In this document: positions 1 to 64,000 of the stretch, in pieces | Layout of the letters: each line of letters starts with the position of its first letter | How positions within the stretch are numbered: position 1 is the stretch's first letter | IMG/VR virus record: IMGVR_UViG_3300027851_000013 | DNA length: 64,000 bases | Source: an uncultured virus (IMG/VR IMGVR_UViG_3300027851_000013) | Taxonomy: Duplodnaviria > Heunggongvirae > Uroviricota > Caudoviricetes | Reading direction: 5' to 3' (one strand) | Notes under the pieces: model-generated | Seen by the model: the letters and a program-made list of their open reading frames with translations, nothing else | The model's database searches: none | Told to the model about the DNA's origin: nothing | Translations under genes and position numbers: made by a program

Positions 1-85
1 GTTATGGCGTGCGTTCTTCTCTCATGTAGAAGCTTCGGTTCCCCTACAGGACGCGGCCAACCAGTTTGGCGCTCGTATAGATGAC

Positions 86-610
86 TTGGAATTTATAGTG
101 TCTGTCTTAGGGACGGAAAAACCTAAATGGGTAAAGTACCCTAAAGACAAGCCCTTAGTGATAAAAACAAAGAGAAGAGTTAGAAAGCTGAAGGGAAACA
201 CAATACAGGGAACCTCTATGAACATTTCTACTCCCTCTCTTCCTCCTGATAGTGTAGATCTTATGTCTGTTCTTTCTCGCATAGATGAGCAGACTGGATC
301 TACCACCTTTTCTCGTGTCGCTTCTGCTTTCATCTGTCGCCTTGTAGAGTCCAAATCTTTTAGGTCCGCCTCTAAAAAGGCTTTGGCCGCAGGTGCTTCA
401 CCCGACGACTTGGATCTTGTATCTTCGTTTGCTCTCTCCGATTCTTTGGTTTGGAAAGCTTTCTGCTATCATTCTTACTACATAGGCGTTTCTCCTCAGG
501 ATTCTGCTCGTAAATTTGGAGTACCGGTACAGCACCTATCTGCTCTACTGAGCTACAAGCCGTTGGCTTATGTGTTTGAGTGGTCTTCTTGGCCTGATGA
601 CCTGGAGTAA
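86..610 (+). CDS. hypothetical protein (start uncertain)
   Basis: ORF co-directional and tightly packed with the next gene. Confidence 0.5.
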   Translation: MEFIVSVLGTEKPKWVKYPKDKPLVIKTKRRVRKLKGNTIQGTSMNISTPSLPPDSVDLMSVLSRIDEQTGSTTFSRVASAFICRLVESKSFRSASKKALAAGASPDDLDLVSSFALSDSLVWKAFCYHSYYIGVSPQDSARKFGVPVQHLSALLSYKPLAYVFEWSSWPDDLE

Positions 611-613
611 CCT

Positions 614-1153
614 ATGAACAGAGAAGATAGCTGGTTCACACTGTATAGCGGAGCCAGGTTTTACCCATTTAGGGACAACCTACAGGCCTCTATAGACATA
701 CACGATATAGCTACCGCCCTATCCAAGCTTTGCCGATTCAACGGTCACTGTAGATTATTTTACTCCGTGGCAGAGCACAGCGTGCATTGCTCTAAATACG
801 TCTCTCCCGAAAACGCCTTAGCAGCTCTTCTTCACGACGCAACTGAGGCATATGTCGGAGATCTTATTAGACCCATCAAAAGATTTATGCCAGACTTTGA
901 GGAATTAGAGGCTCGCATATGGGAATCCATAGCTCGTAAGTTCGGCCTTCCGTTGGACCTTCCGGAAGAGGTGCATGAGGCAGATAACTCTGTTCTTATG
1001 GCAGAAGCCAGAGATCTTCTGTACCCCGTTGGAGAGTTGAAGTTTTCCTACCTGAATGCCAGCCCTCCTCCAGGGCTAAATGTTAATGACCCACTTCTTC
1101 CAGCGCAAGCCCAGGAACTTTTTCTTACCCGGTTTGAAGAGCTTACTCGATGA
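614..1153 (+). CDS. HD-domain phosphohydrolase (YfbR/5'-deoxynucleotidase-like)
   Basis: RFNGH...YSVAEHS...ALLHDATEAYVGD motifs. Confidence 0.85.
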   Translation: MNREDSWFTLYSGARFYPFRDNLQASIDIHDIATALSKLCRFNGHCRLFYSVAEHSVHCSKYVSPENALAALLHDATEAYVGDLIRPIKRFMPDFEELEARIWESIARKFGLPLDLPEEVHEADNSVLMAEARDLLYPVGELKFSYLNASPPPGLNVNDPLLPAQAQELFLTRFEELTR

Positions 1154-1419
1154 AGAAGACCTTAGACGGTAGAAAGGTACACGTAAGTTCTTCTATGCTG
1201 TCCATGTCTTCTGTCAAAGACACGCGAGATAGACAGGTCTTTAGGGGCACATTTGATCCTGACAACGATCACAGGGGTGTGCTAATATTCATAGACTTCT
1301 TTCCTGAAGAATCGTTTCCTCACCTTTGTCGTTATATCTTTGTTCGAGACAACGGCTATCCTGAAGTCGTGGACTCTATTTTTGATCCTTCACTTGACAT
1401 ACACTTTCGTATCGTGTAG
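1150..1419 (+). CDS. hypothetical protein
   Basis: ATGA overlap with the upstream gene. Confidence 0.55.
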   Translation: MKKTLDGRKVHVSSSMLSMSSVKDTRDRQVFRGTFDPDNDHRGVLIFIDFFPEESFPHLCRYIFVRDNGYPEVVDSIFDPSLDIHFRIV

Positions 1420-1422
1420 TAT
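1394..1422 (+). promoter_or_regulatory. sigma70-like promoter for tRNA-Glu
   Basis: TTGACA-17 nt-TAGTAT, ending 5 nt before the tRNA. Confidence 0.6.
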
Positions 1423-1427
1423 TTCTT

Positions 1428-1503
1428 GGCTCCATCGTCTAGAGGCCTAGGACCGCGCCCTTTCACGGCGTTAACACGGGTTCAAATCCCGTTGGAGTCA
1501 CCA
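1428..1503 (+). tRNA. tRNA-Glu(UUC)
   Basis: Cloverleaf, anticodon loop CT-TTC-AC, GGTTCAAATCC T arm, encoded CCA. Confidence 0.95.
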
Positions 1504-1544
1504 AAACATATCGGGGCATAGCTGAGCTTGGTTATGGTATTTCT

Positions 1545-1982
1545 GTGAAACGTTGTTTAGTTTGTAACGTGGAAAAGCCAATAGACGAATTTCCTTATCT
1601 TACAAAGAGAAACAGGCATCTCTCTAAATGTAGAGAGTGCAAGAGATCCTACGACCGTAGGTATTGGAGTGGTACCAAGGAACTGAGGTTGGCAAGAAAG
1701 CAGTCTAACTTTGCTAAGTTGAGGATGCGAAATACCGAGTATATACTCAACATACTAAAAACCAATCCGTGTGCTTCTTGTGGCGAATCCGACCCCATAG
1801 TACTTGACTTTGACCACCTAGACCCTTCTACTAAGATAGAAAACGTGTCAAACCTTGTAGGTAGTGGCTGTTCTCTTAGAAGGATAAAAGAAGAAGTGAA
1901 AAAGTGTCAAATATTATGTGCCAACTGCCATAGAAGAAAAACAGCCAGAGAAAGGGGATACATTAGAATAAGTGCTCTGTAA
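1545..1982 (+). CDS. HNH homing endonuclease
   Basis: N-terminal CxxC pairs, then CASCG...LDFDH...CQILCANCHR. Confidence 0.85.
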   Translation: MKRCLVCNVEKPIDEFPYLTKRNRHLSKCRECKRSYDRRYWSGTKELRLARKQSNFAKLRMRNTEYILNILKTNPCASCGESDPIVLDFDHLDPSTKIENVSNLVGSGCSLRRIKEEVKKCQILCANCHRRKTARERGYIRISAL

Positions 1983-1991
1983 ATTACACAT

Positions 1992-2066
1992 CGAGGTGTA
2001 GGCTAACGGTCAGTCGCTAGTTTTGGGAACTAGATCAAGCAGGTTCGACTCCTGTCACCTCGACCA
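1992..2066 (+). tRNA. tRNA-Pro(UGG)
   Basis: CGAGGTG/CACCTCG acceptor, CTAGT-TTTGGGA-ACTAG anticodon arm, CCA. Confidence 0.9.
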
Positions 2067-2127
2067 TAAGATTAGGACAGACACAACGTCAGTTCGAATC
2101 TGGCTGCCCCGACCATATATGGTATTC

Positions 2128-2442
2128 ATGGAAAACGATTACCATATACTTAGACAGATAGTAAGCGCTGTGAGCGATCTTACAACTCGCCATTCCAACG
2201 GAGTGGAAAAGGGTTTCCTTCTTTCCTTCTCTATGTGTTTAGACGCCCTTTTAGAGTCACATGGTGATCCGTCTTCTTTCTCTTCTCTTAGAAGAAAATT
2301 TGATGGACTTCCCTCTTCTGGCAAGTCTGGCGTACTTTACTTGTCCTTACTATCGGTGTGCGACCTGGCCGTCTGTTTTTCTACAGAAGGCGCAGAAAAA
2401 TTGACTCTTTCCTTACTGTCTCTTAGACCCTCTTCCAACTAG
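2128..2442 (+). CDS. hypothetical protein (start moved to the ATG after the tRNA remnant)
   Basis: ORF; the longer 2023 start overlaps tRNAs. Confidence 0.5.
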   Translation: MENDYHILRQIVSAVSDLTTRHSNGVEKGFLLSFSMCLDALLESHGDPSSFSSLRRKFDGLPSSGKSGVLYLSLLSVCDLAVCFSTEGAEKLTLSLLSLRPSSN

Positions 2443-2484
2443 TTTCTTGTAAAAGACTCACCTACACCTAACAGGAGCCTGTCC

Positions 2485-3243
2485 ATGTCCTTGTCAAAGA
2501 GCGACTACGCCAAACTTCAATCTCTGTTGATTGAAGCCATAGTAAAGAGAAATTACTACGTCAGTCTAAAAAATGGGCCTATTCTAAACCTTGATGAAAT
2601 CAGAGGAATGTTGATGTTGATGGGGCTTAACAGCCTCGACGAAGTGGAGTCACATGACTCCTACAAGGGCATAGCTGTGCCCTCTTCTGATACACTAACT
2701 TCACCCTCTCCACAAGAGAACAGCACTCCTAGCTCCTCCTCTGAAGAAAAGGAATCTAGTGATTCTAAGAAGGGAAGAGGACGCCCTCGAAAGAATCCTG
2801 TAGAAGTTCCTTCGGACGAGGAAGAGGATACTCCGTCCGTCGCTACAAAGGCAACAACCACTGAGCCTTTGACTAAAAAGTCAGCAGCTCCCTCTCCTCA
2901 GGACGAGGATGAGGACGAGGATGAGGACGAGGAATCTCCGCCGAAAAAGGCTTCGAAAGCCCCCACAAAGAAAACTGCGCCGCCTCCTTCCGATGATGAG
3001 GATGAGGACGAGGATGAGGACGAGGAGGAACCTCCCCGCAAAGCCGTCAAGGTGTCCAAAGCCCCTCCTAAGAAGGTCGTTGAGGATGATGAGGATGACG
3101 AAGACGACGAAGAGGATGACATTCCTCCGCCGCGTAAAGCGCCTACCAAGCCTCTTGCCAAGGCGCCCGTCAAATCCAAGGCCCCAGTAGACGAAGATGA
3201 CGACGATGACTTCGATGACTGGGACGACGAAGAGGACGACTGA
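2485..3243 (+). CDS. acidic low-complexity protein with repeated DEDEDEDE and KKAP blocks
   Basis: RBS AGGAG; AT-hook-like KGRGRPRK; internal duplications. Confidence 0.75.
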   Translation: MSLSKSDYAKLQSLLIEAIVKRNYYVSLKNGPILNLDEIRGMLMLMGLNSLDEVESHDSYKGIAVPSSDTLTSPSPQENSTPSSSSEEKESSDSKKGRGRPRKNPVEVPSDEEEDTPSVATKATTTEPLTKKSAAPSPQDEDEDEDEDEESPPKKASKAPTKKTAPPPSDDEDEDEDEDEEEPPRKAVKVSKAPPKKVVEDDEDDEDDEEDDIPPPRKAPTKPLAKAPVKSKAPVDEDDDDDFDDWDDEEDD

Positions 3244-3249
3244 CCTAGC

Positions 3250-3296
3250 GCTGCAATAGAAAGAGCCCCTCAAAAAGGGGCTCTTTCTATTGCAGC
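3250..3296. terminator. perfect 21-bp inverted repeat, likely bidirectional terminator
   Basis: GCTGCAATAGAAAGAGCCCCT-caaaa-AGGGGCTCTTTCTATTGCAGC just after the stop codon. Confidence 0.7.
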
Positions 3297-3313
3297 AACC
3301 CTGCTCATACTAG
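3297..3313 (+). promoter_or_regulatory. putative phage promoter motif AACCCTG-NN-CATA (copy 1)
   Basis: Seven similar copies, all between genes or at gene ends. Confidence 0.6.
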
Positions 3314-3345
3314 ATGGGAGTACGCTTTCTTTCACAGGAGTATCC

Positions 3346-3753
3346 GTGTTTGATCTACTAGAACCTATGATTAGTTTTTCTTCGCAGAGACTTGACCACT
3401 GTTGGATGTGTGTCGAATGCCGCACCATCTTTGACGTCAAGTGTGCGTGTGCAGTTTGTGGGGCAGATAACTTTGTCCCTTATGTGGATAGGAGGCCCCT
3501 CCTTCTCTCTAAGGAGGTTAGGAATGCAGTAGTTAATCTCATCGACGAAATTGCAGATACGCTATCAGACCTAGACTTAGACTCCCAGTGTTTTTACACT
3601 AGTGAATACATGCCATTCCTCAGTGGTCTCTTAGACGAGGCAGCACATGCCTCCGAAGTTAGGAAATCCGGGTCCACGGGATATCGTACTACATCTTTGT
3701 CCGTGGAAGAGCTTCTGCCTCTCTTTAGATCTATGAAGAAACCCTGCAGGTGA
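3346..3753 (+). CDS. hypothetical protein with CxxC zinc ribbon
   Basis: CVEC...CAVCG. Confidence 0.55.
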   Translation: MFDLLEPMISFSSQRLDHCWMCVECRTIFDVKCACAVCGADNFVPYVDRRPLLLSKEVRNAVVNLIDEIADTLSDLDLDSQCFYTSEYMPFLSGLLDEAAHASEVRKSGSTGYRTTSLSVEELLPLFRSMKKPCR

Positions 3754-3960
3754 ACACATGTCAGATTGCTGCCGTGCCTCCTCCGTTGGTTCAGATAAGA
3801 AGCTTTTTGACGACTTGCTGTCAGTTTTGAGCCGCCTTTCTGCTCGTCCCCTTGATAAAGTTCTCATGGACATGAGCGTAGGAACAAAGTTGGCTGCTTA
3901 CACTCGTTTAGTTGAGGAGGCTAAAAGAATAGCTGAAGCCTTAGAGGAAATGGGGCACAC

Positions 3961-4521
3961 ATGAATTCAGTTGAAAACTCGATTCAAAAACTCAGAGAAC
4001 TGCTAGTAAAGTGCGGGTACAACAGAACTCACCACGCAGCAGTTTTACTTGCTAGATTGCGTAAGGCCGTAAAAGTTTCTGCCACCAAAACAGGAGTGTC
4101 TATGTCTAATGATGTCGTACGCCACTATGAGGAGTTACGTAGCCGTTTACTTCTAGACGGATTTGACCCAAACAGCAAAGTCATGAAGACAGTAGACCGA
4201 CTTAGACTTTCTCTACTGGAAGACGGATTTGACATGACATCCCCTGACGTTTCTCCTCCACTTTCTGAGGAGGCGCCAGAACACGAAAACGATTCCGTAT
4301 CGCAGTCTACTACTATAATTAAGGCTTTTCGAGCCGCACACCCACATGACATTTCTGTGTTGCAGGGTGTGTTTTCTTCCATCTCTGGTTGGAAATTCAG
4401 AGTGGTACACTCTAAGACTGCTGGTCCTTCTTTCGTGGTTGTACACAACCATCCCTCCATTACTCCCTCTCACGTAAAGGAGGCTATAAAAACTTACTTG
4501 TCTGAGGTTGGATCGCCATGA
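3961..4521 (+). CDS. hypothetical protein
   Basis: Member of a chain of overlapping ORFs. Confidence 0.55.
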   Translation: MNSVENSIQKLRELLVKCGYNRTHHAAVLLARLRKAVKVSATKTGVSMSNDVVRHYEELRSRLLLDGFDPNSKVMKTVDRLRLSLLEDGFDMTSPDVSPPLSEEAPEHENDSVSQSTTIIKAFRAAHPHDISVLQGVFSSISGWKFRVVHSKTAGPSFVVVHNHPSITPSHVKEAIKTYLSEVGSP

Positions 4522-5066
4522 CAGACACCTCTGTAGGAAACCTGTCGTTCGACCACTACACTCTAGAGACAGACGCGGAAAAGAATCTGGTTTCTTTGGA
4601 GGCTTCTCTTTTAGTCGCTGGGTACCATCCTTCTTCTGACACTATTCGCATACTTCATAAGCTAAAAAGGTCAATGAAGCGCAACAGGGTCAGGAGATAC
4701 TCTTTTTCTGTTCATCCCGTGGTAGTCACGTCCAAGCAAAGCACTCCTCCCTCTGCGGAACTCTGTTCTGATACCGAGGAGTTGTTCTTGGTAAGGGATA
4801 TAGTGGAAAAGTGTACAGGATTTGGAGTCAAATCCTACAAAAACAAAGTAACTAGCAGCGGACACAACCTCACAACATTTGTTCTGGCAGGTCCCTGTGT
4901 TGATCTTCTGTTTGACCCCGACTCACCTCTTCTTAGGGAACATTTGGCTTCATCCGTGCTAGAACACACAAAGAGTTCTCTTTCTTCTTTTTGCGTAGGC
5001 TCTACGTCTATTTCTAAGAAGGGTGACATGGTAGGAGTCAAAGTTCAGTGCGTGTACAGAAAGTAG
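4518..5066 (+). CDS. hypothetical protein
   Basis: ATGA overlap. Confidence 0.55.
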   Translation: MTDTSVGNLSFDHYTLETDAEKNLVSLEASLLVAGYHPSSDTIRILHKLKRSMKRNRVRRYSFSVHPVVVTSKQSTPPSAELCSDTEELFLVRDIVEKCTGFGVKSYKNKVTSSGHNLTTFVLAGPCVDLLFDPDSPLLREHLASSVLEHTKSSLSSFCVGSTSISKKGDMVGVKVQCVYRK

Positions 5067-5070
5067 TAAC

Positions 5071-5448
5071 GTGGCTAAAAAGAAGACTCCTCTGGCCTCC
5101 TCCATAGCTAAAGAGTGGGATGTCTCGATAGCAGCGAATGACTTGGTCGTTCTTCTATCGGATAGTGCGCCACATGTTTACCTTGTATTGGCTGTGTACC
5201 CCCGTATGGTTATGGAGCACGATCTCTACAATTCACCCAGTCTTTTGTCAAAGGGGTACAAACCGGGAGACGACCTTCCTCCACTGGTACACATTCGTAG
5301 AGTACGTATGGCCCCATTCTGGGACGCAATTCCTCCTGGACATACAGTAGACCGAAAAGTAGATGCCTTTGCTTTGTCAAAAATAACAAAAGAGCAAATA
5401 CGTTCTGTCATGGAAAACCTGGTCTCCATGATGCTGTCAATTTCTTGA
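5071..5448 (+). CDS. hypothetical protein
   Basis: Packed ORF. Confidence 0.55.
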   Translation: MAKKKTPLASSIAKEWDVSIAANDLVVLLSDSAPHVYLVLAVYPRMVMEHDLYNSPSLLSKGYKPGDDLPPLVHIRRVRMAPFWDAIPPGHTVDRKVDAFALSKITKEQIRSVMENLVSMMLSIS

Positions 5449-5490
5449 GCAAATCGCTATGTACGACATCTGATTGCGGGCAGGTATCAC

Positions 5491-6423
5491 ATGAATTTTT
5501 CTATCGATGACCACACCATCTATTTGACGGTTCACGGAAGTAGGGCCTACGGAACCAACCTAGATACCTCCGACACAGATTTCAGAGGAATAGCTATTCC
5601 ACCTAAGGAATACTTTTTAGGTTATTCTTTCGTTTTCGAGCAAAACGAGCAGCACGACCCTAACGACAAGGTAGTATTTGATATAAGAAAGTTCTTTAGG
5701 CTGGCCTCCGACTGCAACCCAAATGTGGTAGAGATACTATACACCGACCCTTCTAATCAAATTAAGGTCGATAAGTTAGGTGAAAGGCTTCTGGAAAACC
5801 GAGAACTATTCCTATCCAGAAAAGCTCGCTATACGTTTGCAGGGTATGCACACTCGCAGCTTAAGAGAATCAAGACCCACAGGTCTTGGCTTCTGTCCCC
5901 TCCAAAAGGCAAGCCTCTGCGCTCTGACTTTGGTCTTCCAGAGGAGGGAAATAAGATCGTTAGTGGGTCCACTATGGGTGCCTTTGACGAGTTGTCCTCC
6001 TCAGGCTATTCCTTTGGAAGTGACGTGATGCAGGTTATCCAAAAGGAAAAGCAGTACGCCAGCGCTCTTCATCATTGGCAGCAGTATGAAAAATGGCAGA
6101 AGAACAGAAATAAAGATAGAGCTGCCCTGGAGGCTCAGCATGGCTTTGATACTAAGCACGCTCTTCATTTGATAAGGCTGCTTAGGATGTGTGTCGAAAT
6201 TCTGTCGGGTAAGGGGGTCATTGTTCGACGTCCTGACTTCGAGGATCTTCTGGCCATTCGTCGCGGAGAGTGGACCTACGATAAACTGATAGAGGAAGCC
6301 GAATCCCTGGATGCTGAGGCGGCGCGTCTCTACGAGTCTTCGCCCCTGCCAAAGAACCCTCCTGTACACAAGCTAGATGCCCTTTGTATCTCGTTGGTGG
6401 AGGAGTGGCTATCTAGAAAGTGA
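5491..6423 (+). CDS. Pol-beta superfamily nucleotidyltransferase (RlaP/YcgL-like)
   Basis: GSRAYGT...SDTDFRG, NPNVVEIL, and DTKHALHLIRLL motifs. Confidence 0.85.
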   Translation: MNFSIDDHTIYLTVHGSRAYGTNLDTSDTDFRGIAIPPKEYFLGYSFVFEQNEQHDPNDKVVFDIRKFFRLASDCNPNVVEILYTDPSNQIKVDKLGERLLENRELFLSRKARYTFAGYAHSQLKRIKTHRSWLLSPPKGKPLRSDFGLPEEGNKIVSGSTMGAFDELSSSGYSFGSDVMQVIQKEKQYASALHHWQQYEKWQKNRNKDRAALEAQHGFDTKHALHLIRLLRMCVEILSGKGVIVRRPDFEDLLAIRRGEWTYDKLIEEAESLDAEAARLYESSPLPKNPPVHKLDALCISLVEEWLSRK

Positions 6424-6432
6424 TAGTTTGTC

Positions 6433-7455
6433 ATGTCATCCCAGCTACTGACACGAGAAGAATTTAAGTCACAGGTTTTTACCCGTGACTCTCATAGGTG
6501 CGTTCTCTGTTCTAGTCCTGCTGTTGACGCCCATCACATTATAGAGCGCAAGCTATGGCCTGACGGTGGGTATTATCTAGACAACGGAGCTTCAGTGTGT
6601 GCTTCTTGTCATCTGCTTTGCGAAGAAACAAAAGTATCTTGCGAAACTCTAAGAGAAAAGTGCGGAATAAGAAAAGTCATTCTGCCTCCTCATTTCGATT
6701 CCTCGTCTCGATTTGATAAGTGGGGCAATGTGTATTTATCCTCCGGGCTCAGAACTCCGGGTGAGTTGTTTTTTGAGGAGCAGGTTCAGAAGATTCTTTC
6801 TGATTCCTTACACGAATTCACTCACATAATAAAATACCCCAGGACTTATCACTTGCCATGGTCGCCTGGTGCTACAAGCGATGATAAGACGCTGGAGTCA
6901 GTCAGCCAGTTTGAGGGTAGGGAAGTAGTGGTTACGGCCAAAATGGATGGCGAGAACTCCTCTCTTTATAGGGACCACATACATTCACGGTCATTATCCT
7001 ACACGCCTCATGAATCTAGGAATCTTCTCAAATCTCTTTGGTCCCAGATCAGGTATGATATACCCGATAGATGGAGAGTTTGTGGAGAAAACCTTACTGC
7101 AGTTCATTCCATAGCATACACAAACCTATCTCACTTCTTTCAAGTTTTCTCCATATGGAATGAATGGAATGTGTGTCTCTCTTGGGATGACACTGTGTCA
7201 TGTGCTGACATGCTTGGGTTACGCACTGTTCCTGTTCTATACCGAGGAATCTGGAACGAAAACGTACTCAAAGAAATCGACGTGTCTTCTTTGGACGGAG
7301 ATCCATGCGAGGGTTACGTTGTTAGAGTGGCATCAGATTTCAAATACTCTGAGTTTCGTCGTTTAGTAGGCAAGTTCGTTCGGAACAACCATGTTCAAAC
7401 AGATCAGCACTGGATGAGAAAAGCTGTTACGTTTAATGGATGGGTCGAAGGATGA
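6433..7455 (+). CDS. ATP-dependent RNA ligase with N-terminal HNH-like zinc domain
   Basis: KYPRTYHLPWS; motif I KMDGEN, III CGEN, IIIa FQVFSI, IV EGYVVR, V KFVR; N-terminal CxxC..DAHHI..CxxCH. Confidence 0.85.
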   Translation: MSSQLLTREEFKSQVFTRDSHRCVLCSSPAVDAHHIIERKLWPDGGYYLDNGASVCASCHLLCEETKVSCETLREKCGIRKVILPPHFDSSSRFDKWGNVYLSSGLRTPGELFFEEQVQKILSDSLHEFTHIIKYPRTYHLPWSPGATSDDKTLESVSQFEGREVVVTAKMDGENSSLYRDHIHSRSLSYTPHESRNLLKSLWSQIRYDIPDRWRVCGENLTAVHSIAYTNLSHFFQVFSIWNEWNVCLSWDDTVSCADMLGLRTVPVLYRGIWNENVLKEIDVSSLDGDPCEGYVVRVASDFKYSEFRRLVGKFVRNNHVQTDQHWMRKAVTFNGWVEG

Positions 7456-7555
7456 CCTAAATTTTGGTTATATTCTTTTTTGGTGGATAGGAATCCACAT
7501 ACAGTACTGTAAATAGAGACTGTTCTAGTCAACGTGACTAGAGAAAGGCATCATC

Positions 7556-8278
7556 ATGACAAATCCGAACTACACTCACATCTCCATTCTTATCGACGAG
7601 AGCGGCTCCATGCAGCACCTGGCCGCGGACACCATAGGAGGATTCAACTCTTTTATTGAGGAACAGCGCTTGGTGGAGGGAAAGGCCACCGTTTCTGTCC
7701 ATACCTTTTCTACCCGAAGGAAAACTCTTTCTTCCATGGTTCCAATAAAAGAGGCAACCTTGCTCGATCGCGCTTCTTACTCCCCCAGCGGAGGGACTGC
7801 CCTAAACGACGCTTTGGGGCAGTCTATAATCGACCTAGGAAAAGATCTTTCGGATCTTCCCGAGGAAGATCGCCCAGGTAAGGTTCTTTTTATTGTAATC
7901 ACGGATGGGGAAGAAAACTCGTCTTGCTCTTTTTCGAAGGAGCAGGTAAAATCCATGGTTGAGCAGCAGGAATCTATCTATAAGTGGAACTTTATCTACC
8001 TCGGAGCTAACGTAGATAGTTTTGCAGAAAGTTCTTCCATAGGAATAAGAGGGGCTAACACTCTTAACTACGACGCCTCTGCGGAGGGTATACGTGGTAC
8101 GTACACCGTACTTTCGGGAAGTATAGGCTCCTCCAGGATTCACGCGAAATCCGATGCCTCACTCTCTTTCTACGGCCAAGCATCTGATGTAGAGGCAGCC
8201 CGAGGTATAGACTTCGATCAGGTATTCAAGATTCAGAGCGCCACTAACGGAGATCAGGACCCCGGTTCTACCCCCTGA
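7556..8278 (+). CDS. vWA-domain protein
   Basis: MIDAS motifs DESGSM, GGTALNDA, ITDGEEN. Confidence 0.9.
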   Translation: MTNPNYTHISILIDESGSMQHLAADTIGGFNSFIEEQRLVEGKATVSVHTFSTRRKTLSSMVPIKEATLLDRASYSPSGGTALNDALGQSIIDLGKDLSDLPEEDRPGKVLFIVITDGEENSSCSFSKEQVKSMVEQQESIYKWNFIYLGANVDSFAESSSIGIRGANTLNYDASAEGIRGTYTVLSGSIGSSRIHAKSDASLSFYGQASDVEAARGIDFDQVFKIQSATNGDQDPGSTP

Positions 8279-8281
8279 TGG

Positions 8282-8306
8282 AAGCCCCCTTATTGGGGGC
8301 TTTTTT
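8282..8306 (+). terminator. intrinsic terminator
   Basis: AAGCCCCCT-tatt-GGGGGCTT followed by a T run. Confidence 0.75.
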
Positions 8307-8327
8307 GTAGCCATCCTAGAACGAAAC

Positions 8328-8345
8328 GAACCCTGCTCATAGTAT
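8328..8345 (+). promoter_or_regulatory. putative phage promoter motif (copy 2)
   Basis: GAACCCTGCTCATAGTAT upstream of the 8374 ORF. Confidence 0.6.
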
Positions 8346-8373
8346 AGACCCACCCCGCAAAAGGGAGGCTTAA

Positions 8374-9498
8374 GTGGGACGTTCTTGGATTGTAGAAAAT
8401 AAGTGGACTTGCTATTCCTGCGGGTCTAAAAACCTTGGCAGGGACATGCGATGTTCTACTTGTGGTTCCCCTAAGGAAAAGGGAGAGAAGTATAATCCTG
8501 GGGGTTCCACGCCTGTCACCGACCCAGAGTTGCTCAAGCAGGCATCTGCAGGTCCTAACTGGACGTGTAGATTTTGCTTTAATGACAACCGCGCCCTTTT
8601 GACTTCTTGCCGAGTGTGTGGGGCAAGTAGGGATCCTTCCGAACCTCCGCCTGCCCCTAAAAAGAGGTCAAAGGCCACAATCATTCCTCCCCCAAGAGCA
8701 GCATCCACTGCTCCCTCTCCTGCTCCCTCTCTAAGGGAGAGTCCTAGATATGCGGTGCTTATCGAGGAGAAGAGTTTATTCTCCACTCTACGAAAGAATG
8801 TTGGACTAATTCTTCTTTGTTTGGCTGTTTTGTCTTCTTTTGTAATTCTTTGGGTTTTGTTATCCACTCATGAGGTAAGGGCGGAAGTACGGTCTACCTC
8901 CTGGGAATACAGGAAAATCCTGGAACAGAGGATGACTAAATCTGGCTCCGGCTGGGGGACTCCTTCTGGGTCTTTTAACGCATCCTGTCACACCAGACAG
9001 AGAGGCACAGAGAGATGCCATCCTAGAGATTGCAATCCACATCAGGTATCTTACGATTGTCGACCACACGACTGTAGTTGTCACGTTAGTTGCACTGATC
9101 TCTCTAATGGTTACTCTCGCTGTGAGGAACACTGTTCTACGTGTTACGACACTTGTACACGGACAGAATACAACACCTGTTACGATGAGTGTCCTGTATA
9201 CGATGAATGGTGTACTTATTCCTACTATGAGTGGGACGAAATAGACCGAGAAGTGACGCGTGGTACAAATGACGAGCCTCATTGGGGCAGCAGGATTTCA
9301 CCTAATGAATCCGTGCCCCAAAGAGTGATCAAGTCCGAATCCTACAGCGTAATCTTCTATGCTGATGAGGAGGAGTGGACATATCATCCTTCTTCCCTTC
9401 GAGAATACTCATCTTTTTCTACTCAGGATTCTTGGTTGATTGAGGTAAACTACGCCGGAATGGTCTGGCCTAGAAGACCTCAACAAGAAAATCGCTGA
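8374..9498 (+). CDS. membrane protein with two RanBP2-like zinc fingers and a Cys-rich C-terminal domain
   Basis: WTCYSCG..N....CSTCG and WTCRFC..N....CRVCG; Pro-rich linker; one transmembrane helix. Confidence 0.75.
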   Translation: MGRSWIVENKWTCYSCGSKNLGRDMRCSTCGSPKEKGEKYNPGGSTPVTDPELLKQASAGPNWTCRFCFNDNRALLTSCRVCGASRDPSEPPPAPKKRSKATIIPPPRAASTAPSPAPSLRESPRYAVLIEEKSLFSTLRKNVGLILLCLAVLSSFVILWVLLSTHEVRAEVRSTSWEYRKILEQRMTKSGSGWGTPSGSFNASCHTRQRGTERCHPRDCNPHQVSYDCRPHDCSCHVSCTDLSNGYSRCEEHCSTCYDTCTRTEYNTCYDECPVYDEWCTYSYYEWDEIDREVTRGTNDEPHWGSRISPNESVPQRVIKSESYSVIFYADEEEWTYHPSSLREYSSFSTQDSWLIEVNYAGMVWPRRPQQENR

Positions 9499-9509
9499 AA
9501 GGTGCCTAC

Positions 9510-10424
9510 ATGTCTCAATTGTCTACCCTGGCTCATCCCGTGACTCCGCTGACTGCCTCTTTGCCTCCTGCTGTGGCAGCAATCCTCAAGGTGGCCAAAG
9601 ATACCCGAGACCTCGACGGACGAGTGGAGTATACCCTGGACATCGACAAGGGTCTTGCTTCTCTCCTGCTAGAAAACAGGGACGAATGCCAGCGACGAGT
9701 TTCCAGGGAACGTGTACTGGAGCTTCGTACTGATATCGAAGCTGGAAAATGGATTAACACTGGTGATTCTATTCGTCTGTCTCCTACGGGAACTCTCGTG
9801 GACGGTCAGCATCGCCTCACTGCGTTTGTCTCCTCCAACACTCCGCCGCATTTCATTCTTAAGGACATGACTGTTGTTCTTTTGAAGAGTGCTGCGGCTC
9901 TTGATGTAGTGGACACCGGAAAGAGCCGCACTCTCAGCGATCTGCGCAAGATGACAGGCCGTAAGGCAGTTTCGGGGCGGATCATTGGCGGAATTCTTTT
10001 TGAGCTTCGCTCTTTCGACCAGAAGGACAACTTGTCTAAGATGAAGCGCAACGAGGTTGTGGACAACCACCCCTTTCTGGACGACCTCGTAGACATGGCA
10101 TCTCCTAAGAACGGGTTTACACTAGCGTCTACTCCCGTGATTGCTGCTGCTATCCGATGCATGCGTGTACCGGGAGCGAAGGACGAGGCCCTTGCGTTCT
10201 TCCAGGCAGTCGCCCAAAACCGACACGCCATTGACGGAGTTACCATTCCTCAGATTGAGCTTCTTACGAACTGGCTGTTGACTAACCAGCACTCGGGCGG
10301 AGGTCACGCTATTCGTAGAGAAACCGCTGCTCGGTGTATCTCTGCGTGGAATGCTTATCGTCAAAAGCGGAAGCTGAACCACCTTCGCTACTCCAAGGCC
10401 AACGAGTTCCCCTCTCCCGTGTGA
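9510..10424 (+). CDS. ParB-like N-terminal domain protein
   Basis: LVDGQHRL motif, VVDTG..R. Confidence 0.7.
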   Translation: MSQLSTLAHPVTPLTASLPPAVAAILKVAKDTRDLDGRVEYTLDIDKGLASLLLENRDECQRRVSRERVLELRTDIEAGKWINTGDSIRLSPTGTLVDGQHRLTAFVSSNTPPHFILKDMTVVLLKSAAALDVVDTGKSRTLSDLRKMTGRKAVSGRIIGGILFELRSFDQKDNLSKMKRNEVVDNHPFLDDLVDMASPKNGFTLASTPVIAAAIRCMRVPGAKDEALAFFQAVAQNRHAIDGVTIPQIELLTNWLLTNQHSGGGHAIRRETAARCISAWNAYRQKRKLNHLRYSKANEFPSPV

Positions 10425-10518
10425 TGCTAAAGTTAGCAGTGTTAGGCGAGAGGTCGTCTAACACTGCTAACTACCTTGTTATTTTATCTACGTTCCCACC
10501 TCATCACACAGGAAGGGG

Positions 10519-10833
10519 GTGTACGTGGGTAAAACAAAAGAAGACAAGAAAAAGCACGTTCATAGTAAGCAGCAGAAAATTTGGAATTATCTCTCCCAGC
10601 ATGAGTGTGAAATGTGTGGTGAGAGAGACCCTCTTGTCCTTGAGTTTGACCACCTACACAATAAAAGAGTAGACATATCGAAATTGATAAGATCTACCAC
10701 ATGTAGTTGGAACCATCTTCAGTTAGAGCTTGACAAGTGTCGCGTCTTGTGCTCTAATTGCCACAAGAGAAAGACACATCAGGAGTCTAACTCTTACCGC
10801 TACCGATTTCTACTACTGGCGCAAGCAGGATGA
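10519..10833 (+). CDS. HNH endonuclease
   Basis: CEMCGE...LEFDH...KCRVLCSNCHK. Confidence 0.85.
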   Translation: MYVGKTKEDKKKHVHSKQQKIWNYLSQHECEMCGERDPLVLEFDHLHNKRVDISKLIRSTTCSWNHLQLELDKCRVLCSNCHKRKTHQESNSYRYRFLLLAQAG

Positions 10834-11039
10834 CACACCTCAAACCTAAACGTTGAGACCTTAGCCATGCATGGCAAGTCCTATATGGAATCCATCCTGG
10901 CTTATCTCCTGCTATACGTTTTTGGCGTAGTGTCTGGCTTCATACTTCTTTTAGTGCTGGATAGCCAGTATGTTCCATGGTGGGAGATAACTAACTACAT
11001 CTTTCCCTCCCGCATACAGCATTGGCTCTTGTGGGGCAC

Positions 11040-11115
11040 AGGACCGTAGCTCAGTCGGTAGAGCAGTGGACTTTTAATCCAACGGTCGAGGGTTCGAGCC
11101 CCTCCGGTCCTACCA
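11040..11115 (+). tRNA. tRNA-Lys(UUU)
   Basis: Cloverleaf, CT-TTT-AA loop, CCA. Confidence 0.95.
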
Positions 11116-11186
11116 AGAATAGACCTTTGTTTGACAGGTGAATCACCCCTCTGCTACCTTATTTAGGAGAGTAGAGGAGGTGCCTT

Positions 11187-11672
11187 GTGCGTAAACCAAA
11201 GGAACCGGCGTGTAAACACACCAGTCTTCTAAAAAGGTTTGACAAGATAAACCTCGAATTTTTTGGGGGTATGGTGTGCGGAGGAATAGGTTGGCGCCAT
11301 CTTCCTCTAAAAAGTAAGTATACTGCCCAAGCCTGCTGTGTATTCGAGGAAAGGTTGATAAAGGTCAACTCTTTTATGGACGACATTCGAATACCTTTGT
11401 GGTATTTAGACTTTGTCATCTACCATGAAATGCTTCATCTTCAACACGGGCCTCAGCAATTTTCTCCGGATGGGAAGCCATATCCGCATAGTTTGAGATT
11501 TCAGTGCATGGAGATAGCACATCCTGACTACCAAAAAGCTTTAGAATTCGAGAAAGTAAAGCTTCCTAACATCATAAGTAGTTGGATACGGTGGAGAGAT
11601 TGGAACAGAAAGTCTAAACCTAGCGGTGTAAAAGACACTCAGGTCAGATCTGCCGCCAAGAAAACTAAGTAA
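11187..11672 (+). CDS. SprT/M48-like zinc metallopeptidase domain protein
   Basis: VIYHEMLH...H..RF. Confidence 0.7.
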   Translation: MRKPKEPACKHTSLLKRFDKINLEFFGGMVCGGIGWRHLPLKSKYTAQACCVFEERLIKVNSFMDDIRIPLWYLDFVIYHEMLHLQHGPQQFSPDGKPYPHSLRFQCMEIAHPDYQKALEFEKVKLPNIISSWIRWRDWNRKSKPSGVKDTQVRSAAKKTK

Positions 11673-11694
11673 ATACCTACTATTTAGCCTTCGC

Positions 11695-12417
11695 ATGACG
11701 ACGAGAATATCAAAGCACGACCCTTCCAGAAATGGATACCAAAAGAAATATCAGAAGAAAAGGTATCATGAACGTAAAAAGGAAGCTATTGATATATTAG
11801 GCGGAAAGTGCTCTGTATGTGGTTCTACCTCTAATTTGGAATTCGACCATAAGAACCCTGATGGTAAATCCTTTACTCTCACTAAGTTATGGTCCGTGCC
11901 CGAAGCGGAATTCAAAAAAGAGTTAAAGAAGTGTCGCCTTTTATGCAGGAAACACCATCTAGAAAATACTGGAAAGCAAAGGGAAAACGGTACAGTAAAA
12001 TCCGAACCTGGCAAAAGCCAGTATGGGAAAGACAATAAAAAGAAGGCGTACACGCTAAGCCTTCAGCTCCTCAAGCTTTCGAAGAAGGTTTCCCTTCAGG
12101 AACTTGCCAAAGATGCCTCTTCAGTCGCATCTTCCGTTGCCTCTTCTTTCGACGAGGTTAAGTCTGCCTCCGCTTCTTCCTTTCGTAAGTCCGATAGAAT
12201 CGGTCGTCCAGTCATCACCTGGAACGTGTTCAGAAAGGAAAACGGAAATCAGGTTTTGTTTACTGTGTATGGGCGAGAAAGGGACACAGATACGGTAAAC
12301 AAAATAGTGTCTTCCCTGAAAGAAAAATTAGGTCATTTTGGTGCTATATTGGAGTACGAAGATGACCTAAGTGAGCCAGGTCTTCTCGTAAAGGTTGTTT
12401 CAGGAGTACACACGTGA
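11695..12417 (+). CDS. HNH endonuclease domain with C-terminal extension
   Basis: GGKCSVCG...LEFDH...CRLLCRKHH. Confidence 0.75.
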   Translation: MTTRISKHDPSRNGYQKKYQKKRYHERKKEAIDILGGKCSVCGSTSNLEFDHKNPDGKSFTLTKLWSVPEAEFKKELKKCRLLCRKHHLENTGKQRENGTVKSEPGKSQYGKDNKKKAYTLSLQLLKLSKKVSLQELAKDASSVASSVASSFDEVKSASASSFRKSDRIGRPVITWNVFRKENGNQVLFTVYGRERDTDTVNKIVSSLKEKLGHFGAILEYEDDLSEPGLLVKVVSGVHT

Positions 12418-12692
12418 TTACACCTTCTTTACGTAGACGGACTTTGTCCAAAGTCAGAATCGCAAAAGCCCTAATCCGCTTCTCTCAAAAGCGAAAGAAG
12501 TTGGCTGGTATTACTCAATCTCTCAGTGGAATGGGTAAGAGCCCTGTGGATCTTCTTAAATTCATGTCTGGTCTAGGTGATCTTCCCGGAGCTGAGGACC
12601 AGACAGCGGAAAACGAAGATGAGCCTGTAAAGGACGAGGCAGAGGACGAAGAGGGTGGGTTTGCTACTTCCATCGTTGACATGCTCTCTTGA
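12414..12692 (+). CDS. hypothetical protein
   Basis: Overlapping ORF. Confidence 0.45.
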   Translation: MITPSLRRRTLSKVRIAKALIRFSQKRKKLAGITQSLSGMGKSPVDLLKFMSGLGDLPGAEDQTAENEDEPVKDEAEDEEGGFATSIVDMLS

Positions 12693-12716
12693 CGATCTTA
12701 CCTTCCTGCCTATACT

Positions 12717-12793
12717 GCGTCTGTATCTCAATCGGATAGAGAACTGGTCTACGAAATCAGAGGTTGTAGGTTCGATTCCTACCGGACGCGCCA
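12717..12793 (+). tRNA. tRNA-Arg(ACG)
   Basis: Cloverleaf, CT-ACG-AA loop, CCA. Confidence 0.93.
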
Positions 12794-12840
12794 AGTAGGT
12801 TACCTGCCTACTTTTTAAATCTAAACACAAAGAGACTCAC

Positions 12841-13575
12841 ATGAAACTCAACCAAGTTTTGGCCATCGAAAAGGGTGTCAAAGCATCCTCCACCCGTGCT
12901 CTCACTGACCTTCATCGTAAAGCACAGACGCAGGCTCTGTACGACGGTAGGGAAAGAACATACCAACCTCTCAACGAGGAGGGTGAGAAGTTTCCCCCTG
13001 AGAGCCAGAAGGTGCAGATTAAGGCAAAGAATGTTCTGAAAGAGGTCCAGTCGGCTCTCTCCGAGCTTTTTGACGTAACCTTCACCAAGGATAGTGCCAA
13101 TATGTCAGCTGTGGCTGACGTAAAGGTTGATGGTACGTCCTTGCTTACTGCTGTTCCTGTGACTTACTTGCTTTTTCTTGAGAAGCAGCTAACTGATCTT
13201 CACACCTTTGTTGCTAAGATGCCGATTCTAGACCCGTCAGAGAATTGGCAGTGGGATGACGGTCAATCTGCTTTCCGGTCTCCTGTAGTGGAGACTGCTA
13301 AGACTAAGAAGACCATCAAGCCCGTCATTCTTCATCCAGCCACCAAAGAGCATCCTGCTCAGGTCAAGGAAGTGTCCGAGGACGTAGTCATCGGATACTG
13401 GCGCCAGACCCGATTTTCTGGGGCCCTGACCCAGGAAAAGAAGGATGACATCCTGGACCGCATTCACAAGCTTCAACAGGCTGTTAAATTTGCTCGTGAG
13501 GAGGCCAACTCCGTCACTGTGACCAAGAAAGAAGTTTCTGGAGCCATCTTCAGCTACGTTTTTTCTGGTGTTTGA
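12841..13575 (+). CDS. conserved hypothetical helical protein (KLNQ..A.EKGVK family), upstream of a large ncRNA
   Basis: Well-formed ORF; family recalled from bacteria and phages, function unknown. Confidence 0.75.
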   Translation: MKLNQVLAIEKGVKASSTRALTDLHRKAQTQALYDGRERTYQPLNEEGEKFPPESQKVQIKAKNVLKEVQSALSELFDVTFTKDSANMSAVADVKVDGTSLLTAVPVTYLLFLEKQLTDLHTFVAKMPILDPSENWQWDDGQSAFRSPVVETAKTKKTIKPVILHPATKEHPAQVKEVSEDVVIGYWRQTRFSGALTQEKKDDILDRIHKLQQAVKFAREEANSVTVTKKEVSGAIFSYVFSGV

Positions 13576-13592
13576 CGGTTGTACAGGAGATC

Positions 13593-13610
13593 GAACCCTG
13601 TACATACTAG
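13593..13610 (+). promoter_or_regulatory. putative phage promoter motif (copy 3)
   Basis: GAACCCTGTACATACTAG directly upstream of the structured RNA. Confidence 0.6.
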
Positions 13611-13624
13611 AAGACATGTAGAAC

Positions 13625-14020
13625 TCTGCTCAAGTCCATGGGACTTGAGTTAGGGAAAGAGAACAAGTTCAAGTTCAACTTGAATATGGGTACGATCGGG
13701 TGCAGGTTCGAATCCTGCCCTCCCCGCCATTTTATGGGGAGGTAGCCCAACTGGAAGAGGCTAGTACCCCTCAATCCCTTCGTTAGTCTATTCTCTAATC
13801 TTGGAGACCCGAATCGATCGCCATCTCAACCTCTCGTTTACCCTTGCCTAAGATGATGGTTCAACTCCATCCCCCTTCGCTCAGCAACCAAATTCTTTTG
13901 GTTGCTGAGCGAAGGGGTGGTCTAATGGAATGACATAGGCACTTAGATCTAAAAAACGAGATTAAATGTCGTTGGCGTGAAAAAATGAAACGGGTACCTA
14001 CTAAGTAGGACTACATCTGG
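13625..14020 (+). ncRNA. large structured RNA with two circularly permuted tRNA-like modules (13688-13769 and 13845-13941); ends approximate
   Basis: Each module runs T arm, loop-closed acceptor stem, D arm, inside a closing helix; no ORF in the region. Confidence 0.75.
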
Positions 14021-14060
14021 GCGGGGTCAGCAAGGCTATGCTGGCCTCGCCTTTTTATTT
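14020..14060 (+). terminator. intrinsic terminator
   Basis: GGCGGGGTCAGCA...TGCTGGCCTCGCC followed by TTTTT. Confidence 0.7.
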
Positions 14061-14410
14061 AATGAGAGCTATGACCACCTCCAGTTAGACACTGTTTTAC
14101 CCGGTCTCTTTTCTTGTGAAAGAGAAGTCTCTTTCGCATACGAGGGTAAACAGCTTCGTCTAACTGTGGATGAGTCTTTTGTGACAGATGACAATAAGTT
14201 AAGCGTAACGATTTTGGAGAGGAGACATGGCATAGTGTATGTCTCTCTTCCAGGCGAGACGTATTGTGGGTTATCTAGATTATTCCTTCCCGTTTCCTCA
14301 CTTTCATCCTGAAAGATCATAGCATGACTGCTGAACGACACACCACGTCTTCAAGTTCTCAGGCAACCGCAGGATACCAGGAGAACTCATCAAGCTGCCG
14401 GAGGATTCGA

Positions 14411-14659
14411 ATGACTAACCCCGAAGGGCTGACGTGGGCAGAGTGGGCGTACGCTGCTGGTATCCCTGAGCCGGGCGTACGTGTCTTCGGGCTCCCGGCT
14501 CCGCACCGGGACCCCACCACACAAACATTCTATCAACCACCTATACACCGCGCCGGGCACGAAAGGCGTGGCTATGCCTACCTCTTTCGCAAGGAGCGCA
14601 AAGCATGGCGTCAGGGAGAGGATCCCTCAGAGTGGCGGAACAAAGCACCACGCAGTTGA
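14411..14659 (+). CDS. hypothetical protein
   Basis: GAGG RBS before MTNPEGLTWAEW. Confidence 0.5.
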   Translation: MTNPEGLTWAEWAYAAGIPEPGVRVFGLPAPHRDPTTQTFYQPPIHRAGHERRGYAYLFRKERKAWRQGEDPSEWRNKAPRS

Positions 14660-14697
14660 GCGGGTGGAGAACGTTGCGTCCCCGCAGATCGGATATT

Positions 14698-15537
14698 ATG
14701 ACCACTAAGAAAACGATTATTGTGTTTCACGGGGAGTGCACAGACGGGTGGACGGCTGCCTGGAGTGCATGGAAGAAGTTCGGTGATGAGGCGGAGTATT
14801 TCCCTGCCATTCATGGAAAGGCACTAGACTTTCCTGTGGACGGAAAGGATGTATATTTTTTGGATTTCTGCCCTCCTGTCGCAAAGATTGTTGAATGGGC
14901 TCATCGTTCTCGCACGCTTCGTGTGCTGGACCATCATAAATCTGCTCAGGATATGTGTGGGGATAATGAATACTGTACTTTCGACATGAACCGATCTGGC
15001 GCTGGAATGGCTTGGGACTTTTTCCATCCTGACATTCCTCGTCCCCTAATCGTCTCGTACGTAGAGGATCGTGACATTTGGGCGTGGAAACTTCCTCATT
15101 CTAGAACTGTGAGCGCCTCTCTTGGTAGCTATCCCCTGTATGACTTTGAGGCGTGGTCTCACTTGGCGCACAGGCTTCAGCACGATATGGACTCGATTCT
15201 CCTAGAAGGTAGAGCCATTGAGCGTGCTAATCAGATCCAGATTGACGGATGTAAGGGTAACACTGCCTTTGTTCGATTCTGTGGCTTCGACAATGTTCCT
15301 GTGGTCAATGCTTCTGGTATCAATTTGAGCGATCTGTTGAACCAGCTGGCCGCTCCTGAATTCTTCTCTGTTGCTTGGTATCGTCGACCTGATGGGAAGT
15401 TTAAGTACTCACTCCGCTCTAATGGGTCTTTCGACGTTGCCAAGATGGCTGAAAAGTTCGGCGGGGGAGGGCACAAAAACGCCTCTGCTTTCGTACACGT
15501 CAATCCACCTTGGATGTTAGAAGAAAATCCGGATTGA
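14698..15537 (+). CDS. DHH/DHHA1 family phosphoesterase
   Basis: HGECTDG, LDF, LDHH and GGGGHKNAS motifs. Confidence 0.9.
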   Translation: MTTKKTIIVFHGECTDGWTAAWSAWKKFGDEAEYFPAIHGKALDFPVDGKDVYFLDFCPPVAKIVEWAHRSRTLRVLDHHKSAQDMCGDNEYCTFDMNRSGAGMAWDFFHPDIPRPLIVSYVEDRDIWAWKLPHSRTVSASLGSYPLYDFEAWSHLAHRLQHDMDSILLEGRAIERANQIQIDGCKGNTAFVRFCGFDNVPVVNASGINLSDLLNQLAAPEFFSVAWYRRPDGKFKYSLRSNGSFDVAKMAEKFGGGGHKNASAFVHVNPPWMLEENPD

Positions 15538-15577
15538 CTTTCATGACACATAGCGTGGCATCAACAGAAGGGATCTT

Positions 15578-16222
15578 ATGAGTAGCAGTTATTTGATGGG
15601 AGCTTCGGACGCTGACCCGGAAATGGGCGCTTTTCTCCAGCTAAAAAATTCCTGGGGCAACCAACCAATGATCTGGAATGCTCTGGCGAAGAAGTACGCC
15701 AAGGAGATAAATGCCACAGGGTTCAGTTTTGATGACTGGGAGAAGTTGATGCGGTGGGTCTATTCTTCTGGTAAGCTGGCTCCATTTGAACTCAATGTCT
15801 TCGCGATGGCTGACGAGGGAAACTACATTGAAGGTGGCGAAGACATGCAAATCTATGCTCAATCGCTGAGGAAGTTTGCAGAAGTATACTCCGAGCCTAA
15901 TATTGTTTGTCACCTACCCTTAGCAGCAAGCCGAATCGAGGAGCTTGTGAAAGAAAACAAGGTTAGGTGGCTGGCCTGGTACGGGACCTCGATCAATGCA
16001 AACCCATGGCAGATTAGAGAGGATACGGGCACTCCTGAAGAGGAGCAAGACGAGGAATACGAGCCTGAGTACAGGCCTTACAATATGCTGACAGATTTGG
16101 GTAGGCCACTTTACGATTCAGGTGCCACAGTTGAGCGCGTAAAAATGTTGCCTCTCAGTCATGATCCCGCTCCTTACTCTGCGCTACGCCAGTATCGCAA
16201 AGTAGTCGATGCCTCCAAGTAA
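15578..16222 (+). CDS. hypothetical protein
   Basis: 214-aa ORF. Confidence 0.6.
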   Translation: MSSSYLMGASDADPEMGAFLQLKNSWGNQPMIWNALAKKYAKEINATGFSFDDWEKLMRWVYSSGKLAPFELNVFAMADEGNYIEGGEDMQIYAQSLRKFAEVYSEPNIVCHLPLAASRIEELVKENKVRWLAWYGTSINANPWQIREDTGTPEEEQDEEYEPEYRPYNMLTDLGRPLYDSGATVERVKMLPLSHDPAPYSALRQYRKVVDASK

Positions 16223-16595
16223 CACTGAACCTCCTACTTTCCCATGTCCCGAGCCTGATTGCTCCGGTGTTCTCACTCTAAAGTACAGCCGCCGATTTGA
16301 TCGCCCTTTTTATGGCTGTTCAAAGTGGGCTTCGGGGTGTAATGGTGGGATAGGGGCGCATAAGGATGGCCGTCCCCTTGGAGTTCCTGCAGACTCTTTC
16401 ACCAAGAAAAAGAGGATAGAGGCTCATAACGCTTTCGATAGGATCTGGAAAAGTAGGCTGTTGTCGCGTACAGCCGCCTACCAATGGCTGTCTACTCAGA
16501 TGGGCCGCGAGATTCACATGGGAGAGTTAGGAGCAGAGGACTGTGACGCTGTCGTTCTTTTGGTAAGGCGTCACTTTCCTGAACTTTTTCCTTGA
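16209..16595 (+). CDS. zinc-finger protein (topoisomerase C4-like plus DUF3268-like)
   Basis: CPEPDC...FYGCSKW...GAH.DG.PLG.PAD...AH.AFDRIW. Confidence 0.7.
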   Translation: MPPSNTEPPTFPCPEPDCSGVLTLKYSRRFDRPFYGCSKWASGCNGGIGAHKDGRPLGVPADSFTKKKRIEAHNAFDRIWKSRLLSRTAAYQWLSTQMGREIHMGELGAEDCDAVVLLVRRHFPELFP

Positions 16596-16794
16596 CTCGT
16601 TTTTCGTGTATGCTACAACCACCTGGTGAGTTGCTTGCTGATACATCTAGACGCTAATATTGGAGGAGGGAACTATTTTAGTTCCTTCCTCAATTGGTGC
16701 ATTGATAGCAGCAGGTAACAAGATCTTCCCCAGTCAGTTGTTACCCAGAATAGAAGGGGATTGACAACTGAATAGGATGATGAAGACAACTTTA

Positions 16795-16895
16795 GCGACG
16801 AATGCTGAAGGGTATACATTGCACCAAAAGAGCGAACGCTGGTTCGATTCCAGCGAAAAACGGGATGGTTCCCTACTCTTCCTTTCTGTCGTCGC
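16795..16895 (+). ncRNA. Y RNA-like gene A (T arm only)
   Basis: GCGACGA-ATGC...TACAT...TTCTG-TCGTCGC terminal stem; GCTGGTTCGATTCCAGC T arm. Confidence 0.75.
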
Positions 16896-16899
16896 ATTT

Positions 16900-16974
16900 T
16901 CCGGGGTGGCGCAGCGGTAGCGCGGTCGGCTGTTAACCGATTGGTCGTAGGTTCGAATCCTACCCCCGGAGCCA
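16900..16974 (+). tRNA. tRNA-Asn(GUU)
   Basis: Cloverleaf, CT-GTT-AA loop, CCA. Confidence 0.95.
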
Positions 16975-17021
16975 CGTAGCTTAGTGTTAGATTAAAGCAC
17001 TATTCAATGTAAAATAGTGCT

Positions 17022-17507
17022 ATGAATAAAAGAGAACATGCTATCTACGTTAGAGAACGACGTTCACGGCTAAAGAAAGCTATTGTAAAGCTGGCTGGAG
17101 GTCGGTGTCGTATTTGTGGCTATGACAAATGTAGTGCTGCCTTGGAGTTCCATCACCCTGGAAGCGACAAGGACTTCGGTCTGTCCTACAAGGGTTTGTT
17201 CAGAAGCTTTTCCTCGATCGCAGAAGAAGTGAGCAAGACTGTTCTATTGTGTGCTAATTGTCACCGTGAGATTCACAATATACCAGGTGTAGAGTGTCCT
17301 TCTCCTATTCTTCTTTCGGAGGACGACCTTCGGCGTAAGGTTCACTCCCTAGAAACTAGGTCACCTCGTATAGAGGGGTTCCATCATGGAACTAGTAGCG
17401 GATACAACCTACATAAATGTAGGTGCACCCTGTGTAAGTTGTATCATAAAGAGGCAGCGGCCAGGTACAGACTTAAGAAGAAAACACCTCCGGAGCCATG
17501 TAGCTGA
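17022..17507 (+). CDS. HNH homing endonuclease
   Basis: GGRCRICGY...ALEFHH...LLCANCHRE; C-terminal HGT..GY....CRC..C. Confidence 0.88.
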   Translation: MNKREHAIYVRERRSRLKKAIVKLAGGRCRICGYDKCSAALEFHHPGSDKDFGLSYKGLFRSFSSIAEEVSKTVLLCANCHREIHNIPGVECPSPILLSEDDLRRKVHSLETRSPRIEGFHHGTSSGYNLHKCRCTLCKLYHKEAAARYRLKKKTPPEPCS

Positions 17508-17511
17508 TTTT

Positions 17512-17666
17512 TAGGTGAATGCTGAACGATCTACATAAAGATCCTAAGGTAGCGATGTCCTCTCCCTGAGAGGGCTAGTGAGGGCAACCAAGGCAACAAG
17601 GTGCTCGTCTCCACTGCCTTCCTTGTGAAGGTAAGGAGGATAGATTGTTCAATTCTCTGTCACCTA
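17512..17666 (+). ncRNA. Y RNA-like gene B (non-tRNA inner domain)
   Basis: TAGGTGA-ATGC-T-GAACGATCTA-CAT...TAGATTGTTC-AATTCTCTG-TCACCTA. Confidence 0.7.
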
Positions 17667-17669
17667 TTT

Positions 17670-17746
17670 GGGGATACGGTCCAGCCTGGAGTGGACGTCG
17701 CTCTGTCACAGCGAAGACCGTGGGTTCAAATCCCACTATTCCCGCC
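17670..17746 (+). tRNA. tRNA-Asp(GUC)
   Basis: TCGCT-CTGTCAC-AGCGA anticodon arm and T arm. Confidence 0.92.
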
Positions 17747-17894
17747 GCAAAAGCACAGGCACATGTCAGTGTGCTACGCAAGAATGAGGGCAAGCGGCTG
17801 ACACCGCATATGCACGCTGGGACTGATCCTTCCAGAGGTCGGGTGCCCTGACCGATACACTAGGGTGTAAGAGTGTTTCTTGTTGTGCTTTTGC
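17747..17894 (+). ncRNA. unknown multi-hairpin RNA between tRNA-Asp and tRNA-Tyr
   Basis: 11-bp closing stem GCAAAAGCACA/TGTGCTTTTGC with several inner hairpins. Confidence 0.55.
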
Positions 17895-17901
17895 CTCTTC
17901 A

Positions 17902-17987
17902 GGGGTGTGAGTAGGTCGCTGGGACGACCCCTTGGCTGTAAACCAAGTGCCGTTGTGCTATGTGGTTCGATTCCATCATACCCCACC
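17902..17987 (+). tRNA. tRNA-Tyr(GUA), atypical D region
   Basis: CTTGG-CTGTAAA-CCAAG anticodon arm, GGTTCGATTCC T arm, GGGGTGT/ATACCCC acceptor. Confidence 0.75.
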
Positions 17988-18104
17988 CTGGAGTGAATAT
18001 GAGTAGAAGGTTAACTACTTTTGAGGTAGTCTGCTTGGCTCGGTGTGCCCTTCTTGGGAATCAAGGAGCCAAGCAGTGGATCGTACAAGCAAACGTAGCC
18101 CCTA

Positions 18105-18818
18105 TTATTGTAGTAGGAAATCCTGCTCGTAGCATGCCAAAGTGAGGTCCACTTCTACTCTTATCTCTTCCAGTTCCTCTATTGGTAGTTGCGCACGAAC
18201 TGCCTCAACATCTTCCTCAAAGATGATTTGATTCCTGTCCCACATTGTTGGATACATGATACTTCTTGGAGATGACTCGTCATGGCGCAGGCCCAAGGCA
18301 TGACCTAATTCATGCACTACAGTCGACACCATATATCTCTCAGAGATGTCTACATCTAGTGTGATTAGTACACTCCGTACTTCTCCCGTACTTCGTGATA
18401 CGTTTCGTCTGGCCTCTCCTAGTTTTCTGTAATCTTCGCTGGCATCCTCTAAATCTGCGTAGCTGAAGTGTATTACTCCACGTTCTATCGGGAGAGGAGC
18501 AGGGAATACTTCTCGGTTAATAACCAAAAACTCTCTTCCTAGAGCGTTATTCCAACGTGTTACGGCCTTATCAATGCTGACGACGTAATTATCAGGCATG
18601 TTTGCCTGTATGAATATCTGTAAGGGGAAACTATCCCTATTCCACCAATTTGGGGTGTGACATACTCCTAGGCTCATTTCGCTTCTGTGTGGCCCAAGAT
18701 AGTTGGGTAAAGTGTACCCTACGCACCTTTGGGCAATACACCCAAGAAAAAAGATAGGTAATATTAGGAGTACCCACCTCACTACTCTAGTGTAACATAA
18801 GTGTACACTTATTGTCAA
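18105..18818 (-). CDS. matrixin-like (M10) zinc metalloprotease, probably exported or a lipoprotein
   Basis: HELGHALGLRH...SIMYP Met-turn; hydrophobic N-terminus ending LGC. Confidence 0.88.
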   Translation of the reverse strand: MTISVHLCYTRVVRWVLLILPIFFLGCIAQRCVGYTLPNYLGPHRSEMSLGVCHTPNWWNRDSFPLQIFIQANMPDNYVVSIDKAVTRWNNALGREFLVINREVFPAPLPIERGVIHFSYADLEDASEDYRKLGEARRNVSRSTGEVRSVLITLDVDISERYMVSTVVHELGHALGLRHDESSPRSIMYPTMWDRNQIIFEEDVEAVRAQLPIEELEEIRVEVDLTLACYEQDFLLQ

Positions 18819-18825
18819 ACCAAAT

Positions 18826-18903
18826 GCGACCGTAGCTCAGTAGGTTAGAGCGTCAGGTTGTGGCCCTGAAGGTCGGCGAGTTCGAATCTCCCCGGTCGCC
18901 CCA
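18826..18903 (+). tRNA. tRNA-His(GUG)
   Basis: TCAGG-TTGTGGC-CCTGA anticodon arm, C73 and CCA. Confidence 0.9.
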
Positions 18904-18917
18904 AGAAAGCCAGTTTT

Positions 18918-19265
18918 ATGTCTAGAGCCTCAAACCACCCATTTCGTAGACGCATGGCTGCCTCTATCAGCAGACATGAGGCACAAGCTAAGCCCTTGCT
19001 GGGCGTTCAGCAGAGAAGTATTATCATTTCTTGTTCTATTTTGATTCTTGACGGAAAAGAGTCTGGGTGGAACATTCTATCCACTGCGCAGAACATAGAC
19101 CAAGAATTTGTGTCTGCTGTTCGGGCAGAGTTCTACAAGCTGTACGAAGCCACACAAGATATAGACTACACGTTGCGCTGTCTCCTACAACACAACGATC
19201 CTCGTATCAAAGAGTTTGCGGGTGTTCTTCTCTGGGCCAGGTCTCGCTGGGGGCAGCGGAGATGA
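18918..19265 (+). CDS. hypothetical protein
   Basis: Packed ORF. Confidence 0.5.
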   Translation: MSRASNHPFRRRMAASISRHEAQAKPLLGVQQRSIIISCSILILDGKESGWNILSTAQNIDQEFVSAVRAEFYKLYEATQDIDYTLRCLLQHNDPRIKEFAGVLLWARSRWGQRR

Positions 19266-19723
19266 TGGATCGTGATCGGAGAACAGAAGAACTCGCTCTT
19301 TCTCGCAGAATTGCGAAGGCGGAAAATGAGAGACGCAAGCAAGCAGAGGAAGAGGCGCGACGTCAGAGAGAAGATGAGAGACGTCCGCTAGAGCAGAAGA
19401 TCTCCCTCTTAGAGAGTCGGCTTTCTACGCTAGAGGCTCATGTAAGAAGTCTCTCCGTTAGAACCAAATCAGAAGTGTCTGCGGAAGAACAAAAAGAATA
19501 TTGTCTCAAGGTTAGAAAGTCCCTGCTGACGGATAGAGAAGCTCTCTTTGTAAGAGGACCGTGGGACCCACCGGAAGTGTGGGCTGTTCCTTTACCTACC
19601 AGCTATTATGCTCCTGATGCTCGTAACATATACCTGTGTCAGCGAAAAGGAACGTACATTCTTAGTGTATGCAACGGGATGAAAGCTAAGAGCGGGTACG
19701 TAGTCCTTGGCGTGATTTCATGA
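19262..19723 (+). CDS. hypothetical coiled-coil protein
   Basis: ATGA overlap start MMDRDRR. Confidence 0.55.
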   Translation: MMDRDRRTEELALSRRIAKAENERRKQAEEEARRQREDERRPLEQKISLLESRLSTLEAHVRSLSVRTKSEVSAEEQKEYCLKVRKSLLTDREALFVRGPWDPPEVWAVPLPTSYYAPDARNIYLCQRKGTYILSVCNGMKAKSGYVVLGVIS

Positions 19724-19726
19724 AAT

Positions 19727-19812
19727 AGGGATGTGGCGGAATGGCAGACGCACTGGACTAAGGATCCAGTGGCCGAAAGGCCGTGAGGGTTCGACTCCCT
19801 CCATCCCTACCA
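19727..19812 (+). tRNA. tRNA-Leu(AAG)
   Basis: Class II tRNA; CTGGA-CTAAGGA-TCCAG anticodon arm; CCA. Confidence 0.88.
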
Positions 19813-19813
19813 A

Positions 19814-20016
19814 GCCCCTGAAGTTCAAAAGGAAGAACACCGGAAAAACGGAGCCGGGCCGTAAATGGCATCTAAGCACCTGCCTATAAAGCAGGGAAAC
19901 CTTAAGGTTGCAGAGGCACCGAATGGCACTGAGGACCAGGGTCGCTAGGGAAGCGCGTTTCCTAATTCTAGGTTTTGGTTTAGGTGGTGGAAGTTCGAGT
20001 CTTCCCAGGGGCGCTA
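19814..20016 (+). ncRNA. tRNA-like RNA with about 150 nt of structured sequence replacing the anticodon arm
   Basis: GCCCCTG/CAGGGGC acceptor, GTTC/GAAC D stem, GGAAG-TTCGAGT-CTTCC T arm. Confidence 0.7.
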
Positions 20017-20021
20017 ATTTT

Positions 20022-20095
20022 GACGCGATGTCTGAGTGGTTAGGACATAGATTGCAAATCTAATGGACGGGGGTTCGAATCCCTCTCGCGTCTCC
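20022..20095 (+). tRNA. tRNA-Cys(GCA)
   Basis: TT-GCA-AA loop, U73. Confidence 0.88.
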
Positions 20096-20117
20096 TAGTG
20101 TTATGTAAAGACAGTAA

Positions 20118-20193
20118 GCGGGTGTAACTCAATTGGTAGAGTGCCAGCCTTCCAAGCTGGATGTTGTGGGTTCAAGCCCCATCGCCCGCTCCA
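20118..20193 (+). tRNA. tRNA-Gly(UCC)
   Basis: CCAGC-CTTCCAA-GCTGG anticodon arm, CCA. Confidence 0.95.
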
Positions 20194-20226
20194 ATCTAGG
20201 ATCGTCCTAGAAGAAAGAAGAAAGAT

Positions 20227-20484
20227 ATGTATTACAATCAACAGGTAATAGGCACTTGTTCCCTTTGCGGTGGTACAGTTTGTGTCCCTACTATTTATTG
20301 GAGCGTAATTCCTCCTACACCCACATGTGCTTCCTGTGGGGCTGTAGCTGCTCCTAGAGGCCCAGTTATTGATATGGTTCCTCAGAGGAGAAACCACAAA
20401 CTGCTCCGGGTTCCGGTTGATCACCGCCCCGTTCAACTAAAGCCGTTTCCTTCTCCTTTCGAGATGCGAAAGATGCGTTCCTAA
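20227..20484 (+). CDS. small zinc-ribbon protein
   Basis: CSLCGG...CASCG. Confidence 0.55.
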   Translation: MYYNQQVIGTCSLCGGTVCVPTIYWSVIPPTPTCASCGAVAAPRGPVIDMVPQRRNHKLLRVPVDHRPVQLKPFPSPFEMRKMRS

Positions 20485-20497
20485 TATCGGGTGTGAT

Positions 20498-20908
20498 ATG
20501 ATACACCACAGCAGGGTCAAACAGATTTTCGTGATCCGAAAATCCTCAGGAGAAACTCTTACAGAGTCTCTTGAGAAGTGTACGAGAGCAAGCATTAGTT
20601 CCATTCTGGGGTTCATGCAAACAGAGTTTGTTGTTTCCTCATCTGAAGATGGTCCGTGTCCTCCTGACTACCTTTCTGTGTCAGCTGAGTTTTCGGCAAA
20701 CTCTCCTCTACACATATGGCTGGTGGGTTATAGACGCCAAGAGTTTGTTTTCGTAGACGACGAAAAAGAGTTTTGGAGAATATACTTCGAAGCCCAGCAT
20801 CACAAACACAGTTCGATACCTACTTCGTTGCTAGACTACTCCATCTGTGTTTTGGGGCCTAGCTTCGAGCATGAGTTAGACGAGATACTCAAACCCAAGG
20901 TGATGTGA
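20498..20908 (+). CDS. hypothetical protein (possibly a diverged PTH2-like fold)
   Basis: KQIFVIRK start and CVLGP near the end; weak. Confidence 0.35.
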   Translation: MIHHSRVKQIFVIRKSSGETLTESLEKCTRASISSILGFMQTEFVVSSSEDGPCPPDYLSVSAEFSANSPLHIWLVGYRRQEFVFVDDEKEFWRIYFEAQHHKHSSIPTSLLDYSICVLGPSFEHELDEILKPKVM

Positions 20909-20909
20909 T

Positions 20910-21293
20910 ATGCGTTGGATTTTGCGTTTGATTCTTTTGGGGTTAGTGTCCTGCGCTGGCGTTGAGCGTTCTTGCTCGGCCTGTGGTGCGGGGGCCATGG
21001 GGTCAGATTGGGTGGTAGTCCAATACGCCATGGATGGTACACCTCTTAGGTGTTGGTCACTAGAGGACGTAAGTGTGGCCAATGAGCCTCAATCTGACGG
21101 AATTTATTGGCTGTCCGAAGGAGGCAATTTAGTGCACCTAAGCGGTCAGTACAACATGGTACAAGTTCAGATGGGTCGTTGGGAACAAGCCTACAAGGAG
21201 CTTGGCCTATCGAAACAGGTATGTGAAGCAATTCACGACCGTCACTTTGTTCCAAACTCAGGATGGACATTTTCTGATGACCCAAACAACTGA
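20910..21293 (+). CDS. putative lipoprotein
   Basis: Signal-like MRWILRLILLGLVSC. Confidence 0.6.
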   Translation: MRWILRLILLGLVSCAGVERSCSACGAGAMGSDWVVVQYAMDGTPLRCWSLEDVSVANEPQSDGIYWLSEGGNLVHLSGQYNMVQVQMGRWEQAYKELGLSKQVCEAIHDRHFVPNSGWTFSDDPNN

Positions 21294-21774
21294 AAGACCT
21301 CTTTCTCCGGAAGAAGAGTACTTCGTTTTATCCAGAGGGATGGGCGTAGGGTACGATGGAGACGACTGTGTTCCTCAGCTATCTCATATTGTTTATCGTA
21401 TCGATGAAGGGTTGTTCGCACTTTGCCGATCTAGTTCCCTTTGGTTTGGGTCTAATGGAGGAGGAACGGCAGAAGAGCCCATCACATGCTCTCAGTGCCT
21501 AGAATCTCTTCAGTCCATTATGAAATCCAAATCATCCGTGGCTATACCTTTTGTATTCTCTGAGTTTGAAAGCCTGATGAAGAAGGCGGAAGAGTCCCAC
21601 AGGCCGGACATCTACAACCTGCTATCAGAAATAAGAAAGTCCTGGGTAGTAGGAGAGCGTCTTAGTACTTCCGCGTTGGCTCAAATCATAGCCTCTTCTC
21701 TTTCTGCAAAAAGTGCCAAAACCTTGAATGTTCTTCGTGACATTACGGACTTGGACTGGGTCGAAAGAGACTAA
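21277..21774 (+). CDS. hypothetical protein
   Basis: Packed ORF. Confidence 0.5.
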   Translation: MTQTTERPLSPEEEYFVLSRGMGVGYDGDDCVPQLSHIVYRIDEGLFALCRSSSLWFGSNGGGTAEEPITCSQCLESLQSIMKSKSSVAIPFVFSEFESLMKKAEESHRPDIYNLLSEIRKSWVVGERLSTSALAQIIASSLSAKSAKTLNVLRDITDLDWVERD

Positions 21775-21788
21775 CAGGACAAACATGA

Positions 21789-21864
<76 letters not shown>

Positions 21865-21885
21865 CAGTAAACTCTAAAGAGTACC

Positions 21886-22383
21886 ATGAACATTTGTTAC
21901 GCTCTAGAACCACTCACCTACACGTCCTTCAGCATATTTCTCGCAGGTCCTACTCCTCGCGACTCTAACGCTAAGTCTTGGCGCCCTTCTGCTGTGAGAG
22001 AACTGGAGAGTATTTTCGGGAAGACGGACAACGTTTGCCTGTTCTACCCAGAGGATAGGACAGGTACGTTTCACGGTAATTACGATCACCAAACTGAATG
22101 GGAGTATCTGGCCATATCCTCTTGCAACTTACTTCTGTTCTGGGTTCCAAGATCCCTGTCAGAAGGAATGCCGGGCTTTACTACCAACGTAGAATTCGGT
22201 TTATGGCTTCGGGACAAGGATATAGTTTTTGGGTATCCGGAATCGGCCGAGAAGATGACCTATCTTACTTGGCTTTACGCTAAGGAGAAAAGAAAAATTC
22301 CTTGTTCTTCTCTGTCCGAAGCAGGACAGGAAGCCTTGTGGTACTATACAAAACACTGTAAAGAAAAAGGTATGGGGCTGTAG
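21886..22383 (+). CDS. nucleoside 2-deoxyribosyltransferase-like protein
   Basis: SIFLAGPTPR...SWR...WE...FWVPR...PGFTTNVEFG. Confidence 0.8.
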   Translation: MNICYALEPLTYTSFSIFLAGPTPRDSNAKSWRPSAVRELESIFGKTDNVCLFYPEDRTGTFHGNYDHQTEWEYLAISSCNLLLFWVPRSLSEGMPGFTTNVEFGLWLRDKDIVFGYPESAEKMTYLTWLYAKEKRKIPCSSLSEAGQEALWYYTKHCKEKGMGL

Positions 22384-23026
22384 CTCAGCTGGGAGAGTAA
22401 AGTTAGAAGAGATCTTACTCTCACTTATGATTTAAGTGTGGAATACGATCTTCTTGAATCTTTAGTAAACGAAAAACTATCAATACAGAACATTGCTAAG
22501 CGTTTAGGCTGCAGCAAAGGACGTATACGTTATTGGCTCGTAAAGCACAAGTTAAAAACTGATCCGTACCTTGCACACCCTAATTGCCTACGATGTAGTA
22601 CTCCTCTAACCAACAAACGTAGTCATTATTGTAGTAATAGATGCCAGTTTGATTATCAGTATAATCTATACATCGAAAAATGGGTTTCAGGAGAAGTTTC
22701 AGGACATATTAACAATGCGCAGAAGCAGCTTTCCTCTCATGTAAAACGTTGGTTGTTTGACCGAGCAGATTCTAAGTGCGAGAAATGCGGATGGGCTGAG
22801 GTCAACGAAGTAACGGGGAACATACCTCTTCAGGTCGACCACATAGATGGTAATTGTCTAAATACTGTACCATCAAATCTTAGGCTGCTTTGCCCAAACT
22901 GTCATAGTTTAACTCCAACATGGGGAAATTCGAACCCATGTGTGGGGCGAAGACGGTTGGGCATTCACTAGGCTCCTACACTCGTCTAGGTACAAAGATG
23001 GGGTTCGATCCCCGTCAGCTCCACTA
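22374..23026 (+). pseudogene. split tRNA-Ala (5' half 22374-22398, 3' part about 22980-23026) interrupted by an HNH gene
   Basis: GGGGCTG-TAGCTCAGCTGGGAGAG pairs with GGGTTCGATCCCCGT-CAGCTCC-A; G3:U70 pair. Confidence 0.8.
22438..22971 (+). CDS. HNH homing endonuclease with N-terminal HTH
   Basis: IAKRLGCSKGRIRYW; LQVDHIDGN...NLRLLCPNCHS. Confidence 0.9.
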   Translation: MEYDLLESLVNEKLSIQNIAKRLGCSKGRIRYWLVKHKLKTDPYLAHPNCLRCSTPLTNKRSHYCSNRCQFDYQYNLYIEKWVSGEVSGHINNAQKQLSSHVKRWLFDRADSKCEKCGWAEVNEVTGNIPLQVDHIDGNCLNTVPSNLRLLCPNCHSLTPTWGNSNPCVGRRRLGIH

Positions 23027-23044
23027 ATTTAGTCAGGACGTCTT

Positions 23045-23656
23045 ATGAAGAACCTCAAGAAACCTACGAAGCCTAAGAAGCCCTCTAAGCCGAAGGAGGC
23101 AGCTCAGACAAGAAGGGAATGGTTTGAGTTGTACAAGCTTAACGTGTCTTATCCCAACTATTCCCTTCCTGTGGGAGAAGGGATCATAGACCTTGGTAAG
23201 GGGTTCTTCTTGATGACTAGTTTTGGAGTGGTTGCCCTTGCAGAGTCCTTTCATCCCTTCGTATTCCAATTTAGTCTAGAATCTCTCGCTTTCTACAGAG
23301 AGACTGAAAAAGACAGCCCAGAGTGGGCTTTTCTTTCCGAAAACGACCTGGTTCATGCGGAGTCCTGTTTAGACCATACAACTATTCCACTGCTCGTCAA
23401 AGCATTGGCTGGATCTGAATACCATATCGAGTATGGTGGCGAATATGACCCTCTTGTCGTTATGGTGGAATACTCACGTAGTCCAGAAGAAGTTAGACAA
23501 GAAAATGATAAATTGAGGGCAGACTATGAAGCAAAACTTGCTGCCTATAACGACGCTGTAGAGTCTTATCCACGACTTCTTCGGGAGTGGGAGATAGAAC
23601 GGGCAAAGGCTGTTCTTGCAAAAGCACAAGAAAAACTGGCATCTGTAATCTCCTAA
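23045..23656 (+). CDS. hypothetical protein
   Basis: KP-repeat N-terminus, coiled C-terminus. Confidence 0.6.
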   Translation: MKNLKKPTKPKKPSKPKEAAQTRREWFELYKLNVSYPNYSLPVGEGIIDLGKGFFLMTSFGVVALAESFHPFVFQFSLESLAFYRETEKDSPEWAFLSENDLVHAESCLDHTTIPLLVKALAGSEYHIEYGGEYDPLVVMVEYSRSPEEVRQENDKLRADYEAKLAAYNDAVESYPRLLREWEIERAKAVLAKAQEKLASVIS

Positions 23657-23661
23657 GACTT

Positions 23662-23748
23662 AGAGGAGTGGCCGAGTGGTCTAAGGCGCACGACTGGAAA
23701 TCGTGTGTACCTCCGGGTACCGTGGGTTCGAATCCCACCTCCTCTGCC
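23662..23748 (+). tRNA. tRNA-Ser(GGA)
   Basis: Class II, CACGA-CTGGAAA-TCGTG anticodon arm. Confidence 0.95.
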
Positions 23749-23810
23749 CGCACCATGTGCGAAGGTCAATTCGGCTAACGCCGAACACCTAACCAACTGG
23801 AGAAAATCAG

Positions 23811-24554
23811 ATGTCCGATCTTAATCTAGACTCTAGGTACATTCATACAGGAAATAGTGGAGTAACCATTCGCATAGATAGAGACGTAAAACGGTCCGAT
23901 CGTGCTATCCTAAAGGTGGAAAACGGTGCTATGGGCGCGTTTTCTACCTCTATGCGAATTAGCGGCAATTCTCTTGAGGGAATAACCTCAGATCAGTTGA
24001 GAGATATTGCCTTGTGTTTTTTGGAGGCCGCAAGTAAGCTGGACAACAGGGAGACCTCACCCTGTAGCCACTCTCCTCATGTGGCAGACACACATCCTTC
24101 TGACATGCGGCTCAGTTTGGATAGAAGTTTGCCACACTACATAAGCTCTCTTCTTCCAGATAAAGGAACCACTGTTGTACGAGGTAAGGACTCCTTCAAG
24201 GTGGGTCAGCTGGTTGATAACATACCAGATATTGTTCCCTTCTATACTGCTTTGCTAGACGAGCTTTCTTCTCCTGAGGAGGATTCCTTGGGGAGGTCCA
24301 AGTCTAGATCGAAGTCCAGTCGTAATACTTCTGAAGTAGCCCAGGGAAGAACTAAGCGTCGACTCATTATTTACCATGGTCTTAGACTTCTTCGAAGTTT
24401 ACACACGCATGACTTGGCTACTGTTCATCTTAAAAAGGCAAGAGAAGATCTCTCCTCCGCTCTTCTGTCCGACCCAAAGGATAGAGAAGAGAAGGCTATA
24501 AGTGCAGGAGTCGATCTGGCTTCGGTTTGCTACAAGAAAGCCAAAAAAGCATAG
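23811..24554 (+). CDS. hypothetical protein
   Basis: GGAG RBS, 247 aa. Confidence 0.55.
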   Translation: MSDLNLDSRYIHTGNSGVTIRIDRDVKRSDRAILKVENGAMGAFSTSMRISGNSLEGITSDQLRDIALCFLEAASKLDNRETSPCSHSPHVADTHPSDMRLSLDRSLPHYISSLLPDKGTTVVRGKDSFKVGQLVDNIPDIVPFYTALLDELSSPEEDSLGRSKSRSKSSRNTSEVAQGRTKRRLIIYHGLRLLRSLHTHDLATVHLKKAREDLSSALLSDPKDREEKAISAGVDLASVCYKKAKKA

Positions 24555-24555
24555 G

Positions 24556-24689
24556 CTCTCAGTTTGCTTTGTGCCGCTGAGAGGGTTCTTTCGTGAGGGA
24601 GGACTGACAGACTAACTCCTGACCGTCTGCGGGAGCTGTCACAAATATCAGACGGGTACGGGGACTCCAGCGTACTTCCAACTGGAGTC
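24556..24689 (+). ncRNA. candidate pseudoknotted RNA upstream of tRNA-Lys
   Basis: Several perfect stems; loop CCGTCTG complements downstream CAGACGG. Confidence 0.45.
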
Positions 24690-24693
24690 ATTT

Positions 24694-24768
24694 GGGCGGG
24701 TAGCTCAGTTGGTAGAGCAGCAGACTCTTAATCTGTTTGTCGAGGGTTCGAACCCCTCTCCGCCTACC
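24694..24768 (+). tRNA. tRNA-Lys(CUU)
   Basis: CT-CTT-AA loop, cloverleaf. Confidence 0.93.
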
Positions 24769-24779
24769 GGAGTGTGTAG

Positions 24780-25145
24780 ATGTCAATTTCTAAGTTGTCT
24801 CAATTGGAATCTTACCTTTGTGATGCAACATTCTCTCTTCACGTGAATAGAGTTTTAGCTGAGGCTGCCCCTGTGTATAGGGCTTTAGGTGAACGCCTTC
24901 CAGAGTGTGACGTGTCCATTGATTACGACGGTTCTCTTTCTTGCGAGTTCATTATGTCTTATGGACGATTCGTACTGAGTCTGCCTACAGACTTCCATAG
25001 TAAACCGTGTTGGGTTCTGCTTACTAAATCAAAAAGAACGGAACACATTGAAATTATGCAGTATGGTAATCTACACAAGAATGATGTAAGAAACGGTCTT
25101 TACGACCTCCTTAGATATGTGGAGAAGGAAAATGGATCTATCTAG
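24780..25145 (+). CDS. hypothetical protein
   Basis: GGAG RBS. Confidence 0.5.
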   Translation: MSISKLSQLESYLCDATFSLHVNRVLAEAAPVYRALGERLPECDVSIDYDGSLSCEFIMSYGRFVLSLPTDFHSKPCWVLLTKSKRTEHIEIMQYGNLHKNDVRNGLYDLLRYVEKENGSI

Positions 25146-25327
25146 AGATAGTGACGGTACACTACGGATCCGCATGGGATCGTTAGACCTCGCTGCCTTG
25201 TTGAACCCGTATATCACGTGGTCTTCCATAAGATCTGGAGAGCACAAGCTTGTTGACTCCAACAGGGGAAACTACTCCGCTTTTCTTAGACTGGGGCGCC
25301 TAGAGTTGCTTGCCTTTTGGTGACAGA

Positions 25328-25413
25328 GGAAAGATGGCCGAGTGGTCTAAGGCAACCGCTTGCTAAGCGGTCGTACTTTTAGTACCGTGGGTTCGAATCC
25401 CACTCTTTCCGCC
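25328..25413 (+). tRNA. tRNA-Ser(GCU)
   Basis: Class II, ACCGC-TTGCTAA-GCGGT anticodon arm. Confidence 0.95.
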
Positions 25414-25493
25414 GATTCTTGAGTCTGATGTCTGTAAATCTAAGATGTGGAACCTTCATCTCCACAATCACACTTAGATACAGGAATACATAG

Positions 25494-25748
25494 ATGAGCC
25501 AGAATATCAAAAAGGCCACGGACAGATTCAAGGAAGCTCACGCTGATTTCTTCTCTACAGAGAACTACTCTGTGGGGTATGGGCTGGACCCAAAGCGGTC
25601 AGGCCCTAACGGAATCATCGTGTATGCCTTTGATGACGAAGTAGATCGTCAAATAACTCTTGTGTCCGAGGCTAAGAACGCACTTCCAGGCAACTGGGAG
25701 GGGGTTCCGGTCTACATCGAGGGAAGGTTCTTCCCTTATAAGAGATGA
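25494..25748 (+). CDS. hypothetical protein
   Basis: Short ORF with RBS. Confidence 0.5.
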   Translation: MSQNIKKATDRFKEAHADFFSTENYSVGYGLDPKRSGPNGIIVYAFDDEVDRQITLVSEAKNALPGNWEGVPVYIEGRFFPYKR

Positions 25749-25753
25749 TTTTT

Positions 25754-25877
25754 GTGCCAAATGCTGTAAAGACTACAACTGTCGCGTGCTGGTTCGATTC
25801 CAGTCCACCTCGGAAACGATGTGGTAGCTCAAATGGTAGAGCAATAGTCCAAACGTCTTTATAAATCCTGTTGGCAC
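25754..25877 (+). ncRNA. Y RNA-like gene C (YrlA-type, full tRNA-like module)
   Basis: GTGCCAA/TTGGCAC and GTAAAGAC/GTCTTTAT stems; T arm GCTGGTTCGATTCCAGT, closed acceptor CCAC/GTGG, D arm GCTC/GAGC. Confidence 0.85.
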
Positions 25878-25880
25878 TTT

Positions 25881-25954
25881 AGGTCGGTAGTGTAACGGTA
25901 GCACAATGGATTCCAAATCCATTAGTTCGGGTTCAAATCCCGCCCGACCTGCCA
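25881..25954 (+). tRNA. tRNA-Trp(CCA)
   Basis: ATGGA-TTCCAAA-TCCAT anticodon arm, CCA. Confidence 0.93.
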
Positions 25955-25955
25955 C

Positions 25956-26031
25956 GCCAGGTAAGCTAATCTAGTGAAAGCGTTTGACTGAAGATCAAAA
26001 GAGTTCGGAGCGTAACCGAAACCTGGTGCCA
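25956..26031 (+). tRNA. tRNA-Phe(GAA) with non-canonical T loop
   Basis: TTTGA-CTGAAGA-TCAAA anticodon arm; T arm TTCGG-AGCGTAA-CCGAA; CCA. Confidence 0.8.
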
Positions 26032-26037
26032 TTTGTT

Positions 26038-26304
26038 ATGACACACTTTGTAGGAAATTTGGAAAAAGGAGACTCCTGTGCAGTATCATGCAACGGTTCT
26101 ACTTTTCTGTGCAGAGTCGTATCTACATTTCCTTTTGACGAGAACCTAAACTCTATGTATGAGTGTGTCACGCCACACGGAAGTGTAATCGTAGCAGGGG
26201 CAGTGTGGGTTCGTCGTCTAACTGACGAGGAGACCGACACGCTAAAGAGCTTAGAAGAAAAAGCTACTAGTGAAGGAATAACACCTTATCTTGGTAGGCT
26301 GTGA
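26038..26304 (+). CDS. hypothetical protein
   Basis: ATG after tRNA-Phe. Confidence 0.45.
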   Translation: MTHFVGNLEKGDSCAVSCNGSTFLCRVVSTFPFDENLNSMYECVTPHGSVIVAGAVWVRRLTDEETDTLKSLEEKATSEGITPYLGRL

Positions 26305-26307
26305 TTT

Positions 26308-26382
26308 GCCTTGGTAACTCAGTGGCAGAGTACCTCCTTGGTAAGGAGGAAGTCGTGGGTTCAATCCCCACCCAAGGCTCCA
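26308..26382 (+). tRNA. tRNA-Thr(GGU)
   Basis: CCTCC-TTGGTAA-GGAGG anticodon arm, CCA. Confidence 0.95.
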
Positions 26383-26537
26383 AAAGATGAGACTCTGGTC
26401 CTTCACTTTTGCCGTAGTAGCTGCGATAGGATTCGGATTGGCTGCATTTTATGCGGAAGGTCAGCCTTTGGTAGGTATTAATGTAGGCGCCGGTGTTTTT
26501 GCGTTTACCGTGTCTTTGTTATTGAAGGAAGATTGAC

Positions 26538-26846
26538 GTGTCTAACTGCACTCTTTGTTCTAGAGAGTTGCCTCTCACCTTTCATCATCTTATTCCACGA
26601 ACTCTACACACGAGAAAATGGTTTAAGAAGACCTTCTCTAAAGAACAGCTAGACTCAGGAATTATGGTGTGCCGTGACTGCCACGACGCCATACATCGCT
26701 TCATTCCAGAAAAGAATTTGGGGTCAGAGTACAACACCTTGGATAAGTTGTTGGCTCACGAAAAAGTAGCTTCTTTCGTACGTTGGGTGTCGACCAAAGG
26801 GGGAAGTCACGCAACTAGTCAGCCTGTTTGGCACAAAAGAGGTTAG
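26538..26846 (+). CDS. small HNH-family protein
   Basis: CTLCSR..LTFHHLIP...VCRDCHDAIH. Confidence 0.8.
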   Translation: MSNCTLCSRELPLTFHHLIPRTLHTRKWFKKTFSKEQLDSGIMVCRDCHDAIHRFIPEKNLGSEYNTLDKLLAHEKVASFVRWVSTKGGSHATSQPVWHKRG

Positions 26847-26869
26847 TTCTATCCTTATATGAGGAGTAT

Positions 26870-26989
26870 CCCACATCTCTGGAGAGCTTCTGCTACTTGA
26901 GTCCTGAAAACCGGGCTCATAACGCCACCTTAGGTCCGTTGTAGTTACGTACTAGCAGAATCCGGGTTCAATTCCTGGGTGTGGGGCCA
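26870..26989 (+). ncRNA. tRNA/tmRNA-like small RNA ending in CCA, lacking D stem and anticodon arm
   Basis: CCCACAT/GTGTGGG acceptor plus GCCA; T arm CCGGG-TTCAATT-CCTGG; 8-bp helix TTCTGCTA/TAGCAGAA. Confidence 0.7.
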
Positions 26990-27423
26990 AAAGTTTTTAT
27001 CATGATTCGCTTGCTATCTCTACTCCTTTTGTTTTCTTGCGCTCCGGCAATACCTCCAGAGCCCACCTGTAGACCTGTACTTTGCGCTCCGGATCACTAC
27101 TTTGATTCTCACTTCTGTGCCTGTAAGATTCGACCCGATGCTTCCTCCGAGTGAACTATCAGAGAACCAACGTCTCCTCTCTGAAGAAGTAATTCGCTTG
27201 TGCGTAAAGGAACATGGATCTCACCCTGTAGTGGGTTGGGAGGTATCTCTGTGGAGAGCCTCCTTAGGTCAAATTCGAATTGAATCCCTATCCTATCCAG
27301 AGATGACTCACCTTCTATCCCTTGCCCAGAAGGCAGGAGGATGGGTCTTTTGGACTTCGGAGGGCCACACCTTTTATCCTGTAAAGGATTGGTTGAATCT
27401 TCTCAAGTCTATTGGGGTGTGAA

Positions 27424-27804
27424 ATGGCACGGAGAATCAAAAAGATATGGGTTGTATCTTACAACTCTGACAGTCCGTTTTACGAATATGAAATATACCC
27501 TACAAAGAAAGCTGCCCTGGCGGCAGCTAAAGAGTGGGTTATTTCTATTTTGGCTGATAGTAAGAGATATGAGCTGTCCGCAGCAGATACCCTTTCCAAG
27601 CTAAAGAAACTGACGGTTCTTCATGGAGATGTGAAAAAAGAAAGTATTCCCCTGGAATCCTGGACGTCCGACTACGAATCCTTCATCGAATCTCAGAAGC
27701 TCGAAAGAGAAGAGTTGGACTACAAAAGGTATCTTGACCTTAGGTCTCGATTTGAAGACAGGTTTAGAAAAGAGTCACAGAAGGGTATACTGAACTGTTC
27801 CTAA
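27424..27804 (+). CDS. hypothetical protein
   Basis: Packed ORF. Confidence 0.5.
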   Translation: MARRIKKIWVVSYNSDSPFYEYEIYPTKKAALAAAKEWVISILADSKRYELSAADTLSKLKKLTVLHGDVKKESIPLESWTSDYESFIESQKLEREELDYKRYLDLRSRFEDRFRKESQKGILNCS

Positions 27805-28609
27805 CCCATCCTATTTAGGGTGGTATGACCCTTGTAGAAGCTCTCGTATCGCCGCCCTTGGTTTTGGTTAGTATCTACTTATCGCTAAAGATTAGCGGCC
27901 TGCGCAAGAGACTTGATTTATGACCCGAGAAGCTAAATTATGGGCAGATGAGTCAGGAACCACCTGGTGGGAAGTTACCCAAGAGGGCGCCGATCCGGTA
28001 GGCCTGCAGGGACCTGGTCCGTGCAGGGGATTGCAGTATGTTCCCAGACTGGAGTTTGACTCCAGGTTCACTCTAGTTACTGCGCCTAAGGCAGATAATA
28101 ATCCATTTTCCAAAATTATGCCTCTCTACAAACCTTCTAAGAAATTAGGTATGAGATGACAGACTATCCCTCGCTTTTGGAGCGTATCTCCTTAGATTCT
28201 CTTTGCGACAGCAGAAGACCCAAACCGGGCCGAGCGGTAGAGGTGGCCTGCGCGAACCCTGAAATAAAAGACAAGCTCTCCAGGCTAACCTCTGATGATG
28301 TTTCTCGCATACATCTAAGCAGTCTAGCTTTGACTCTCATATCTGCGCATCGCTGATGTTCTACTGCCACATGACTGTGGAATGCCACAGGTGCGCCGCA
28401 CAAGCGGATATGAAAGTTTTTGTCGGAGAGGTCAGACCACTTCAGCCTGAGGACACGAAACACCATAACTTGACTCTTCCTGCCGGATGGATGTGGAAAG
28501 AAAGATATGGATATTTCGTTGACTCAAAGTTTAGGTATACAAATACTATTCCATACTATGACGCGGTATCTATCCTGTGCCCTGAGTGTGTGGAAAAGGA
28601 CCCTCTTTG

Positions 28610-30802
28610 ATGCAGTTTGACACCTTATACCACAAGGGTTCCTCTGGTGCTCTATACTCCTGGAGAGTATGGACAGAGGGAGCTGACGTGTGCACAGAAT
28701 ATGGTCAAATAGACGGTAAAAAGCAGCTTGCTCGAAAGACAGCTGACGCCAAGAACGTGGACAAGTCCAATGCCACCACACCAGAAGAACAAGCGGTTGC
28801 TGAAGCTAAGTCCATGTGGACTCATCGAGTAGAGAGAAAGTATCGTCGTACTATTGATGAAGCCAAAAATGATGAGATATTTCTTCCCATGTTGGCTTCT
28901 GAATTCGAGAAGCGAAGAGGTCAGAAGAAGGACGGTCACACCTATCCGTGTGACGTGCAGCCTAAACTGGATGGTTGCGTCTATGGTAGCACAGTCTTGA
29001 CTACCTCAGATGGACCAAAGACAATCCAAGAAATTGTAGAAGGGAGACTTTCCCTAGAAGTTCTCTCTTACAATGAAAGCAAAGAGGTGTTTGAGTTTAA
29101 GAGAGTTGTAGGTTGGTTCAATAACGGGTATGCGGACCACACTCATTGGTTAGACGTAGTTCCTGAATTTGGTAATCACATTAAGTGCACTAGCGATCAT
29201 AAGTTTCTCACTCCATCTGGATGGAAGGAAGCCCGAGACCTAGACCCTAAATGCGATCTAATACTTTCTTTTGACGACAGTTCGTACTTCAACTCTTTGC
29301 TGGCTGGGACCCTCCTGGGTGATTCTATGCTGGTCGTGGAAAAACGTGGGTCTGGGACATCATACAGGTCAAAGTTCGCTCATACAAACAAAGAATTCTT
29401 TGAATTCAAGAAGAGCCTTTTAGGGCTCACTGGCTCGTCTGTAACGTACACTTCTGGATTTGGATCCAGAGGGAAGGCGTTCATTTCTTCCGCTCTCACT
29501 TCGTCCACATTCCCTATATCTAGGTTTTATCACACAGGTCACTCACCTAATGTTGGAAAACGTAAGGTAGTGTATCACGAAACCTTACGTGAGCTTCTTT
29601 CCCCAGAAGCCTTGGCATTGTGGATCGGTGATGATGGTTCCATACAGAATAATAATGGAGACCCAACCACGCCTCGTTTATACTTGCACACTCACTCCTC
29701 TTCAGAGGATCAGATCGAGGAATACAGGAAATACTTTAGATCAGAGTGGGATTGTACTCCTTCTGTGTACACAGACAAGGTAGTAGAGGACACCGGTAAT
29801 GTCCCTGGAAAGTTTCTTTGCTTTAGTACCAAGGACACTCTTTGGATCTTGAACAAGTTAAGAACAAAGCACTGCAAGGGTGTTGAATACAAGTTTTACT
29901 TCCCGACTGAAGGGTATGTAAGACCTGTAACAAAAGGACCTGTCTGGCAGCGATTCCATGTGAGGCACGCTAAGTTCATGCCTGTTGCTGCTAAATATGA
30001 CATCGAGGTTGAAGACAACCACACATATGTGGCGAATGGACATGTTATCCATAATTGTAGGGCTCTTGCTTACTGGGACGGAGAAGACTTGAAGCTCCTT
30101 TCCCGAGGAGGGAAGGAGTACAACTGTCCTCACATAATTTCTGTTCTGAAGAACGTCCTCCCTCCGAATCTAGTTTTAGACGGGGAGCTTTACTTGCACG
30201 GAGTCGGGTTTCAGACCATTACTTCGTGGGTGAAGAAGTTACAAGCGAACACAAGCAAGATACAATATCATGTGTACGACTGTGTGCTGCTTAATGACCG
30301 AAGCGCCAGCTGGGTTGACAGGTATCACCACCTATACGCTTTCTTTAACACATCCTCCCATAGATTAGGGGACGTTGTTCATTTGGTCGAGACTTATGAG
30401 GCTCACAACGAAGACGAAATCCTTAGGATCCACAATAAGGTAGTCTCGAAAGGGTACGAGGGAGCCATCGTCAGGATGTACGATGATAGCAAATATCAGT
30501 TTGCTTATAGGTCCAAGAGATTACTCAAGGTCAAATCCTTTAATGACTCGGAGTATGAGGTTGTAGGGTATACTACGGGCAAGGGCAAGTTTGCTGACTG
30601 TGCTGTATGGATCTGTAAAGCTGGAGATAACACCTTTCAGGTGGTATCCATGGGCTCGATGGAAGAGCGAAAAAGACTTCTGCAAGAAGCCGAATCTTAT
30701 GTGGGGTGCTTGTTGAAGGTAAAGTACTTCGATCTCACAGATGACGGAATCCCAAGATTTCCTGTTGGAATAGGCTTTAGGATGGAAGAGGATATGTCAT
30801 GA
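28610..30802 (+). CDS. lig: ATP-dependent DNA ligase, intein-containing
   Basis: PMLA, KLDG|CR, LDGELY, YHVYD, EGAIVR, RSKRLLKVK, PRFPVG. Confidence 0.92.
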   Translation: MQFDTLYHKGSSGALYSWRVWTEGADVCTEYGQIDGKKQLARKTADAKNVDKSNATTPEEQAVAEAKSMWTHRVERKYRRTIDEAKNDEIFLPMLASEFEKRRGQKKDGHTYPCDVQPKLDGCVYGSTVLTTSDGPKTIQEIVEGRLSLEVLSYNESKEVFEFKRVVGWFNNGYADHTHWLDVVPEFGNHIKCTSDHKFLTPSGWKEARDLDPKCDLILSFDDSSYFNSLLAGTLLGDSMLVVEKRGSGTSYRSKFAHTNKEFFEFKKSLLGLTGSSVTYTSGFGSRGKAFISSALTSSTFPISRFYHTGHSPNVGKRKVVYHETLRELLSPEALALWIGDDGSIQNNNGDPTTPRLYLHTHSSSEDQIEEYRKYFRSEWDCTPSVYTDKVVEDTGNVPGKFLCFSTKDTLWILNKLRTKHCKGVEYKFYFPTEGYVRPVTKGPVWQRFHVRHAKFMPVAAKYDIEVEDNHTYVANGHVIHNCRALAYWDGEDLKLLSRGGKEYNCPHIISVLKNVLPPNLVLDGELYLHGVGFQTITSWVKKLQANTSKIQYHVYDCVLLNDRSASWVDRYHHLYAFFNTSSHRLGDVVHLVETYEAHNEDEILRIHNKVVSKGYEGAIVRMYDDSKYQFAYRSKRLLKVKSFNDSEYEVVGYTTGKGKFADCAVWICKAGDNTFQVVSMGSMEERKRLLQEAESYVGCLLKVKYFDLTDDGIPRFPVGIGFRMEEDMS
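28976..30055 (+). mobile_element. intein (360 aa) with LAGLIDADG endonuclease
   Basis: Starts CVYGST, block B KCTSDHKF, LAGTLLGDS and LALWIGDDG helices, ends YDIEVEDNHTYVANGHVIHN before Cys+1. Confidence 0.93.
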
Positions 30803-31508
30803 TTAGAATCGATTGGTCTCCAGTTATTCTAAACTCCTCCAGTGTCGATGCTATCCTCTCCTTTGCTTTAGGGTCTTCCATAAAAGTTGCCAGAAAGCAA
30901 GCATGGGATCCAAACGTTATTCGTTTATTTCAGAGTCTTTCTAGACTGCCCGCAGATACCGCGAGAAGAAGAGCTAGAGAATGGGCCAAGAGAAACGGAT
31001 ATTTGTGAGTGAGCACAAAGAATTTCTGAAAGAGCTGGCTCTCGTTTGTCTTCCCGCGCTTATCACAAGTTTACCAGAATTGATAAAGGCGCTGAGGGGT
31101 TCAGTCAGTGACTCGCCTAAAGAAGAGAACATAGACAAAAATTCCTCTTCAGAGTCCTTCTCTTATTTTATTCGTTCTTGTAGAACAAAGAAGTAATCTA
31201 CTAAGGATGGTAGTACCACAACCTACCCATGGCTCTTTTGTGTAGAGCCAACGCGATCTTGGTGTACACCTTGTTTATTCTCTTCACTTAGACAACATAA
31301 CCAGACATTCAAAAGAAACAATCTTGAAACATGAAGCCTGGAGATCGCGTTTTTGTGGACGACAACGGACGTCAACACGAAGCCGTAGTGAGCAGCGAAC
31401 CTGAGCATGGGTGGGTCGGTTTGCGTGGTATTCCAGGTCGCCCAGGTGTGGTTAGTGTGCCAGTAAAGTCTGTCTCCGTAAGGAAGTCTCTAACTAAGAA
31501 GGCGTCCA

Positions 31509-31757
31509 ATGAAGAAGTTTGAATACCTTGTAGAGATCGTAGACATTACGTCAGCAGAGTACGACGAGACAGGAACCTACTACAAGCACGTGTTAAGTGC
31601 AGAACTTCTTCAAAAGAGTTTGACTAGTCATGCTGATGACGGGTGGCGTTGTGTAAACGTGATAGTATCTCCCGTTGATCCGGAAGTCGTGACAGTTGTG
31701 CTGGAAAGAGAACTTCCAGCAGTCTTAGATAGGACGAACCCTGTGCATACTAGTTGA
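31509..31757 (+). CDS. DUF4177-like small protein
   Basis: KKFEY...L....DGWRCV...LER pattern. Confidence 0.5.
   Translation: MKKFEYLVEIVDITSAEYDETGTYYKHVLSAELLQKSLTSHADDGWRCVNVIVSPVDPEVVTVVLERELPAVLDRTNPVHTS
31736..31753 (+). promoter_or_regulatory. putative phage promoter motif (copy 4), upstream of the Y RNA cluster
   Basis: GAACCCTGTGCATACTAG; a TTGACA also lies at 31779. Confidence 0.6.
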
Positions 31758-31834
31758 ACCAGAGTCTTCACTTTTTTCTTGACACTCGGTTGAAGACTGC
31801 TAGAGTCACCGACTCTGAAAACTAAATAGGTTAC

Positions 31835-31968
31835 GTGGCAAATGCCTGTAAGGGTGTACATCCATTCGGAGGACGAGGACCAGGTGCAACTCCTGGGGCT
31901 GCGATTTTTGACGCAGCTTAGTGTAAGAGTAGCACGCGTAAATTCACTCTTGCGATTTCTGTTGCCAC
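31835..31968 (+). ncRNA. Y RNA-like gene D (YrlA-type)
   Basis: GTGGCAA/TTGCCAC stem, ATGC, TACAT; T-like arm CCAGG/CCTGG, acceptor GGCTGCG/CGCAGCT, D arm. Confidence 0.85.
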
Positions 31969-31979
31969 ATTTTTTTTTC

Positions 31980-32103
31980 GTGCTGAATGCGAGAAAGACT
32001 ACAATCCAAACTGGGGATTCGGGTTCGACTCCCGAGGTCTCTCCGGAGATCTAGTCTAATGGAAGGACATCAGTAACTACGTCTTTTTCAATTCTGTCAG
32101 CAC
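31980..32103 (+). ncRNA. Y RNA-like gene E (YrlA-type)
   Basis: GTGCTGA/TCAGCAC stem; TCGGGTTCGACTCCCGA T arm; GGTCTC-tccg-GAGATC; GTCTAATGGAAGGAC D arm. Confidence 0.88.
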
Positions 32104-32112
32104 ATATGTTTC

Positions 32113-32233
32113 GGACGAATGACCGATTGGGACTACATTTGACCGTTAATCAAACGATCTGGGTTCGATTCCCAGGCCCTCCTTAGGGAGGGAGCAAGGT
32201 GCTAGTATATGTCTCTTTCACCTTCTGTCGTCC
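32113..32233 (+). ncRNA. Y RNA-like gene F
   Basis: GGACGA/TCGTCC stem, GACTACAT, CTGGGTTCGATTCCCAG T arm, closed acceptor, reduced D arm. Confidence 0.82.
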
Positions 32234-32238
32234 ATTTT

Positions 32239-32312
32239 TGCGGGGTAGTGTAGTAGACGCACGATAGGCTCATAACCTATAGGACCTGGGGCAGCTCCGG
32301 CGACCGCAACCA
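32239..32312 (+). tRNA. tRNA with CAU anticodon (Met or Ile2), atypical T arm and acceptor
   Basis: ATAGG-CTCATAA-CCTAT anticodon arm; ends ACCA; T loop lacks TTCG. Confidence 0.7.
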
Positions 32313-32315
32313 AAC

Positions 32316-32383
32316 GTAGCGAATGCTAGTGTGGGACTACATTTCATTGGAGAAAACTCGTCTCATACATCTTCTGTCGCTAC
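32316..32383 (+). ncRNA. Y RNA-like gene G (minimal, no tRNA-like module)
   Basis: GTAGCGA-ATGC..GTGTGGGAC-TACAT...GTCTCATAC..TTCTG-TCGCTAC. Confidence 0.78.
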
Positions 32384-32403
32384 ATTTTTTGAGAGGATTA
32401 GGC

Positions 32404-32748
32404 ATGGCTACTCTAAGGGATAGAACTAACTCCGTGCTCTTATCTTCTTTTTCTATTCTGTCTAACGATAGAACTTCCCACATGAAATCCGTAGATTCCA
32501 TCATAGACCTGATGGATGACCTCATGTACGCAGGCGAGTGGGAAGAAGTCAAGTATGTTCTGGCCTCCATATGCACTGACAGGTATCCTCCAACGGTACT
32601 TACAGGTGTATTAGCTTTCTCCAAGGCTGCACGGGAGAAGCTAGGAGAGGCCAGAACGGACTTCTTGTCTCGTGCAATGAACTCCCTGCTACACACATGG
32701 GGACAAACAGAAGACCGTGTGGCTTACACGGAAAACAGACTCAAGTAA
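32404..32748 (+). CDS. hypothetical protein (paralog of 37964-38278)
   Basis: GAGG RBS; DDLMYAGEWEEV motif. Confidence 0.55.
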   Translation: MATLRDRTNSVLLSSFSILSNDRTSHMKSVDSIIDLMDDLMYAGEWEEVKYVLASICTDRYPPTVLTGVLAFSKAAREKLGEARTDFLSRAMNSLLHTWGQTEDRVAYTENRLK

Positions 32749-32805
32749 GTTTGCGCATCGTACGGGTGCGTTAGTGTATTAACCCTACTCCTATGGAGGT
32801 GTCTC

Positions 32806-34431
32806 ATGGCTAATAAGTCTATTTTTGGTGGTGCTACGGCAGGTAAGAGGCCGAGGGCCGTTCCCCTAGATTCTAAGGGAAAGGTTACTCGAAATGAAGC
32901 GGGAGGTCTGGCTTACCCGCTCACAAATCGTGCCGCCCTTGCGCAATATGCCTGCACAGGCACCTTCAGCAACACGTACTACGCTTCTGCTTCGGACCAG
33001 TTGACGAAGACTCTGGAGCTGGCATCCAAGGTGGACAACGTCTTCCTTGCCAAGACCGCCATTTACTCCAGGAGGTCTGCCTTCATGAAAGACATGCCTG
33101 CCCTTTTGGTGGCTGTTCTTTTTGCTCGTGCCGGCAACAATGATGTGGAGGCCTCCCGCTTGTTTCGTACCGTTTTTCCGATTGTCATTGACAACGCAAA
33201 GATGCTCCGAAACTTCGTGCAGGTAGTTCGATCTGGTGTTACGGGGCGGAAGAGCCTCGGCACCATGGGCAAGAGCGTGATCAACAATTGGTTTGACCGC
33301 AGAACTGCTGACCAAATCTTTCGTGATTCCGTAGGCAACGATCCTTCTTTGGTGGATGTCATTAAGTTGGCACATCCTAAGTCTGGGTCTGATGCAGCGA
33401 AGCATGCCACCTTCAATTACCTTCTGGGTAAAGAAGGTGCAAGAATCGCTTCCACTCTTCCTGACTCTATTCGGGAGTTTGAGGCTTTCAAGGCCAATCC
33501 CAAGAAAGCATCTGTACCCAAGGTTCCCTTCCAGTTGCTTACTTCTTTGGACCTGGACACAAAGCAGTGGACCGAGATTGCATTGAACGGTGGCTGGCAC
33601 TTTGTTCGTATGAATCTAAACACTTTTGCGCGCCATGGTGTGCTAAAGAATGCGGACGTAGTGTCAAAGCTGGCGGACAAGCTTAGGGACGAGAAAGAAA
33701 TCTCTAGTTCCAGAGTATTCCCGTATCAACTTCTGATGGCGTACAAGGCTACTGAGGCGTCTTCGGATATCCCCATGCCACTGAAACTGGCGCTTCAGGA
33801 TGCTATGGAGATAGCTACCAAGAATGTTCCTCCGCTCTCTGGGAACGTATGGGTATTTCCTGACGTATCTGGCTCCATGAGCAGCCCAGTGACAGGCCAT
33901 CGTAAGGGCGCTACTACTGGTGTCCGTTGTATTGATGTTGCTGCGCTTGTTTCAGCATCAATTCTTCGTACGTCACCCACTGCCAACGTGCTTCCTTTTG
34001 ACACGCGTATGCACGCCGCTTCTCTAAACCCAAGAGATTCGGTTATGACAAATGCGAAGAAGTTGGCCTCATTTGGTGGCGGTGGTACCACTGTATCGCT
34101 CTGCTTTGAGCATCTTCAAGGCAAGAAGGCTGATGTTATCATCATTGTATCGGACAACGAATCGTGGCTAGATAGACCCGTCTCTTCTTGGGGTAGGGCT
34201 TCCACCGCCTCTGAGGCTGGCTGGCAGCGCATCAAGGCGAAGAACCCTGACTGCAAGCTGGTTTGCATCGACATTCAGCCGTATGCCACGACTCAAGTCG
34301 CCGATGAGCGGAACTCCGTTCTCAACATTGGCGGTTTTTCTGACAGCGTGTTTGAGGTAGTCTCTGCTTTCGCCCAGGGGTCAGACTCCAGCTTTTGGGT
34401 TGAGAGAATAGAGTCCATGCAAGTGGACTGA
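32806..34431 (+). CDS. rsr: Ro60/TROVE RNA-binding protein (Rsr)
   Basis: NEAGG, MKDMPALL, MLRNFVQ, IKLAHPK, MNLNTF.RHG, VFPYQL; C-terminal vWA DVSGSM, GGGGT, SDNESW. Confidence 0.95.
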   Translation: MANKSIFGGATAGKRPRAVPLDSKGKVTRNEAGGLAYPLTNRAALAQYACTGTFSNTYYASASDQLTKTLELASKVDNVFLAKTAIYSRRSAFMKDMPALLVAVLFARAGNNDVEASRLFRTVFPIVIDNAKMLRNFVQVVRSGVTGRKSLGTMGKSVINNWFDRRTADQIFRDSVGNDPSLVDVIKLAHPKSGSDAAKHATFNYLLGKEGARIASTLPDSIREFEAFKANPKKASVPKVPFQLLTSLDLDTKQWTEIALNGGWHFVRMNLNTFARHGVLKNADVVSKLADKLRDEKEISSSRVFPYQLLMAYKATEASSDIPMPLKLALQDAMEIATKNVPPLSGNVWVFPDVSGSMSSPVTGHRKGATTGVRCIDVAALVSASILRTSPTANVLPFDTRMHAASLNPRDSVMTNAKKLASFGGGGTTVSLCFEHLQGKKADVIIIVSDNESWLDRPVSSWGRASTASEAGWQRIKAKNPDCKLVCIDIQPYATTQVADERNSVLNIGGFSDSVFEVVSAFAQGSDSSFWVERIESMQVD

Positions 34432-34434
34432 GCT

Positions 34435-34469
34435 AGAAAGGGCCCGCAATTTGCGGGCCCTTTCTGTTT
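34435..34469 (+). terminator. intrinsic terminator after rsr
   Basis: AGAAAGGGCCCGCAA-t-TTGCGGGCCCTTTCT. Confidence 0.75.
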
Positions 34470-34488
34470 AAGCAGCACAGGAGGAAGT

Positions 34489-34830
34489 ATGGATTGGAAA
34501 AACGTACTATCGTCGCACAACGAGATATCTGTACGAGGAAACATAGAGCAGGCAGACTATCTTGTAGATCGTCTTTCCTTCGAGATAAGGAGGGACGTGG
34601 CTGAACATGTCCCTCCCCTTGTGGCAGAGATGCTTTCTAGGTGGATGTGTGACTCACTTAAGGTGACAAAACCTACAGTTCAACTTGTGATGAACCATCC
34701 ATTGTTAGTCAAATTTCATCCTGCTGACGTAGTACACGTTCTCAATAAAGAACTGTCTAAGTATATTTCCACACGTCTAGTTTTGGATAATTTTGGTGAA
34801 ATCCGTGGCGTAGAGATAAGGTTGTCGTGA
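34489..34830 (+). CDS. hypothetical protein
   Basis: GGAGG RBS. Confidence 0.55.
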   Translation: MDWKNVLSSHNEISVRGNIEQADYLVDRLSFEIRRDVAEHVPPLVAEMLSRWMCDSLKVTKPTVQLVMNHPLLVKFHPADVVHVLNKELSKYISTRLVLDNFGEIRGVEIRLS

Positions 34831-35204
34831 TTCCGACTCAATCAGGTTTACGCAAGCGTGTGGGCGCGTCTCTTGACGCCCTCAAGTCAGCGGCAGATAC
34901 GCAACGTGCTCTTCTTCGTGACGAATTAGGTCGTCGAGAAGACATGTATGGGTGCGACCTAGAGGAGATACGCCGTCTATGGGCTGTGCTGGAAGGTATC
35001 CGTCTAGCTCGCAGGGCGTTGATTCGTGTGACGCGAAGAGTAGATGAATTTCCCTCCGCAAAGGTAACGTTGCTGGGACTCTCCAACGATCCCTCAGAGG
35101 CGGACCGCCTAGACTCTCCTTCCTTCTACCTAGGAAGGCTTGCCTCACATGCAAATGACGTGCGTATCCTTCTTTCGTTGTTTGATGACGAGGGTCCTAT
35201 TTGA
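34827..35204 (+). CDS. hypothetical protein
   Basis: GTGA overlap. Confidence 0.5.
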   Translation: MIPTQSGLRKRVGASLDALKSAADTQRALLRDELGRREDMYGCDLEEIRRLWAVLEGIRLARRALIRVTRRVDEFPSAKVTLLGLSNDPSEADRLDSPSFYLGRLASHANDVRILLSLFDDEGPI

Positions 35205-35815
35205 TGTTGTTTTCCAAATTGAAGTGGTTTTGTAACTGCTGCGGTAAGGAGATGAACACCTTGCCTAGTGCTGCCATAGGATCTAAATTTAGGACTTGTT
35301 CCTTGGATTGTAATCGCGAGATAGAATGGCGGTACACTCTAGCCATCCTTGGCGAGGAATATACACCTGACCCTAACCCAGTTGGTAAAAGGGAGAAGAA
35401 CACATGAGATTGTGGGAAGCAATCCTCGTCACTTTCGTTGAAACTCTTCCCCTTCTGTTCTTTGTGTTCACTCTTTTCGTCCTGAAAGGAGTGCACTTCA
35501 TGATAAGAACGATAGTTCTGGACATCTACAGGATGAAAATAGAGTCAGGAGAAGAGCCCAGTGAGATGCTTTCCTTCTTCTATTCTCGGTTCAGCAAAGA
35601 GAAGAAGAAAGAAGAGTACGACCTATGATCGATATGTCCATGGAGGTCGTACCTCTTGTGGCTGTGTACCTGATTTTGGAATCAGAGGCAGTAGCTGCTC
35701 TCGACAACAAGCTAAAGCATGCGGCCCTGTCTCATGCCAGAGATTTGGTTTGGCCTCTTCTCACTCCAACTGAACGTTCCGTACTGGTGTCACGGTCCCA
35801 GCCTGTATATCCAAG

Positions 35816-36298
35816 ATGAAATCATTATCTCACGCTGAAGTGGTTCATCGTGCAGTTAGGTGGCTTAGAGGCCAAAACAAGTGTTCTACGGTCTATGCCG
35901 AAATGACCACTTCCCACAGCGAAGTTCCTGATGTCATTGGTTGGCACAATGGGATCTCTCATGCCGTAGAGTGTAAGATATCAAGGAAGGATTTTCAGAA
36001 GGAATTACGCACCAAGGCAGCCGCTATACACAACTGGTGCGGAGTAGGCAGATACAGATGGTACCTAACTCCCAAAGATCTGATACTTCCACATGAAGTT
36101 CCTGACTGGTGTGGTCTTGCCTATATCTGTGGGGGAGTAGTCCGTATCGAGAAAGAGGCGCCATGTCGCTCTGAGTGCGATCTTCAAGGCGAAGTACAGA
36201 TGTTACTTAGTGCCATCAAAAGACTTGAAGGAGGCTTTTCCTTCGACAGAAAAACTGCTCGATGGGAATCCTATAAGAAGAACAGGAAAAGAACATGA
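35816..36298 (+). CDS. PD-(D/E)XK-like nuclease (MmcB-like)
   Basis: EVPDVIGW...VECKISRKDF...RWYLTP...GL. Confidence 0.65.
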   Translation: MKSLSHAEVVHRAVRWLRGQNKCSTVYAEMTTSHSEVPDVIGWHNGISHAVECKISRKDFQKELRTKAAAIHNWCGVGRYRWYLTPKDLILPHEVPDWCGLAYICGGVVRIEKEAPCRSECDLQGEVQMLLSAIKRLEGGFSFDRKTARWESYKKNRKRT

Positions 36299-36804
36299 CA
36301 CAGCCTGAACTCGTTCGCGAATCTAGATTTACCTTGGCTAATGACTCTGATGACCTGTGGTTTTCGTTGAAGATCTTTCACAACGGCGACGAAACTCCGG
36401 ACGGTAAAAAGGATCCAAAGGGGTTGTTTTGGAATCAGGAGCTTGTCCTTGTTTCCAATAGCGGAAATAGCACGACCCTGACTCTTACTACCCTGCCCCT
36501 AACACCCCAGAGGCTCAGGGAACTTGCTGACCACATAGAAAGAGAATTTGGCCGCGCTACTGTTTCCATTCTTTCTAAATCTGGATTTACCCTGCCAAAC
36601 AAGGATTTCTCCATCAGGGAAGGAGATAATGTTATGGTGTGGGTAGGTGGCGCTCATCTTGAGGTGTTTAAGCTGCTGTCTGTCGATGAAAACTCGGATA
36701 CTGCGACTGCTCTCAGCCCCTCTGGGCAAAAGATGAATGTGTTGATTTCTGACATCGAAGGTGTCACCTCGGCTCCTGTACAGTTCGTCTCGGTGAGTCC
36801 TTGA
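36295..36804 (+). CDS. hypothetical protein
   Basis: ATGA overlap. Confidence 0.55.
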   Translation: MTQPELVRESRFTLANDSDDLWFSLKIFHNGDETPDGKKDPKGLFWNQELVLVSNSGNSTTLTLTTLPLTPQRLRELADHIEREFGRATVSILSKSGFTLPNKDFSIREGDNVMVWVGGAHLEVFKLLSVDENSDTATALSPSGQKMNVLISDIEGVTSAPVQFVSVSP

Positions 36805-37586
36805 TACCTTTCTATTTTCCTCTTGAGTTCGTAGACGAGAAGAACAAGCTGGGCTTGTTCAGACACGGAACAGACTTCGGAAATGGAAAGTCAGACCTGG
36901 AGATGTTTCAGCGTGATGAGTTCTACGAACTCTACGTAAACCAAAAGGCAAAGAGAAACTTCTTTCAGTATAGTCCGGACCATCTTGGTCTCCTTCGTGA
37001 TGCTTGCTTGTACATGAAGAGGGTTGGGAGGCTCGACCTTCCAGACCTTCCTATACCTAGAGAGGTACCTTCATTCTTCGCTTCTCTCGCGTCCACTGTG
37101 CAGGAAGACATTGTCGTTCTTTCTGCTGGTCACGAGTATAGCGGAAAGATCGTTGCGCTCAGTGTCAATTTTCCTAGTGGGTGGCGGCCCGAACATCTCC
37201 TTGGAAAAACGTTCTCTGAAATCCACAAGCCCATTCCTGGATTTCCTATGGGAACGTCTTCTTCCCTTGTTAAGGCCATGGTGACCCGTGGGCCCTACGT
37301 TAGGTTTGTGTGGACTGTCACTTCAGAGGATGCTCTCAGTCAGCATCCAGACACCAGGACCGTAAGGTTTTCTTCTCTGGAGGATTCCTACCTACGTGTA
37401 GAGAGACAGTCAACCTTTCCTCTTCCAGACAGCGATGGTAGTATATTCCTGATACGTGTGTACGTCTATCCTGTAAAGGAATTGTCAGAAGAAAGAAGGA
37501 ACATTTTGAGGGAAGCTCTATTGAACATGTCTTCCGATATGGTAGAATACAAGGGATTGTCCGAGCTTGTATCTTTGCTCGGGTGA
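36801..37586 (+). CDS. DUF3445 / heme-dependent oxidative N-demethylase alpha-like protein
   Basis: VQED...FPSGW.P...GK.F.EIH.PIP, RFVW, LRVERQ...LP...FLIR, YKG. Confidence 0.8.
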   Translation: MIPFYFPLEFVDEKNKLGLFRHGTDFGNGKSDLEMFQRDEFYELYVNQKAKRNFFQYSPDHLGLLRDACLYMKRVGRLDLPDLPIPREVPSFFASLASTVQEDIVVLSAGHEYSGKIVALSVNFPSGWRPEHLLGKTFSEIHKPIPGFPMGTSSSLVKAMVTRGPYVRFVWTVTSEDALSQHPDTRTVRFSSLEDSYLRVERQSTFPLPDSDGSIFLIRVYVYPVKELSEERRNILREALLNMSSDMVEYKGLSELVSLLG

Positions 37587-37593
37587 GTCTCAT

Positions 37594-37679
37594 GCCGAGG
37601 TGGCGAAATTGGCAGACGCGCTTCTTTTAGGGGGAAGTGTCATTTATGGCGTGCAGGTTCGATCCCTGTCCTCGGTACC
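37594..37679 (+). tRNA. tRNA-Leu(UAG)
   Basis: Class II, TT-TAG-GG loop. Confidence 0.9.
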
Positions 37680-37700
37680 GCTGCATTAGAAAGGATTAGT

Positions 37701-37964
37701 ATGACCCCTGAAGCTTTTTGTTACTGGCTGCAAGGATTCTTTGAGCTGTCTGACGTAGAGACCTTGTCTCCCAAGCAGGTCGAAGCGGTAAAGAACCATC
37801 TAAACTTGGTTTTCGAACACGTTATAGACCCCTCCTACACAAGCCACCTGTCGAAGGAAGACGCAGGAAAGGTCCAGGCTCACTTGAACGAAGTGCATAA
37901 ACCCACTGGCGCATCGAACAAGCTTACTGGTGTGTCGCACAAGCCTGTTTCGTACCGTTGTTGA
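37701..37964 (+). CDS. conserved phage hypothetical protein
   Basis: MTPEAFCYWLQGFFE motif. Confidence 0.65.
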   Translation: MTPEAFCYWLQGFFELSDVETLSPKQVEAVKNHLNLVFEHVIDPSYTSHLSKEDAGKVQAHLNEVHKPTGASNKLTGVSHKPVSYRC

Positions 37965-38278
37965 TGGAAGACGTGCATACATGGTTGGATGAGTTGCAGG
38001 AAGTGCACTTACACAGGTCTAGTCATGATATTCTAGACTTCATGTTCGAGCACATAGATGACTTGCTTTGTGCTGGAGAGTTCGACAAGGTAGGGGAGCT
38101 ATTAGACGCTGTAGACATGTCCAAGTTGGACGTTCTTCTGGTGATAGGCTTCTTGTCCATCACGCTGCGTGCGGCTCCTGTGCTTCCTACTCGTCCATCT
38201 TTTGTTGCACGGGCAACTGAGCGTATCAGAGAGCTGGACCCCGAACGAATGAAAAGTCTTCTCATTGGATTGGATTGA
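37964..38278 (+). CDS. hypothetical protein (paralog of 32404-32748)
   Basis: DDLLCAGEFDKV motif. Confidence 0.55.
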   Translation: MEDVHTWLDELQEVHLHRSSHDILDFMFEHIDDLLCAGEFDKVGELLDAVDMSKLDVLLVIGFLSITLRAAPVLPTRPSFVARATERIRELDPERMKSLLIGLD

Positions 38279-38569
38279 GTATGCCCAAGAAACCAAAATC
38301 CGTTACGGCTAGCTTTGTGGAGAGTCCCTCCTCCTCTATCTCCAAGGTACAACGACCTACTGTAGTGAAAGCTACACTTTCTTTCGAGGGAGTAGTGACA
38401 GAGGGGTGTGAGGATGCTGTAATGGCTTTCCTAGGGGATCACCTGCGCCGTTATCCCCTACAAGTAAAAGATGCAGAAGGAAATGTGATCTCCCTTTCCT
38501 ACAAGGGAGGCGCTAAATTTAGAGTTGAATTCGACAGGCTCGGGATATCCTCTTCTGTATAACTCCTAT

Positions 38570-38652
38570 GGGGTCGTGGCGGAACTGGCAGACGCAGTGG
38601 TTTCAAACTCCACCGGGCGACCGTGAGGGTTCGACTCCCTCCGACCCTACCA
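38570..38652 (+). tRNA. tRNA-Leu(CAA)
   Basis: Class II, TT-CAA-AC loop, CCA. Confidence 0.88.
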
Positions 38653-38662
38653 AAGACACTCT

Positions 38663-39112
38663 ATGTGGGTAACATGTTACACTGACGCCTCTTGGAATCC
38701 ATCCAAATCCGAGGGAGCAGTAGCCTATTGGCTAAGATCTGACCAAGGTAGAATCGTTGATTCTACGGCTTGTCCTCCGCAGGTCACTTGTAACAATACT
38801 GCAGAAATGTGCGCTATTCTTTTGGGTGTGAGAAGAGCGCTGAGAGAGTGGCGAGAAACTGAAGGAATATGCGTAAATACTGACTCTCAGGTAGCCATCA
38901 CCTACTTGAAGTATGGTGCGGACACTTCTTCTTTGAGAAGAGAAGACTGGTTTGTGTGGCGACGTTGGTTACACAACATCTTGGATAAGAGAAACTGTAG
39001 GGTGCGTTTCAAGCACGTAAAAGCGCACCAGGCTCCAAGTAACGTGCGTCACTACCTTAACAACCAGGTAGATTCCATATCACGGGCGGTTCTAAATGCG
39101 CAAAAAGTCTGA
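38663..39112 (+). CDS. ribonuclease H (RNase HI-like)
   Basis: YTDAS, NNTAEM, NTDSQ, HVKAH, NNQVD catalytic residues. Confidence 0.85.
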   Translation: MWVTCYTDASWNPSKSEGAVAYWLRSDQGRIVDSTACPPQVTCNNTAEMCAILLGVRRALREWRETEGICVNTDSQVAITYLKYGADTSSLRREDWFVWRRWLHNILDKRNCRVRFKHVKAHQAPSNVRHYLNNQVDSISRAVLNAQKV

Positions 39113-39566
39113 CATCAGTTACCCCTCTTCTCACTATAAAAGGTGGGAGAAAGAGGCTAACTTCTACGTGTATCTTTCTGACCTTCTGGGAGAAGATATT
39201 GTTTTAGACCCGAAGGCGCCCGTCTTCGCAGAAGACCAGGCTGTAAGGTTTCTTCTTGGAGATGCGGCTGATCAGGTACACTCCTGGGTAAATAAAAATA
39301 TCGAGGATATCAGGGATACACTTCCTTCAAACATAGAAGATCTAACTTGGAACCTCCTAAGTTACACTGAGGGATACGAACCTGAGTATATTGCCGTAAC
39401 GTTAAGGGCTTCTGGTTTCCTAAAGAAAACAGACCTAGAAATTCTTCGTTATGAAGAATCTCAAGCAAAGAAAAAGGCTGCTCGCAAGGTTCAGATTTCT
39501 AAGAAAGAAATGAAAGAAAGAGAACAACTAGCGAGGCTCAAGAAGAAATATGAAACACAGCTATAG
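39096..39566 (+). CDS. hypothetical protein
   Basis: Packed ORF. Confidence 0.5.
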   Translation: MRKKSDISYPSSHYKRWEKEANFYVYLSDLLGEDIVLDPKAPVFAEDQAVRFLLGDAADQVHSWVNKNIEDIRDTLPSNIEDLTWNLLSYTEGYEPEYIAVTLRASGFLKKTDLEILRYEESQAKKKAARKVQISKKEMKEREQLARLKKKYETQL

Positions 39567-39864
39567 GAAACGTTCTTTCTCAATTCCCTCTTACGCAGAC
39601 ACTTACGTTCCTAAAGAGGATAGCTCTGGGGCTTTTCTTCGTGGGTGGATAGAAGCAGACCTAGACTTCTGCGAAAATATCCCTTTCTGTGGTATAGGAG
39701 GATTAGACCAGCGAGGCGACCCCATGGTTCCATCCTACATTCCTCTAGAACAGGAAGAGGAGTGGCTACTTGGCTACTTTGGTCAAGTGTACTATCGTCT
39801 TGGTTCCGACTGGGAGACAGTCAATTTTAGTTGGTCCCCTGCCATTGATCTGAAGTGAGAACTC

Positions 39865-41211
39865 ATGTACATCACAAACACCGACTTCTATCAGCTGGCA
39901 ATGGTCTACTCCCATTGGAGGAGTGGTCGACACAAGGTGTTGGCGACAGCAGAGGCATACTTCCGCAGGGTTCCAACGGATTTGTCAACAAATGACATTA
40001 TCATGTCTGGAGCGTATAGGATAGCAGAGCTGGTACACACCTCTTCCTTTCTAGATTCCGTCTCCCTTATTACTAAAGATCTTTTGGAATCTTTCATTCC
40101 TCACGGCCACGTTGACGACTTTCACGCCTGGCTTCATAATGATTTTGTACAATCGTTTAAACGTGTCAGCATAGTGTGTGCTCCTGATGGAGAGCGCATT
40201 TATTACGATCACCCCGTAGTACAAGTCTGTGGCCCCATATGCTGGGTCCATCTCCTGGAGACACAGATACTCAGTATCTTGAACTCTTCTGTCCGTACAG
40301 CATCACTTGCTCACAAGATTCGACGAGTGACTCCTTCTCGAATATCTCTTTTCGAGTTTGGTACTCGTCGAATTCATGAGGCTCAGGCAGTTCATGTGGC
40401 AGTGGACTCGATTGTTGGCGGATTTGACGCCACCTCTAATTTAGAGGCAGGCCGAGTCTACGGCACGCCTGTTCGAGGCACTATGGCCCATTCATATGTC
40501 ATGTCCTATGGTTTGGGTGGGGAGCTATCTGCGTTCAAGGATTTTCTTAGGTCCTATCCCGAAACCAACTCCCTTCTCATTGACACTTACGATGTGAGGA
40601 AGGGTATACTTAATGCCATTCGTGCATCATTCGAGACACACATACCGCTCAATGCAGTCCGTCTTGATTCGGGGGAAATTAAGTCTCTGGTTCCGTTCAT
40701 TAGAACTACCTTGGACGGTATGGGATTCAGCGGGACCAAGATAGTAGTATCTGGAGATTTCTGCGAGGAGAAGATTTCTTCTCTGGGCCAATTCATACCT
40801 ATAGACGGTATCGGAATAGGTTCCAGAATTAGTGATCCAGGGTTCTCGATGGGCTTCGTCTATAAGCTAGTGGCCGCGGAAGGAAAGCCTGTCATAAAGA
40901 TGGCTGGAAACAAGACTAGCCTTCCTGGAGCCAAGATTTGGACCAAGCTCGGATCCTGCTCGTATTTATATGATACAACAGCAGACACTGCCACCCTTTC
41001 AGAAAGAACAGTCGGGGAGTCCGTTCTCGTCGACTCCGCCCGCATCTTCTTTCCTCGTTTGAAGATGGAGGACGTACGGTCACGTATCTCAGCTCCTCCT
41101 TGTGTGTCTTTTTCTCGTTCTTCTGTGTCAGAGTGCTATCATAACACCTTAGAGGCGCATAAGAATGTCATGCCTACTCAGGTTCCTTGGATGGTTAAGG
41201 AAGGGTCTTGA
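39865..41211 (+). CDS. pncB: nicotinate phosphoribosyltransferase
   Basis: TDFYQLAM, LETQIL, EFGTRR, TSN, GTMAHS, LIDTYD, VRLDSG, VYKL. Confidence 0.88.
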   Translation: MYITNTDFYQLAMVYSHWRSGRHKVLATAEAYFRRVPTDLSTNDIIMSGAYRIAELVHTSSFLDSVSLITKDLLESFIPHGHVDDFHAWLHNDFVQSFKRVSIVCAPDGERIYYDHPVVQVCGPICWVHLLETQILSILNSSVRTASLAHKIRRVTPSRISLFEFGTRRIHEAQAVHVAVDSIVGGFDATSNLEAGRVYGTPVRGTMAHSYVMSYGLGGELSAFKDFLRSYPETNSLLIDTYDVRKGILNAIRASFETHIPLNAVRLDSGEIKSLVPFIRTTLDGMGFSGTKIVVSGDFCEEKISSLGQFIPIDGIGIGSRISDPGFSMGFVYKLVAAEGKPVIKMAGNKTSLPGAKIWTKLGSCSYLYDTTADTATLSERTVGESVLVDSARIFFPRLKMEDVRSRISAPPCVSFSRSSVSECYHNTLEAHKNVMPTQVPWMVKEGS

Positions 41212-41600
41212 TCATGGACATTGATTCTTTGATTGAAATGCTTGACGCTAGAGTAGACATCATCAATGAAAGCCTGGTTAGCTCAAGTCTGGACCTGACT
41301 CGGGAGACAGCTCTTCTGTCAGAGTTTATTTCTCGTCACCCAAAATCTAACTTTTCTGATGCCATACTGGACCTGAAAAAAATACAACGTAAAATGCTAG
41401 ATCTTTACACGGAAAGAGCCGCCGAACTATCCCTTCGTTGTGCCTTGATTCGCATTAAAAACAAAGACCAGGATGAAGACTCGGATTCTCCTGATTTTGA
41501 AGAATTCGAAACAAGATTTGGCACACTTCACCCAGGCGGAGGGGCTGTGACTTTAGGAGGAACTCCTGTTATCTTAGACGACGAACCCGTGGAAGATTGA
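41208..41600 (+). CDS. hypothetical protein
   Basis: Overlapping ORF. Confidence 0.5.
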   Translation: MIMDIDSLIEMLDARVDIINESLVSSSLDLTRETALLSEFISRHPKSNFSDAILDLKKIQRKMLDLYTERAAELSLRCALIRIKNKDQDEDSDSPDFEEFETRFGTLHPGGGAVTLGGTPVILDDEPVED

Positions 41601-41605
41601 GTTTA

Positions 41606-41692
41606 GGGGGCGTGGCGGAATGGAAGACGCTACGGACTTAAAATCCCGAGGACCATTGGTCTGTGAGGGTTCGACTCCCTCCGCCCCTACCA
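41606..41692 (+). tRNA. tRNA-Leu(UAA)
   Basis: Class II, CT-TAA-AA loop, CCA. Confidence 0.9.
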
Positions 41693-41707
41693 AAGAATCG
41701 CAACAAC

Positions 41708-42196
41708 ATGCGCACAGACTCCGATAAGAAATCTGAATACGTATCTAAGATTCTTTCTTATTTGGGAGAAGGATATCCTTCTCCAATAGGAACTAAAATC
41801 AGGGACATAGTGGAACACGAGGTAGAGCATCGGCTCAAGATGGGGTCAGTCGATGTCGTTAGAGACTCCATTAATGCCCTAAGTGGAGATTGGTCTAGAG
41901 TTATGTCAGACCTTTCCAAAGCTATGGCCAAGGAGCCATCCAGCACTAGCCACGTTGCACGCCGCATCGACGACTCGACCGAGGACGAGAGACTGGTGGC
42001 TTCGATGCACTCCTTCTCTAAGCCCAAGGAACAGCGACTTGCCGAGTTCGAGGCCTACTTGGCTGAGGCGGACGAGGATGAACCGGTCGTCTTGGTATCC
42101 GCTCGACCGGTCGAGGCGGTGGTTCCCCCGCGTATAGGTGTGGTCGCCCGTGCGGCGCGTCGCCTGGCTGCGATGGTTCGAGACCTCAAAGGCTGA
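41708..42196 (+). CDS. hypothetical protein
   Basis: ATG after the tRNA. Confidence 0.5.
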   Translation: MRTDSDKKSEYVSKILSYLGEGYPSPIGTKIRDIVEHEVEHRLKMGSVDVVRDSINALSGDWSRVMSDLSKAMAKEPSSTSHVARRIDDSTEDERLVASMHSFSKPKEQRLAEFEAYLAEADEDEPVVLVSARPVEAVVPPRIGVVARAARRLAAMVRDLKG

Positions 42197-42911
42197 AGAC
42201 CTCTGCGCACGTGTTCACTCTCGATGTACCCTTCTCCTTCTTCTTCAAAGGAACTATTTCATACTTATCTATAGGTAGGCTATGCGACAAGCATTCCATG
42301 CTGTTATTTACCCTATCACAATCCTAGTACGGATTGTGGATAAGGCGTACTTTTCTTATTTGAAGGTCCGCCCCAGACGTAATAATGGACCTGCAGCATG
42401 ACAGGGCAACCCACATCAGTTCCCTCGTGTCCTGCCTGTGGGTTCAGCTCAATCTACACTGACGGGCATGGCCCCTGTTCTGTGTCATGTGCTCTTAAGT
42501 TGACACAGAATGTGTATAGTTCTTGTTCTGTGTCTTTGGACAAGGCATTAGACCTAGTCCATAAAGAGGCCTTAGCAAGGGGTCTCCCCTACCAGCCTCA
42601 TTTCAGAGACATTAAGGAAGAGCAGTATCGTTACATTCTGGTTTCTGCGAAAAAGACTTCTACGTACTGGAGGTTGGACAGGGATATCCTGTCTTGCGGA
42701 CTTAACGTAGAGTACACGTGGGTTACACTTCCTCTTGGCAGAGGACGTCTATACCGTGTTGCTCCTTCTTTGCTTTCCTGCCTTCCAGAATCTATGCAGG
42801 ACTACAAGCTGAAGAATATGTCATTACATCAGCTCGTTTCAATGGCCAGGCTAGACATGTATTGGCACTTTCTTCCTGCTAAATAGGCTTTATCCATGTT
42901 ATATACCTGGT

Positions 42912-43262
42912 ATGGATACGCTACGTATCAAGCCATCCCGCATCCGTAGGATGAGGGAAATTGACAACCTCAATAAAGAAGCGAAGGAGGTCTTCGATGA
43001 ACTCAAAGAACACCGCAGAGAACGTCAGCGCCTGGCGAGAAAAGCCAGAAAGATGGCTAACAAGGTGCAGAAGTATTATCCTGACCTTCGAATCCTGGAA
43101 GATTCCTCTGAACTAAGTCTTCATTCTCAGATGGAGGACATAGCCCGATCTCTTCATCTTTCAAACGACCCTGACGAAGAAGACCCCATGAACGAGGCCA
43201 CCTCTTTGTTCGAGAAACTGTTTGACTTCTTTCGCCGACTTAGCTATGTTCCTTGGGCTTGA
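42912..43262 (+). CDS. hypothetical protein
   Basis: ORF followed by a terminator. Confidence 0.55.
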   Translation: MDTLRIKPSRIRRMREIDNLNKEAKEVFDELKEHRRERQRLARKARKMANKVQKYYPDLRILEDSSELSLHSQMEDIARSLHLSNDPDEEDPMNEATSLFEKLFDFFRRLSYVPWA

Positions 43263-43276
43263 CTTATCTCTTTCTT

Positions 43277-43306
43277 GAAAAGACCCCTGACATCAGGGGT
43301 CTTTTC
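43277..43306. terminator. intrinsic terminator
   Basis: GAAAAGACCCCTGA-ca-TCAGGGGTCTTTTC. Confidence 0.7.
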
Positions 43307-43411
43307 CGTTGGGTGTATTCCATGCTATTACTTTTATTTTTTGTGCTCCTCATGGCTCTTCTCTACATGAAGAAAACTGGCTACATTTCCCTAAATAGAA
43401 AGGATTGACAA

Positions 43412-43600
43412 ATGAAGCTCGTAGATGTTCGTTGCCTATCCTGTGGGCATATTCAAGAAGATTTCCTTCCTGCTTATGGAGATCCCGAGTGGGAAGTTTG
43501 TGAAGCATGCGGATCCTCCTCAATGGAGGAAGTTCGAGGAGAAATTGTTCCCTCTTCTTCCTCCAAGGCTCCAAATTCTGGGGCCGGTCCTTGGGGCTGA
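43412..43600 (+). CDS. FmdB-like zinc-ribbon protein
   Basis: RCLSCGH...CEACGS. Confidence 0.6.
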   Translation: MKLVDVRCLSCGHIQEDFLPAYGDPEWEVCEACGSSSMEEVRGEIVPSSSSKAPNSGAGPWG

Positions 43601-43617
43601 CCTGTAAAGGAACGAAA

Positions 43618-44538
43618 ATGACTCAGCACGACCTTCCCTACTTATCCCTTCTTTCCTCCATACTAGAGAATGGAGTTCGTAAAGAAAATAGAACAGGCGT
43701 AGACACCATCGGCCTACTCGGATACCAGATGAGGTTCGACCTTACTGCTGGTTTTCCTTTATTGACGAGTAAGAAGCTACCCCTGCGCTGGATCTTTGAG
43801 GAGCTTCGATGGTTCCTCAGCGGCTCAGTAGATGTGCGAGATCTCCAAGCTGCTGGAGTAGACATTTGGGATGAGTGGGCGACAGAAGCCCACAATAAGA
43901 AACATGGTCGTGAGTGGTGGAACATGGGTCCAATTTACTCCCATCAGTGGAGGAACTTCGGAGCCACACCCATTCTTAATACTTATGGAGACCCTGACAC
44001 AAATATCACTGTGCTTGACGAACGCAATCAACGTAAGTGTGTTGGTTATGCGTCAAATGGATTTGACCAGATTGCCTGGCTCTCGGGTCAGTTCTACGCC
44101 AAGAGCAACAGCCGACGTTTGATTTTGACAGGATGGAACCCCGCAGAAGCTGACTTGGTAGCCCTGCCTCCCTGTCATACCTTCAGCCAATGGACCGTCC
44201 AAGATGACAAACTTCACTGTCATCTTTTCCAACGTAGTGCTGACGTATTTCTTGGAGTGCCTTTTAACATTGCAAGTTACTCTCTGCTAACTCACATGTT
44301 TGCAAAGGCCTGCGGTCTGCAAGTTGGTTCGTTTGTTCATACGCTTCACGATGTCCACATCTACGAAAATCATGTGGATCAAGTTAAGGAACAGCTTTCA
44401 CGAACTCCTCCTGCATCTCCACAGATAGTTCTATCCGATGATGTAGCCTCTCTTCACGTGTGGGATGTAAAGTGGGAGCACATCAGTCTTGTTGGGTATA
44501 ATCCGCTGGCTAAGCTGTCTGCTGACGTTGCAGTATGA
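43618..44538 (+). CDS. thyA: thymidylate synthase
   Basis: NRTGVDT, FPLLT.KK, ELRWFL, IWDEW, SRRLI, LPPCH, QRSADVFLGVPFNIASY, HIYENH. Confidence 0.96.
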   Translation: MTQHDLPYLSLLSSILENGVRKENRTGVDTIGLLGYQMRFDLTAGFPLLTSKKLPLRWIFEELRWFLSGSVDVRDLQAAGVDIWDEWATEAHNKKHGREWWNMGPIYSHQWRNFGATPILNTYGDPDTNITVLDERNQRKCVGYASNGFDQIAWLSGQFYAKSNSRRLILTGWNPAEADLVALPPCHTFSQWTVQDDKLHCHLFQRSADVFLGVPFNIASYSLLTHMFAKACGLQVGSFVHTLHDVHIYENHVDQVKEQLSRTPPASPQIVLSDDVASLHVWDVKWEHISLVGYNPLAKLSADVAV

Positions 44539-45065
44539 ATCTCACCATAGACTACTTGAAATCTTGCAGCAAGATTCACTTCTTTGGCTTGGGGTTTATA
44601 CAGGTCAAGTTGAATGACTCTGTTCGTTATCACTTCTACTGTCCGGATCTTCCTCAATTCACAGACAGTCCTCACGACCATAGATATTGGTTTGTGTCTA
44701 CTGTTTTACGTGGTTCTCTACGCAACAAGATATGGGAGATAGACCCTTCTGAGGGCGGTCGTCCTAAGATTCAACGTTACGATTCATGTGGGTCAGGCGA
44801 GGCTCCTCCTAGGCTCACATGTGAAGTGCAGGCCAAGGTACGCACAGAGTTTGTTGTACAGGAAGGGTCTCAATACTTTATTCCTGCCGATGTGTTTCAT
44901 CAGGTTATGGCGGTTTCCTTACCCTGTATCACTATGATACAAAGAGGGCCCAAAGAGAAAAAGTTCGCCCGCATCCTTGAAGACTTTGATACGGTTCCTG
45001 TGTGTCCATTCTCTAAGGTATTAGAGGAGCATATTTTGTGGGATCACGTCAGGTCCTGTCTGTAA
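44535..45065 (+). CDS. cupin-like hypothetical protein
   Basis: PHDHRYWF.S.VL.G...FHQV. Confidence 0.6.
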   Translation: MNLTIDYLKSCSKIHFFGLGFIQVKLNDSVRYHFYCPDLPQFTDSPHDHRYWFVSTVLRGSLRNKIWEIDPSEGGRPKIQRYDSCGSGEAPPRLTCEVQAKVRTEFVVQEGSQYFIPADVFHQVMAVSLPCITMIQRGPKEKKFARILEDFDTVPVCPFSKVLEEHILWDHVRSCL

Positions 45066-45085
45066 CCACTCAAGAGGTATTTAGT

Positions 45086-45601
45086 ATGAAGAAGAAAGCG
45101 CACGAATTAGAAGATGAACTCGATGGTGTCCTTGGTGAAGTGGACGATGACGAGATTGACGACGAAATCGAGGACGAAGATGATGAGGAGGACACTCCTC
45201 CTGCTCGTCCAGCCTCGCCTGTAGCCAGACCAGTTCGTCCCGTATCGTCCGCTCCAGCTCCTGCGCCTTCCCTGGGTGAGGAGGAAGAAGTGTCTGCTGC
45301 TGAGTTTGACGCTGCAGCTAAGAAGCGAAGGGATCAGCAGGTGGTGAAGGATTACCTTCAGCGCAAGAAGGATGAGGAGACAATCTCTGTGGACGAGATA
45401 ACGGAGCTTCTCATCTCTGGCGATCAGGATAAGATTCTAAACGAGCTGTACCACTACTGTACAGACAATTCTGGAATCAAGAGAGCAAAGCAACTTCTTC
45501 GCGAAGGAAAGGCTCGTGCCACTGCTCGCATTGCCAGAATCTCTGGTGTAGTGGGCGTTATGTTGGATGAGCTGAAGTCAGAGAACGAAGGAAAAGATTG
45601 A
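45086..45601 (+). CDS. acidic hypothetical protein
   Basis: GAGG RBS; D/E- and P-rich N-terminus. Confidence 0.6.
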   Translation: MKKKAHELEDELDGVLGEVDDDEIDDEIEDEDDEEDTPPARPASPVARPVRPVSSAPAPAPSLGEEEEVSAAEFDAAAKKRRDQQVVKDYLQRKKDEETISVDEITELLISGDQDKILNELYHYCTDNSGIKRAKQLLREGKARATARIARISGVVGVMLDELKSENEGKD

Positions 45602-46010
45602 CTATGGCTTTTCTGGAGGGAGACTTGGTTTTGGACGCTGGCCGAAAGAACTTTGAAGATGCCGTATGCATCTGTGTCGGTGACAGCTACGCATGGAACA
45701 AAGGTCATACAAAAGTAGACTTGTACGCATTGTTTTCTCCTGACGGAAATGTACTTAGTAGCGGGATCGTGCAGCGAAGAAGGACCCGCAGTTCGTCTAC
45801 CCTAAAACCTTTTAGTATGGACTCGCTGAAAAGTAAGTCAGTTCCATCTCCTCTTCCTCCCTCTGCTTTTCATTCTCCGGCGCAGATAAAAAGGTCCTTC
45901 TTCAGAGAAAACCCCGAACTGGTTCTCAGCTACGTGGAGATGGTGGGGGTGGTTGTCATAGTAGACGATAACGGACAGACACGGATGACTCTTTCTTTCC
46001 CTACTGCGGA

Positions 46011-46571
46011 TTGACCATGTGGTTAGACCTAGAGTCCTTTGTTTCTTCCTACCAGGGGCCTAAGCTTCGTCTGTTGTTCACAGGAGCTGGAGCATGGGCC
46101 TCTGGTCTTTTAGGCGTTCCTGGCGCGTCTTCTGTCGTGGACAGCTTGCACATACCCTATTCCTACGATGCTGTTCGTTCCTTGCTAGAAAAGTGGCACC
46201 CCAACGCAGATACAGTCTTGGAGAATAGTGGAGCCGTATCAGCAGAAATGGCCACCGCTTTGCACTTGTGCAATTGTCATGACTTGGGATCGCTGGTTCC
46301 TGTTACTGTTACAGCTGCCATAACTACTTCAAGGTATCGAAAGGGAGACAACCACGCCTATATTGTGGTGGGTCATCCTTCTTCCTTTGATGTCTACCAC
46401 TTAATCCTAGACAAGCTTTCCGAGCAAGAGCACGTCCAGCCCATGATAACTACAAAGAGATACGTACAAGATAGAGTAATTGGAGAAGTAGCTCTTTCCT
46501 TAGCGTGCTCTCTTTCCCACCCACTTTTATCCGAACTCATGGAAGGAGGTTACCTTGTCAGACTTTCCTAA
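46011..46571 (+). CDS. CinA/PncC-like domain protein
   Basis: TGAG...LLGVPGAS......PYS...AVS.EMA..L. Confidence 0.65.
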   Translation: MTMWLDLESFVSSYQGPKLRLLFTGAGAWASGLLGVPGASSVVDSLHIPYSYDAVRSLLEKWHPNADTVLENSGAVSAEMATALHLCNCHDLGSLVPVTVTAAITTSRYRKGDNHAYIVVGHPSSFDVYHLILDKLSEQEHVQPMITTKRYVQDRVIGEVALSLACSLSHPLLSELMEGGYLVRLS

Positions 46572-47139
46572 AATGTACCAAGAAGGAAGACTGGGGCCTA
46601 TATCTCCACGATATAGACTTGGGGAGATGCACGTTCTTTCTGGGTCTTTTAACCCTCTGCATGATGCCCACCGTTGGATGTACGAATCCATTGACGAGGA
46701 CAACTTCGTTGTTCAGAACTACGGTAGAGAGGGATATGCTGTTGCTGCCACTACCTCAGATAAGTTCTTCGAGATTTCTGTGAGAAGAGTGGGGAAAGAG
46801 GATCTAGATTCCTCTGAGCTGTTAAAAAGACTGACTCAATTCAACGGGTACTCTAAGGTCCTGGTCACTGATAGTCCTCTTTTCTCTGATAAATACGAAT
46901 ATCTTCGACCACATGCAGAGAAGGTCATTTTCCACATAGGGTACGATACGTACGCTAGACTTGTTGCCATGAGTAGCCTGCAGGAAGTCGGGGAATTAGG
47001 TTGTTTATTCTGTGTTTGGCCACGAGAAGGTCAGTCCTTTACCAAAGGACCTAAAAACTGCTATCCTTCTCCCCTTGAGCTTCCTGCTCATTTGTATGGC
47101 ATGAGTAGTACAAAAATACGAGCCTCTAGAGGGGAGTGA
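46555..47139 (+). CDS. HxGH-type nucleotidyltransferase (NMN/NaMN adenylyltransferase-like)
   Basis: SGSFNPLHDAH, FEIS, P.F.DK, IGYDT, MSSTKIR. Confidence 0.78.
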   Translation: MSDFPKMYQEGRLGPISPRYRLGEMHVLSGSFNPLHDAHRWMYESIDEDNFVVQNYGREGYAVAATTSDKFFEISVRRVGKEDLDSSELLKRLTQFNGYSKVLVTDSPLFSDKYEYLRPHAEKVIFHIGYDTYARLVAMSSLQEVGELGCLFCVWPREGQSFTKGPKNCYPSPLELPAHLYGMSSTKIRASRGE

Positions 47140-47155
47140 ACCCTGGTCATATTAG
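47138..47155 (+). promoter_or_regulatory. putative phage promoter motif (copy 5)
   Basis: GAACCCTGGTCATATTAG before an AGGAGG RBS. Confidence 0.6.
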
Positions 47156-47172
47156 AATAGAAGGAGGTCGCC

Positions 47173-47982
47173 ATGCGACAACTAATTCTATTCTTGACTG
47201 TTTTCTACAGCTCCTTCGGAGCGGCCCAAACCATTGATCCCTCTGTTGTGGCAGAGGCTCGGGCGTACTTCATTCGTGGTCAGTCTGCTTACGCTGAAGA
47301 GCGTTGGGAGGACTGTGCCCGTAATTTTGAACACAGCTTCAGAGCTGTATTCGCTCCGGAGCTTCTCTACAACATTGGTCTGTGCTACGAGAAGGCATCC
47401 AATTTGTCTTCTGACGAGGACGCTCTTCCTTTGATGGAGAGGGCTGTCGCTGCCTACACCAGATACCTGAGAGAACTTCCTGAAGCACAGGATGCGGTTC
47501 AGGTTCGAGTTTCCCTAGAGGACCTTCGTCTGATGATCTCGCGAGTGAGAAATCAGCAGGAGGCGGAAACACAAGAGGATCCTCCTCCTCTTTCTGAGGA
47601 AATCGAAGCGGAGGATTCTCCTCCATACGTCGAAAGCTACCTAGAGCTTCCCGCTCTAGTCGTGTCCGCACCACGCCCTAGCTTTGGATATAAGTTGACC
47701 GTTTCTGGTGCTTCTCTTACTGTAGCCTCTTTTGTGGCAGCCCTTGCCACCGGATTGCGCTCCAGGGGTATGTTCCGTGATCTTGCGTCTTCTTGCGGCC
47801 AAACTTCTGAGGGTTGTAGCTCTGAGGATATTTCCAGGGTTGCTCGACTTAGGCGTACCTCCAGCATTTTCTACGCAGTATCCGGTGCCTTCATGGCGGC
47901 TACGGGCGTAGGATTTGGTCTGGAGTTCAATCGAGAGTCGCGAGAGGTGGGAGCCTTCGTCAATCTGGCTCGGTCTTTTTGA
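47173..47982 (+). CDS. exported TPR protein with C-terminal hydrophobic segments
   Basis: Signal peptide; AR.YF.RG...Y....W..., PELLYNIGLCYE, A..AY.RYL. Confidence 0.78.
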   Translation: MRQLILFLTVFYSSFGAAQTIDPSVVAEARAYFIRGQSAYAEERWEDCARNFEHSFRAVFAPELLYNIGLCYEKASNLSSDEDALPLMERAVAAYTRYLRELPEAQDAVQVRVSLEDLRLMISRVRNQQEAETQEDPPPLSEEIEAEDSPPYVESYLELPALVVSAPRPSFGYKLTVSGASLTVASFVAALATGLRSRGMFRDLASSCGQTSEGCSSEDISRVARLRRTSSIFYAVSGAFMAATGVGFGLEFNRESREVGAFVNLARSF

Positions 47983-48214
47983 CATCCTCTGGCGCTACGA
48001 ATTCTTCTACAAGAGCCGGAGCGCCAGAAAGCCGGATTCCCCACGCAAGGTGAGCGTCACACACCTTGAAGGAGTCTCCGGACTTGGATGCTTTTAGTTT
48101 CCACGACACGCTCATAGAGCACGGAGATCCGTCTTCTTCCTTAAAGAAGCACAGGTCTACCGTTTTCATTCTTCTATGGGGTCTGCGTGCGGGTTTGAGT
48201 ACAGGCTTTGTCAT
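47960..48214 (-). CDS. hypothetical protein
   Basis: Fills the gap on the minus strand; C..C...CDAH. Confidence 0.4.
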   Translation of the reverse strand: MTKPVLKPARRPHRRMKTVDLCFFKEEDGSPCSMSVSWKLKASKSGDSFKVCDAHLAWGIRLSGAPALVEEFVAPEDVKKTEPD

Positions 48215-48230
48215 TTAGGATTTACTCCCT

Positions 48231-49484
48231 ATGTCAGTAGATAACGAGAAGTCTAACATTCGTCACATGGTCAACTCGTTTCGAGGGTGGCCATTCTACA
48301 GCTCTGTCTTCAACCCGCTAACTGGACTTATTGTGAGAGAGGTGGAGGAGGTAGACCCTCACGACAGTAGGGGTTACGGCCTGGCGTCTGTCTACTCCAA
48401 AACACAGGACCGTAAAGAGTGGGACGCAATAAGAGATGAGTGGAACCTCAAATACGGAACCACTTTAAAGTACGACGATCGTGAGTTTCATCGGGTCTCT
48501 TACCTTCGCTCTGACCGAGCGTTTTCTCCAGTTCCTGAGACAATTGATATCAAGGTAAGTGACTGGTGCTCACATGGGTGTAAATACTGCTACATGGACT
48601 CCACAAAAAAGGGAGAGCACGCACCTAAGGATTTGCTAGTCAAGATCTTCGAGGGGTTGGATTATCCTCCGTACCAAATCGCTTTTGGTGGAGGCGAGCC
48701 AACAGCACACCCTGATTTCCCCTGGTTTCTCAAGTACACACGGGAACAGGGAACTGTTCCAAACTACACCACTGCGGGATTTATCTTCCGAGAGGATGTC
48801 ATTGACGCCACCAATAAGTATTGCGGTGGGGTGGCTCTTACTTACCACGCCTTTAAAGGCCCTGATTATTTCAAGGAAATTCATGATAAGTGGCGGAAAG
48901 CGTTGGCTCCCCGTGTGCAGCTCAACGTGCACGTTCTTTTTGATGACGATGTAGCTAAGTCCATTTGCGACCTTATTCGAGTAGGCCTTCGGGATTTAAA
49001 CATCGTACTTCTTGCTTACTACCCTGAGGTAGGTAGATCGTCTGTGCAGGGGTCTCCTTCAAAGAAGACTTACGCGGAAGAATTTCCTGCCGTACTGAAC
49101 GATATGACCAAAGCAAGATACCGTATAGCCTTCTCTGAGGGGCTCCTTCCTTACTTCTTGAGCCACGAGTTTCCAGAGGTGGACGTGAGATTTGCTTCCC
49201 AGCAGGAAGGCTTATTTTCGTGTTACGTGGATGACCATGGAAGAGTTTCCCATTCGTCTTTCTCTCCTCCAACAGAGGAAGACCCCTCCATCTACACAAC
49301 TCGATTTCAAGAGTTGTGGGAAAAACTTCCCTCAACTCCTTACTATAGAACTGCTCCTTCTGTATGCGGAGAATGTAAACACGAACTTCAGTGTAACGTT
49401 CCTCATCCAATTCACTTCATGTCGTGCGCTTATGCTAAGCATAACTCGGGCCACTTAGGGAAACTACGACTTCCCTTAGCCTGA
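48231..49484 (+). CDS. radical SAM protein (SPASM-like C-terminus)
   Basis: CSHGCKYC, GGGEPT.HP, C-terminal C..C.....C. Confidence 0.9.
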   Translation: MSVDNEKSNIRHMVNSFRGWPFYSSVFNPLTGLIVREVEEVDPHDSRGYGLASVYSKTQDRKEWDAIRDEWNLKYGTTLKYDDREFHRVSYLRSDRAFSPVPETIDIKVSDWCSHGCKYCYMDSTKKGEHAPKDLLVKIFEGLDYPPYQIAFGGGEPTAHPDFPWFLKYTREQGTVPNYTTAGFIFREDVIDATNKYCGGVALTYHAFKGPDYFKEIHDKWRKALAPRVQLNVHVLFDDDVAKSICDLIRVGLRDLNIVLLAYYPEVGRSSVQGSPSKKTYAEEFPAVLNDMTKARYRIAFSEGLLPYFLSHEFPEVDVRFASQQEGLFSCYVDDHGRVSHSSFSPPTEEDPSIYTTRFQELWEKLPSTPYYRTAPSVCGECKHELQCNVPHPIHFMSCAYAKHNSGHLGKLRLPLA

Positions 49485-49500
49485 ACCCTGTACATACTGT
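49483..49500 (+). promoter_or_regulatory. putative phage promoter motif (copy 6)
   Basis: GAACCCTGTACATACTGT. Confidence 0.6.
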
Positions 49501-49517
49501 AGGTCAGGAGAACTACG

Positions 49518-49904
49518 ATGATTCGATCCTTTTCTAATCTAGACGATCTCTTCTCTGCGATGGATGCTGATCGTGGTCATGCAGATTTGAAGGTTGAGCC
49601 CTGGCAAGAAAACCTAAAGCCCGGAGATTTTTTTCTTCGGATCGTAGATGGCGTGTACATCTATGGAGAGGTTCTGGACCCTGCTCTTCCTACCTGGGAG
49701 AATGCTTCTGAGGAAGACCTGGAAGAGTTGAGAGAATCGGCGGAGCTGTATAAAGAAGACCACATGAAGCACTTCAGGTTTTGTCGTTGCTTCTCCCGGT
49801 ACTGTCCAGAGGGCGAGCTGGGAGACGTTCATGTGAGTACTGTCTCCTTGTTTCTGCACTCCGATGACTTTGCTGCAGCCAAGGAAAGTAATTGGTTGTT
49901 GTGA
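49518..49904 (+). CDS. hypothetical protein
   Basis: AGGAG RBS; FS..CPEGELGD.H. Confidence 0.6.
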   Translation: MIRSFSNLDDLFSAMDADRGHADLKVEPWQENLKPGDFFLRIVDGVYIYGEVLDPALPTWENASEEDLEELRESAELYKEDHMKHFRFCRCFSRYCPEGELGDVHVSTVSLFLHSDDFAAAKESNWLL

Positions 49905-50868
49905 GGCACGAAGTGCAGAAGCAGTCGGCGGACGCCCCCACTACTCTTGAAGGCAAGAAAATGGGCCAATCCATCATTTCCAAGCGGGTCGTTAAAATCT
50001 TAGCGTCTGTGTTCGGCGGAGGAGTGCTCCTCTTCTTCGCTATGGGCTTGTGGAGGCTTATTCCGTCGTGTGGGGCCTCTTTTGAGAGATCCCGTCGAGC
50101 TGAGGTACAAGACGCCGTTGAGGAGTGTGTTGAGGCGTGCGTTGCTCGCAACGGGAAACCTTCGTTCGACCCTATCGCTAAGTACGTCTCAGAGGTTAAC
50201 TGCCTGTGTGAGATGTTCTGATCAGACGACAGAGACGTAGACTAGGTTCATTGTGAACGACGTCTGATAACTGTAAAGAGATTTAACTTGGCCTACACCA
50301 TATCTCCTGGATTTTCGTTTGAACTCCCGATCTTTTCACACGGTGAAATCAAGGGGTCCATACTATTGAAGGAGTCCAACGGGCTGTTGTCAGTTGTGGC
50401 TACTGTGAAGGAGGATATCTGTCGAGTTGTAGAAAGAGACGGAACAACATCCGTTTGCTTGAAGCTTTCTGCCTATGAGACAAAGCAACTGGCTGCCAGT
50501 TTAGACAGTTCCATTGGAAAGATTCTTACCCCAGGTGAACAGCTCGCTGCACTTTTAGACGCTCACCCAAACGATCTAAATCATGTGGCTACTTTGTTGG
50601 GCTTGAAGCCTCGTGTAGTTAGCAGAGGGGAAGACATCAATGGCAGTTACTGACAAACTTTCTCAGGAGCAGTTGGATAAGTTGCTTCTTGCGGTCGAGA
50701 AGTGGCGCGAGTGGGCAGGCGCGGAGGGTGGTTGTCCGCATCACACCGACTATGCTGCTTACTGTCGTGCCTGCGAGTGGGATGAAAACGTAAATGAGGC
50801 GTTGTGGTGGGCCTCTGCTCCACTTGAGAAGCCATCCACGGTAGCATCCACGGTAGCAGGAGACCACA

Positions 50869-51606
50869 ATGGGATGTGACATTCATTGCCACGTTGAAGT
50901 TCGTACTGAAGATGGATGGCAGCATGTGTGGCCTCCACTCGTAGCGGAGACGGAGGACGTTGAAGCCTGTCCTGAGGAGTACGTCAATTTTCCTGGGACA
51001 ATAGTCTCTTCTTACGAGGAGTACCAAAAGGTAGCCGCTCCCTGGGACCACCCTCTACGGATTCGCCGTAACTACAACTTGTTCGCTATCTTTGCTGATG
51101 TTAGAAATGGCATCGGGTTTGCTGGGACCAAGACTGGCGAAGGGTTCAACATCATTGCTGAACCGCGTGGTATTCCTGATGATGCTAGTATAGAGACGGC
51201 GTGGGACATACAGTACTGGGAGGGGGACGCCCACAGCCATTCTTGGCTTACCCTCAAGGACCTTCTAGACTTCGACTGGGATCAGACTACCAGCCATGTC
51301 GGAGTCGTGTCTCCACGGGAGTTCGTTCATTGGAAGGAACATGGAGTTCCGTCTTACTGGTCTGCAGACGTATCGGGGCTCACCGTCCTAGAGATCTCTA
51401 ATGAAGAAATGGAAGCCCATCTTGCTTCTGGTGGTGGCTCGACCAACGAAGCTGGACTCTTCTTGTACACCACTGTTACGTGGGAATCCAAGTACCGAGA
51501 CAGTGTAGGGTCTCATTTCTTTGATGTGACGATTCACGCCCTGAAGCAGTTGGGCGACCCCGAAGAAGCAGAAGACGTTCGTCTCGTATTCTTTTTCGAC
51601 AACTGA
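50869..51606 (+). CDS. conserved phage protein (MGCDIH family)
   Basis: MGCDIH, RNY.LFA..ADVRN, PRGIP.D, HSHSWLT, RLVFFFDN. Confidence 0.75.
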   Translation: MGCDIHCHVEVRTEDGWQHVWPPLVAETEDVEACPEEYVNFPGTIVSSYEEYQKVAAPWDHPLRIRRNYNLFAIFADVRNGIGFAGTKTGEGFNIIAEPRGIPDDASIETAWDIQYWEGDAHSHSWLTLKDLLDFDWDQTTSHVGVVSPREFVHWKEHGVPSYWSADVSGLTVLEISNEEMEAHLASGGGSTNEAGLFLYTTVTWESKYRDSVGSHFFDVTIHALKQLGDPEEAEDVRLVFFFDN

Positions 51607-51798
51607 TATGGACAGTAACGAACGACTTCGTCTCTACAATGCAGTATGGGCGTGGAGACAACTTGCTATTAACAGATATCGACCAGCTCCCAGGTTTGAA
51701 AGCATTTTCAGTCCTCCTGGGTCTGGCTACCACGACTCTAGCTACCGTTACGCCGTGGAAGTGGCGTATGGCGACCAGTTCCGTTCAAAACTAAACAG

Positions 51799-52641
51799 TT
51801 AGAGCTGTCCCAGCTTTCGTTCCATATAAGGAAGTCCAAGATCGTCTGCTTTTTGTTTGATGGCACGCAAGATTCCCGTCTTGCCGATGTAAAACACTGC
51901 CAGTGTGTGCTGGGACTTCCTCTTCTTTCCTGGAAGGCGTACTCGAACCTCACGAAGGTAGGCATGCCGATATTTGTGATTCTCAGATGCAAACCTTCTG
52001 TGTAAGAACTCTTGCATCAGATTGAAATTAGAGAGCCACGACGCGTGCCCTACAACGATCAATCTATGCGTGTGAATTCCGGTACAGTGAACGCAACCAT
52101 CACCATCAATGAATCCAACTATCAAGGAGAATAGTAGATCATCGGTCAAGCCCGTCAGGTCGCAAGGCTCATAAGTCTTCCTGCTAGAAATGTTGAACTT
52201 GGCCCGAAGTTTTCTGACTACATCCACGTTAGTGAGTTTCACTCGGTACTGGTCTTGCTCAAGTTCCTGAATCTTGTTTGTGGATCCCACGAAAGAGAGG
52301 AACCTATTCAGGTGGTCAAGGTCCTTTTCTGCCACCCCTAACTGAATCCTTCGGTCGGTGAATCCCCCGTCCGCCATGAGGAAACCCAGCCAATAGTAGG
52401 TGACAGGGTTGTCGTGAAGCAGAATAGACAGGTCTGCCTTCTTCTTAGCAAAACTCTCATGCCTCAAACCGAGAACGAACGCCTTCTTTTTTATAGCTTC
52501 CCACTTGCGACCTTGTAAGCCTTCTATCATTTCTTTTTCTGGTAGCTTGCCATAATTGGCTCGCAGCCAGTCAAGTTCATCTGACGTCCATTTCAAATAT
52601 ATTCTCTTTGACACAAAGTCTCCTTGAGTGTATATGTACAC
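51799..52641 (-). CDS. free-standing LAGLIDADG homing endonuclease
   Basis: YYWLGFLMADG and IVGFIDGDGC; N-terminal WT.DE...L HTH-like segment. Confidence 0.88.
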   Translation of the reverse strand: MYIYTQGDFVSKRIYLKWTSDELDWLRANYGKLPEKEMIEGLQGRKWEAIKKKAFVLGLRHESFAKKKADLSILLHDNPVTYYWLGFLMADGGFTDRRIQLGVAEKDLDHLNRFLSFVGSTNKIQELEQDQYRVKLTNVDVVRKLRAKFNISSRKTYEPCDLTGLTDDLLFSLIVGFIDGDGCVHCTGIHTHRLIVVGHASWLSNFNLMQEFLHRRFASENHKYRHAYLREVRVRLPGKKRKSQHTLAVFYIGKTGILRAIKQKADDLGLPYMERKLGQL

Positions 52642-52669
52642 TACAAAGAGTAGTTCTGTAAACTAGAAA

Positions 52670-53485
52670 GTGAGAAAAACTCCAATGCCTATGAAGATTG
52701 AACTTCTGATAATAGACCCGCAGAAGGACTTCTGTGACCCCAACGGAAGTCTGTTTGTGCCAGGAGCGCAGGAAGACGTTAAGAGGTTGGCCTCTTTGGT
52801 TTCCCGTCTAAAGGGAAAGCTCAACGACATTCATGTCACTTTAGATTCTCACCGAAAGGTGGACATCAGTCATCCTATCTGGTGGAAGAATTCGAGCGGG
52901 TCTCACCCGTCTCCGTTCACTATGATTACGGCGGCGGACGTTGAGAGCGGCACGTGGACCACATCTCAGCCTAGCGCCTACAAGCGTTCCTTGGCCTATC
53001 TGCGTGCCCTGGAAGCCAGCGGTAGGTATCCTCACGTTATTTGGCCTTACCACTGCCTCATCGGTGACGAGGGTCATTCTGTGGCATCCGAACTTTCGGC
53101 GGCTATTCATGAGTGGGAAGATCGTTACGCCATGTGTGACTTCGTCACCAAGGGAAGTAACCCCTGGACCGAGCACTTCAGCGCTGTGATGGCTGAGGTT
53201 CCTGACCCTGAGGACGAGAGCACTCAGGTCAACGCACGTTTCATCGAAACGTTGGAGTCGGCAGACGTCATTTTGGTTGCGGGCGAAGCCCTTTCGCACT
53301 GTCTTGCCAATACCGTGAGAGACATCGTCACTCACTTTTCGGATCCCAAGTACGTAGAGAAGATTCACCTCCTCACGGATGCGTCGTCGAACGTTCCTAC
53401 GTTCGAGAAGTATGGCGAAGACTTCGTTCGTGACATGGTTGCTAAGGGAATGAAGGTCACCACGACCACAGATTTCTTGGCCTGA
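52670..53485 (+). CDS. pncA: nicotinamidase / isochorismatase-family hydrolase
   Basis: IIDPQKDFC...G.L.V.GA, DSH, WPYHC, KG, GEALSHCL. Confidence 0.8.
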   Translation: MRKTPMPMKIELLIIDPQKDFCDPNGSLFVPGAQEDVKRLASLVSRLKGKLNDIHVTLDSHRKVDISHPIWWKNSSGSHPSPFTMITAADVESGTWTTSQPSAYKRSLAYLRALEASGRYPHVIWPYHCLIGDEGHSVASELSAAIHEWEDRYAMCDFVTKGSNPWTEHFSAVMAEVPDPEDESTQVNARFIETLESADVILVAGEALSHCLANTVRDIVTHFSDPKYVEKIHLLTDASSNVPTFEKYGEDFVRDMVAKGMKVTTTTDFLA

Positions 53486-53500
53486 CGGTTAGGTTGACCC

Positions 53501-54058
53501 ATGAGACCCATTGTTCAAGATAGCTACTTGTCTCGCGATATCTTTCCTATCTTGGAGCAGGAGGTTCCATGGGTAAACAGGTCGTCTCCTAGAGACGAAT
53601 GTTTTATGGCACTCGAATCTGCTCCTCAGGTGTACAGTTATGGGAACTCCAACGAGCACCGAAAGGCTCTACACACCTACACGGCAGTTCCCATGCATGA
53701 AGAGGTTCGTAGGATAGCCGAAAACCTCAATAAAGATTTCGAGTGCTCGTACAACGTTTGCGTGTTGAACTACTACAAGGATCAGCACCAGCATCTAGGA
53801 TGGCACGCTGACGACTCTCCGGAACAGGACCTAGACCACCCGATTGCAGTGATTGCTTTCGGGGCGTCTAGGTACTTTTGGTGGAAACCTCGTACACAAA
53901 AAGGTGAGATACCGGAAGACCAGAAGATTCTTATGAAACCTGGAGACTTGGTAATTATGCCTGGAGGATTTCAGGCTGACCACCTCCACCGCATTCCTAA
54001 GCATTCTGAATCTTGTGGCGGAAGAATTTCTCTTACTTTTCGTAAGTTAGTACGATGA
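53501..54058 (+). CDS. AlkB-family 2OG-Fe(II) dioxygenase
   Basis: LNYY....HLGWHADD...H.IPK...RISLTFR. Confidence 0.9.
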   Translation: MRPIVQDSYLSRDIFPILEQEVPWVNRSSPRDECFMALESAPQVYSYGNSNEHRKALHTYTAVPMHEEVRRIAENLNKDFECSYNVCVLNYYKDQHQHLGWHADDSPEQDLDHPIAVIAFGASRYFWWKPRTQKGEIPEDQKILMKPGDLVIMPGGFQADHLHRIPKHSESCGGRISLTFRKLVR

Positions 54059-54636
54059 CAAAATCCATCCCCTATCACGAAGATACGGCATACTCCAGGG
54101 CCGTCACCGCAGCGAACCTAGCGGGGTACAAGGAACTCCCCTATAGGTCTTCTGACGGATATACTGCTGTACTGGACGCATTCAAGAAAGAGGCACTTGA
54201 TTTCGTTCCTTGCCCAGACGGAAAAGACCCCTACGAAGAGGGGTGGGGACATCTTAAGGGCCTCATAGATAGGATTTTCCCACTTCAGCTCGTCGGGGAC
54301 TGTCTTCGGACCATGAGTAGGTCAGCACACCCTTTTCACGAATCTTATCTGTGGGGTGCTTCTGAAGAAGACGAAGGAGACGAAGTTCCGAACCTGGTTC
54401 CGTTGGTAAGGTTTCGTACTCTTCATCACTACGGACATTATGCTTTGTTTAAGCCTAGTGTAGCTGAGGTTCTTGCACAGATACCCTTCGAGTATGTGAC
54501 CAAGACCGACTTCTTCTACTTAGAAGGTCCTGATACTGCAGACGATCTGAACAAAGAATTGTTGGCATTGGATGCAGGATTTCATGTGGCTATGTGTACT
54601 CTTTACTCTGAACCTTCAAAGTGCAGGAATTCCTGA
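54055..54636 (+). CDS. hypothetical protein
   Basis: H.YG...LFKPSVAEVLAQIP motif. Confidence 0.6.
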   Translation: MTKSIPYHEDTAYSRAVTAANLAGYKELPYRSSDGYTAVLDAFKKEALDFVPCPDGKDPYEEGWGHLKGLIDRIFPLQLVGDCLRTMSRSAHPFHESYLWGASEEDEGDEVPNLVPLVRFRTLHHYGHYALFKPSVAEVLAQIPFEYVTKTDFFYLEGPDTADDLNKELLALDAGFHVAMCTLYSEPSKCRNS

Positions 54637-54827
54637 TCAATGACTACTAAAGAGGACACTATCGAAGAGATATCAGACATGTTGGATAGCCTATCAACAG
54701 CCGAATCGTTGAGGATCTTCCGTAAGCTGAATACAGGAGATCTGCTTACTCTAAGCATTGCTATCCGCAAGTACGGCGATGAGAGAGAACAGACTACTAA
54801 GGAACTCCTGCAGGGGGATCACGAGCT

Positions 54828-55184
54828 ATGAGCTACGACATTGAATTAGTAGATCCTGTAAGCAGGTCTGTTTTGAAGTTGGAGCACGCCCACCATATGC
54901 ACGGGGGAACCTATGCTATGGGAGGGACTAACGAACTTCACTTGAATATAACCTACAACTATTCCAAGCATTTCTATCGTGTGATGGGAGAACTTGGAAT
55001 TCGGTCTCTCTACGGACTGTCTGGGGCGGACAGCATTCCGCTACTGGAACAAGCAATTGCTAACCTGAAGGACGAGGTCTCAGAAGACTACTGGGAGCCT
55101 ACAGAAGGGAACGCGAAGAGATCTTTGATTCAACTTCTCACTATGGCTAAGCTGAGACCTGACGGAGTCTGGAGAGGAGACTGA
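54828..55184 (+). CDS. conserved phage hypothetical protein
   Basis: MSYDI...GGTY..GG....LNITYNY...RPDGVW.GD. Confidence 0.65.
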   Translation: MSYDIELVDPVSRSVLKLEHAHHMHGGTYAMGGTNELHLNITYNYSKHFYRVMGELGIRSLYGLSGADSIPLLEQAIANLKDEVSEDYWEPTEGNAKRSLIQLLTMAKLRPDGVWRGD

Positions 55185-55185
55185 C

Positions 55186-55821
55186 ATGATCCGTAAAATT
55201 ACTCCTCCCGCTTCATCTTACGAAGAAGCACCAGTTTTCCCTACGTGCTCCCAAGTACGAGGAAGATTGGTGACTAGAGTATTTGACTTGGATGAGGACG
55301 TTGGGACGGATTGCGAAGCATGGATCCCCGACGGGGACTTCCTGTTCAATTTTGAGATAAAGAATGTTAGAATCGAGCATTCTAAACTGCTGATTTTAGA
55401 CCCTGTAGACAATCGTCTTTCCTCCTGTTCCATGTGGGATCCTGTGTTTGGAGGAGCTTTTGGCGCTCCCGCCCTAGGAATCAAGGTTCCCTCTGGAATC
55501 CTGCATTGGGTCTTCTTTGAGGATACCTCAGTTCAAGGAACAGGTCAGGGTCTTACTGCCAACATTGAAAATGTTCAAGTTGACAACCAGACGTTGGTCC
55601 TTCCCTCTGCCTACATGGACAGGCTAGATGAGCTTAAGTACTCCAAGCGTCCTTTTTCTGTATCTTTCTTGGAAGAGCATCTCATTGATTTCATAGACAG
55701 GGAAGTAGGATATTCCGAACTACGGAATAAGTTCGTGATCAACCTAAACTTTCATCGAGTTACTGTGCAACTGTTTGAAGGAGACCACAGGGAAGTAGGT
55801 CCCTGGCAGTCGTGGAAGTGA
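55186..55821 (+). CDS. hypothetical protein
   Basis: Packed ORF. Confidence 0.5.
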   Translation: MIRKITPPASSYEEAPVFPTCSQVRGRLVTRVFDLDEDVGTDCEAWIPDGDFLFNFEIKNVRIEHSKLLILDPVDNRLSSCSMWDPVFGGAFGAPALGIKVPSGILHWVFFEDTSVQGTGQGLTANIENVQVDNQTLVLPSAYMDRLDELKYSKRPFSVSFLEEHLIDFIDREVGYSELRNKFVINLNFHRVTVQLFEGDHREVGPWQSWK

Positions 55822-55828
55822 GAAGAAA

Positions 55829-56413
55829 ATGGAAGACAACAAGTCAGAGAAGTTCAGCGTAGATATCTCCTTGAACCGAGAGGAGATCCTGGACCAAGTA
55901 GTATGTGTTTTGGTCAGGTCCCTTGCGGAAGGTAAGGTAGAACGAAGTAGTGGATACTACGATCCTGACGGAGACTGGGTTGATACCGACATCAAGGTAT
56001 CTCCTGGAGGTACGTTTGAGCAGACCCTGCGAAACCGCGTGTCCACTATGTTGGACAAAAGGCTGGCGGAGGTTTTGAACGAGAGCCTCAAGTCTCAGTT
56101 ACGTGATATGGTAAAGTCTCGTCTGGAAGAGATTGCTGAGAAGGGTTTGCCCGAGTTCGACCGATACGGAGAGATGCGCTTCACGCCTTGGTCTAAGGCG
56201 GTTGCTGTTGCGCTGGAGGGTCTCACTAAGAAGTCTTCCTCCTACGATGACCCGAAAATCTCTACAATAGCTAAGGATGCCTTCAGGGAAAAGATCACTA
56301 AGGTACTGGAAGAAGAGAGTACAAAAATCAAAGCTACTATTCGAGCCGCTGTAGATGAACAGCTTTCTGGTACTGTGATCAAAACGTTGCGCGACGCCAT
56401 TGGCCTTCGCTGA
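55829..56413 (+). CDS. hypothetical helical protein
   Basis: Packed ORF. Confidence 0.55.
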   Translation: MEDNKSEKFSVDISLNREEILDQVVCVLVRSLAEGKVERSSGYYDPDGDWVDTDIKVSPGGTFEQTLRNRVSTMLDKRLAEVLNESLKSQLRDMVKSRLEEIAEKGLPEFDRYGEMRFTPWSKAVAVALEGLTKKSSSYDDPKISTIAKDAFREKITKVLEEESTKIKATIRAAVDEQLSGTVIKTLRDAIGLR

Positions 56414-56434
56414 AAAGTGTAAAGGAGTCTTACC

Positions 56435-57184
56435 ATGCCCATTCTTTCTGACAACGACGATAGTCTTGAGAATCATTCGATCAAGGGTTCCACCTACGGA
56501 TTCTCTGCGAAGAGAATCGACGACCTTGGCGCTGCCGAGTACACACTGGTAGGTATCGCCGTGGACTCGTCCTCCTCGGTGGTCGACTTCGAATCAGAGA
56601 TCAACAAGTGCATCCAAGAGATTGTAAAGGCTTGTCGCCTGTCGCCTCGTGCCGACAATCTTATGTTGCGTCTGGTCGAGTTCAATTCGAATCTATCGGA
56701 GATTCACGGGTTCAAGCCTCTTACAGAGTGCAATGTGGATGACTACACAGGTGCTGTTCGTCCTTCGGGTATGACCGCTCTCTACGATGCTTCGTGCAAC
56801 TTGGCTCAGTCCATCACTCAGTACGGAAAAGATCTGTCCGAGAACGACTTCTCTGTAAACGGGATTCTGTTCGTCATCACAGATGGAATGGACAACAGGT
56901 CCACTTTCACCCCTTCCTCGGTTGCCTCTGCAATTAAGGACGCTGTTCGAGCAGAAGCTTTGGAGTCCATGGTGACCGTTCTTATTGGCGTCAACATTCA
57001 GGACAAGAGCGTCAGTCAGTACCTCCAGTCTTTCAACAAGGACGCTGGATTCACTCAGTACGTGGAGTTGGACAAGGCAGACGCTAAGAGCCTGGCCAAG
57101 CTCGCGGCTTTCGTCTCGAAGAGCGTCTCGGCGCAAAGTCAGGCGCTAGGTACGGGCGGTCCGTCTCAATCACTCTCTTTCTGA
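56435..57184 (+). CDS. vWA-domain protein (TerY-like)
   Basis: DSSSSV, GMTALYDA, ITDGMDN. Confidence 0.85.
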   Translation: MPILSDNDDSLENHSIKGSTYGFSAKRIDDLGAAEYTLVGIAVDSSSSVVDFESEINKCIQEIVKACRLSPRADNLMLRLVEFNSNLSEIHGFKPLTECNVDDYTGAVRPSGMTALYDASCNLAQSITQYGKDLSENDFSVNGILFVITDGMDNRSTFTPSSVASAIKDAVRAEALESMVTVLIGVNIQDKSVSQYLQSFNKDAGFTQYVELDKADAKSLAKLAAFVSKSVSAQSQALGTGGPSQSLSF

Positions 57185-57208
57185 AGCCCTCAGCCCCAAT
57201 AATAATCT

Positions 57209-57814
57209 GTGGAGTACAGTATGAATTCAGACCATGCACCGGATGAAATAGGCTACAGAGCGTCGGACTACAACTCCTTCTGTCTCTCTGTGGGGTATGC
57301 AGAGTCTACCTTCTTAAGCTCCCTCACGTTTGTGTATCAAGGTGAGACTACAGAACTTCGACCCACCAAAGTAGAGGCGTGGAACGAGGCTTTTGATTCG
57401 CTTGCATCAGTACTTTTGGAATTCTCCGAAAGGAGGTTTGGAGGCAAGCACTCCTGTTGTGTAAGAATGCCTCCAGAGGCTATGTTCTGCTCCTCTTGCG
57501 GCGCGAACCTCTCATTCAGAAACGAATCTGAAGACGACTATAGGCACTTTGTGGTGCGTAATGCTTTGGGTTGGCTGTGGACGGCAGAGAACCACGAAAC
57601 ACCTGAAGAGATCGATTTTGACCAGGTGTGGTCTTCTGTGTATAACGAAGACGTGGTTATTCTGCGCTCATTCGTTCAGTATCGAGCTGAAGAATTCGTG
57701 GCCTGGTTTACCCACCATCGTAAGCATCTCAATAGATATTGGAACTCAAAGGTAGGGTTCTGGGATAACGTTTTCGTTGAACAGGTTTCTCCTTTTTCTA
57801 TGGTTGGAGGCTGA
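57209..57814 (+). CDS. hypothetical protein with zinc ribbon
   Basis: CC......FCSSCG. Confidence 0.5.
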   Translation: MEYSMNSDHAPDEIGYRASDYNSFCLSVGYAESTFLSSLTFVYQGETTELRPTKVEAWNEAFDSLASVLLEFSERRFGGKHSCCVRMPPEAMFCSSCGANLSFRNESEDDYRHFVVRNALGWLWTAENHETPEEIDFDQVWSSVYNEDVVILRSFVQYRAEEFVAWFTHHRKHLNRYWNSKVGFWDNVFVEQVSPFSMVGG

Positions 57815-58235
57815 ATGTCGGAAGATAGATTTTGGGTTGCTTTTCCTACAGATTTGTTTGAGGAGCAGGCTCCTGGGAGTGATGCTTCAGGTCACCCCAT
57901 CGTTCGTGTGACGGATGAGTTTATTGGACCATTTCAAGACGCTAATGAAGTCATTGCGGCTGTAGAGAGTCTTCCTTATGGTGACATGGCGGTGGTCGCT
58001 CAATGTGACGCTAGTGAGGGCATTTTGCCCTTCCTCGTTCTTACCGCAGCCTTTTCTGCCGTGAAAGCTGAGCCTGCCACCCTTCAGATTCGTGTACTTC
58101 ACCACTTTATCGTGACAGGTAAAGAATTCCCTACTGCAGAGGACACAGGTTACGCAACTAAGACAGTGGCGGAAGAGAAGAAATCTAACACTCGTCGCTC
58201 CTTGAGCCGCACAAAGAAGTGAGAGACTCGTACCA

Positions 58236-58721
58236 GTGGCTGCACGTGATAAGCGCCCCTCTGTGTGGACCTCCGCACGTATCCTCCGTGCTCTGTTGCG
58301 TACGGAGGATCTGTTCTCAACAGGGCGGGAACTTACACCAGTTCGTCACAACGAGCACCACACTGTAAACAGTGATGAAGACCTGGTCAGCCACTTGAGA
58401 TGGATGGTGTTGGCCCTACCTTCTCTAGTAGAGGAGGGTCATAAGGATAAGGCACTTCGTTGGCTGGGCTTCGTACAAGGAGCCCTGTGGGCTAAGGGTC
58501 TGGCCACCATATCAGATCTAAAGAGTTGCAACAGGGAAGAAGTACCTGTTGACCTAGAAGTAAACGACTTGGTCATTCTTGCTACGGAGCCTTCTCGCTC
58601 CTTTAGAGTGGCTAAGATATCCCACGGGTATGACCCTGGAACAGGACTTGCTCTTTTGCTTACTGAAGCAGAAGGCCACCGTCATGGGTGGGAAGACATA
58701 CAGCTTCTTCGTAAAAAGTGA
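58236..58721 (+). CDS. hypothetical protein
   Basis: KA.RWLGFVQG.LW motif. Confidence 0.55.
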   Translation: MAARDKRPSVWTSARILRALLRTEDLFSTGRELTPVRHNEHHTVNSDEDLVSHLRWMVLALPSLVEEGHKDKALRWLGFVQGALWAKGLATISDLKSCNREEVPVDLEVNDLVILATEPSRSFRVAKISHGYDPGTGLALLLTEAEGHRHGWEDIQLLRKK

Positions 58722-58749
58722 ACAACCTAAGAGAGAAACAGAAGAGAAC

Positions 58750-59388
58750 ATGACCAGCATTCAGACAGATAACAACAGCATCAAGACTCGCTACATTCGT
58801 AGTCGCAAGAACCCCGATCAAGTCATGACCCTTGTGACCAAAATCGACGGGGATACTCTTACTTTTGCCGTTGCAATCAATTCCCCGCCTCGTAAGCACG
58901 CCCTTGATCGCACAGGTCAGGTGGTGTGGGGCAGGACAGGGGACACTTTCTCTCGCAAGACAGGGTCTTCCATTGCTCTCGGACGTCTAGGCTGTGAGCG
59001 ATCTCGTCGTGTCGTGAAGTTCAATCAAGACGAACAGCACCCTCTCCAGGTGGCACTCAGTACCCTGTCCTCTCCAGAGGAGCAGAAGAAGAACCCCCTG
59101 GCTGCTCGCATCGCTTCGGCCCACATGGCAGACTTGGTCTCTTCGCTTCTTCGCAGCAAAAAGACTCCGAACAAGCCTAATGGCAATTACGAGCATGATC
59201 ATGCTCTTGTCATTCTTAAGCTGAAGGAGGCAAAGAAGGCAGCCAAGAAGGCCACTCCTGAGAAGACCCCTTCTAAGAAGGTTGCCTCTAAGAAGACTGC
59301 TCCTAAGAAGGTCACCAAGGTGAATTCCGAGGAGAAGCGGAAGCTGAACCATGCCCTAACCAAGGCACTCTCCAAGAAGTCCAAGTGA
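58750..59388 (+). CDS. basic protein with histone H1-like Lys/Ala/Pro tail
   Basis: D.FSRK.G..IA..R core; KKAAKKATPEKTPSKKVASKKTAPKK. Confidence 0.65.
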   Translation: MTSIQTDNNSIKTRYIRSRKNPDQVMTLVTKIDGDTLTFAVAINSPPRKHALDRTGQVVWGRTGDTFSRKTGSSIALGRLGCERSRRVVKFNQDEQHPLQVALSTLSSPEEQKKNPLAARIASAHMADLVSSLLRSKKTPNKPNGNYEHDHALVILKLKEAKKAAKKATPEKTPSKKVASKKTAPKKVTKVNSEEKRKLNHALTKALSKKSK

Positions 59389-59403
59389 CATTTTGAGTCT
59401 TAG

Positions 59404-59436
59404 GGAAAGGGGTGCTTCGGTGCCCCTTTTCTTTTT
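59404..59436 (+). terminator. intrinsic terminator
   Basis: AAAGGGGTGC-TTCG-GTGCCCCTTT followed by a T run. Confidence 0.7.
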
Positions 59437-59455
59437 CCTTCCTGTTGAGGTCCTT

Positions 59456-60298
59456 ATGCACAGCGATAGTTTTTTCACCATCGGGTCTACTCATAGAGTA
59501 TGTCAAGATTATGCCATGTCGGGCAGGACTCGATGGGGTAAGTCTTTTGCTATTTTGTCGGACGGATGCTCAGGAAGCCCCAATACCGACTTTGGTTCTA
59601 GATTTCTGACTAGAGCTGCGTATTGGGCACTCAATCAGTTCAACAACTCCTTTCCTTCTGGCAGTCTTCACATAACGGCCTCGGCCTTTGCCAGCCAGAT
59701 GGCCTCCTCTTGTAACATCGAGTTTGAATGTCTGGATGCTACCCTGCTCATGGCAGTGGAAGGAACGAGCGGAGAAAAGGAGGGCGTGTGGGCGTTGGTG
59801 TTTGGGGATGGCGTGGTGGCAGCACGTCATAGGCACAGCCACAAAATCACTCTGTACGCCATTGAATTTCCCCACGGCTACCCTGCCTATGTAAGCTACC
59901 TGTTGGACTTGGAGAGGCTTAAGGGATATGTCAAGCATACACAGGGCCAACCTGCGCTTCTTCACCATTATCGAGAAGGACTGGCAGAGGCCCCCTCTCC
60001 TCTCCCCTTCTTTGATCTTTCTTCGAAGGAGTGGTCCATTCCCTTTACCTGTTTCTTTCCGTCAGACGAGTACGACGTAATGGCACTTTTCTCTGACGGC
60101 ATTGAGTCTTTCAACTGTGCAGAAAAAGACGCGCAAACAGAACTTGGCCTGGCCGATTTAGTAGGTGAGTTTCTGTCCTTTAAGGGTCATGCAGGAGAGT
60201 TTGTAGTGCGCCGAGCCAAAAAGGCGATCTCCAAGCTGAAAGAACTAGGATATTCTCACACTGACGACTTTTCCATGGCTGCTATTCACATGGGGTGA
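59456..60298 (+). CDS. PP2C-like protein phosphatase
   Basis: G..H..CQD, SDGCS, DATL, GDG, SDG, TDDFS. Confidence 0.85.
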   Translation: MHSDSFFTIGSTHRVCQDYAMSGRTRWGKSFAILSDGCSGSPNTDFGSRFLTRAAYWALNQFNNSFPSGSLHITASAFASQMASSCNIEFECLDATLLMAVEGTSGEKEGVWALVFGDGVVAARHRHSHKITLYAIEFPHGYPAYVSYLLDLERLKGYVKHTQGQPALLHHYREGLAEAPSPLPFFDLSSKEWSIPFTCFFPSDEYDVMALFSDGIESFNCAEKDAQTELGLADLVGEFLSFKGHAGEFVVRRAKKAISKLKELGYSHTDDFSMAAIHMG

Positions 60299-60861
60299 GG
60301 ATGCTCTTCGTCATCGATATGCAGGATGAGTTTCTTCGTGAAGTTTCTTGCCTTGAATCGAAGTGGTCTTTTGTAGGGTCTGTCGCCTCTGTGGTGCGAA
60401 AAGCCAACGACAGGGACATTCCTGTAGTATTTGTGGAATATGTAGGCTACGGTAAGACTATTTCCGCTCTACAGGACGCTGCCAGAGGTCAGTTCACTGT
60501 GGTCAAAAAGAAAGACGACGATGGGTCTGACGAGATTCTTTCCTACTTGGAAGAAGAAGAGGGCATAGATCTGGACTCGCCCTCAAGTTACCCTAATCTC
60601 ACCTTTTGCGGAATCAATAGCGACGCCTGTGTTCTCCTTACGGTAGGAGGAGTTCTTCGACAAGGGTTCAACTGTCGCATTGTGCAGAAGGCTACAGCCA
60701 ACGCATGGGGGAAGATTTCCACCATTAACGATTCTGGCCTTGTTCGTATATGGAGAGACGCCTTCCGGCCCTTGGATCCTCACACAATGGTTAGACCGCC
60801 ACCTGCTGAGGGGTGGAAGCAGCCTATGAACAGAAGGCTACGTCTTATCAAACGCTTCTGA
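60295..60861 (+). CDS. isochorismatase-family cysteine hydrolase
   Basis: VIDMQ..F, KK.DDGS, CGINSDACV. Confidence 0.8.
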   Translation: MRMLFVIDMQDEFLREVSCLESKWSFVGSVASVVRKANDRDIPVVFVEYVGYGKTISALQDAARGQFTVVKKKDDDGSDEILSYLEEEEGIDLDSPSSYPNLTFCGINSDACVLLTVGGVLRQGFNCRIVQKATANAWGKISTINDSGLVRIWRDAFRPLDPHTMVRPPPAEGWKQPMNRRLRLIKRF

Positions 60862-60864
60862 GCC

Positions 60865-60882
60865 GAACCCTGGACATAATAA
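60865..60882 (+). promoter_or_regulatory. putative phage promoter motif (copy 7)
   Basis: GAACCCTGGACATAATAA. Confidence 0.55.
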
Positions 60883-61417
60883 GACCATGTCTCAGCATCT
60901 TTCCAGTTACAAAAAGCTGACTCGAATTCGAAGCAAGCACAACACTTCTGAGTCTCAGGATTTTTTGTTTTCGTCTTCGGACGCCCTGCGGATACGTCAA
61001 CTCATTGCGTATTCTCTTGTGGTATTTTTTGCTAAGTTGTATGGCAAAAAGGTACCTGATATTTCTTCTGTTCCGAAAGAGTTCTTGGAGCAGAAGAGAG
61101 TGAGAAAGCAAGCAAGAAAATGATACTGCATCTGGAGGTTTCATGCCTACACTCTTTTCTTTGTGGGTGGATAAGTGTCGTTCTCTTCTCCCTTCTTACT
61201 TTTCTCATGGGCCTAGGTCGTACGTCATGACAAAGCAAGAAGCCCATTACCTCCTGTTTCAGGATGCTGTTCTCTCTCGAAAGGAAGAGAACCTGAGCGT
61301 CTCCGAATGGGAGGAACGGATTACTGAGGAGCCCTTGTTGAGAGACGCATCTGACTTGGCTGGACAAACTGTCATCGATGCCATTACTTGTTTTGTGTGG
61401 GGATGGGATAGGTTCGT

Positions 61418-63118
61418 ATGAAGGTTACCATCAAGGGTAGCAACACAGAAGTTTCCCTAGGTAATTCTGATTTCTTAGCGTCGGGCGGAGAGGGGTCCGT
61501 TTACGTGAAGAAGGATATTGCCTTCAAGATCTACAACGACCCAGCCAAGATGATCCCGGCAAGCAAGTTTGCAGAGCTTGCCTCCATTACTAATCCAAAC
61601 GTAATAAGGCCCAAGGAAATCCTTTGTAATGGCGGGGGAAAACATATTGGCTATACCATGCGCTTTGTTAGAGACACGCTGTCCCTATGTCAGCTGTTTC
61701 CAAAGTCTTTTAAGGAGCGCGAAGGCCTGAGTCACTCCAAGGTAGCTTCTCTTGTGCAAAACATGAGAGATACCGTTGCAGACATTCACAAAGCTGGAGT
61801 GTTAGTTGTAGACCTCAATGAGCTGAACGTTTTGGTGTCTAAGGACTTTTCCGAGTCCTTTTGGATCGACGTAGACAGCTACCAGACTCCGCACTTCAAG
61901 GCTACTGCAATCATGCCGTCAGTGCGAGACCCACTGACTGCGAACCTAGACTTCACACCTCTCAGCGACTGGTACAGCTTTGGCATTCTGGCCTTTCAGT
62001 TGTTTGTGGGCATACATCCCTACAAAGGAAAGAGCAGCAAGTTCAAGTCTCTAGAGGACAGAATGAAGCACCACGTGAGTGTGTTTGATTCTTCTGTGTC
62101 TATTCCGAAAGTATGCTACTCGTTGGACGTCATTCCTGACGTATATCGTTCTTGGTTTCGCGCTGTGTTTCAGGACGGTAAGCGTCTTCCCCCTCCAGAT
62201 TCGATGCAGGCTACCGCAGTTCTTGCTTCGATTCTGCGGACGGTAGTTTCTTCGGGTAACTTGGATATTTCGGAGGTGAGTAAGCTAGCTTCCACCATTC
62301 GATCGTACCACTACGTCAACAGCTCGAAAGAGTTCTTTCACTGTGGAGGATCTGTAGTCACAGGGACGGGAACTAGTCTTTTCTCTTCTGATAGCAACGT
62401 TCACGTAGGAACTACACTAACGGGCGATGTTCCTGTGTTCGCCTTCACTCAGGGGTTGGACGTATCTCTGTGGGCCGAAGGAAAGAACGTACCTCTTGCT
62501 ATGCACGCAGAAGATTTGTCCTCCTACGACAACAGGCTGTACGTGAAGAACCGCGGGAAGGTATACGAAATTCTTCTGCACTGTGCTCAGAATATGGACG
62601 GCACCAACAAGGTGTTGGCCTCCGCCCACTCTCTCGCCTCTGTCCTAGAAAATGCGAGCAAGCTGTTTCAGGGCGGTGTGTATCAAAATATGCTAGGTTC
62701 TTGCTTTGTTTCCTTGTTTCCTCGGTCTAAGGCTGCCTATCAGGTGCGTATTCCTGAGCTGGACTCGGTTAAGTTTTTGTCGGCAAAATTCGACCGCGGT
62801 GTACTAATGGTCCTAGGTTCGAAAAAGGGAGTCTATTCTCGCTTTATTTTCAGGTTTACGGATGACTTTACGTCATATGACGTAAGAGAAGTAGAGAACG
62901 TGACTCCTACCGAGCTGAACTTTGTGACCATGGACTCTGGCGTTTGCGTATCCCTTACGGAGGACGAAAACCTTGAGTTGTTCTCCTCGAAGAAGGGGTC
63001 CACTTCCGTAAAGGTGATAGAAGACAGTATGCTAGGCGGAGACATGCTTCTTGTGAAGCGTGGGCCCAAGCTAGGGTTTATCAGAGGAAACTCTGTATTT
63101 GAAATGAAGATGAAGTGA
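61418..63118 (+). CDS. Ser/Thr protein kinase-like protein with C-terminal extension
   Basis: SGGEGSVY, AFKIY, H..GV.V.DLNELN.L, IDVDSYQ, SDWYSF, HPYKG. Confidence 0.88.
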   Translation: MKVTIKGSNTEVSLGNSDFLASGGEGSVYVKKDIAFKIYNDPAKMIPASKFAELASITNPNVIRPKEILCNGGGKHIGYTMRFVRDTLSLCQLFPKSFKEREGLSHSKVASLVQNMRDTVADIHKAGVLVVDLNELNVLVSKDFSESFWIDVDSYQTPHFKATAIMPSVRDPLTANLDFTPLSDWYSFGILAFQLFVGIHPYKGKSSKFKSLEDRMKHHVSVFDSSVSIPKVCYSLDVIPDVYRSWFRAVFQDGKRLPPPDSMQATAVLASILRTVVSSGNLDISEVSKLASTIRSYHYVNSSKEFFHCGGSVVTGTGTSLFSSDSNVHVGTTLTGDVPVFAFTQGLDVSLWAEGKNVPLAMHAEDLSSYDNRLYVKNRGKVYEILLHCAQNMDGTNKVLASAHSLASVLENASKLFQGGVYQNMLGSCFVSLFPRSKAAYQVRIPELDSVKFLSAKFDRGVLMVLGSKKGVYSRFIFRFTDDFTSYDVREVENVTPTELNFVTMDSGVCVSLTEDENLELFSSKKGSTSVKVIEDSMLGGDMLLVKRGPKLGFIRGNSVFEMKMK

Positions 63119-63359
63119 GGAAATGACCGATGCTTACTGAAGCTGTGACACAACCAAGACTTGTACTTTTTGCGTCCAAAGATGAGTACGATACGTTGTG
63201 TAGAGAAACGGAAAGCACCCGCCAAGATCCATTCACCCTAGGAGCAGCACGTAGACTTGGTGTTCCTTACGATAACGTGACGCCGTGGCAGCGTAGCCTG
63301 ATGAAGGTCACCTTCATGCACATTCTTTTGACCTCTCACTGATTCAAGGAGACTTACAC

Positions 63360-63770
63360 ATGCCTAAGAGAATTTCAGTCAACGTTGGTTTCATCACGAA
63401 TTCTAGTTCTTGCATCTTCTACTTTCCTAAGGAGGTGCTTGAGGACGAAACCGTGAAGGACTTTATGCAAAAGTACGAGCTTTCCACTGGCTGGGTGGGC
63501 TACGACCTGTGGGCCCGAAGTTCTTGTGATTCCTTCCTGGTCACCAGAGAACAAAAGGAAGAGGCTCTCTCCCAGTTGGTAGATGAGTATTATTCGTATG
63601 AACATCTCAATGGAGTAATCGATCCAGAGAGTGAAGGAGTCTACATCATCTATGGAGACGAGTACGAGGATACCGTTCACTTTCTCTCTAGAATTTTGGG
63701 CTCTGCTCTCAGGAAGCTGCAAGAGGCAAACCCCGACCTTCCTGGCGGCTACATAACCGACTATAATTGA
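63360..63770 (+). CDS. conserved phage hypothetical protein
   Basis: GFITNSSS motif; AGGAG RBS. Confidence 0.6.
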   Translation: MPKRISVNVGFITNSSSCIFYFPKEVLEDETVKDFMQKYELSTGWVGYDLWARSSCDSFLVTREQKEEALSQLVDEYYSYEHLNGVIDPESEGVYIIYGDEYEDTVHFLSRILGSALRKLQEANPDLPGGYITDYN

Positions 63771-64000
63771 TGATCTGCATATTCATTTCTTCGGACAGGT
63801 ACATTCCTAGTATAAGAGATGACGTACCTGATCACGGAGTAGTGTATGATGAGAAGGCGGAGACCATCACCGTATGTGTACGTGCAGACCTTCCTTCTCT
63901 TGCCTTGGTAGACCTGAGGAACTCCTTAGAGTGCTTACAGGGATACGCATGGCATGACAACTACCCCTTGCTAATAAGCAAATTGGTAGAGTCTCACCTA

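Follow-up and report, generated by a model that had tools for sequence, protein, structure and literature searches.

Homing endonucleases of conserved RNA genes usually reside in self-splicing introns or are encoded between genes. In tRNA genes, group I introns interrupt the anticodon loop in bacteria, and bulge-helix-bulge introns or split tRNAs occur in archaea. For phage tRNA clusters, the tested precedent for homing is SegB of T4, presented in the accessible portions of three sources as an endonuclease that cuts within tRNA genes and drives the inheritance of its own gene together with the flanking tRNA genes (PMC2330249, PMC2988022, PMC13096335). According to the available parts of other studies, no kind of open frame is commoner than HNH genes within the tRNA arrays of Mycobacterium, its phages and cyanobacteria, and a role in the spread and diversification of these arrays is suspected (PMC5966550, PMC8421152, PMC7589089). 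In fungal mitochondria, mobile endonuclease ORFs (mORFs) with a foreign gene end are described in the accessible text of a further source for atp6 of Allomyces and for atp6, atp9, cox2 and nad3 of Glomus (PMC3630166). A literature search that covered main texts, few of them from subscription journals, returned no description of a tRNA gene interrupted by both an HNH gene and a spare tRNA.

Here, we analyzed such an arrangement in an uncultured virus. The window, the whole stretch of DNA that was analyzed, spans 64,000 nucleotides and belongs to a 133-kb virus contig estimated to be 34% complete; coordinates refer to the window, and the features of the locus all lie on the plus strand. Judged from its sequence and from related phages, the locus is probably a split-and-replace variant of free-standing homing, in which a cassette made of an HNH gene and a tRNA-Pro sits in the anticodon loop of an outer tRNA gene.

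A tRNA gene split at the anticodon loop

ARAGORN placed 20 tRNA genes in the contig, all of them at window positions 1428-41692. The first, an intact tRNA-Glu(UUC) at 1428..1503, ends 8 nt before the 5' piece of the outer tRNA gene. This piece, at 1512..1546, supplies nucleotides 1-32, namely the acceptor strand, the D arm (with three G-U pairs in its stem) and the 5' strand of the anticodon stem, and its final two bases are shared with the HNH start codon. The 3' piece, at 2072..2115, supplies nucleotides 33-76: the anticodon-loop remnant, the 3' strand of the anticodon stem, the variable loop, the T arm, the acceptor strand and A73, followed by an encoded CCA whose last base is 2115. The acceptor strands at 1512-1518 and 2105-2111 form 7/7 Watson-Crick pairs with C1-G72 and A73, exactly where the original prediction had placed this 7-bp stem; it had also recognized both halves but called them too short, the 5' piece extending to 1546 and the 3' piece starting at 2072, not 2088. 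A sigma-70-like promoter match (10 of 12) at 1394..1422, just before tRNA-Glu, likely starts a transcript carrying the whole unit; 5 sigma-70-like sites were counted in 1000-3500 against 2.4 ± 1.7 in shuffles, an excess that is weak alone.

The pieces were joined in silico with 5' ends from 1533 to 1552 and 3' starts from 2060 to 2089, giving 367 joins of 70-95 nt. The top join, 1546/2072, obtained an ARAGORN score of 116.6 (79 nt, anticodon TAG). The third best, 1544/2072, scored 112.0 at a normal length of 77 nt with the Pro anticodon AGG, and its register makes the insert begin exactly at the HNH start codon. Under identical scoring, 21 tRNAs of the window ranged from 94.5 to 125.8, including 112.7 for the intact tRNA-Pro carried by the insert (the inner tRNA-Pro). 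The joined outer pieces score in the range of this phage's real tRNAs, and together they make up a whole tRNA gene, split at nucleotides 32/33. The 1546/2072 join folds into a complete cloverleaf whose anticodon loop has 7 nt, the 5' piece providing U32, and its oddities are an additional base ahead of the anticodon stem and one U-C mismatch within that stem. A strict split-pair pattern occurred once in the window and in none of 60 first-order Markov simulations of it, and a partner for the outer acceptor strand arose by chance at 0.0005 per 1400 simulated nt. A tRNA-Phe(GAA) with an intron, called by ARAGORN at 1512-2115, was rejected: its anticodon is taken from the HNH start and its score, 109.8, is below the 116.6 of the 1546/2072 join. 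Annotation calls for caution here, since such relics can escape standard tRNA finders or pass as intron-containing tRNA-Phe.

C1-G72 and A73 are identity features of tRNAs of the Pro type. A pattern made of the outer T arm and acceptor strand alone selected 45 stretches (1 viral, 44 from metagenomes), one of which, the window's own contig, was left out. At the other 44 loci the anticodon was NGG in 44/44 and ARAGORN called Pro in 40/44; the four remaining loci were cut by contig ends (three) or degenerate (one). In a set of 262 distinct tRNAs, from loci chosen by their HNH gene and not by the outer halves, the closest two to the outer ends were Pro, matching at 30 and 28 of 37 positions, and the mean match was 22.9 for Pro, the largest group with 25 members, and at most 20.2 for the other isotypes. 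By these comparisons the body of the outer gene is proline-type.

The anticodon tells another story. The stretch 2072-2077 is one base away from a Pro(UGG) loop, which yields the TAG anticodon of the 1546/2072 join, and the remnant reads TAG or AGG according to the register, not TGG. The same base was found in 3/3 other strains, and AGG was the anticodon in 0/28 Pro calls at other loci. The proposal that the inner tRNA replaces a gene of the same identity thus holds at best for the Pro body and amino-acid family, and fails for the anticodon. Between the outer gene and the inner tRNA-Pro, 43/79 aligned positions are identical (54%), against 60-61/79 between the outer gene and three unrelated intact tRNA-Pro genes; the inner tRNA-Pro is therefore not a local duplicate of the outer gene.

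Further tRNA-shaped elements were observed elsewhere in the window. By eye, those at 19814-20014 and about 26872-26990 (+) have paired acceptor strands and a T arm, with a long insert replacing the normal anticodon arm. A tRNA-Met-like element at about 32240-32312 and a tRNA-Phe at 25956-26031 (+), the latter scoring 94.5, have odd T loops and were missed by default ARAGORN. YrlA-like permuted tRNA mimics lie at 13677-13787, 25754-25880 and 31980-32106 (+), with 28.9-51.2 bits for an Rfam cut-off of 69; a further one, at about 13840-13947 by eye, is in tandem with the first, and a TROVE/Ro60 gene is located near 32807-34430. Similar T-loop hairpins with a common flanking motif stand shortly before a tRNA gene at about 16825-16870 and 25775-25830 (+), the second within a YrlA-like match and the first without one.

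The insert and its HNH endonuclease gene

The insert, at 1547..2071 (525 bp; 1545-2071 in the alternative register), is composed of the HNH gene (1545..1982, GTG start, 145 aa, PHROG 2255), a 9-nt spacer after the HNH stop, an intact tRNA-Pro(UGG) with an encoded CCA (1992..2066, ARAGORN; 52.4 bits in Rfam) and a 5-nt tail up to the 3' junction. The ORF, ARAGORN and Rfam results agree with the original prediction, which had put an HNH gene and a complete, divergent tRNA-Pro(UGG) at these positions between the halves. Throughout the 133-kb contig, no tRNA-Pro other than the inner one was found.

The ORF and the inner tRNA occupy 511 of the 525 nt, with 14 nt outside both, leaving no room for a ribozyme core; no group I intron core was matched by Rfam in the insert at E ≤ 1, nor over 1-12000. 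At the insert junctions no bulge-helix-bulge was found in any of three registers, the central helix having 2, 2 and 3 of 4 pairs and the flanking helices 0-2. A closing helix, a terminal repeat and a target duplication were all sought at the insert ends and none was found. Overall, the insert carries no splicing element, and the HNH gene lies outside any intron or intein. In sequence, the insert appears to bring a divergent copy of the gene that it interrupts and to leave the native part behind as a relic, as do elements of the mORF type. The outer D arm (1532-1538) and the inner CCA end (2063-2069) are complementary over 7 nt, which was attributed to chance, the pairing probability being 0 and the match being broken in one strain.

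The HNH protein matched the phrog_2255 profile with an E value of 2.9e-37. Residues C76, C79, the D88 region, D90, H91, C125, N127, C128 and H129 were invariant or conserved in 30 homologues, and the conserved core comprises D88-H91, N127, the H129 region and the Cys pairs. This profile match and the conserved, presumably catalytic and zinc-binding, residues place the protein in PHROG 2255. No match to Pfam HNH was obtained at E 0.01. The predicted model reached a pLDDT of 95.8, and a single-sequence model with a pLDDT of 45.8 was set aside. The top Foldseek rows included HNH nucleases, with 0 at E ≤ 0.001, and VIA-align gave weak matches to Hpy99I (Z 5.0, 37 residues, rmsd 1.8) and to Gme HNH (Z 4.0, 65 residues, rmsd 4.1). 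In one homologue, P0068, the protein tail looks by eye like the in-frame translation of a tRNA T arm, so that the stop codon of this gene may lie beyond a downstream tRNA.

Two other gene arrangements were observed in the window. At 5491-6423 and 6433-7455 (+), a gene for an RlaP-family nucleotidyltransferase adjoins one for a fusion of a short HNH domain and an RNA ligase, forming an RNA-repair pair. At about 28610-30800 (+), a DNA-ligase-like frame has, by eye, an intein-like interruption.

HNH relatives in other phages and in strains of the virus

We analyzed 63 viral loci with a relative of the HNH gene. An ARAGORN tRNA was present in 18, within 700 nt in 15, and absent from 45, many of which are weaker partial matches; a split tRNA was found in 1/63. 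The PHROG 2255 HNH family is not tRNA-bound. Behind the match of the closest two relatives among these loci (45% and 44%), a tRNA-Pro arm lies at 26 and 62 nt. The tRNA-Pro behind the HNH gene of locus L001 is odd and was missed by ARAGORN, and in locus L014 a tRNA-Val is split, by eye, around a second tRNA-Val and an HNH gene; odd T loops were also noticed in the tRNAs beside the HNH genes of both loci. Among cultured phages, which are partly related, 472 records matched, and 10 regions were taken from the 30 best while avoiding duplicates. A tRNA-Pro stands beside the HNH gene in 6/10 of these regions, a count of non-independent cases, and in most of the 10 the HNH gene lies between intact tRNAs. 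PHROG 2255 HNH genes adjoin tRNA-Pro in cluster C, L and M mycobacteriophages. In phage Sham, two tRNAs labelled Trp (782-853 and 1337-1409 of region L115) flank the HNH gene and have the TGG anticodon of tRNA-Pro.

Closely related Streptomyces phages with and without an insert were then compared. NootNoot has one intact tRNA-Thr(UGU) and is 99% identical in this region to Paradiddles, which, like Leo04, carries a net 510-bp insert within tRNA-Thr(UGU), where the T arm starts. First in this insert come a divergent T arm and 3' end by which the tRNA is completed, and the HNH gene (36% identical to the one studied here) follows; the native T arm and 3' end stand behind the HNH gene as a relic. 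SaltySpitoon, at a different site, carries a pair of tRNA-Pro genes and lacks an HNH gene. In JimJam an HNH gene lies between two tRNA-Pro, the downstream one having a new anticodon stem (69/77 compared to SaltySpitoon), and PumpkinSpice has a different member of the HNH family and a wholly different downstream tRNA-Pro (49/77 compared to SaltySpitoon); the upstream tRNA-Pro is identical across the three phages. The altered downstream genes would fit co-conversion. In the sequences of these cultured relatives, the insertion of this HNH family, its direction and the replacement of a tRNA can all be read, as support rather than proof for the locus studied here, and the family, patchily present beside empty alleles, is seen to enter and leave the tRNA clusters of phages. 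These near-identical pairs with and without a same-family insert (Paradiddles/Leo04 and NootNoot; JimJam/PumpkinSpice and SaltySpitoon) make the mechanism testable.

The HNH family matched five stretches in the contig itself. One of them, at 17013-17507 behind a tRNA-Asn, is flanked by a 34-nt direct repeat (16962-16995 and 17486-17519, +, 79% alike), which includes the 3' end of tRNA-Asn and, from its sequence, is a relic of the Paradiddles type.

DNA near-identical to the locus was detected in runs from wastewater, sludge and other environments. We compared contigs of 4 of the 24 listed runs, one of them an RNA run with thin cover. The cassette layout was present, free of joints, in the contigs of three DNA runs, each from a different other study, and one strain contig spans 1133-2100; the layout is therefore not an assembly artefact. 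The HNH gene has five variable sites among strains, three of them amino-acid changing, with 0 stops and a frame open throughout. In three strains, 0 substitutions were found in the outer pieces and inner tRNA, and the tail has a difference at 2067 in one strain; with so little divergence in this part, the intact halves do not inform on selection. Upstream of the locus, the divergence was significantly higher in two runs: 14/399 upstream versus 2/959 from 1389 on (Fisher p 2e-6) in one, and 15/428 upstream versus 6/890 downstream (Fisher p 3e-4) in the other. This step near 1290-1390, from about 3.5% upstream to less than 1% from about 1390, of which one edge is visible, would fit a recent sweep or a conversion tract left by co-conversion, among other causes.

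The original prediction had expected an uninterrupted CGGGGCA allele in relatives, and pattern scans, a sister search and the strain contigs disclosed none. The 5' patterns had 0 matches in viral contigs and in genomes; the 3' pattern, own contig aside, matched only ordinary tRNA-Pro genes of other organisms; and the anticodon-arm pattern, in both registers, gave 0 viral matches and 5 genome matches at places with no tRNA. Searches with the downstream ORF or the second HNH gene returned no sister phage. By blastn, 1400-2200 matched 106 records of cultured phages, none covering 80%, and the best 30 of the 106 rows were matches to the tRNA-Glu region only. Polarity and junctions at this locus are consequently deduced rather than read from an empty allele.

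Readings of the locus and comparison with known systems

In the split-and-replace reading, a free-standing HNH gene would have been linked beforehand to a downstream tRNA-Pro, and the 525-bp unit of both would have been copied into a break in the anticodon loop of a resident proline-type tRNA gene. The predicted enzyme would nick or cut tRNA-Pro-like DNA of co-infecting phages and spare the cassette allele, whose site is split and whose inner tRNA-Pro differs in its stems; repair would then copy the cassette across, so that it homes as a unit. The inner tRNA would be freed by host RNase P and 3' trimming, and the outer pieces would be a young relic giving no working tRNA. From the sequence, the cassette most likely kills the outer tRNA gene and stands in for it.

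The idea of a homing cassette that brings its own replacement had already been put forward in the original prediction. It gains from cultured phages, where a same-family HNH gene is seen to insert and to restore the tRNA, and loses some of its generality in the virus itself. A tRNA-Ala-type gene at 22374-23026 (+), with a G3-U70 acceptor, a D arm and a T arm, is split by an HNH frame at 22384-22971, the best match of which is PHROG 1271, another family, and which brings no spare tRNA. This gene is decayed (best join 98.2), and the contig yielded no further tRNA-Ala. Replacement is therefore not obligatory, and a phage tRNA can, it appears, be lost without rescue.

This tRNA-Ala, split by an HNH gene of another family without a spare, is also an argument for a history in two steps, in which the HNH gene alone broke the outer gene, and the inner tRNA-Pro joined later or hitch-hikes without a role in homing. 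Phage tRNA regions are, moreover, often dispensable, as the available part of a T4 study indicates (PMC2330249), and the HNH gene of JimJam lies between two tRNA-Pro already present in HNH-less sisters. We nevertheless consider such a history rather unlikely, as the closest two HNH relatives are directly trailed by a tRNA-Pro, the HNH gain in JimJam and PumpkinSpice goes with a changed downstream tRNA-Pro, and just 9 nt (from the HNH stop) and 5 nt (to the 3' junction) surround the inner tRNA.

The outer pieces might instead be kept as a tRNA-shaped RNA, the acceptor helix, once the inner tRNA has been excised, pairing the 5' piece, on the HNH message, with the 3' piece. In a folded precursor, five of the seven pairs of this helix had a probability near 1, but the same computation gave 0 for the outer anticodon and T stems, and long-range folding is unreliable. 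Such an element would damp HNH translation, the start codon lying in the anticodon stem, or would serve as a decoy or Ro60 partner. In keeping with this, the GTG start overlaps that stem, the genome combines a TROVE/Ro60 gene with three YrlA-like tRNA mimics below the Rfam cut-off, and translational masking was proposed for segB in the accessible text of the T4 study (PMC2330249). However, a recent relic would look intact without any selection, and the parallel Ala relic, with a best join of 98.2, is visibly decayed. Both the retention of the pieces and these roles are, in our view, unlikely.

That, upon release of the inner tRNA, the outer pieces are trimmed and joined or held by phage RNA-repair enzymes, giving a second tRNA with a Pro body and a UAG or AGG anticodon, is quite improbable, and we judge in the same way the part of the enzymes invoked for it (RNA ligase, RlaP-like transferase, and Ro60 with YrlA-like RNAs). 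If the outer pieces were reused, the phage would possess a mobile, ribozyme-free tRNA intron, with two tRNAs and a nuclease per nested gene. Finally, the nested precursor that the original prediction offered as its alternative, with the insert removed as an intron and the halves religated into a second tRNA, perhaps by the phage RNA ligase, is highly improbable and gained no support: the best join does lose no tRNA nucleotide, and the genome does encode an HNH-RNA-ligase fusion and an RlaP-family nucleotidyltransferase, but there is no Rfam intron in 1-12000, no room for a ribozyme core, a bulge-helix-bulge failing in three registers, no RtcB found in the contig (estimated 34% complete), predicted ends of RNase P and 3' trimming (1991 and about 2067) that fall off the junctions, and a best-join product, a Pro body with a UAG anticodon, that tRNA identity rules mark as poor.

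Split-and-replace homing would give endonucleases a third route into a conserved RNA gene, in which the gene is broken and a different copy is brought in. It would account for duplicate, divergent and oddly shaped isoacceptors in phage tRNA arrays, and could spread and swap tRNA variants, some of them countering host tRNA-cutting defences.

Bacterial group I and archaeal tRNA introns are alike in interrupting the anticodon loop while leaving both exons complete, whereas the insert described here has no ribozyme core and no bulge-helix-bulge, and contains a complete tRNA. T4 SegB is likewise encoded by an intronless gene in a phage tRNA operon and is co-transcribed with tRNAs; unlike the present HNH, it is, in the available portion of its description, a GIY-YIG enzyme that lies between intact tRNA genes and recognises a T-loop motif (PMC2330249). 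Here, the HNH gene interrupts the anticodon loop of a tRNA gene and is accompanied by a spare tRNA. Aeh1 mobE in nrdA and T4 mobA in gene 60 are also intronless HNH genes in a critical part of a gene, but their split products are reported, in the accessible part of the source, to reassemble and work (PMC2988022); at our locus there is no sign of the halves reassembling, and a spare copy is supplied. The HNH genes of tRNA arrays are described, in the portions available, as adjacent to tRNAs, not as splitting a tRNA around an HNH gene and a spare (PMC5966550, PMC8421152, PMC7589089). A likeness in logic exists with mORFs, where, in the text accessible, an endonuclease enters a conserved gene and brings a divergent replacement part, the native part becoming a relic (PMC3630166); the tRNA-Thr layout of Paradiddles and Leo04 is exactly alike. 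The mORFs of that source differ in encoding LAGLIDADG or GIY-YIG enzymes, in residing in protein genes of organelles, and in a replacement that consists of a gene end joined to the host gene (PMC3630166), whereas here a second tRNA gene, entire, would be the replacement and the native halves would both be relics. To these systems the present case adds an anticodon remnant other than TGG, a twin without a spare elsewhere in the genome and testable pairs of cultured phages.

What the first reader, a model, noticed from the sequence alone, without database searches (positions are those of the whole stretch)
17512..17666. Y-like RNA B has a non-tRNA inner domain of about 110 nt
Seen: the same terminal stem and TACAT as its siblings, but the interior has no T loop. 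It forms other helices: TCCT/AGGA, TGTCCTC/GAGGGCA with an inner CCCT/AGGG hairpin, and TGCCTTC/GAAGGTA. Inference: domain swap giving a new effector module, possibly an aptamer or protein-binding site.
Basis: partly seen in the sequence, partly recalled or inferred. Interest (0 to 1): 0.72.

Follow-up and report, generated by a model that had tools for sequence, protein, structure and literature searches.

The report
Phage Y RNA mimicking ribosomal junction
This small phage RNA has the stem typical of RNAs that partner the Ro60 protein, but instead of the usual tRNA look-alike it carries a shrunken, rearranged copy of the part of the large ribosomal RNA that joins the two ribosomal subunits, which suggests that phages imitate the ribosome with RNA.

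Summary
17512-17666 is a Y-type RNA in a phage tRNA cluster; the genome encodes Ro60 and YrlA-like siblings. Its inner domain lacks a T arm and is a miniature, circularly permuted copy of the 23S rRNA domain IV junction (helices 67-71). 17542-17555 equals E. coli 23S 1923-1936. I found 22 relatives in phages, metagenomes and Polyangia-class genomes; three carry 29 identical bases (1908-1936). The rRNA-register pairs covary: H69 base 51 of 51 pairs, H68 base 43 of 45, and 27 of 28 in four relatives found later. The inner domain shows no listed substitution in three related contigs whose flanks differ. Against: in B the rRNA-like fold lies 10 kcal/mol above the predicted minimum; expression and Ro60 binding are untested. 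Best reading: a Ro60-held decoy or tether presenting the 50S subunit-joining surface (about 0.5). The same phage and its closest Ro60 relative also encode a tRNA-shaped RNA antisense to 23S helix 69. Not found in Rfam or nine literature searches; earlier notes of this scan describe the family elsewhere.

The parts
17512..17666 (+). Whole RNA B: Y-type stems enclosing a 23S domain IV mimic
   Evidence: fold; family; ends inferred from the stem and the tRNA-Asp 3 nt downstream
17512..17533 (+). 5' strand of the two Y-type stems, with the putative Ro60-contact word GGUGAAUG at 17514-17521; pairs with 17641/17642-17666
   Evidence: GAATGC invariant in 17 of 17 aligned members (AATGC was in the search patterns)
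17535..17555 (+). Copy of 23S 1916-1936 (3' strand of H69, the 1925-1929 loop, 5' strand of H70); 17542-17555 identical to 1923-1936
   Evidence: 14-nt exact match, 18 of 20 over 1916-1935
17557..17575 (+). H71-like hairpin (8 bp); the 9-nt bulge 1936-1944 of the rRNA is cut to 2 nt
17576..17581 (+). UAGUGA, trimmed 3' strand of H70, pairing back on 17550-17554
   Evidence: rRNA pair numbers for H70 are recalled except G1935-C1962
17582..17606 (+). Helix in the place of H67, capped by a variable hairpin
17609..17638 (+). H68-like helix: 3-bp base (1835-37/1903-05), 2-nt bulge, UGCC/GGUA stem
17639..17641 (+). Equivalent of 23S 1906-1908; closes the H69 base with 17541-17543 (point of circular permutation)
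   Evidence: 51 of 51 standard pairs over three positions in 17 members
16900..16974 (+). tRNA-Asn(GUU); lies directly before the element in two related contigs
   Evidence: loose ends
17022..17507 (+). HNH-like ORF (by eye; no Pfam hit), absent from the related contigs in runs X3 and X5
17670..17746 (+). tRNA-Asp(GUC), 3 nt downstream; its 5' processing would release the 3' end of B (inference)
25754..25880 (+). Sibling Y RNA with tRNA-like domain (YrlA-like, 51.2 bits, below the 69-bit cut-off)
31835..31968 (+). Sibling Y RNA with T-arm-like hairpin
31980..32106 (+). Sibling Y RNA with tRNA-like domain (YrlA-like, 44.3 bits)
32806..34431 (+). Ro60 (TROVE + vWA_Ro60)
   Evidence: PF25045 E 7.8e-13, PF05731 E 3.4e-06, both over cut-off
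26870..26990 (+). tRNA-shaped RNA whose long arm holds a 27-nt stretch (26923-26949) antisense to 23S 1909-1935; possible companion of B
   Evidence: orthologue in G001

Best explanation
B is a phage Y RNA with two modules. The paired ends bind the phage Ro60 ring (inferred from motif, stem and gene company). The interior folds as a self-contained four-way junction that imitates 23S rRNA H67/H68/H69/H70 plus H71 (shown by sequence and covariation). The rRNA order is permuted: the circle is opened in H69 and the Y stem is attached there. This junction is the face of the 50S subunit that forms bridges to the 30S subunit. Most likely the Ro60-RNA particle presents this surface off the ribosome, as a tether or decoy for whatever recognises it: the 30S subunit, a splitting, recycling or modifying factor, or a host nuclease aimed at domain IV. 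It would thereby keep host ribosomes usable during infection (inferred, untested). It is probably cut from the tRNA-cluster transcript (inferred).
For: Exact match to 23S 1923-1936; 2 of 2000 shuffles reach 14 nt against all three rRNAs. Bases upstream of the search word, which were not in the patterns, match 1907-1924 at 17 of 18 in L252, L261 and L266. H69-base pairs: 51 of 51 over three positions; the 4-bp test gives 59 of 68 against 9-36 for slid registers. H68 base: 43 of 45 against 8-33. On a MAFFT alignment of 9 members the rRNA-like structure is 98.3% paired with 13 pairs changed on both sides, and slid controls reach at most 46%. RNAalifold finds the H70, H71, H67 and H68-base helices unaided. 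Four relatives found later by covariance model keep 27 of 28 predicted pairs; L288 is 10 of 11 and 11 of 11 identical to E. coli 1834-44 and 1896-1906, placed downstream of its 1909-1935 copy. Helix bounds agree with the Rfam LSU consensus. No listed substitution falls in 17498-17650 in contigs of runs X3, X5 and X8, against 25 and 28 differences over 17486-17900 in X3 and X5. Ro60 or TROVE was found in 8 of 13 records tested. H68, H69 and H71 form bridges B2a/d, B2b, B7a and B3 (PMC11831132, passages). Y RNAs act as tethers (PMC4201824; PMC12135203).
Against: RNAalifold prefers pairing 1921-1926 with the Y inner stem instead of the H69 base; that rival helix has no pair changed on both sides, but within A2 neither does the H69 base, so that support comes from the wider set. 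Anchors were set by eye; 2 of 19 members were left out of the H69 count and 4 of 19 out of the H68 count for lack of an anchor. The part after the motif gives no consistent plain-sequence hit to domain IV: 3 of 19 best hits fall in 1871-1920, none clearly above shuffles, and B's own lands elsewhere. Seven 13-15-nt matches to rRNA occur across the window, so B's 14-mer alone proves little. B has lost the H69 loop sequence (20 of 26 identical to 1911-1936). Ro60 is 15 kb away, and none was found in G006, G009, G011, G058 or G067, all incomplete. No partner is identified.
Confidence: 0.5

Rival explanations
1. Repair patch: the mimic replaces or splints a damaged or unfolded H68-H71 region of host 50S subunits, while the tRNA-shaped antisense RNA opens the host's H69.
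For: The mimic deletes the single-stranded 1937-1943 bulge, which holds the UUCCU site cut by MazF-mt3/mt6 (PMC5408214, passages). G000 and G001 both carry the antisense RNA, which pairs with 23S 1909-1935 much better (-42.0, -35.4 kcal/mol) than with their own mimics (-24.7, -20.5). The window encodes an RNA ligase and an RlaP-family protein. H68-71 can be left disordered after splitting (PMC11831132, passages).
Against: The junction is closed on its own strands, with covariation, so its rRNA-like strands are not free. The antisense word was not found outside the mimic itself in G007-G011, two of them at least 90% complete. L243 and L209 also pair weakly with the guides (-23.0, -20.7) although their records show no antisense RNA, so weak pairing is not specific. 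No precedent was found.
Confidence: 0.17
2. Captured stable fold: a piece of rRNA was taken in as a compact nuclease-resistant cap, and the RNA only gates or stabilises Ro60 without an rRNA-specific partner.
For: Chen et al. propose protection from nucleases as one role of the tRNA-like module (PMC4201824, discussion read). Member lengths vary from about 155 to 385 nt and B has eroded part of the rRNA likeness.
Against: The unpaired core word at 1925-1936 stays rRNA-like across phages and bacteria while stems covary (partly imposed by the search patterns, but also seen in the model-found L285-L288). The inner domain varies less than the neighbouring tRNA in related contigs.
Confidence: 0.15
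3. Anti-association factor: the RNA occupies the 30S interface to block subunit joining and so shifts translation away from host mRNAs.
For: The copied helices are exactly the bridge-forming ones (PMC11831132, passages).
Against: The phage carries 20 tRNAs in this window, which fits sustaining translation. The module also lies beside Ro60 genes in bacterial genome bins. B lacks the H69 loop.
Confidence: 0.1
4. One reading: an unrelated aptamer or protein-binding domain, with the rRNA likeness a coincidence.
For: B's 14-mer is of a length that occurs by chance in a 64-kb window; the energy model favours another fold.
Against: 29-nt exact matches in three relatives, rRNA-register covariation and sequence identity to both H68 strands in L288.
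Confidence: 0.05

Closest known systems
YrlA (Rfam RF02553; Chen et al. 2014, PMC4201824, parts 1-3 of 5 read)
   Same: Two-module plan: terminal stem with a GNCGAA-like word, a second stem, an effector domain; several Y RNAs in one genome with Ro60; the module is a circularly permuted mimic of a translation RNA.
   Different: The module imitates 23S domain IV, not tRNA; no D or T arm; no RF02553 match on B; Ro60 15 kb away rather than within 4 kb.
YrlB of Salmonella and Yrn2 of Deinococcus radiodurans (PMC4201824)
   Same: Second Y RNAs beside a tRNA-like one; Yrn2 is co-transcribed with tRNA-Asp, and B lies 3 nt before tRNA-Asp.
   Different: [quoted passage not shown]
Yrl1/Yrl2 of Thermus phage phiLo (PMC12135203, passages)
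   Same: Phage-encoded Y-like RNAs with phage Ro60, shown there to bind Ro60 and host PNPase.
   Different: No rRNA-like domain in the passages seen.
Bacterial 23S rRNA domain IV, E. coli 1830-1975 (Rfam RF02541 consensus)
   Same: Helix order round the junction, bulge positions, core sequence 1917-1936, H68 and H71 stems in the best-kept relatives.
   Different: Permuted, opened in H69, helices shortened and capped, bulge 1937-1943 removed, free-standing in tRNA clusters.
rRNA mimicry in ribosomal-protein mRNA leaders (recalled; only a reference title seen in PMC8058203)
   Same: An RNA copies an rRNA site in structure.
   Different: Those are cis-acting leaders binding r-proteins; B is a separate RNA on a Ro60-type stem and copies an RNA-rich subunit interface.

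Membership tests
Bacterial/phage Y RNA | Long stem from paired 5' and 3' ends with a bulge | tested here: met
   both stems covary in relatives (helices 1 and 2)
Bacterial/phage Y RNA | 5' motif GNCGAAN0-1G | tested here: inconclusive
   B reads GGUGAAUG, U for C at position 3, as in the YrlA-like sibling at 31984; many relatives have CGAAUG
Bacterial/phage Y RNA | Ro60 encoded in the same genome on the same strand | tested here: met
   Ro60/TROVE found in 8 of 13 records tested, the five misses incomplete
Bacterial/phage Y RNA | Within about 4 kb of Ro60 (typical of YrlA, not absolute) | tested here: not met
   15 kb in this genome; about 1-3 kb in G010, G012, G042, G070; 6-28 kb in G007, G008, G001 (from coordinates)
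Bacterial/phage Y RNA | Expressed and bound by Ro60 | not testable with these tools
   no binding assay; only contigs could be laid
YrlA (RF02553) | tRNA-like domain with D and T arms | tested here: not met
   no tRNA or YrlA match on 17512-17666
23S rRNA gene or fragment | Collinear rRNA sequence in an rRNA context | tested here: not met
   no LSU match in the window or in 12 member loci; order permuted; flanked by tRNAs
Mimic of 23S domain IV junction (works like) | Base pairs in rRNA register with covariation | tested here: met
Mimic of 23S domain IV junction (works like) | rRNA-like three-dimensional fold and partner binding | not testable with these tools
   energy model disfavours the fold in B by about 10 kcal/mol; no structure or binding data

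The most novel reading that the evidence does not exclude
These phages run an RNA-based system for re-engineering the 50S subunit interface. A tRNA-shaped antisense RNA pairs with and opens host 23S helices 69-70, and a Ro60-held, pre-folded miniature of H67-H71, which lacks the toxin-cut loop and pairs poorly with the phage's own antisense RNA, stands in for or protects that region, so that damaged or split ribosomes keep translating.
Probability: 0.12. Interest if true: 0.97.

Novelty: new variant of a known kind. Interest (0 to 1): 0.8.

Why it matters
In the papers I could read, bacterial Y RNAs imitate tRNA or are simple hairpins. A family that imitates the subunit-joining core of 23S rRNA would tie Ro60 directly to ribosome assembly, splitting or repair, and would name a testable partner class for Y RNA effector domains, which PMC4201824 leaves open. 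It is also a natural minimal, covarying model of the H67-H71 junction. The antisense companion shows that two of these phages address the same rRNA site by two different RNA routes.

Tried and rejected
BLAST of B against E. coli genomes and cultured phages: nothing useful; L261 against phages hit only the 29-nt rRNA word, in rRNA-bearing or unannotated records, so no cultured phage with the RNA was found. First idea that 17619-17636 copies 23S 1939-1955: the pattern gave one unrelated locus, and the region maps to H68 instead. DNA search of B in five Ro60-bearing phage records gave only chance words, though G001 holds a true relative found by fold. Dropped as chance: 55 of 62 loci, 6 of 17, 5 of 6; among these L259 and L272 (same stretch, 27 bits, no H71 hairpin) are doubtful. 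L258 was dropped as a duplicate of L256. Promoter scan: no plus-strand site, one in all against 1.6 expected. Expression: no RNA holder listed. Searches for more antisense RNAs: 0 loci; 12 loci, none tRNA-shaped. The window Ro60 as query missed TROVE genes that the Pfam model then found in G042 and G070. Sim and Wolin 2018 was not held. PMC13284704 (RelS, cuts 16S) and PMC13189344 (Ribocin, eukaryotic H69) were seen in passages and do not explain B. Ribozyme, riboswitch and tmRNA identities had no Rfam support.

Full report
Setting. The window is part of a 133-kb linear virus record, G000, estimated 34% complete. It holds 20 tRNA genes on the plus strand, a Ro60 gene at 32806-34431, an RNA ligase and an RlaP-family gene, and three YrlA-like matches below the Rfam cut-off at 13677, 25754 and 31980. 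A stem scan of the whole record found four Y-type stems: B and three with T-arm hairpins. B lies 3 nt before tRNA-Asp. In contigs of runs X3 and X5 the T arm of tRNA-Asn runs straight into 17486, so the ORF at 17022-17507 is an optional insertion.

Observation. The terminal stems are real (z -2.92, 2 of 200 shuffles) and no tRNA or Rfam family matches the interior. The interior alone is not unusually stable (z -0.84). It is, however, conserved: in contigs from runs X3, X5 and X8 no substitution is listed between 17498 and 17650, while X3 and X5 differ at 25 and 28 places over 17486-17900, including the tRNA-Asp. X3 and X5 share many variants, so they are not independent, and a few differences near contig ends are not listed.

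What the interior is. I recalled a likeness to 23S rRNA and tested it with the E. coli rrnH operon. 17542-17555 equals 23S 1923-1936, and 18 of 20 bases match 1916-1935; 2 of 2000 shuffles reach 14 nt. Alone this is weak, since the window has seven 13-15-nt matches to rRNA. Relatives decide it. G001, whose Ro60 is 75% identical, has a B orthologue among many tRNA-like Y RNAs. Pattern scans gave 7 members among 62 viral loci, 11 among 17 metagenome loci (one a duplicate) and 1 among 6 genome loci (a Labilithrix bin), chosen by rRNA likeness and a closing Y stem: 18 distinct relatives. The stretch between TACA and CTAAG was free in the patterns, yet matches 1907-1924 at 17 of 18 in L252, L261 and L266, which carry 29 identical bases. 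No Rfam family, rRNA included, matches the element in 12 member loci, all of which carry tRNA matches.

Architecture. The Rfam consensus on the E. coli sequence gives the helix bounds: 1830-33/1972-75, 1835-37/1903-05, a 2-nt bulge, 1840-46 with an AA bulge opposite, 1906-1924, 1925-1929, G1935-C1962, a 9-nt bulge and 1945-1961. The names H67-H71 for these, and the H70 pairs 1931-1969, 1933-1967 and 1934-1964, are recalled. Read 5' to 3', the members run: Y stem, 1911/1917-1936, an H71-like hairpin, UAGYGA, a capped helix at the place of H67, an H68-like helix, then 1906-1909, which closes H69 with 1921-1924, then the Y stem. The junction is thus permuted and opened in H69. With anchors set by eye on conserved words, the first three H69 pairs are standard in 51 of 51 cells (17 of 19 members; G-C/A-U; G-U/A-U/G-C/C-G; C-G/U-A/U-G), the 4-bp test gives 59 of 68 against 9-36 when slid, the H68 base 43 of 45 (15 of 19 members) against 8-33, the 1933 pair is G-C or G-U in 19 of 19 (its partner word was the anchor), and the H71-like stem has 4-8 bp in 16 of 19. 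On the MAFFT alignment of nine members, 98.3% of 286 cells pair and 13 of 32 pairs change on both sides; slid controls reach at most 46%. RNAalifold finds H70, H71, H67 and the H68 base unaided, but pairs 1921-1926 with the Y stem; that rival helix is 92.5% paired with no double change. A model of the 5' core built from 17 members recovered the two held-out members and found four new ones among 121 genomes of the class of G012 (5 hits with G012). These keep 27 of 28 predicted pairs, and L288 matches E. coli 1834-44 at 10 of 11 and 1896-1906 at 11 of 11, downstream of its 1909-1935 copy. In B the H68 base reads C-G, U-A, C-G and the H69 base G-C, A-U, U-A, several of them double changes from E. 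coli. Two results go the other way. Forced into this fold B scores -45.3 against -55.0; the energy model gives no credit to non-standard or tertiary pairs (own knowledge). And plain alignment of the 3' halves does not find domain IV reliably (3 of 19).

Ro60 company. Ro60 or TROVE was found in G000, G001, G007, G008, G010, G012, G042 and G070, and not in G006, G009, G011 (13-31% complete), G058 or G067: 8 of 13. The ten distinct metagenome loci could not be tested at genome level. L285 (G058) lacks a clear Y word by eye, so the module may also occur on other stems.

A companion. The model also hit 26880-26970 on the minus strand: 24 of 27 bases match the 23S 1909-1935 region; shuffled genomes reach 18-21 (0 of 30). 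The plus strand folds (z -2.30) and the minus strand does not (z 0.15). The plus-strand RNA has an acceptor-like stem, a long arm, a T-arm-like hairpin and CCA, so the rRNA word is antisense. G001 has an orthologue with the same ends. The guides pair best at 23S 1908-1935 (-42.0 and -35.4 kcal/mol; next site -24.3 and -25.9) and weakly with their own mimics (-24.7, -20.5). It was not found in G007-G011 or by two viral scans, so it is not an obligate partner.

Mechanism. Shown: the two-module build, the rRNA-derived junction, its conservation, the Ro60 and tRNA context. Inferred: expression, processing from the tRNA transcript, Ro60 binding and function. Y RNAs tether Ro60 to partners and gate its cavity (PMC4201824, parts 1-3 of 5 read, no supplements); a phage Ro60 and its Yrls bind host PNPase (PMC12135203, passages). 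H68, H69 and H71 form the bridges B2a/d, B2b, B7a and B3 and can be left disordered by HflX (PMC11831132, passages). MazF-mt3 and mt6 cut UUCCU in helix/loop 70 (PMC5408214, passages), the stretch that the mimic omits, which argues against a decoy for those enzymes in particular. Jumbo phages carry tRNAs, RNA ligases and sometimes TROVE against attacks on translation (PMC7824862, passages). I put 0.5 on a Ro60-held tether or decoy presenting the 50S interface, 0.17 on a repair patch, 0.15 on a captured stable cap, 0.10 on anti-association and 0.05 on an unrelated aptamer.

Novelty. Rfam 15 has no match. Nine literature searches (listings only, plus the passages named) showed no Y RNA that imitates rRNA. 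PMC8058203, PMC12282133, PMC13284704 and PMC13189344 were seen in passages and add nothing on this. Sim and Wolin 2018 was not held; Sim et al. 2020 and the supplements of Chen et al. 2014 were not seen and may bear on the claim. After reaching this reading I found five earlier notes of this scan on the same family in other genomes and two on phage RNAs antisense to H69. They agree, but are unchecked AI notes and not evidence. B is a compact, eroded phage member. I file it as a new variant of a known kind (Y RNA), not as YrlA and not as an rRNA fragment. Interest 0.8.

Noticed in passing
window 26870-26990 (+); L302 = G001 104538-104592 (-): tRNA-shaped RNA (acceptor-like stem, T arm, CCA in G000) whose long arm is antisense to 23S 1909-1935; orthologue in G001; not called by ARAGORN or Rfam.
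   Followed up: partly
window 17749-17893 (+): Another structured RNA between tRNA-Asp and tRNA-Tyr (z -2.14). Variants include double changes that keep pairs (17762/17771 in X5; 17856/17869 in X3 and X5). No Rfam match.
   Followed up: partly
window 16696-16826 (+): Strongly folding non-coding element before tRNA-Asn (z -4.73, 0 of 200 shuffles); no Rfam match; identity unknown.
   Followed up: no
window 17022-17507 (+): HNH-like ORF inserted between tRNA-Asn and B, absent in two related contigs; the end of the tRNA (about 16968-16983) is repeated almost exactly at about 17490-17505.
   Followed up: partly
window 13677-13787 (+): YrlA-like tRNA domain (28.9 bits) without the Y-type terminal stem in my scan.
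   Followed up: no
L149-L151 (G001, about 97-121 kb): Eight distinct Y RNAs with T-arm domains in one phage, beside one rRNA-mimic member.
   Followed up: partly
L002 9716-9811 (+): Y-type RNA just before the Ro60 gene of G002 with a strongly diverged version of the mimic core (22.6 bits).
   Followed up: no
L285 (G058): Complete domain IV mimic without an obvious Y motif, no tRNAs near, no TROVE found in the bin.
   Followed up: partly
L255, L264: Long members (about 350-385 nt) with large insertions, in loci without tRNA calls.
   Followed up: no
window 28586-30802 (+): ATP-dependent DNA ligase with a LAGLIDADG intein.
   Followed up: no
window 52670-63118 (+): Cluster with a PP2C-like phosphatase and a kinase and, by eye, vWA-like and nicotinamidase-like genes; NAPRTase at 39865.
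   Followed up: no
L304-L313, L315: Eleven viral loci share a conserved intergenic-looking stretch that begins with the same 17-nt word as the antisense guide but has no tRNA shape.
   Followed up: no

Follow-up and report, generated by a model that had tools for sequence, protein, structure and literature searches.

A tRNA-shaped RNA of 200 nt, encoded by an uncultured virus of the Caudoviricetes, belongs to a real, widespread and not yet annotated RNA class, in which a tRNA body carries a large pseudoknotted domain in its variable arm. Its gene occupies positions 19814-20013 (+ strand, as for all features below unless marked otherwise) of the window, the 64,000-nt stretch of DNA that was analysed as a whole, and extends up to a discriminator G, with CCA not encoded. 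The product is very probably an unspliced structured RNA, and it likely belongs to a response to tRNA damage and RNA repair. The reading as a whole, put forward tentatively, is that of a mimic which derives from tRNA-Arg, stays unspliced and locks its own anticodon, and whose putative function would be that of a nuclease-proof decoy or scaffold under tRNA damage. The virus record containing the window is 133 kb long, linear and about 34% complete (CheckV), and encodes 20 tRNAs (ARAGORN), an RNA ligase, RlaP, a Ro60 protein and three YrlA-like RNAs. Both ARAGORN and Rfam miss the RNA at 19814-20013.

The initial annotation had recognized the acceptor stem, D stem and T arm of a tRNA, and all are present at 19814-20012. 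The acceptor stem is GCCCCTG/CAGGGGC (19814-19820 with 20006-20012), the D stem is GTTC/GAAC with loop AAAAGGAA (D arm, 19823-19838), and the T arm is GGAAG-TTCGAGT-CTTCC (19989-20005). The distance reported between the D and T arms is likewise correct, with 150 nt separating position 26 from position 48, as is the placement of the gene in a Leu-Cys-Gly run: it begins one base past the CCA of a tRNA-Leu(AAG) (19727-19812), with which it probably shares one transcript, and is followed by the tail G-CTA and by tRNA-Cys and tRNA-Gly (20022-20193). The AAG anticodon is rare for tRNA-Leu in bacteria; it is also found in tRNA-Leu of loci L005 and L024. Another tRNA of the window (25956-26028; Phe by relaxed ARAGORN) is missed at default settings. 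A tRNA body with a D-to-T gap of 100-260 nt is unique in the 133-kb genome and never arises in 100 Markov-resampled genomes, and thus is not a chance arrangement.

Homologs uphold the tRNA body, as the proposed check by covariation showed. In an alignment of 74 sequences, 94.8% of cells are paired and both partners vary in 21 of 28 pairs, with covariation in the acceptor, D, anticodon-position and T stems; all seven acceptor pairs (96.7% of cells paired) and all five T-arm pairs change on both sides. The standard tRNA order with free ends is present in all 67 members parsed at full length (148-251 nt). The contacts that give a decoding tRNA its L shape are retained: the Levitt pair, A15-U48 or G15-C48 (A15 with U48 at 19988 in the window copy), occurs in 61/67 members (permutation mean 32, maximum 47, in controls that ignore the relatedness of members), 63/67 have GG in the D loop, and the T loop is present. 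The insert contains no useful open reading frame, as had been claimed, and no conserved one.

Several features point to descent from tRNA-Arg(ACG), as inferred by comparison of the sequences. A20, which stands beside G18G19 in the D loop of the window copy, is found in 49/67 members, compared with 67/69 tRNA-Arg and 67/323 other tRNAs of the same loci, the last count being inflated by Ala rows that are probably misparsed. The anticodon-position loop contains ACG, and its partner strand CGU. The identity elements of ArgRS are A20, C35 and G/U36. The RNA might then be an arginyl-tRNA specialist or an ArgRS-sensing switch, which is charged with arginine when its pseudoknot opens and, kept off the ribosome, acts as a non-ribosomal arginine donor or sensor. 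A20, the C35/G36-like CG of the loop, a purine discriminator in 60/67 members (A in 39, G in 21, U in six and C in one) and an Arg isoacceptor as nearest upstream tRNA in 13 of the 43 members having one are in keeping with this idea. However, the loop becomes GTG, ATG or ACA in members that retain the pseudoknot, its length ranges from 6 to 18 nt, acceptor stem sequences are unconstrained, and the signature may reflect ancestry only, so that such a role appears quite improbable. CCA is encoded in 11/67 members.

The anticodon arm, which the initial annotation took to be replaced by the insert, is present at 19840-19857 and covaries. Because this arm occupies the anticodon position, the extra 131 nt of the window copy belong to the variable arm, whose domain measures 76-177 nt across members. 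The loop of the arm (AAAACGGA in the window copy) lacks U33, as it does in all 67 members, and is therefore unlike the 7-nt U33 loop of a decoding tRNA. Its AAACG (19846-19850) instead forms a pseudoknot with an internal CGUUU located behind GAAGCG (CGTTT, 19956-19960), a 'codon' carried by the RNA itself. At least four Watson-Crick pairs form between loop and CGUUU in 62/67 members (permutation mean 52, maximum 58, in controls of the same kind), and compensatory changes occur in eight (L064, L066, L118, L120, L123, L140, L186 and L187), for example GAGUG/CACUC in L064, AAAUG/CAUUU in L118 and L187, and AAGCG/CGCUU in L140. L005, L041, L050 and L107 do not fit, their pseudoknot being weak or shifted, and several Polyangiaceae copies have lost its fourth pair. 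With its anticodon folded back on the conserved domain, the RNA cannot read the genetic code.

The rest of the domain combines a fixed core with variable surroundings. A small hairpin (19858-19869), present in long forms only, is followed by connecting helices (19870-19903; 19870-19877 with 19978-19985 and 19897-19903 with 19969-19975), which differ in length between homologs and enclose an optional branch hairpin (19879-19895). The core 5' strand (19905-19921) consists of NGG, T-T-G-C, an RGAN loop, GCA and CC; the core 3' strand AGGGAAGCG (19947-19963) includes the internal codon and CCT. Between them lies a variable hairpin (19924-19944) of 11-55 nt across homologs, of which L314 keeps only a short, plain form. 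The NGG pairs with CCN behind the pseudoknot strand (19961-19963) over at least 3 bp in 70 of 100 cores (permutation maximum 64), and the CC pairs with GG (19948-19949), which is CC/GG in 92 cores, CU/AG in seven and CG/CG in one, the outer pair being fixed by the search pattern. Within the core, TGC may pair with either GCA or GCR. The single-sequence minimum-free-energy (MFE) fold proved misleading. Two hairpins of the initial annotation, AACCT/AGGTT (19898-19910) and TAGGGAA/TTTCCTA, are such single-sequence predictions, and homolog covariation gives long-range pairs in their place. The covariation model is 8.6 kcal/mol less stable than the MFE fold (-60.7 vs -69.3), the energy of the pseudoknot not being counted, and the MFE of the window copy is itself ordinary (z = -1.05).

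Conservation of this kind could also indicate a catalytic or ligand-binding RNA, with the tRNA body only a tag for processing or stability and the core cleaving or ligating the docked anticodon loop, or binding a nucleotide signal. T-x-C, RGAN, GCAC and G-GAAGC are fixed elements of the core, and T-x-C, GCAC and G-GAAGC stay fixed across phyla while their surroundings vary; 17 insert positions are invariant in 74 sequences, although the search patterns themselves account for part of this invariance. A scan that omitted the core 5' half returned 32 loci, 20 of them new, and 19 of these 20 retain the core and the full build. No phage protein is common to five carriers (G000, G003, G016, G332 and G418, one of them a 39-kb provirus), a result that fits this reading and speaks against an obligate partner gene. 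In Sandaracinaceae, a conserved 436-aa protein is encoded directly behind the RNA (L105:2124-3431, L108 and L112); it has no match in Pfam, NCBIfam, PHROG or Atlas. In L091 (742-912, - strand) an HNH/HTH-type reading frame ends inside the RGAN loop, as HNH-type frames do in ribozyme loops; this contig is cut and the 5' half of the member is unseen. The junction A-CC..GG-GA-AG furthermore resembles the P4 junction of the TPP riboswitch (Rfam consensus). Yet Rfam matches no ribozyme and no riboswitch at E <= 1, the bases of the TPP pyrophosphate pocket are not retained and the loop has no conserved scissile dinucleotide, which leaves a catalytic or ligand-binding function improbable. The likeness to the P4/P5 arm of the TPP riboswitch (RF00059) lies in the junction sequence ACC..GA / GUAGGGAAG; the RNA has no pyrimidine arm, does not conserve the pocket bases, has no Rfam match, and shows neither both sensor arms nor a 5' UTR position. 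Divergent members weaken this resemblance, as they do that to a Ro60 helix discussed below.

The initial annotation had left two interpretations, a tRNA-scaffolded non-coding RNA and an enzymatically spliced tRNA intron. The first is borne out by the conserved family and core, the covarying tRNA stems and the Levitt pair; the second fails. An unusual intron, whether removed by enzymes or self-splicing, would suit the perfect tRNA ends, the RNA ligases nearby and the context of RtcB operons. However, both strands of the anticodon stem lie 5' of the insert, and in none of the 67 members does a single excision yield a canonical class I tRNA, with a 5-bp stem, 7-nt loop and U33 in the anticodon arm; under a relaxed rule nine do so, with five different anticodons. 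The ends of the insert vary between members, and no group I or II intron matches in Rfam at E <= 1. Near-identical contigs span 19721-19870 and 19895-20017 without any joint that removes the insert, although the four matching runs are contigs, of which three are only guessed to be RNA, and start, end, strand and level cannot be read from them. An intron is therefore highly improbable. The possibility that the insert is an unconserved remnant is refuted by its membership of a conserved family; the RNA is neither intron nor remnant. Ten wastewater sequencing runs contain at most 0.34 of the words. One contig of a relative (X1; depth 633) matches 19834-19865 and 19947-19968 with unknown letters between, and is read as a diverged relative rather than as splicing. 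It begins about 3 nt 5' of its acceptor stem, a hint of an abundant discrete RNA in a library of unsure type.

The family comprises 100 distinct cores; all counts are minimum values and reflect a bias of the search patterns. Homologs sit in phage tRNA arrays, including those of cultured Streptomyces phages, and in chromosomes of soil bacteria of the Polyangiales. Pattern scans retrieved 16 true members among 22 viral loci, 51 metagenome loci and eight true members among nine genome loci, in addition to more divergent members. Two other scans mainly hit tRNAs or chance sequences (true members: 11 among 301 genomes, counting G188/G166, and two among the 80 loci listed). The covariance model (R1), with one full-length match on G000, scores the window copy at 86 bits, against about 45 at most for ordinary tRNAs, and added further Polyangiaceae copies. 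In Streptomyces phages, blastn matched 74 records at E <= 10, of which 13 on the core; the Alone3 copy is matched by 13 of 51 records, all of cultured phages, and the copies lie unannotated in tRNA clusters with an identical build. Rfam holds no family for the RNA as judged from the window and eight homolog loci, where it reports only tRNA and YrlA on neighbours and one weak tRNA-model match across L007. The available portions of PMC4201824, PMC7790460, PMC7824862, 10.1101/312249, PMC5389517, PMC10690425, PMC9650030 and PMC9697503 contain no description of this build, which may be among the unnamed candidates of Fremin et al. (PMC10690425).

By the features compared, the RNA fits none of the known classes considered (YrlA, tmRNA, intron-containing tRNA, decoding tRNA and TPP riboswitch). 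In T-box riboswitch-tRNA complexes, an anticodon is paired to a 'codon' within a structured RNA. Here the pairing is in cis, within one molecule that is not an mRNA leader and has no T-box match in Rfam. In tmRNA, a large domain leaves a tRNA-like body at the variable-arm position. This build and an occurrence in phages are shared with tmRNA (RF00023), from which the RNA is distinguished by a D stem, its own anticodon arm, a length of 150-250 nt and the lack of a G3-U70 constraint (position 3:70 is G-U in 7/67); neither ARAGORN at default settings nor Rfam calls a tmRNA, and there is no tag reading frame or conserved ORF. Bacterial tRNAs with group I introns also have a long insertion in the gene, in the anticodon loop rather than the variable arm, and the present RNA can yield no spliced product. 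Among phage RNAs, T4 RNA C and RNA D (species 1 and 2) are stable RNAs of unknown function in a tRNA cluster, according to the accessible part of PMC9697503, and RNA C has a T arm at its end and ACGGA in a loop; no homology to T4 rnaC was found, model R1 having no match to the T4 locus at E <= 1e-6, and the core is absent. Allo-tRNAs and irregular phage tRNAs are similarly non-canonical, with long variable arms and an occurrence in phages and delta-proteobacteria, and according to passages of PMC5389517 their stems are 8/4 or 9/3 and their loops decode, compared with 7/5 stems, no U33 and a conserved 76-177-nt domain here.

The closest parallels are with the YrlA Y RNAs (RF02553), which in the excerpted text of PMC4201824 and bioRxiv 10.1101/312249 are tRNA-mimicking non-coding RNAs with a D/T elbow and Levitt pair, located beside rsr and rtcBA and in phages. 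As described there, YrlA is circularly permuted (T before D), with a closed acceptor loop, no anticodon loop and termini that form the Ro60 stem, whereas the present RNA keeps the usual order of tRNA arms, leaves its acceptor ends free, and has both an anticodon arm and a variable-arm domain with a pseudoknot. The permuted T-AS-D order and RF02553 matches are both absent from it, and in place of the 5'-end motif GNCGAAN0-1G it has an internal ACCGAATG in 61/100 cores, lost in the others. The window contains YrlA-like RNAs of its own at 25754-25880 (RF02553, E 1e-8, under the gathering score), 31980-32106 and 13677-13787, a Ro60/Rsr gene at 32806-34431 (vWA_Ro60 and TROVE above cut-off), and, as RNA-repair context, an RlaP nucleotidyltransferase with an HNH-fused RNA ligase at 5491-7455; a single phage thus combines three YrlA-like RNAs, a Ro60 gene, RNA ligase and RlaP. 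Elsewhere it encodes a DNA ligase carrying an intein with a LAGLIDADG domain (28586-30802), as well as PP2C phosphatase and kinase genes and a nicotinate phosphoribosyltransferase (59393-63118, 39865-41211).

This neighbourhood raises the prospect that the RNA is a Y RNA of a new class, bound by Ro60 (Rsr) but ending like a true tRNA, with the helix CC-GAAU-G / C-UGUA-GG as the site for Ro60 and the tRNA part as tether for an effector. Five copies directly precede rsr or rtcB: no other identified element separates the RNA from rsr in viruses G003, G010 and G012, G237 has the order rtcA-tRNA-Arg-RNA-rsr, and in G166 (rtcR | RNA-rtcB-rtcA) the RNA is the first element. Ro60 is present in 6/10 Polyangiaceae carriers compared with 30/141 others (Fisher p 0.013) and in 10/10 other Polyangiales carriers, in genomes that are related and often incomplete. 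The helix is also similar to the terminal stems of the YrlA-like RNAs in the window and to the GNCGAAN0-1G motif as given in part of PMC4201824. On the other hand, CCGAATG occurs in only 61/100 cores and is missing from the rsr-adjacent copy in G237, a plain hairpin replacing it in L314; the rsr loci of carriers already contain YrlA-like RNAs; and the tRNA body lies on the other side of the helix than in YrlA. Among complete viral carriers, Ro60 is found in 12/22, two of these below cut-off, and rsr is absent from 10/22. YrlA RNAs are encoded within 4 kb of rsr; for the present RNA this holds in G003, G010, G012 and G237, while the distance to rsr is about 3-4 kb in G001, G008, W01 and W03 and 12.8 kb in the window. 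Ro60 is enriched among carriers but not obligatory, and a Ro60 ligand of this type is unlikely.

Other tRNA-like and Y-RNA-like elements occur near these loci. In Polyangiaceae, a second kind of tRNA-ended RNA (L248:1501-1627, L257:1501-1626, L263:1501-1638 and L264:1501-1639) has a Y-RNA-like GCCGAAG/CTTG helix inside its anticodon region, lies just behind rsr in L248 and L263, and looks like an un-permuted Y RNA. L253:1501-1631 (- strand) is a further tRNA body, interrupted by 55 nt that bear no relation to the core. Around rsr, L287, L289 and L291 have a Y-RNA-like terminal stem repeated in short tandem units, with no clear tRNA module, and in L250:1501-1800 (- strand) a tRNA-Arg(CCT) has tandem copies of its own 3' half behind it.

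Viral copies are mostly packed against tRNAs, whereas Polyangiales chromosomal copies are mostly free-standing. A sigma54-type site is situated 26-34 nt upstream of 12/19 fitted chromosomal or MAG copies (21 given), compared with 15/2616 background windows; none was found near the gene in the window. A TATC-N6-GATA palindrome (at most one mismatch), located 82-140 nt upstream of chromosomal copies, accompanies 7/12 copies with a sigma54 site, 0/9 others and 10/347 background windows. The two features of an RtcR/sigma54 regulon, a -24/-12 promoter and the palindrome of rtcR-rtcB promoters, are thus present in 12/19 and 7/12 copies, respectively. The exact palindrome stands at the rtcR start in 5/6 divergent rtcR-rtcB loci, compared with 0/6 rtcB loci without rtcR, and also before one rsr gene; E. 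coli has a related sequence with different spacing. From this position we infer that the palindrome is the RtcR site, and chromosomal copies appear, by their upstream sequences, to be switched on together with RNA-repair genes. Against a link with RNA repair, nine of the 21 chromosomal copies are without promoter or operator, although some of them stand behind tRNAs; just two of some 20 chromosomal copies are placed within rtc/rsr operons, and RtcB is found in 1/12 complete viral carriers. RtcR responds to damaged tRNA, and a nuclease-inhibitor role has been proposed for YrlA, in the available sections of Hughes et al. (PMC7790460).

A mechanism can be proposed for the tRNA-damage mimic. Host tRNA-processing enzymes would cut the RNA out of tRNA-array or sigma54 transcripts, with induction when tRNAs are cut, via RtcR in bacteria and via infection in phages. 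Elbow and acceptor end would be offered to tRNA-binding nucleases or repair enzymes, while the anticodon, clamped by the core, could be neither decoded nor cleaved; given this combination, the RNA may act with host-encoded proteins as an 'armoured' tRNA, either decoy and inhibitor or docking scaffold. That decoy or scaffold is its actual role is proposed with reserve, as a possibility that could well prove wrong: an anticodon-reading nuclease might ignore a locked loop, and the need for an invariant core is not obvious. A broader reading, possible but rather doubtful, is a new class of functional RNA: a tRNA that brings along the codon for its anticodon, with a conserved core, catalytic or binding, gripping the helix which the two form. 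It would be an RNA-only part for tRNA repair or anti-defence (ribozyme or nuclease inhibitor), found in phages from several phyla and taken over by myxobacteria, where RtcR would control it.

Both phage tRNA arrays and the Rtc/Ro60 operon are regarded as responses to attack on tRNA; to these the present family adds a widespread, unannotated RNA class with a testable fold. With 13 records from cultured Streptomyces phages and an apparent RtcR promoter in bacteria, tests by deletion, induction, binding and cleavage are feasible now. The RNA may also provide a natural design for nuclease-resistant tRNA scaffolds.
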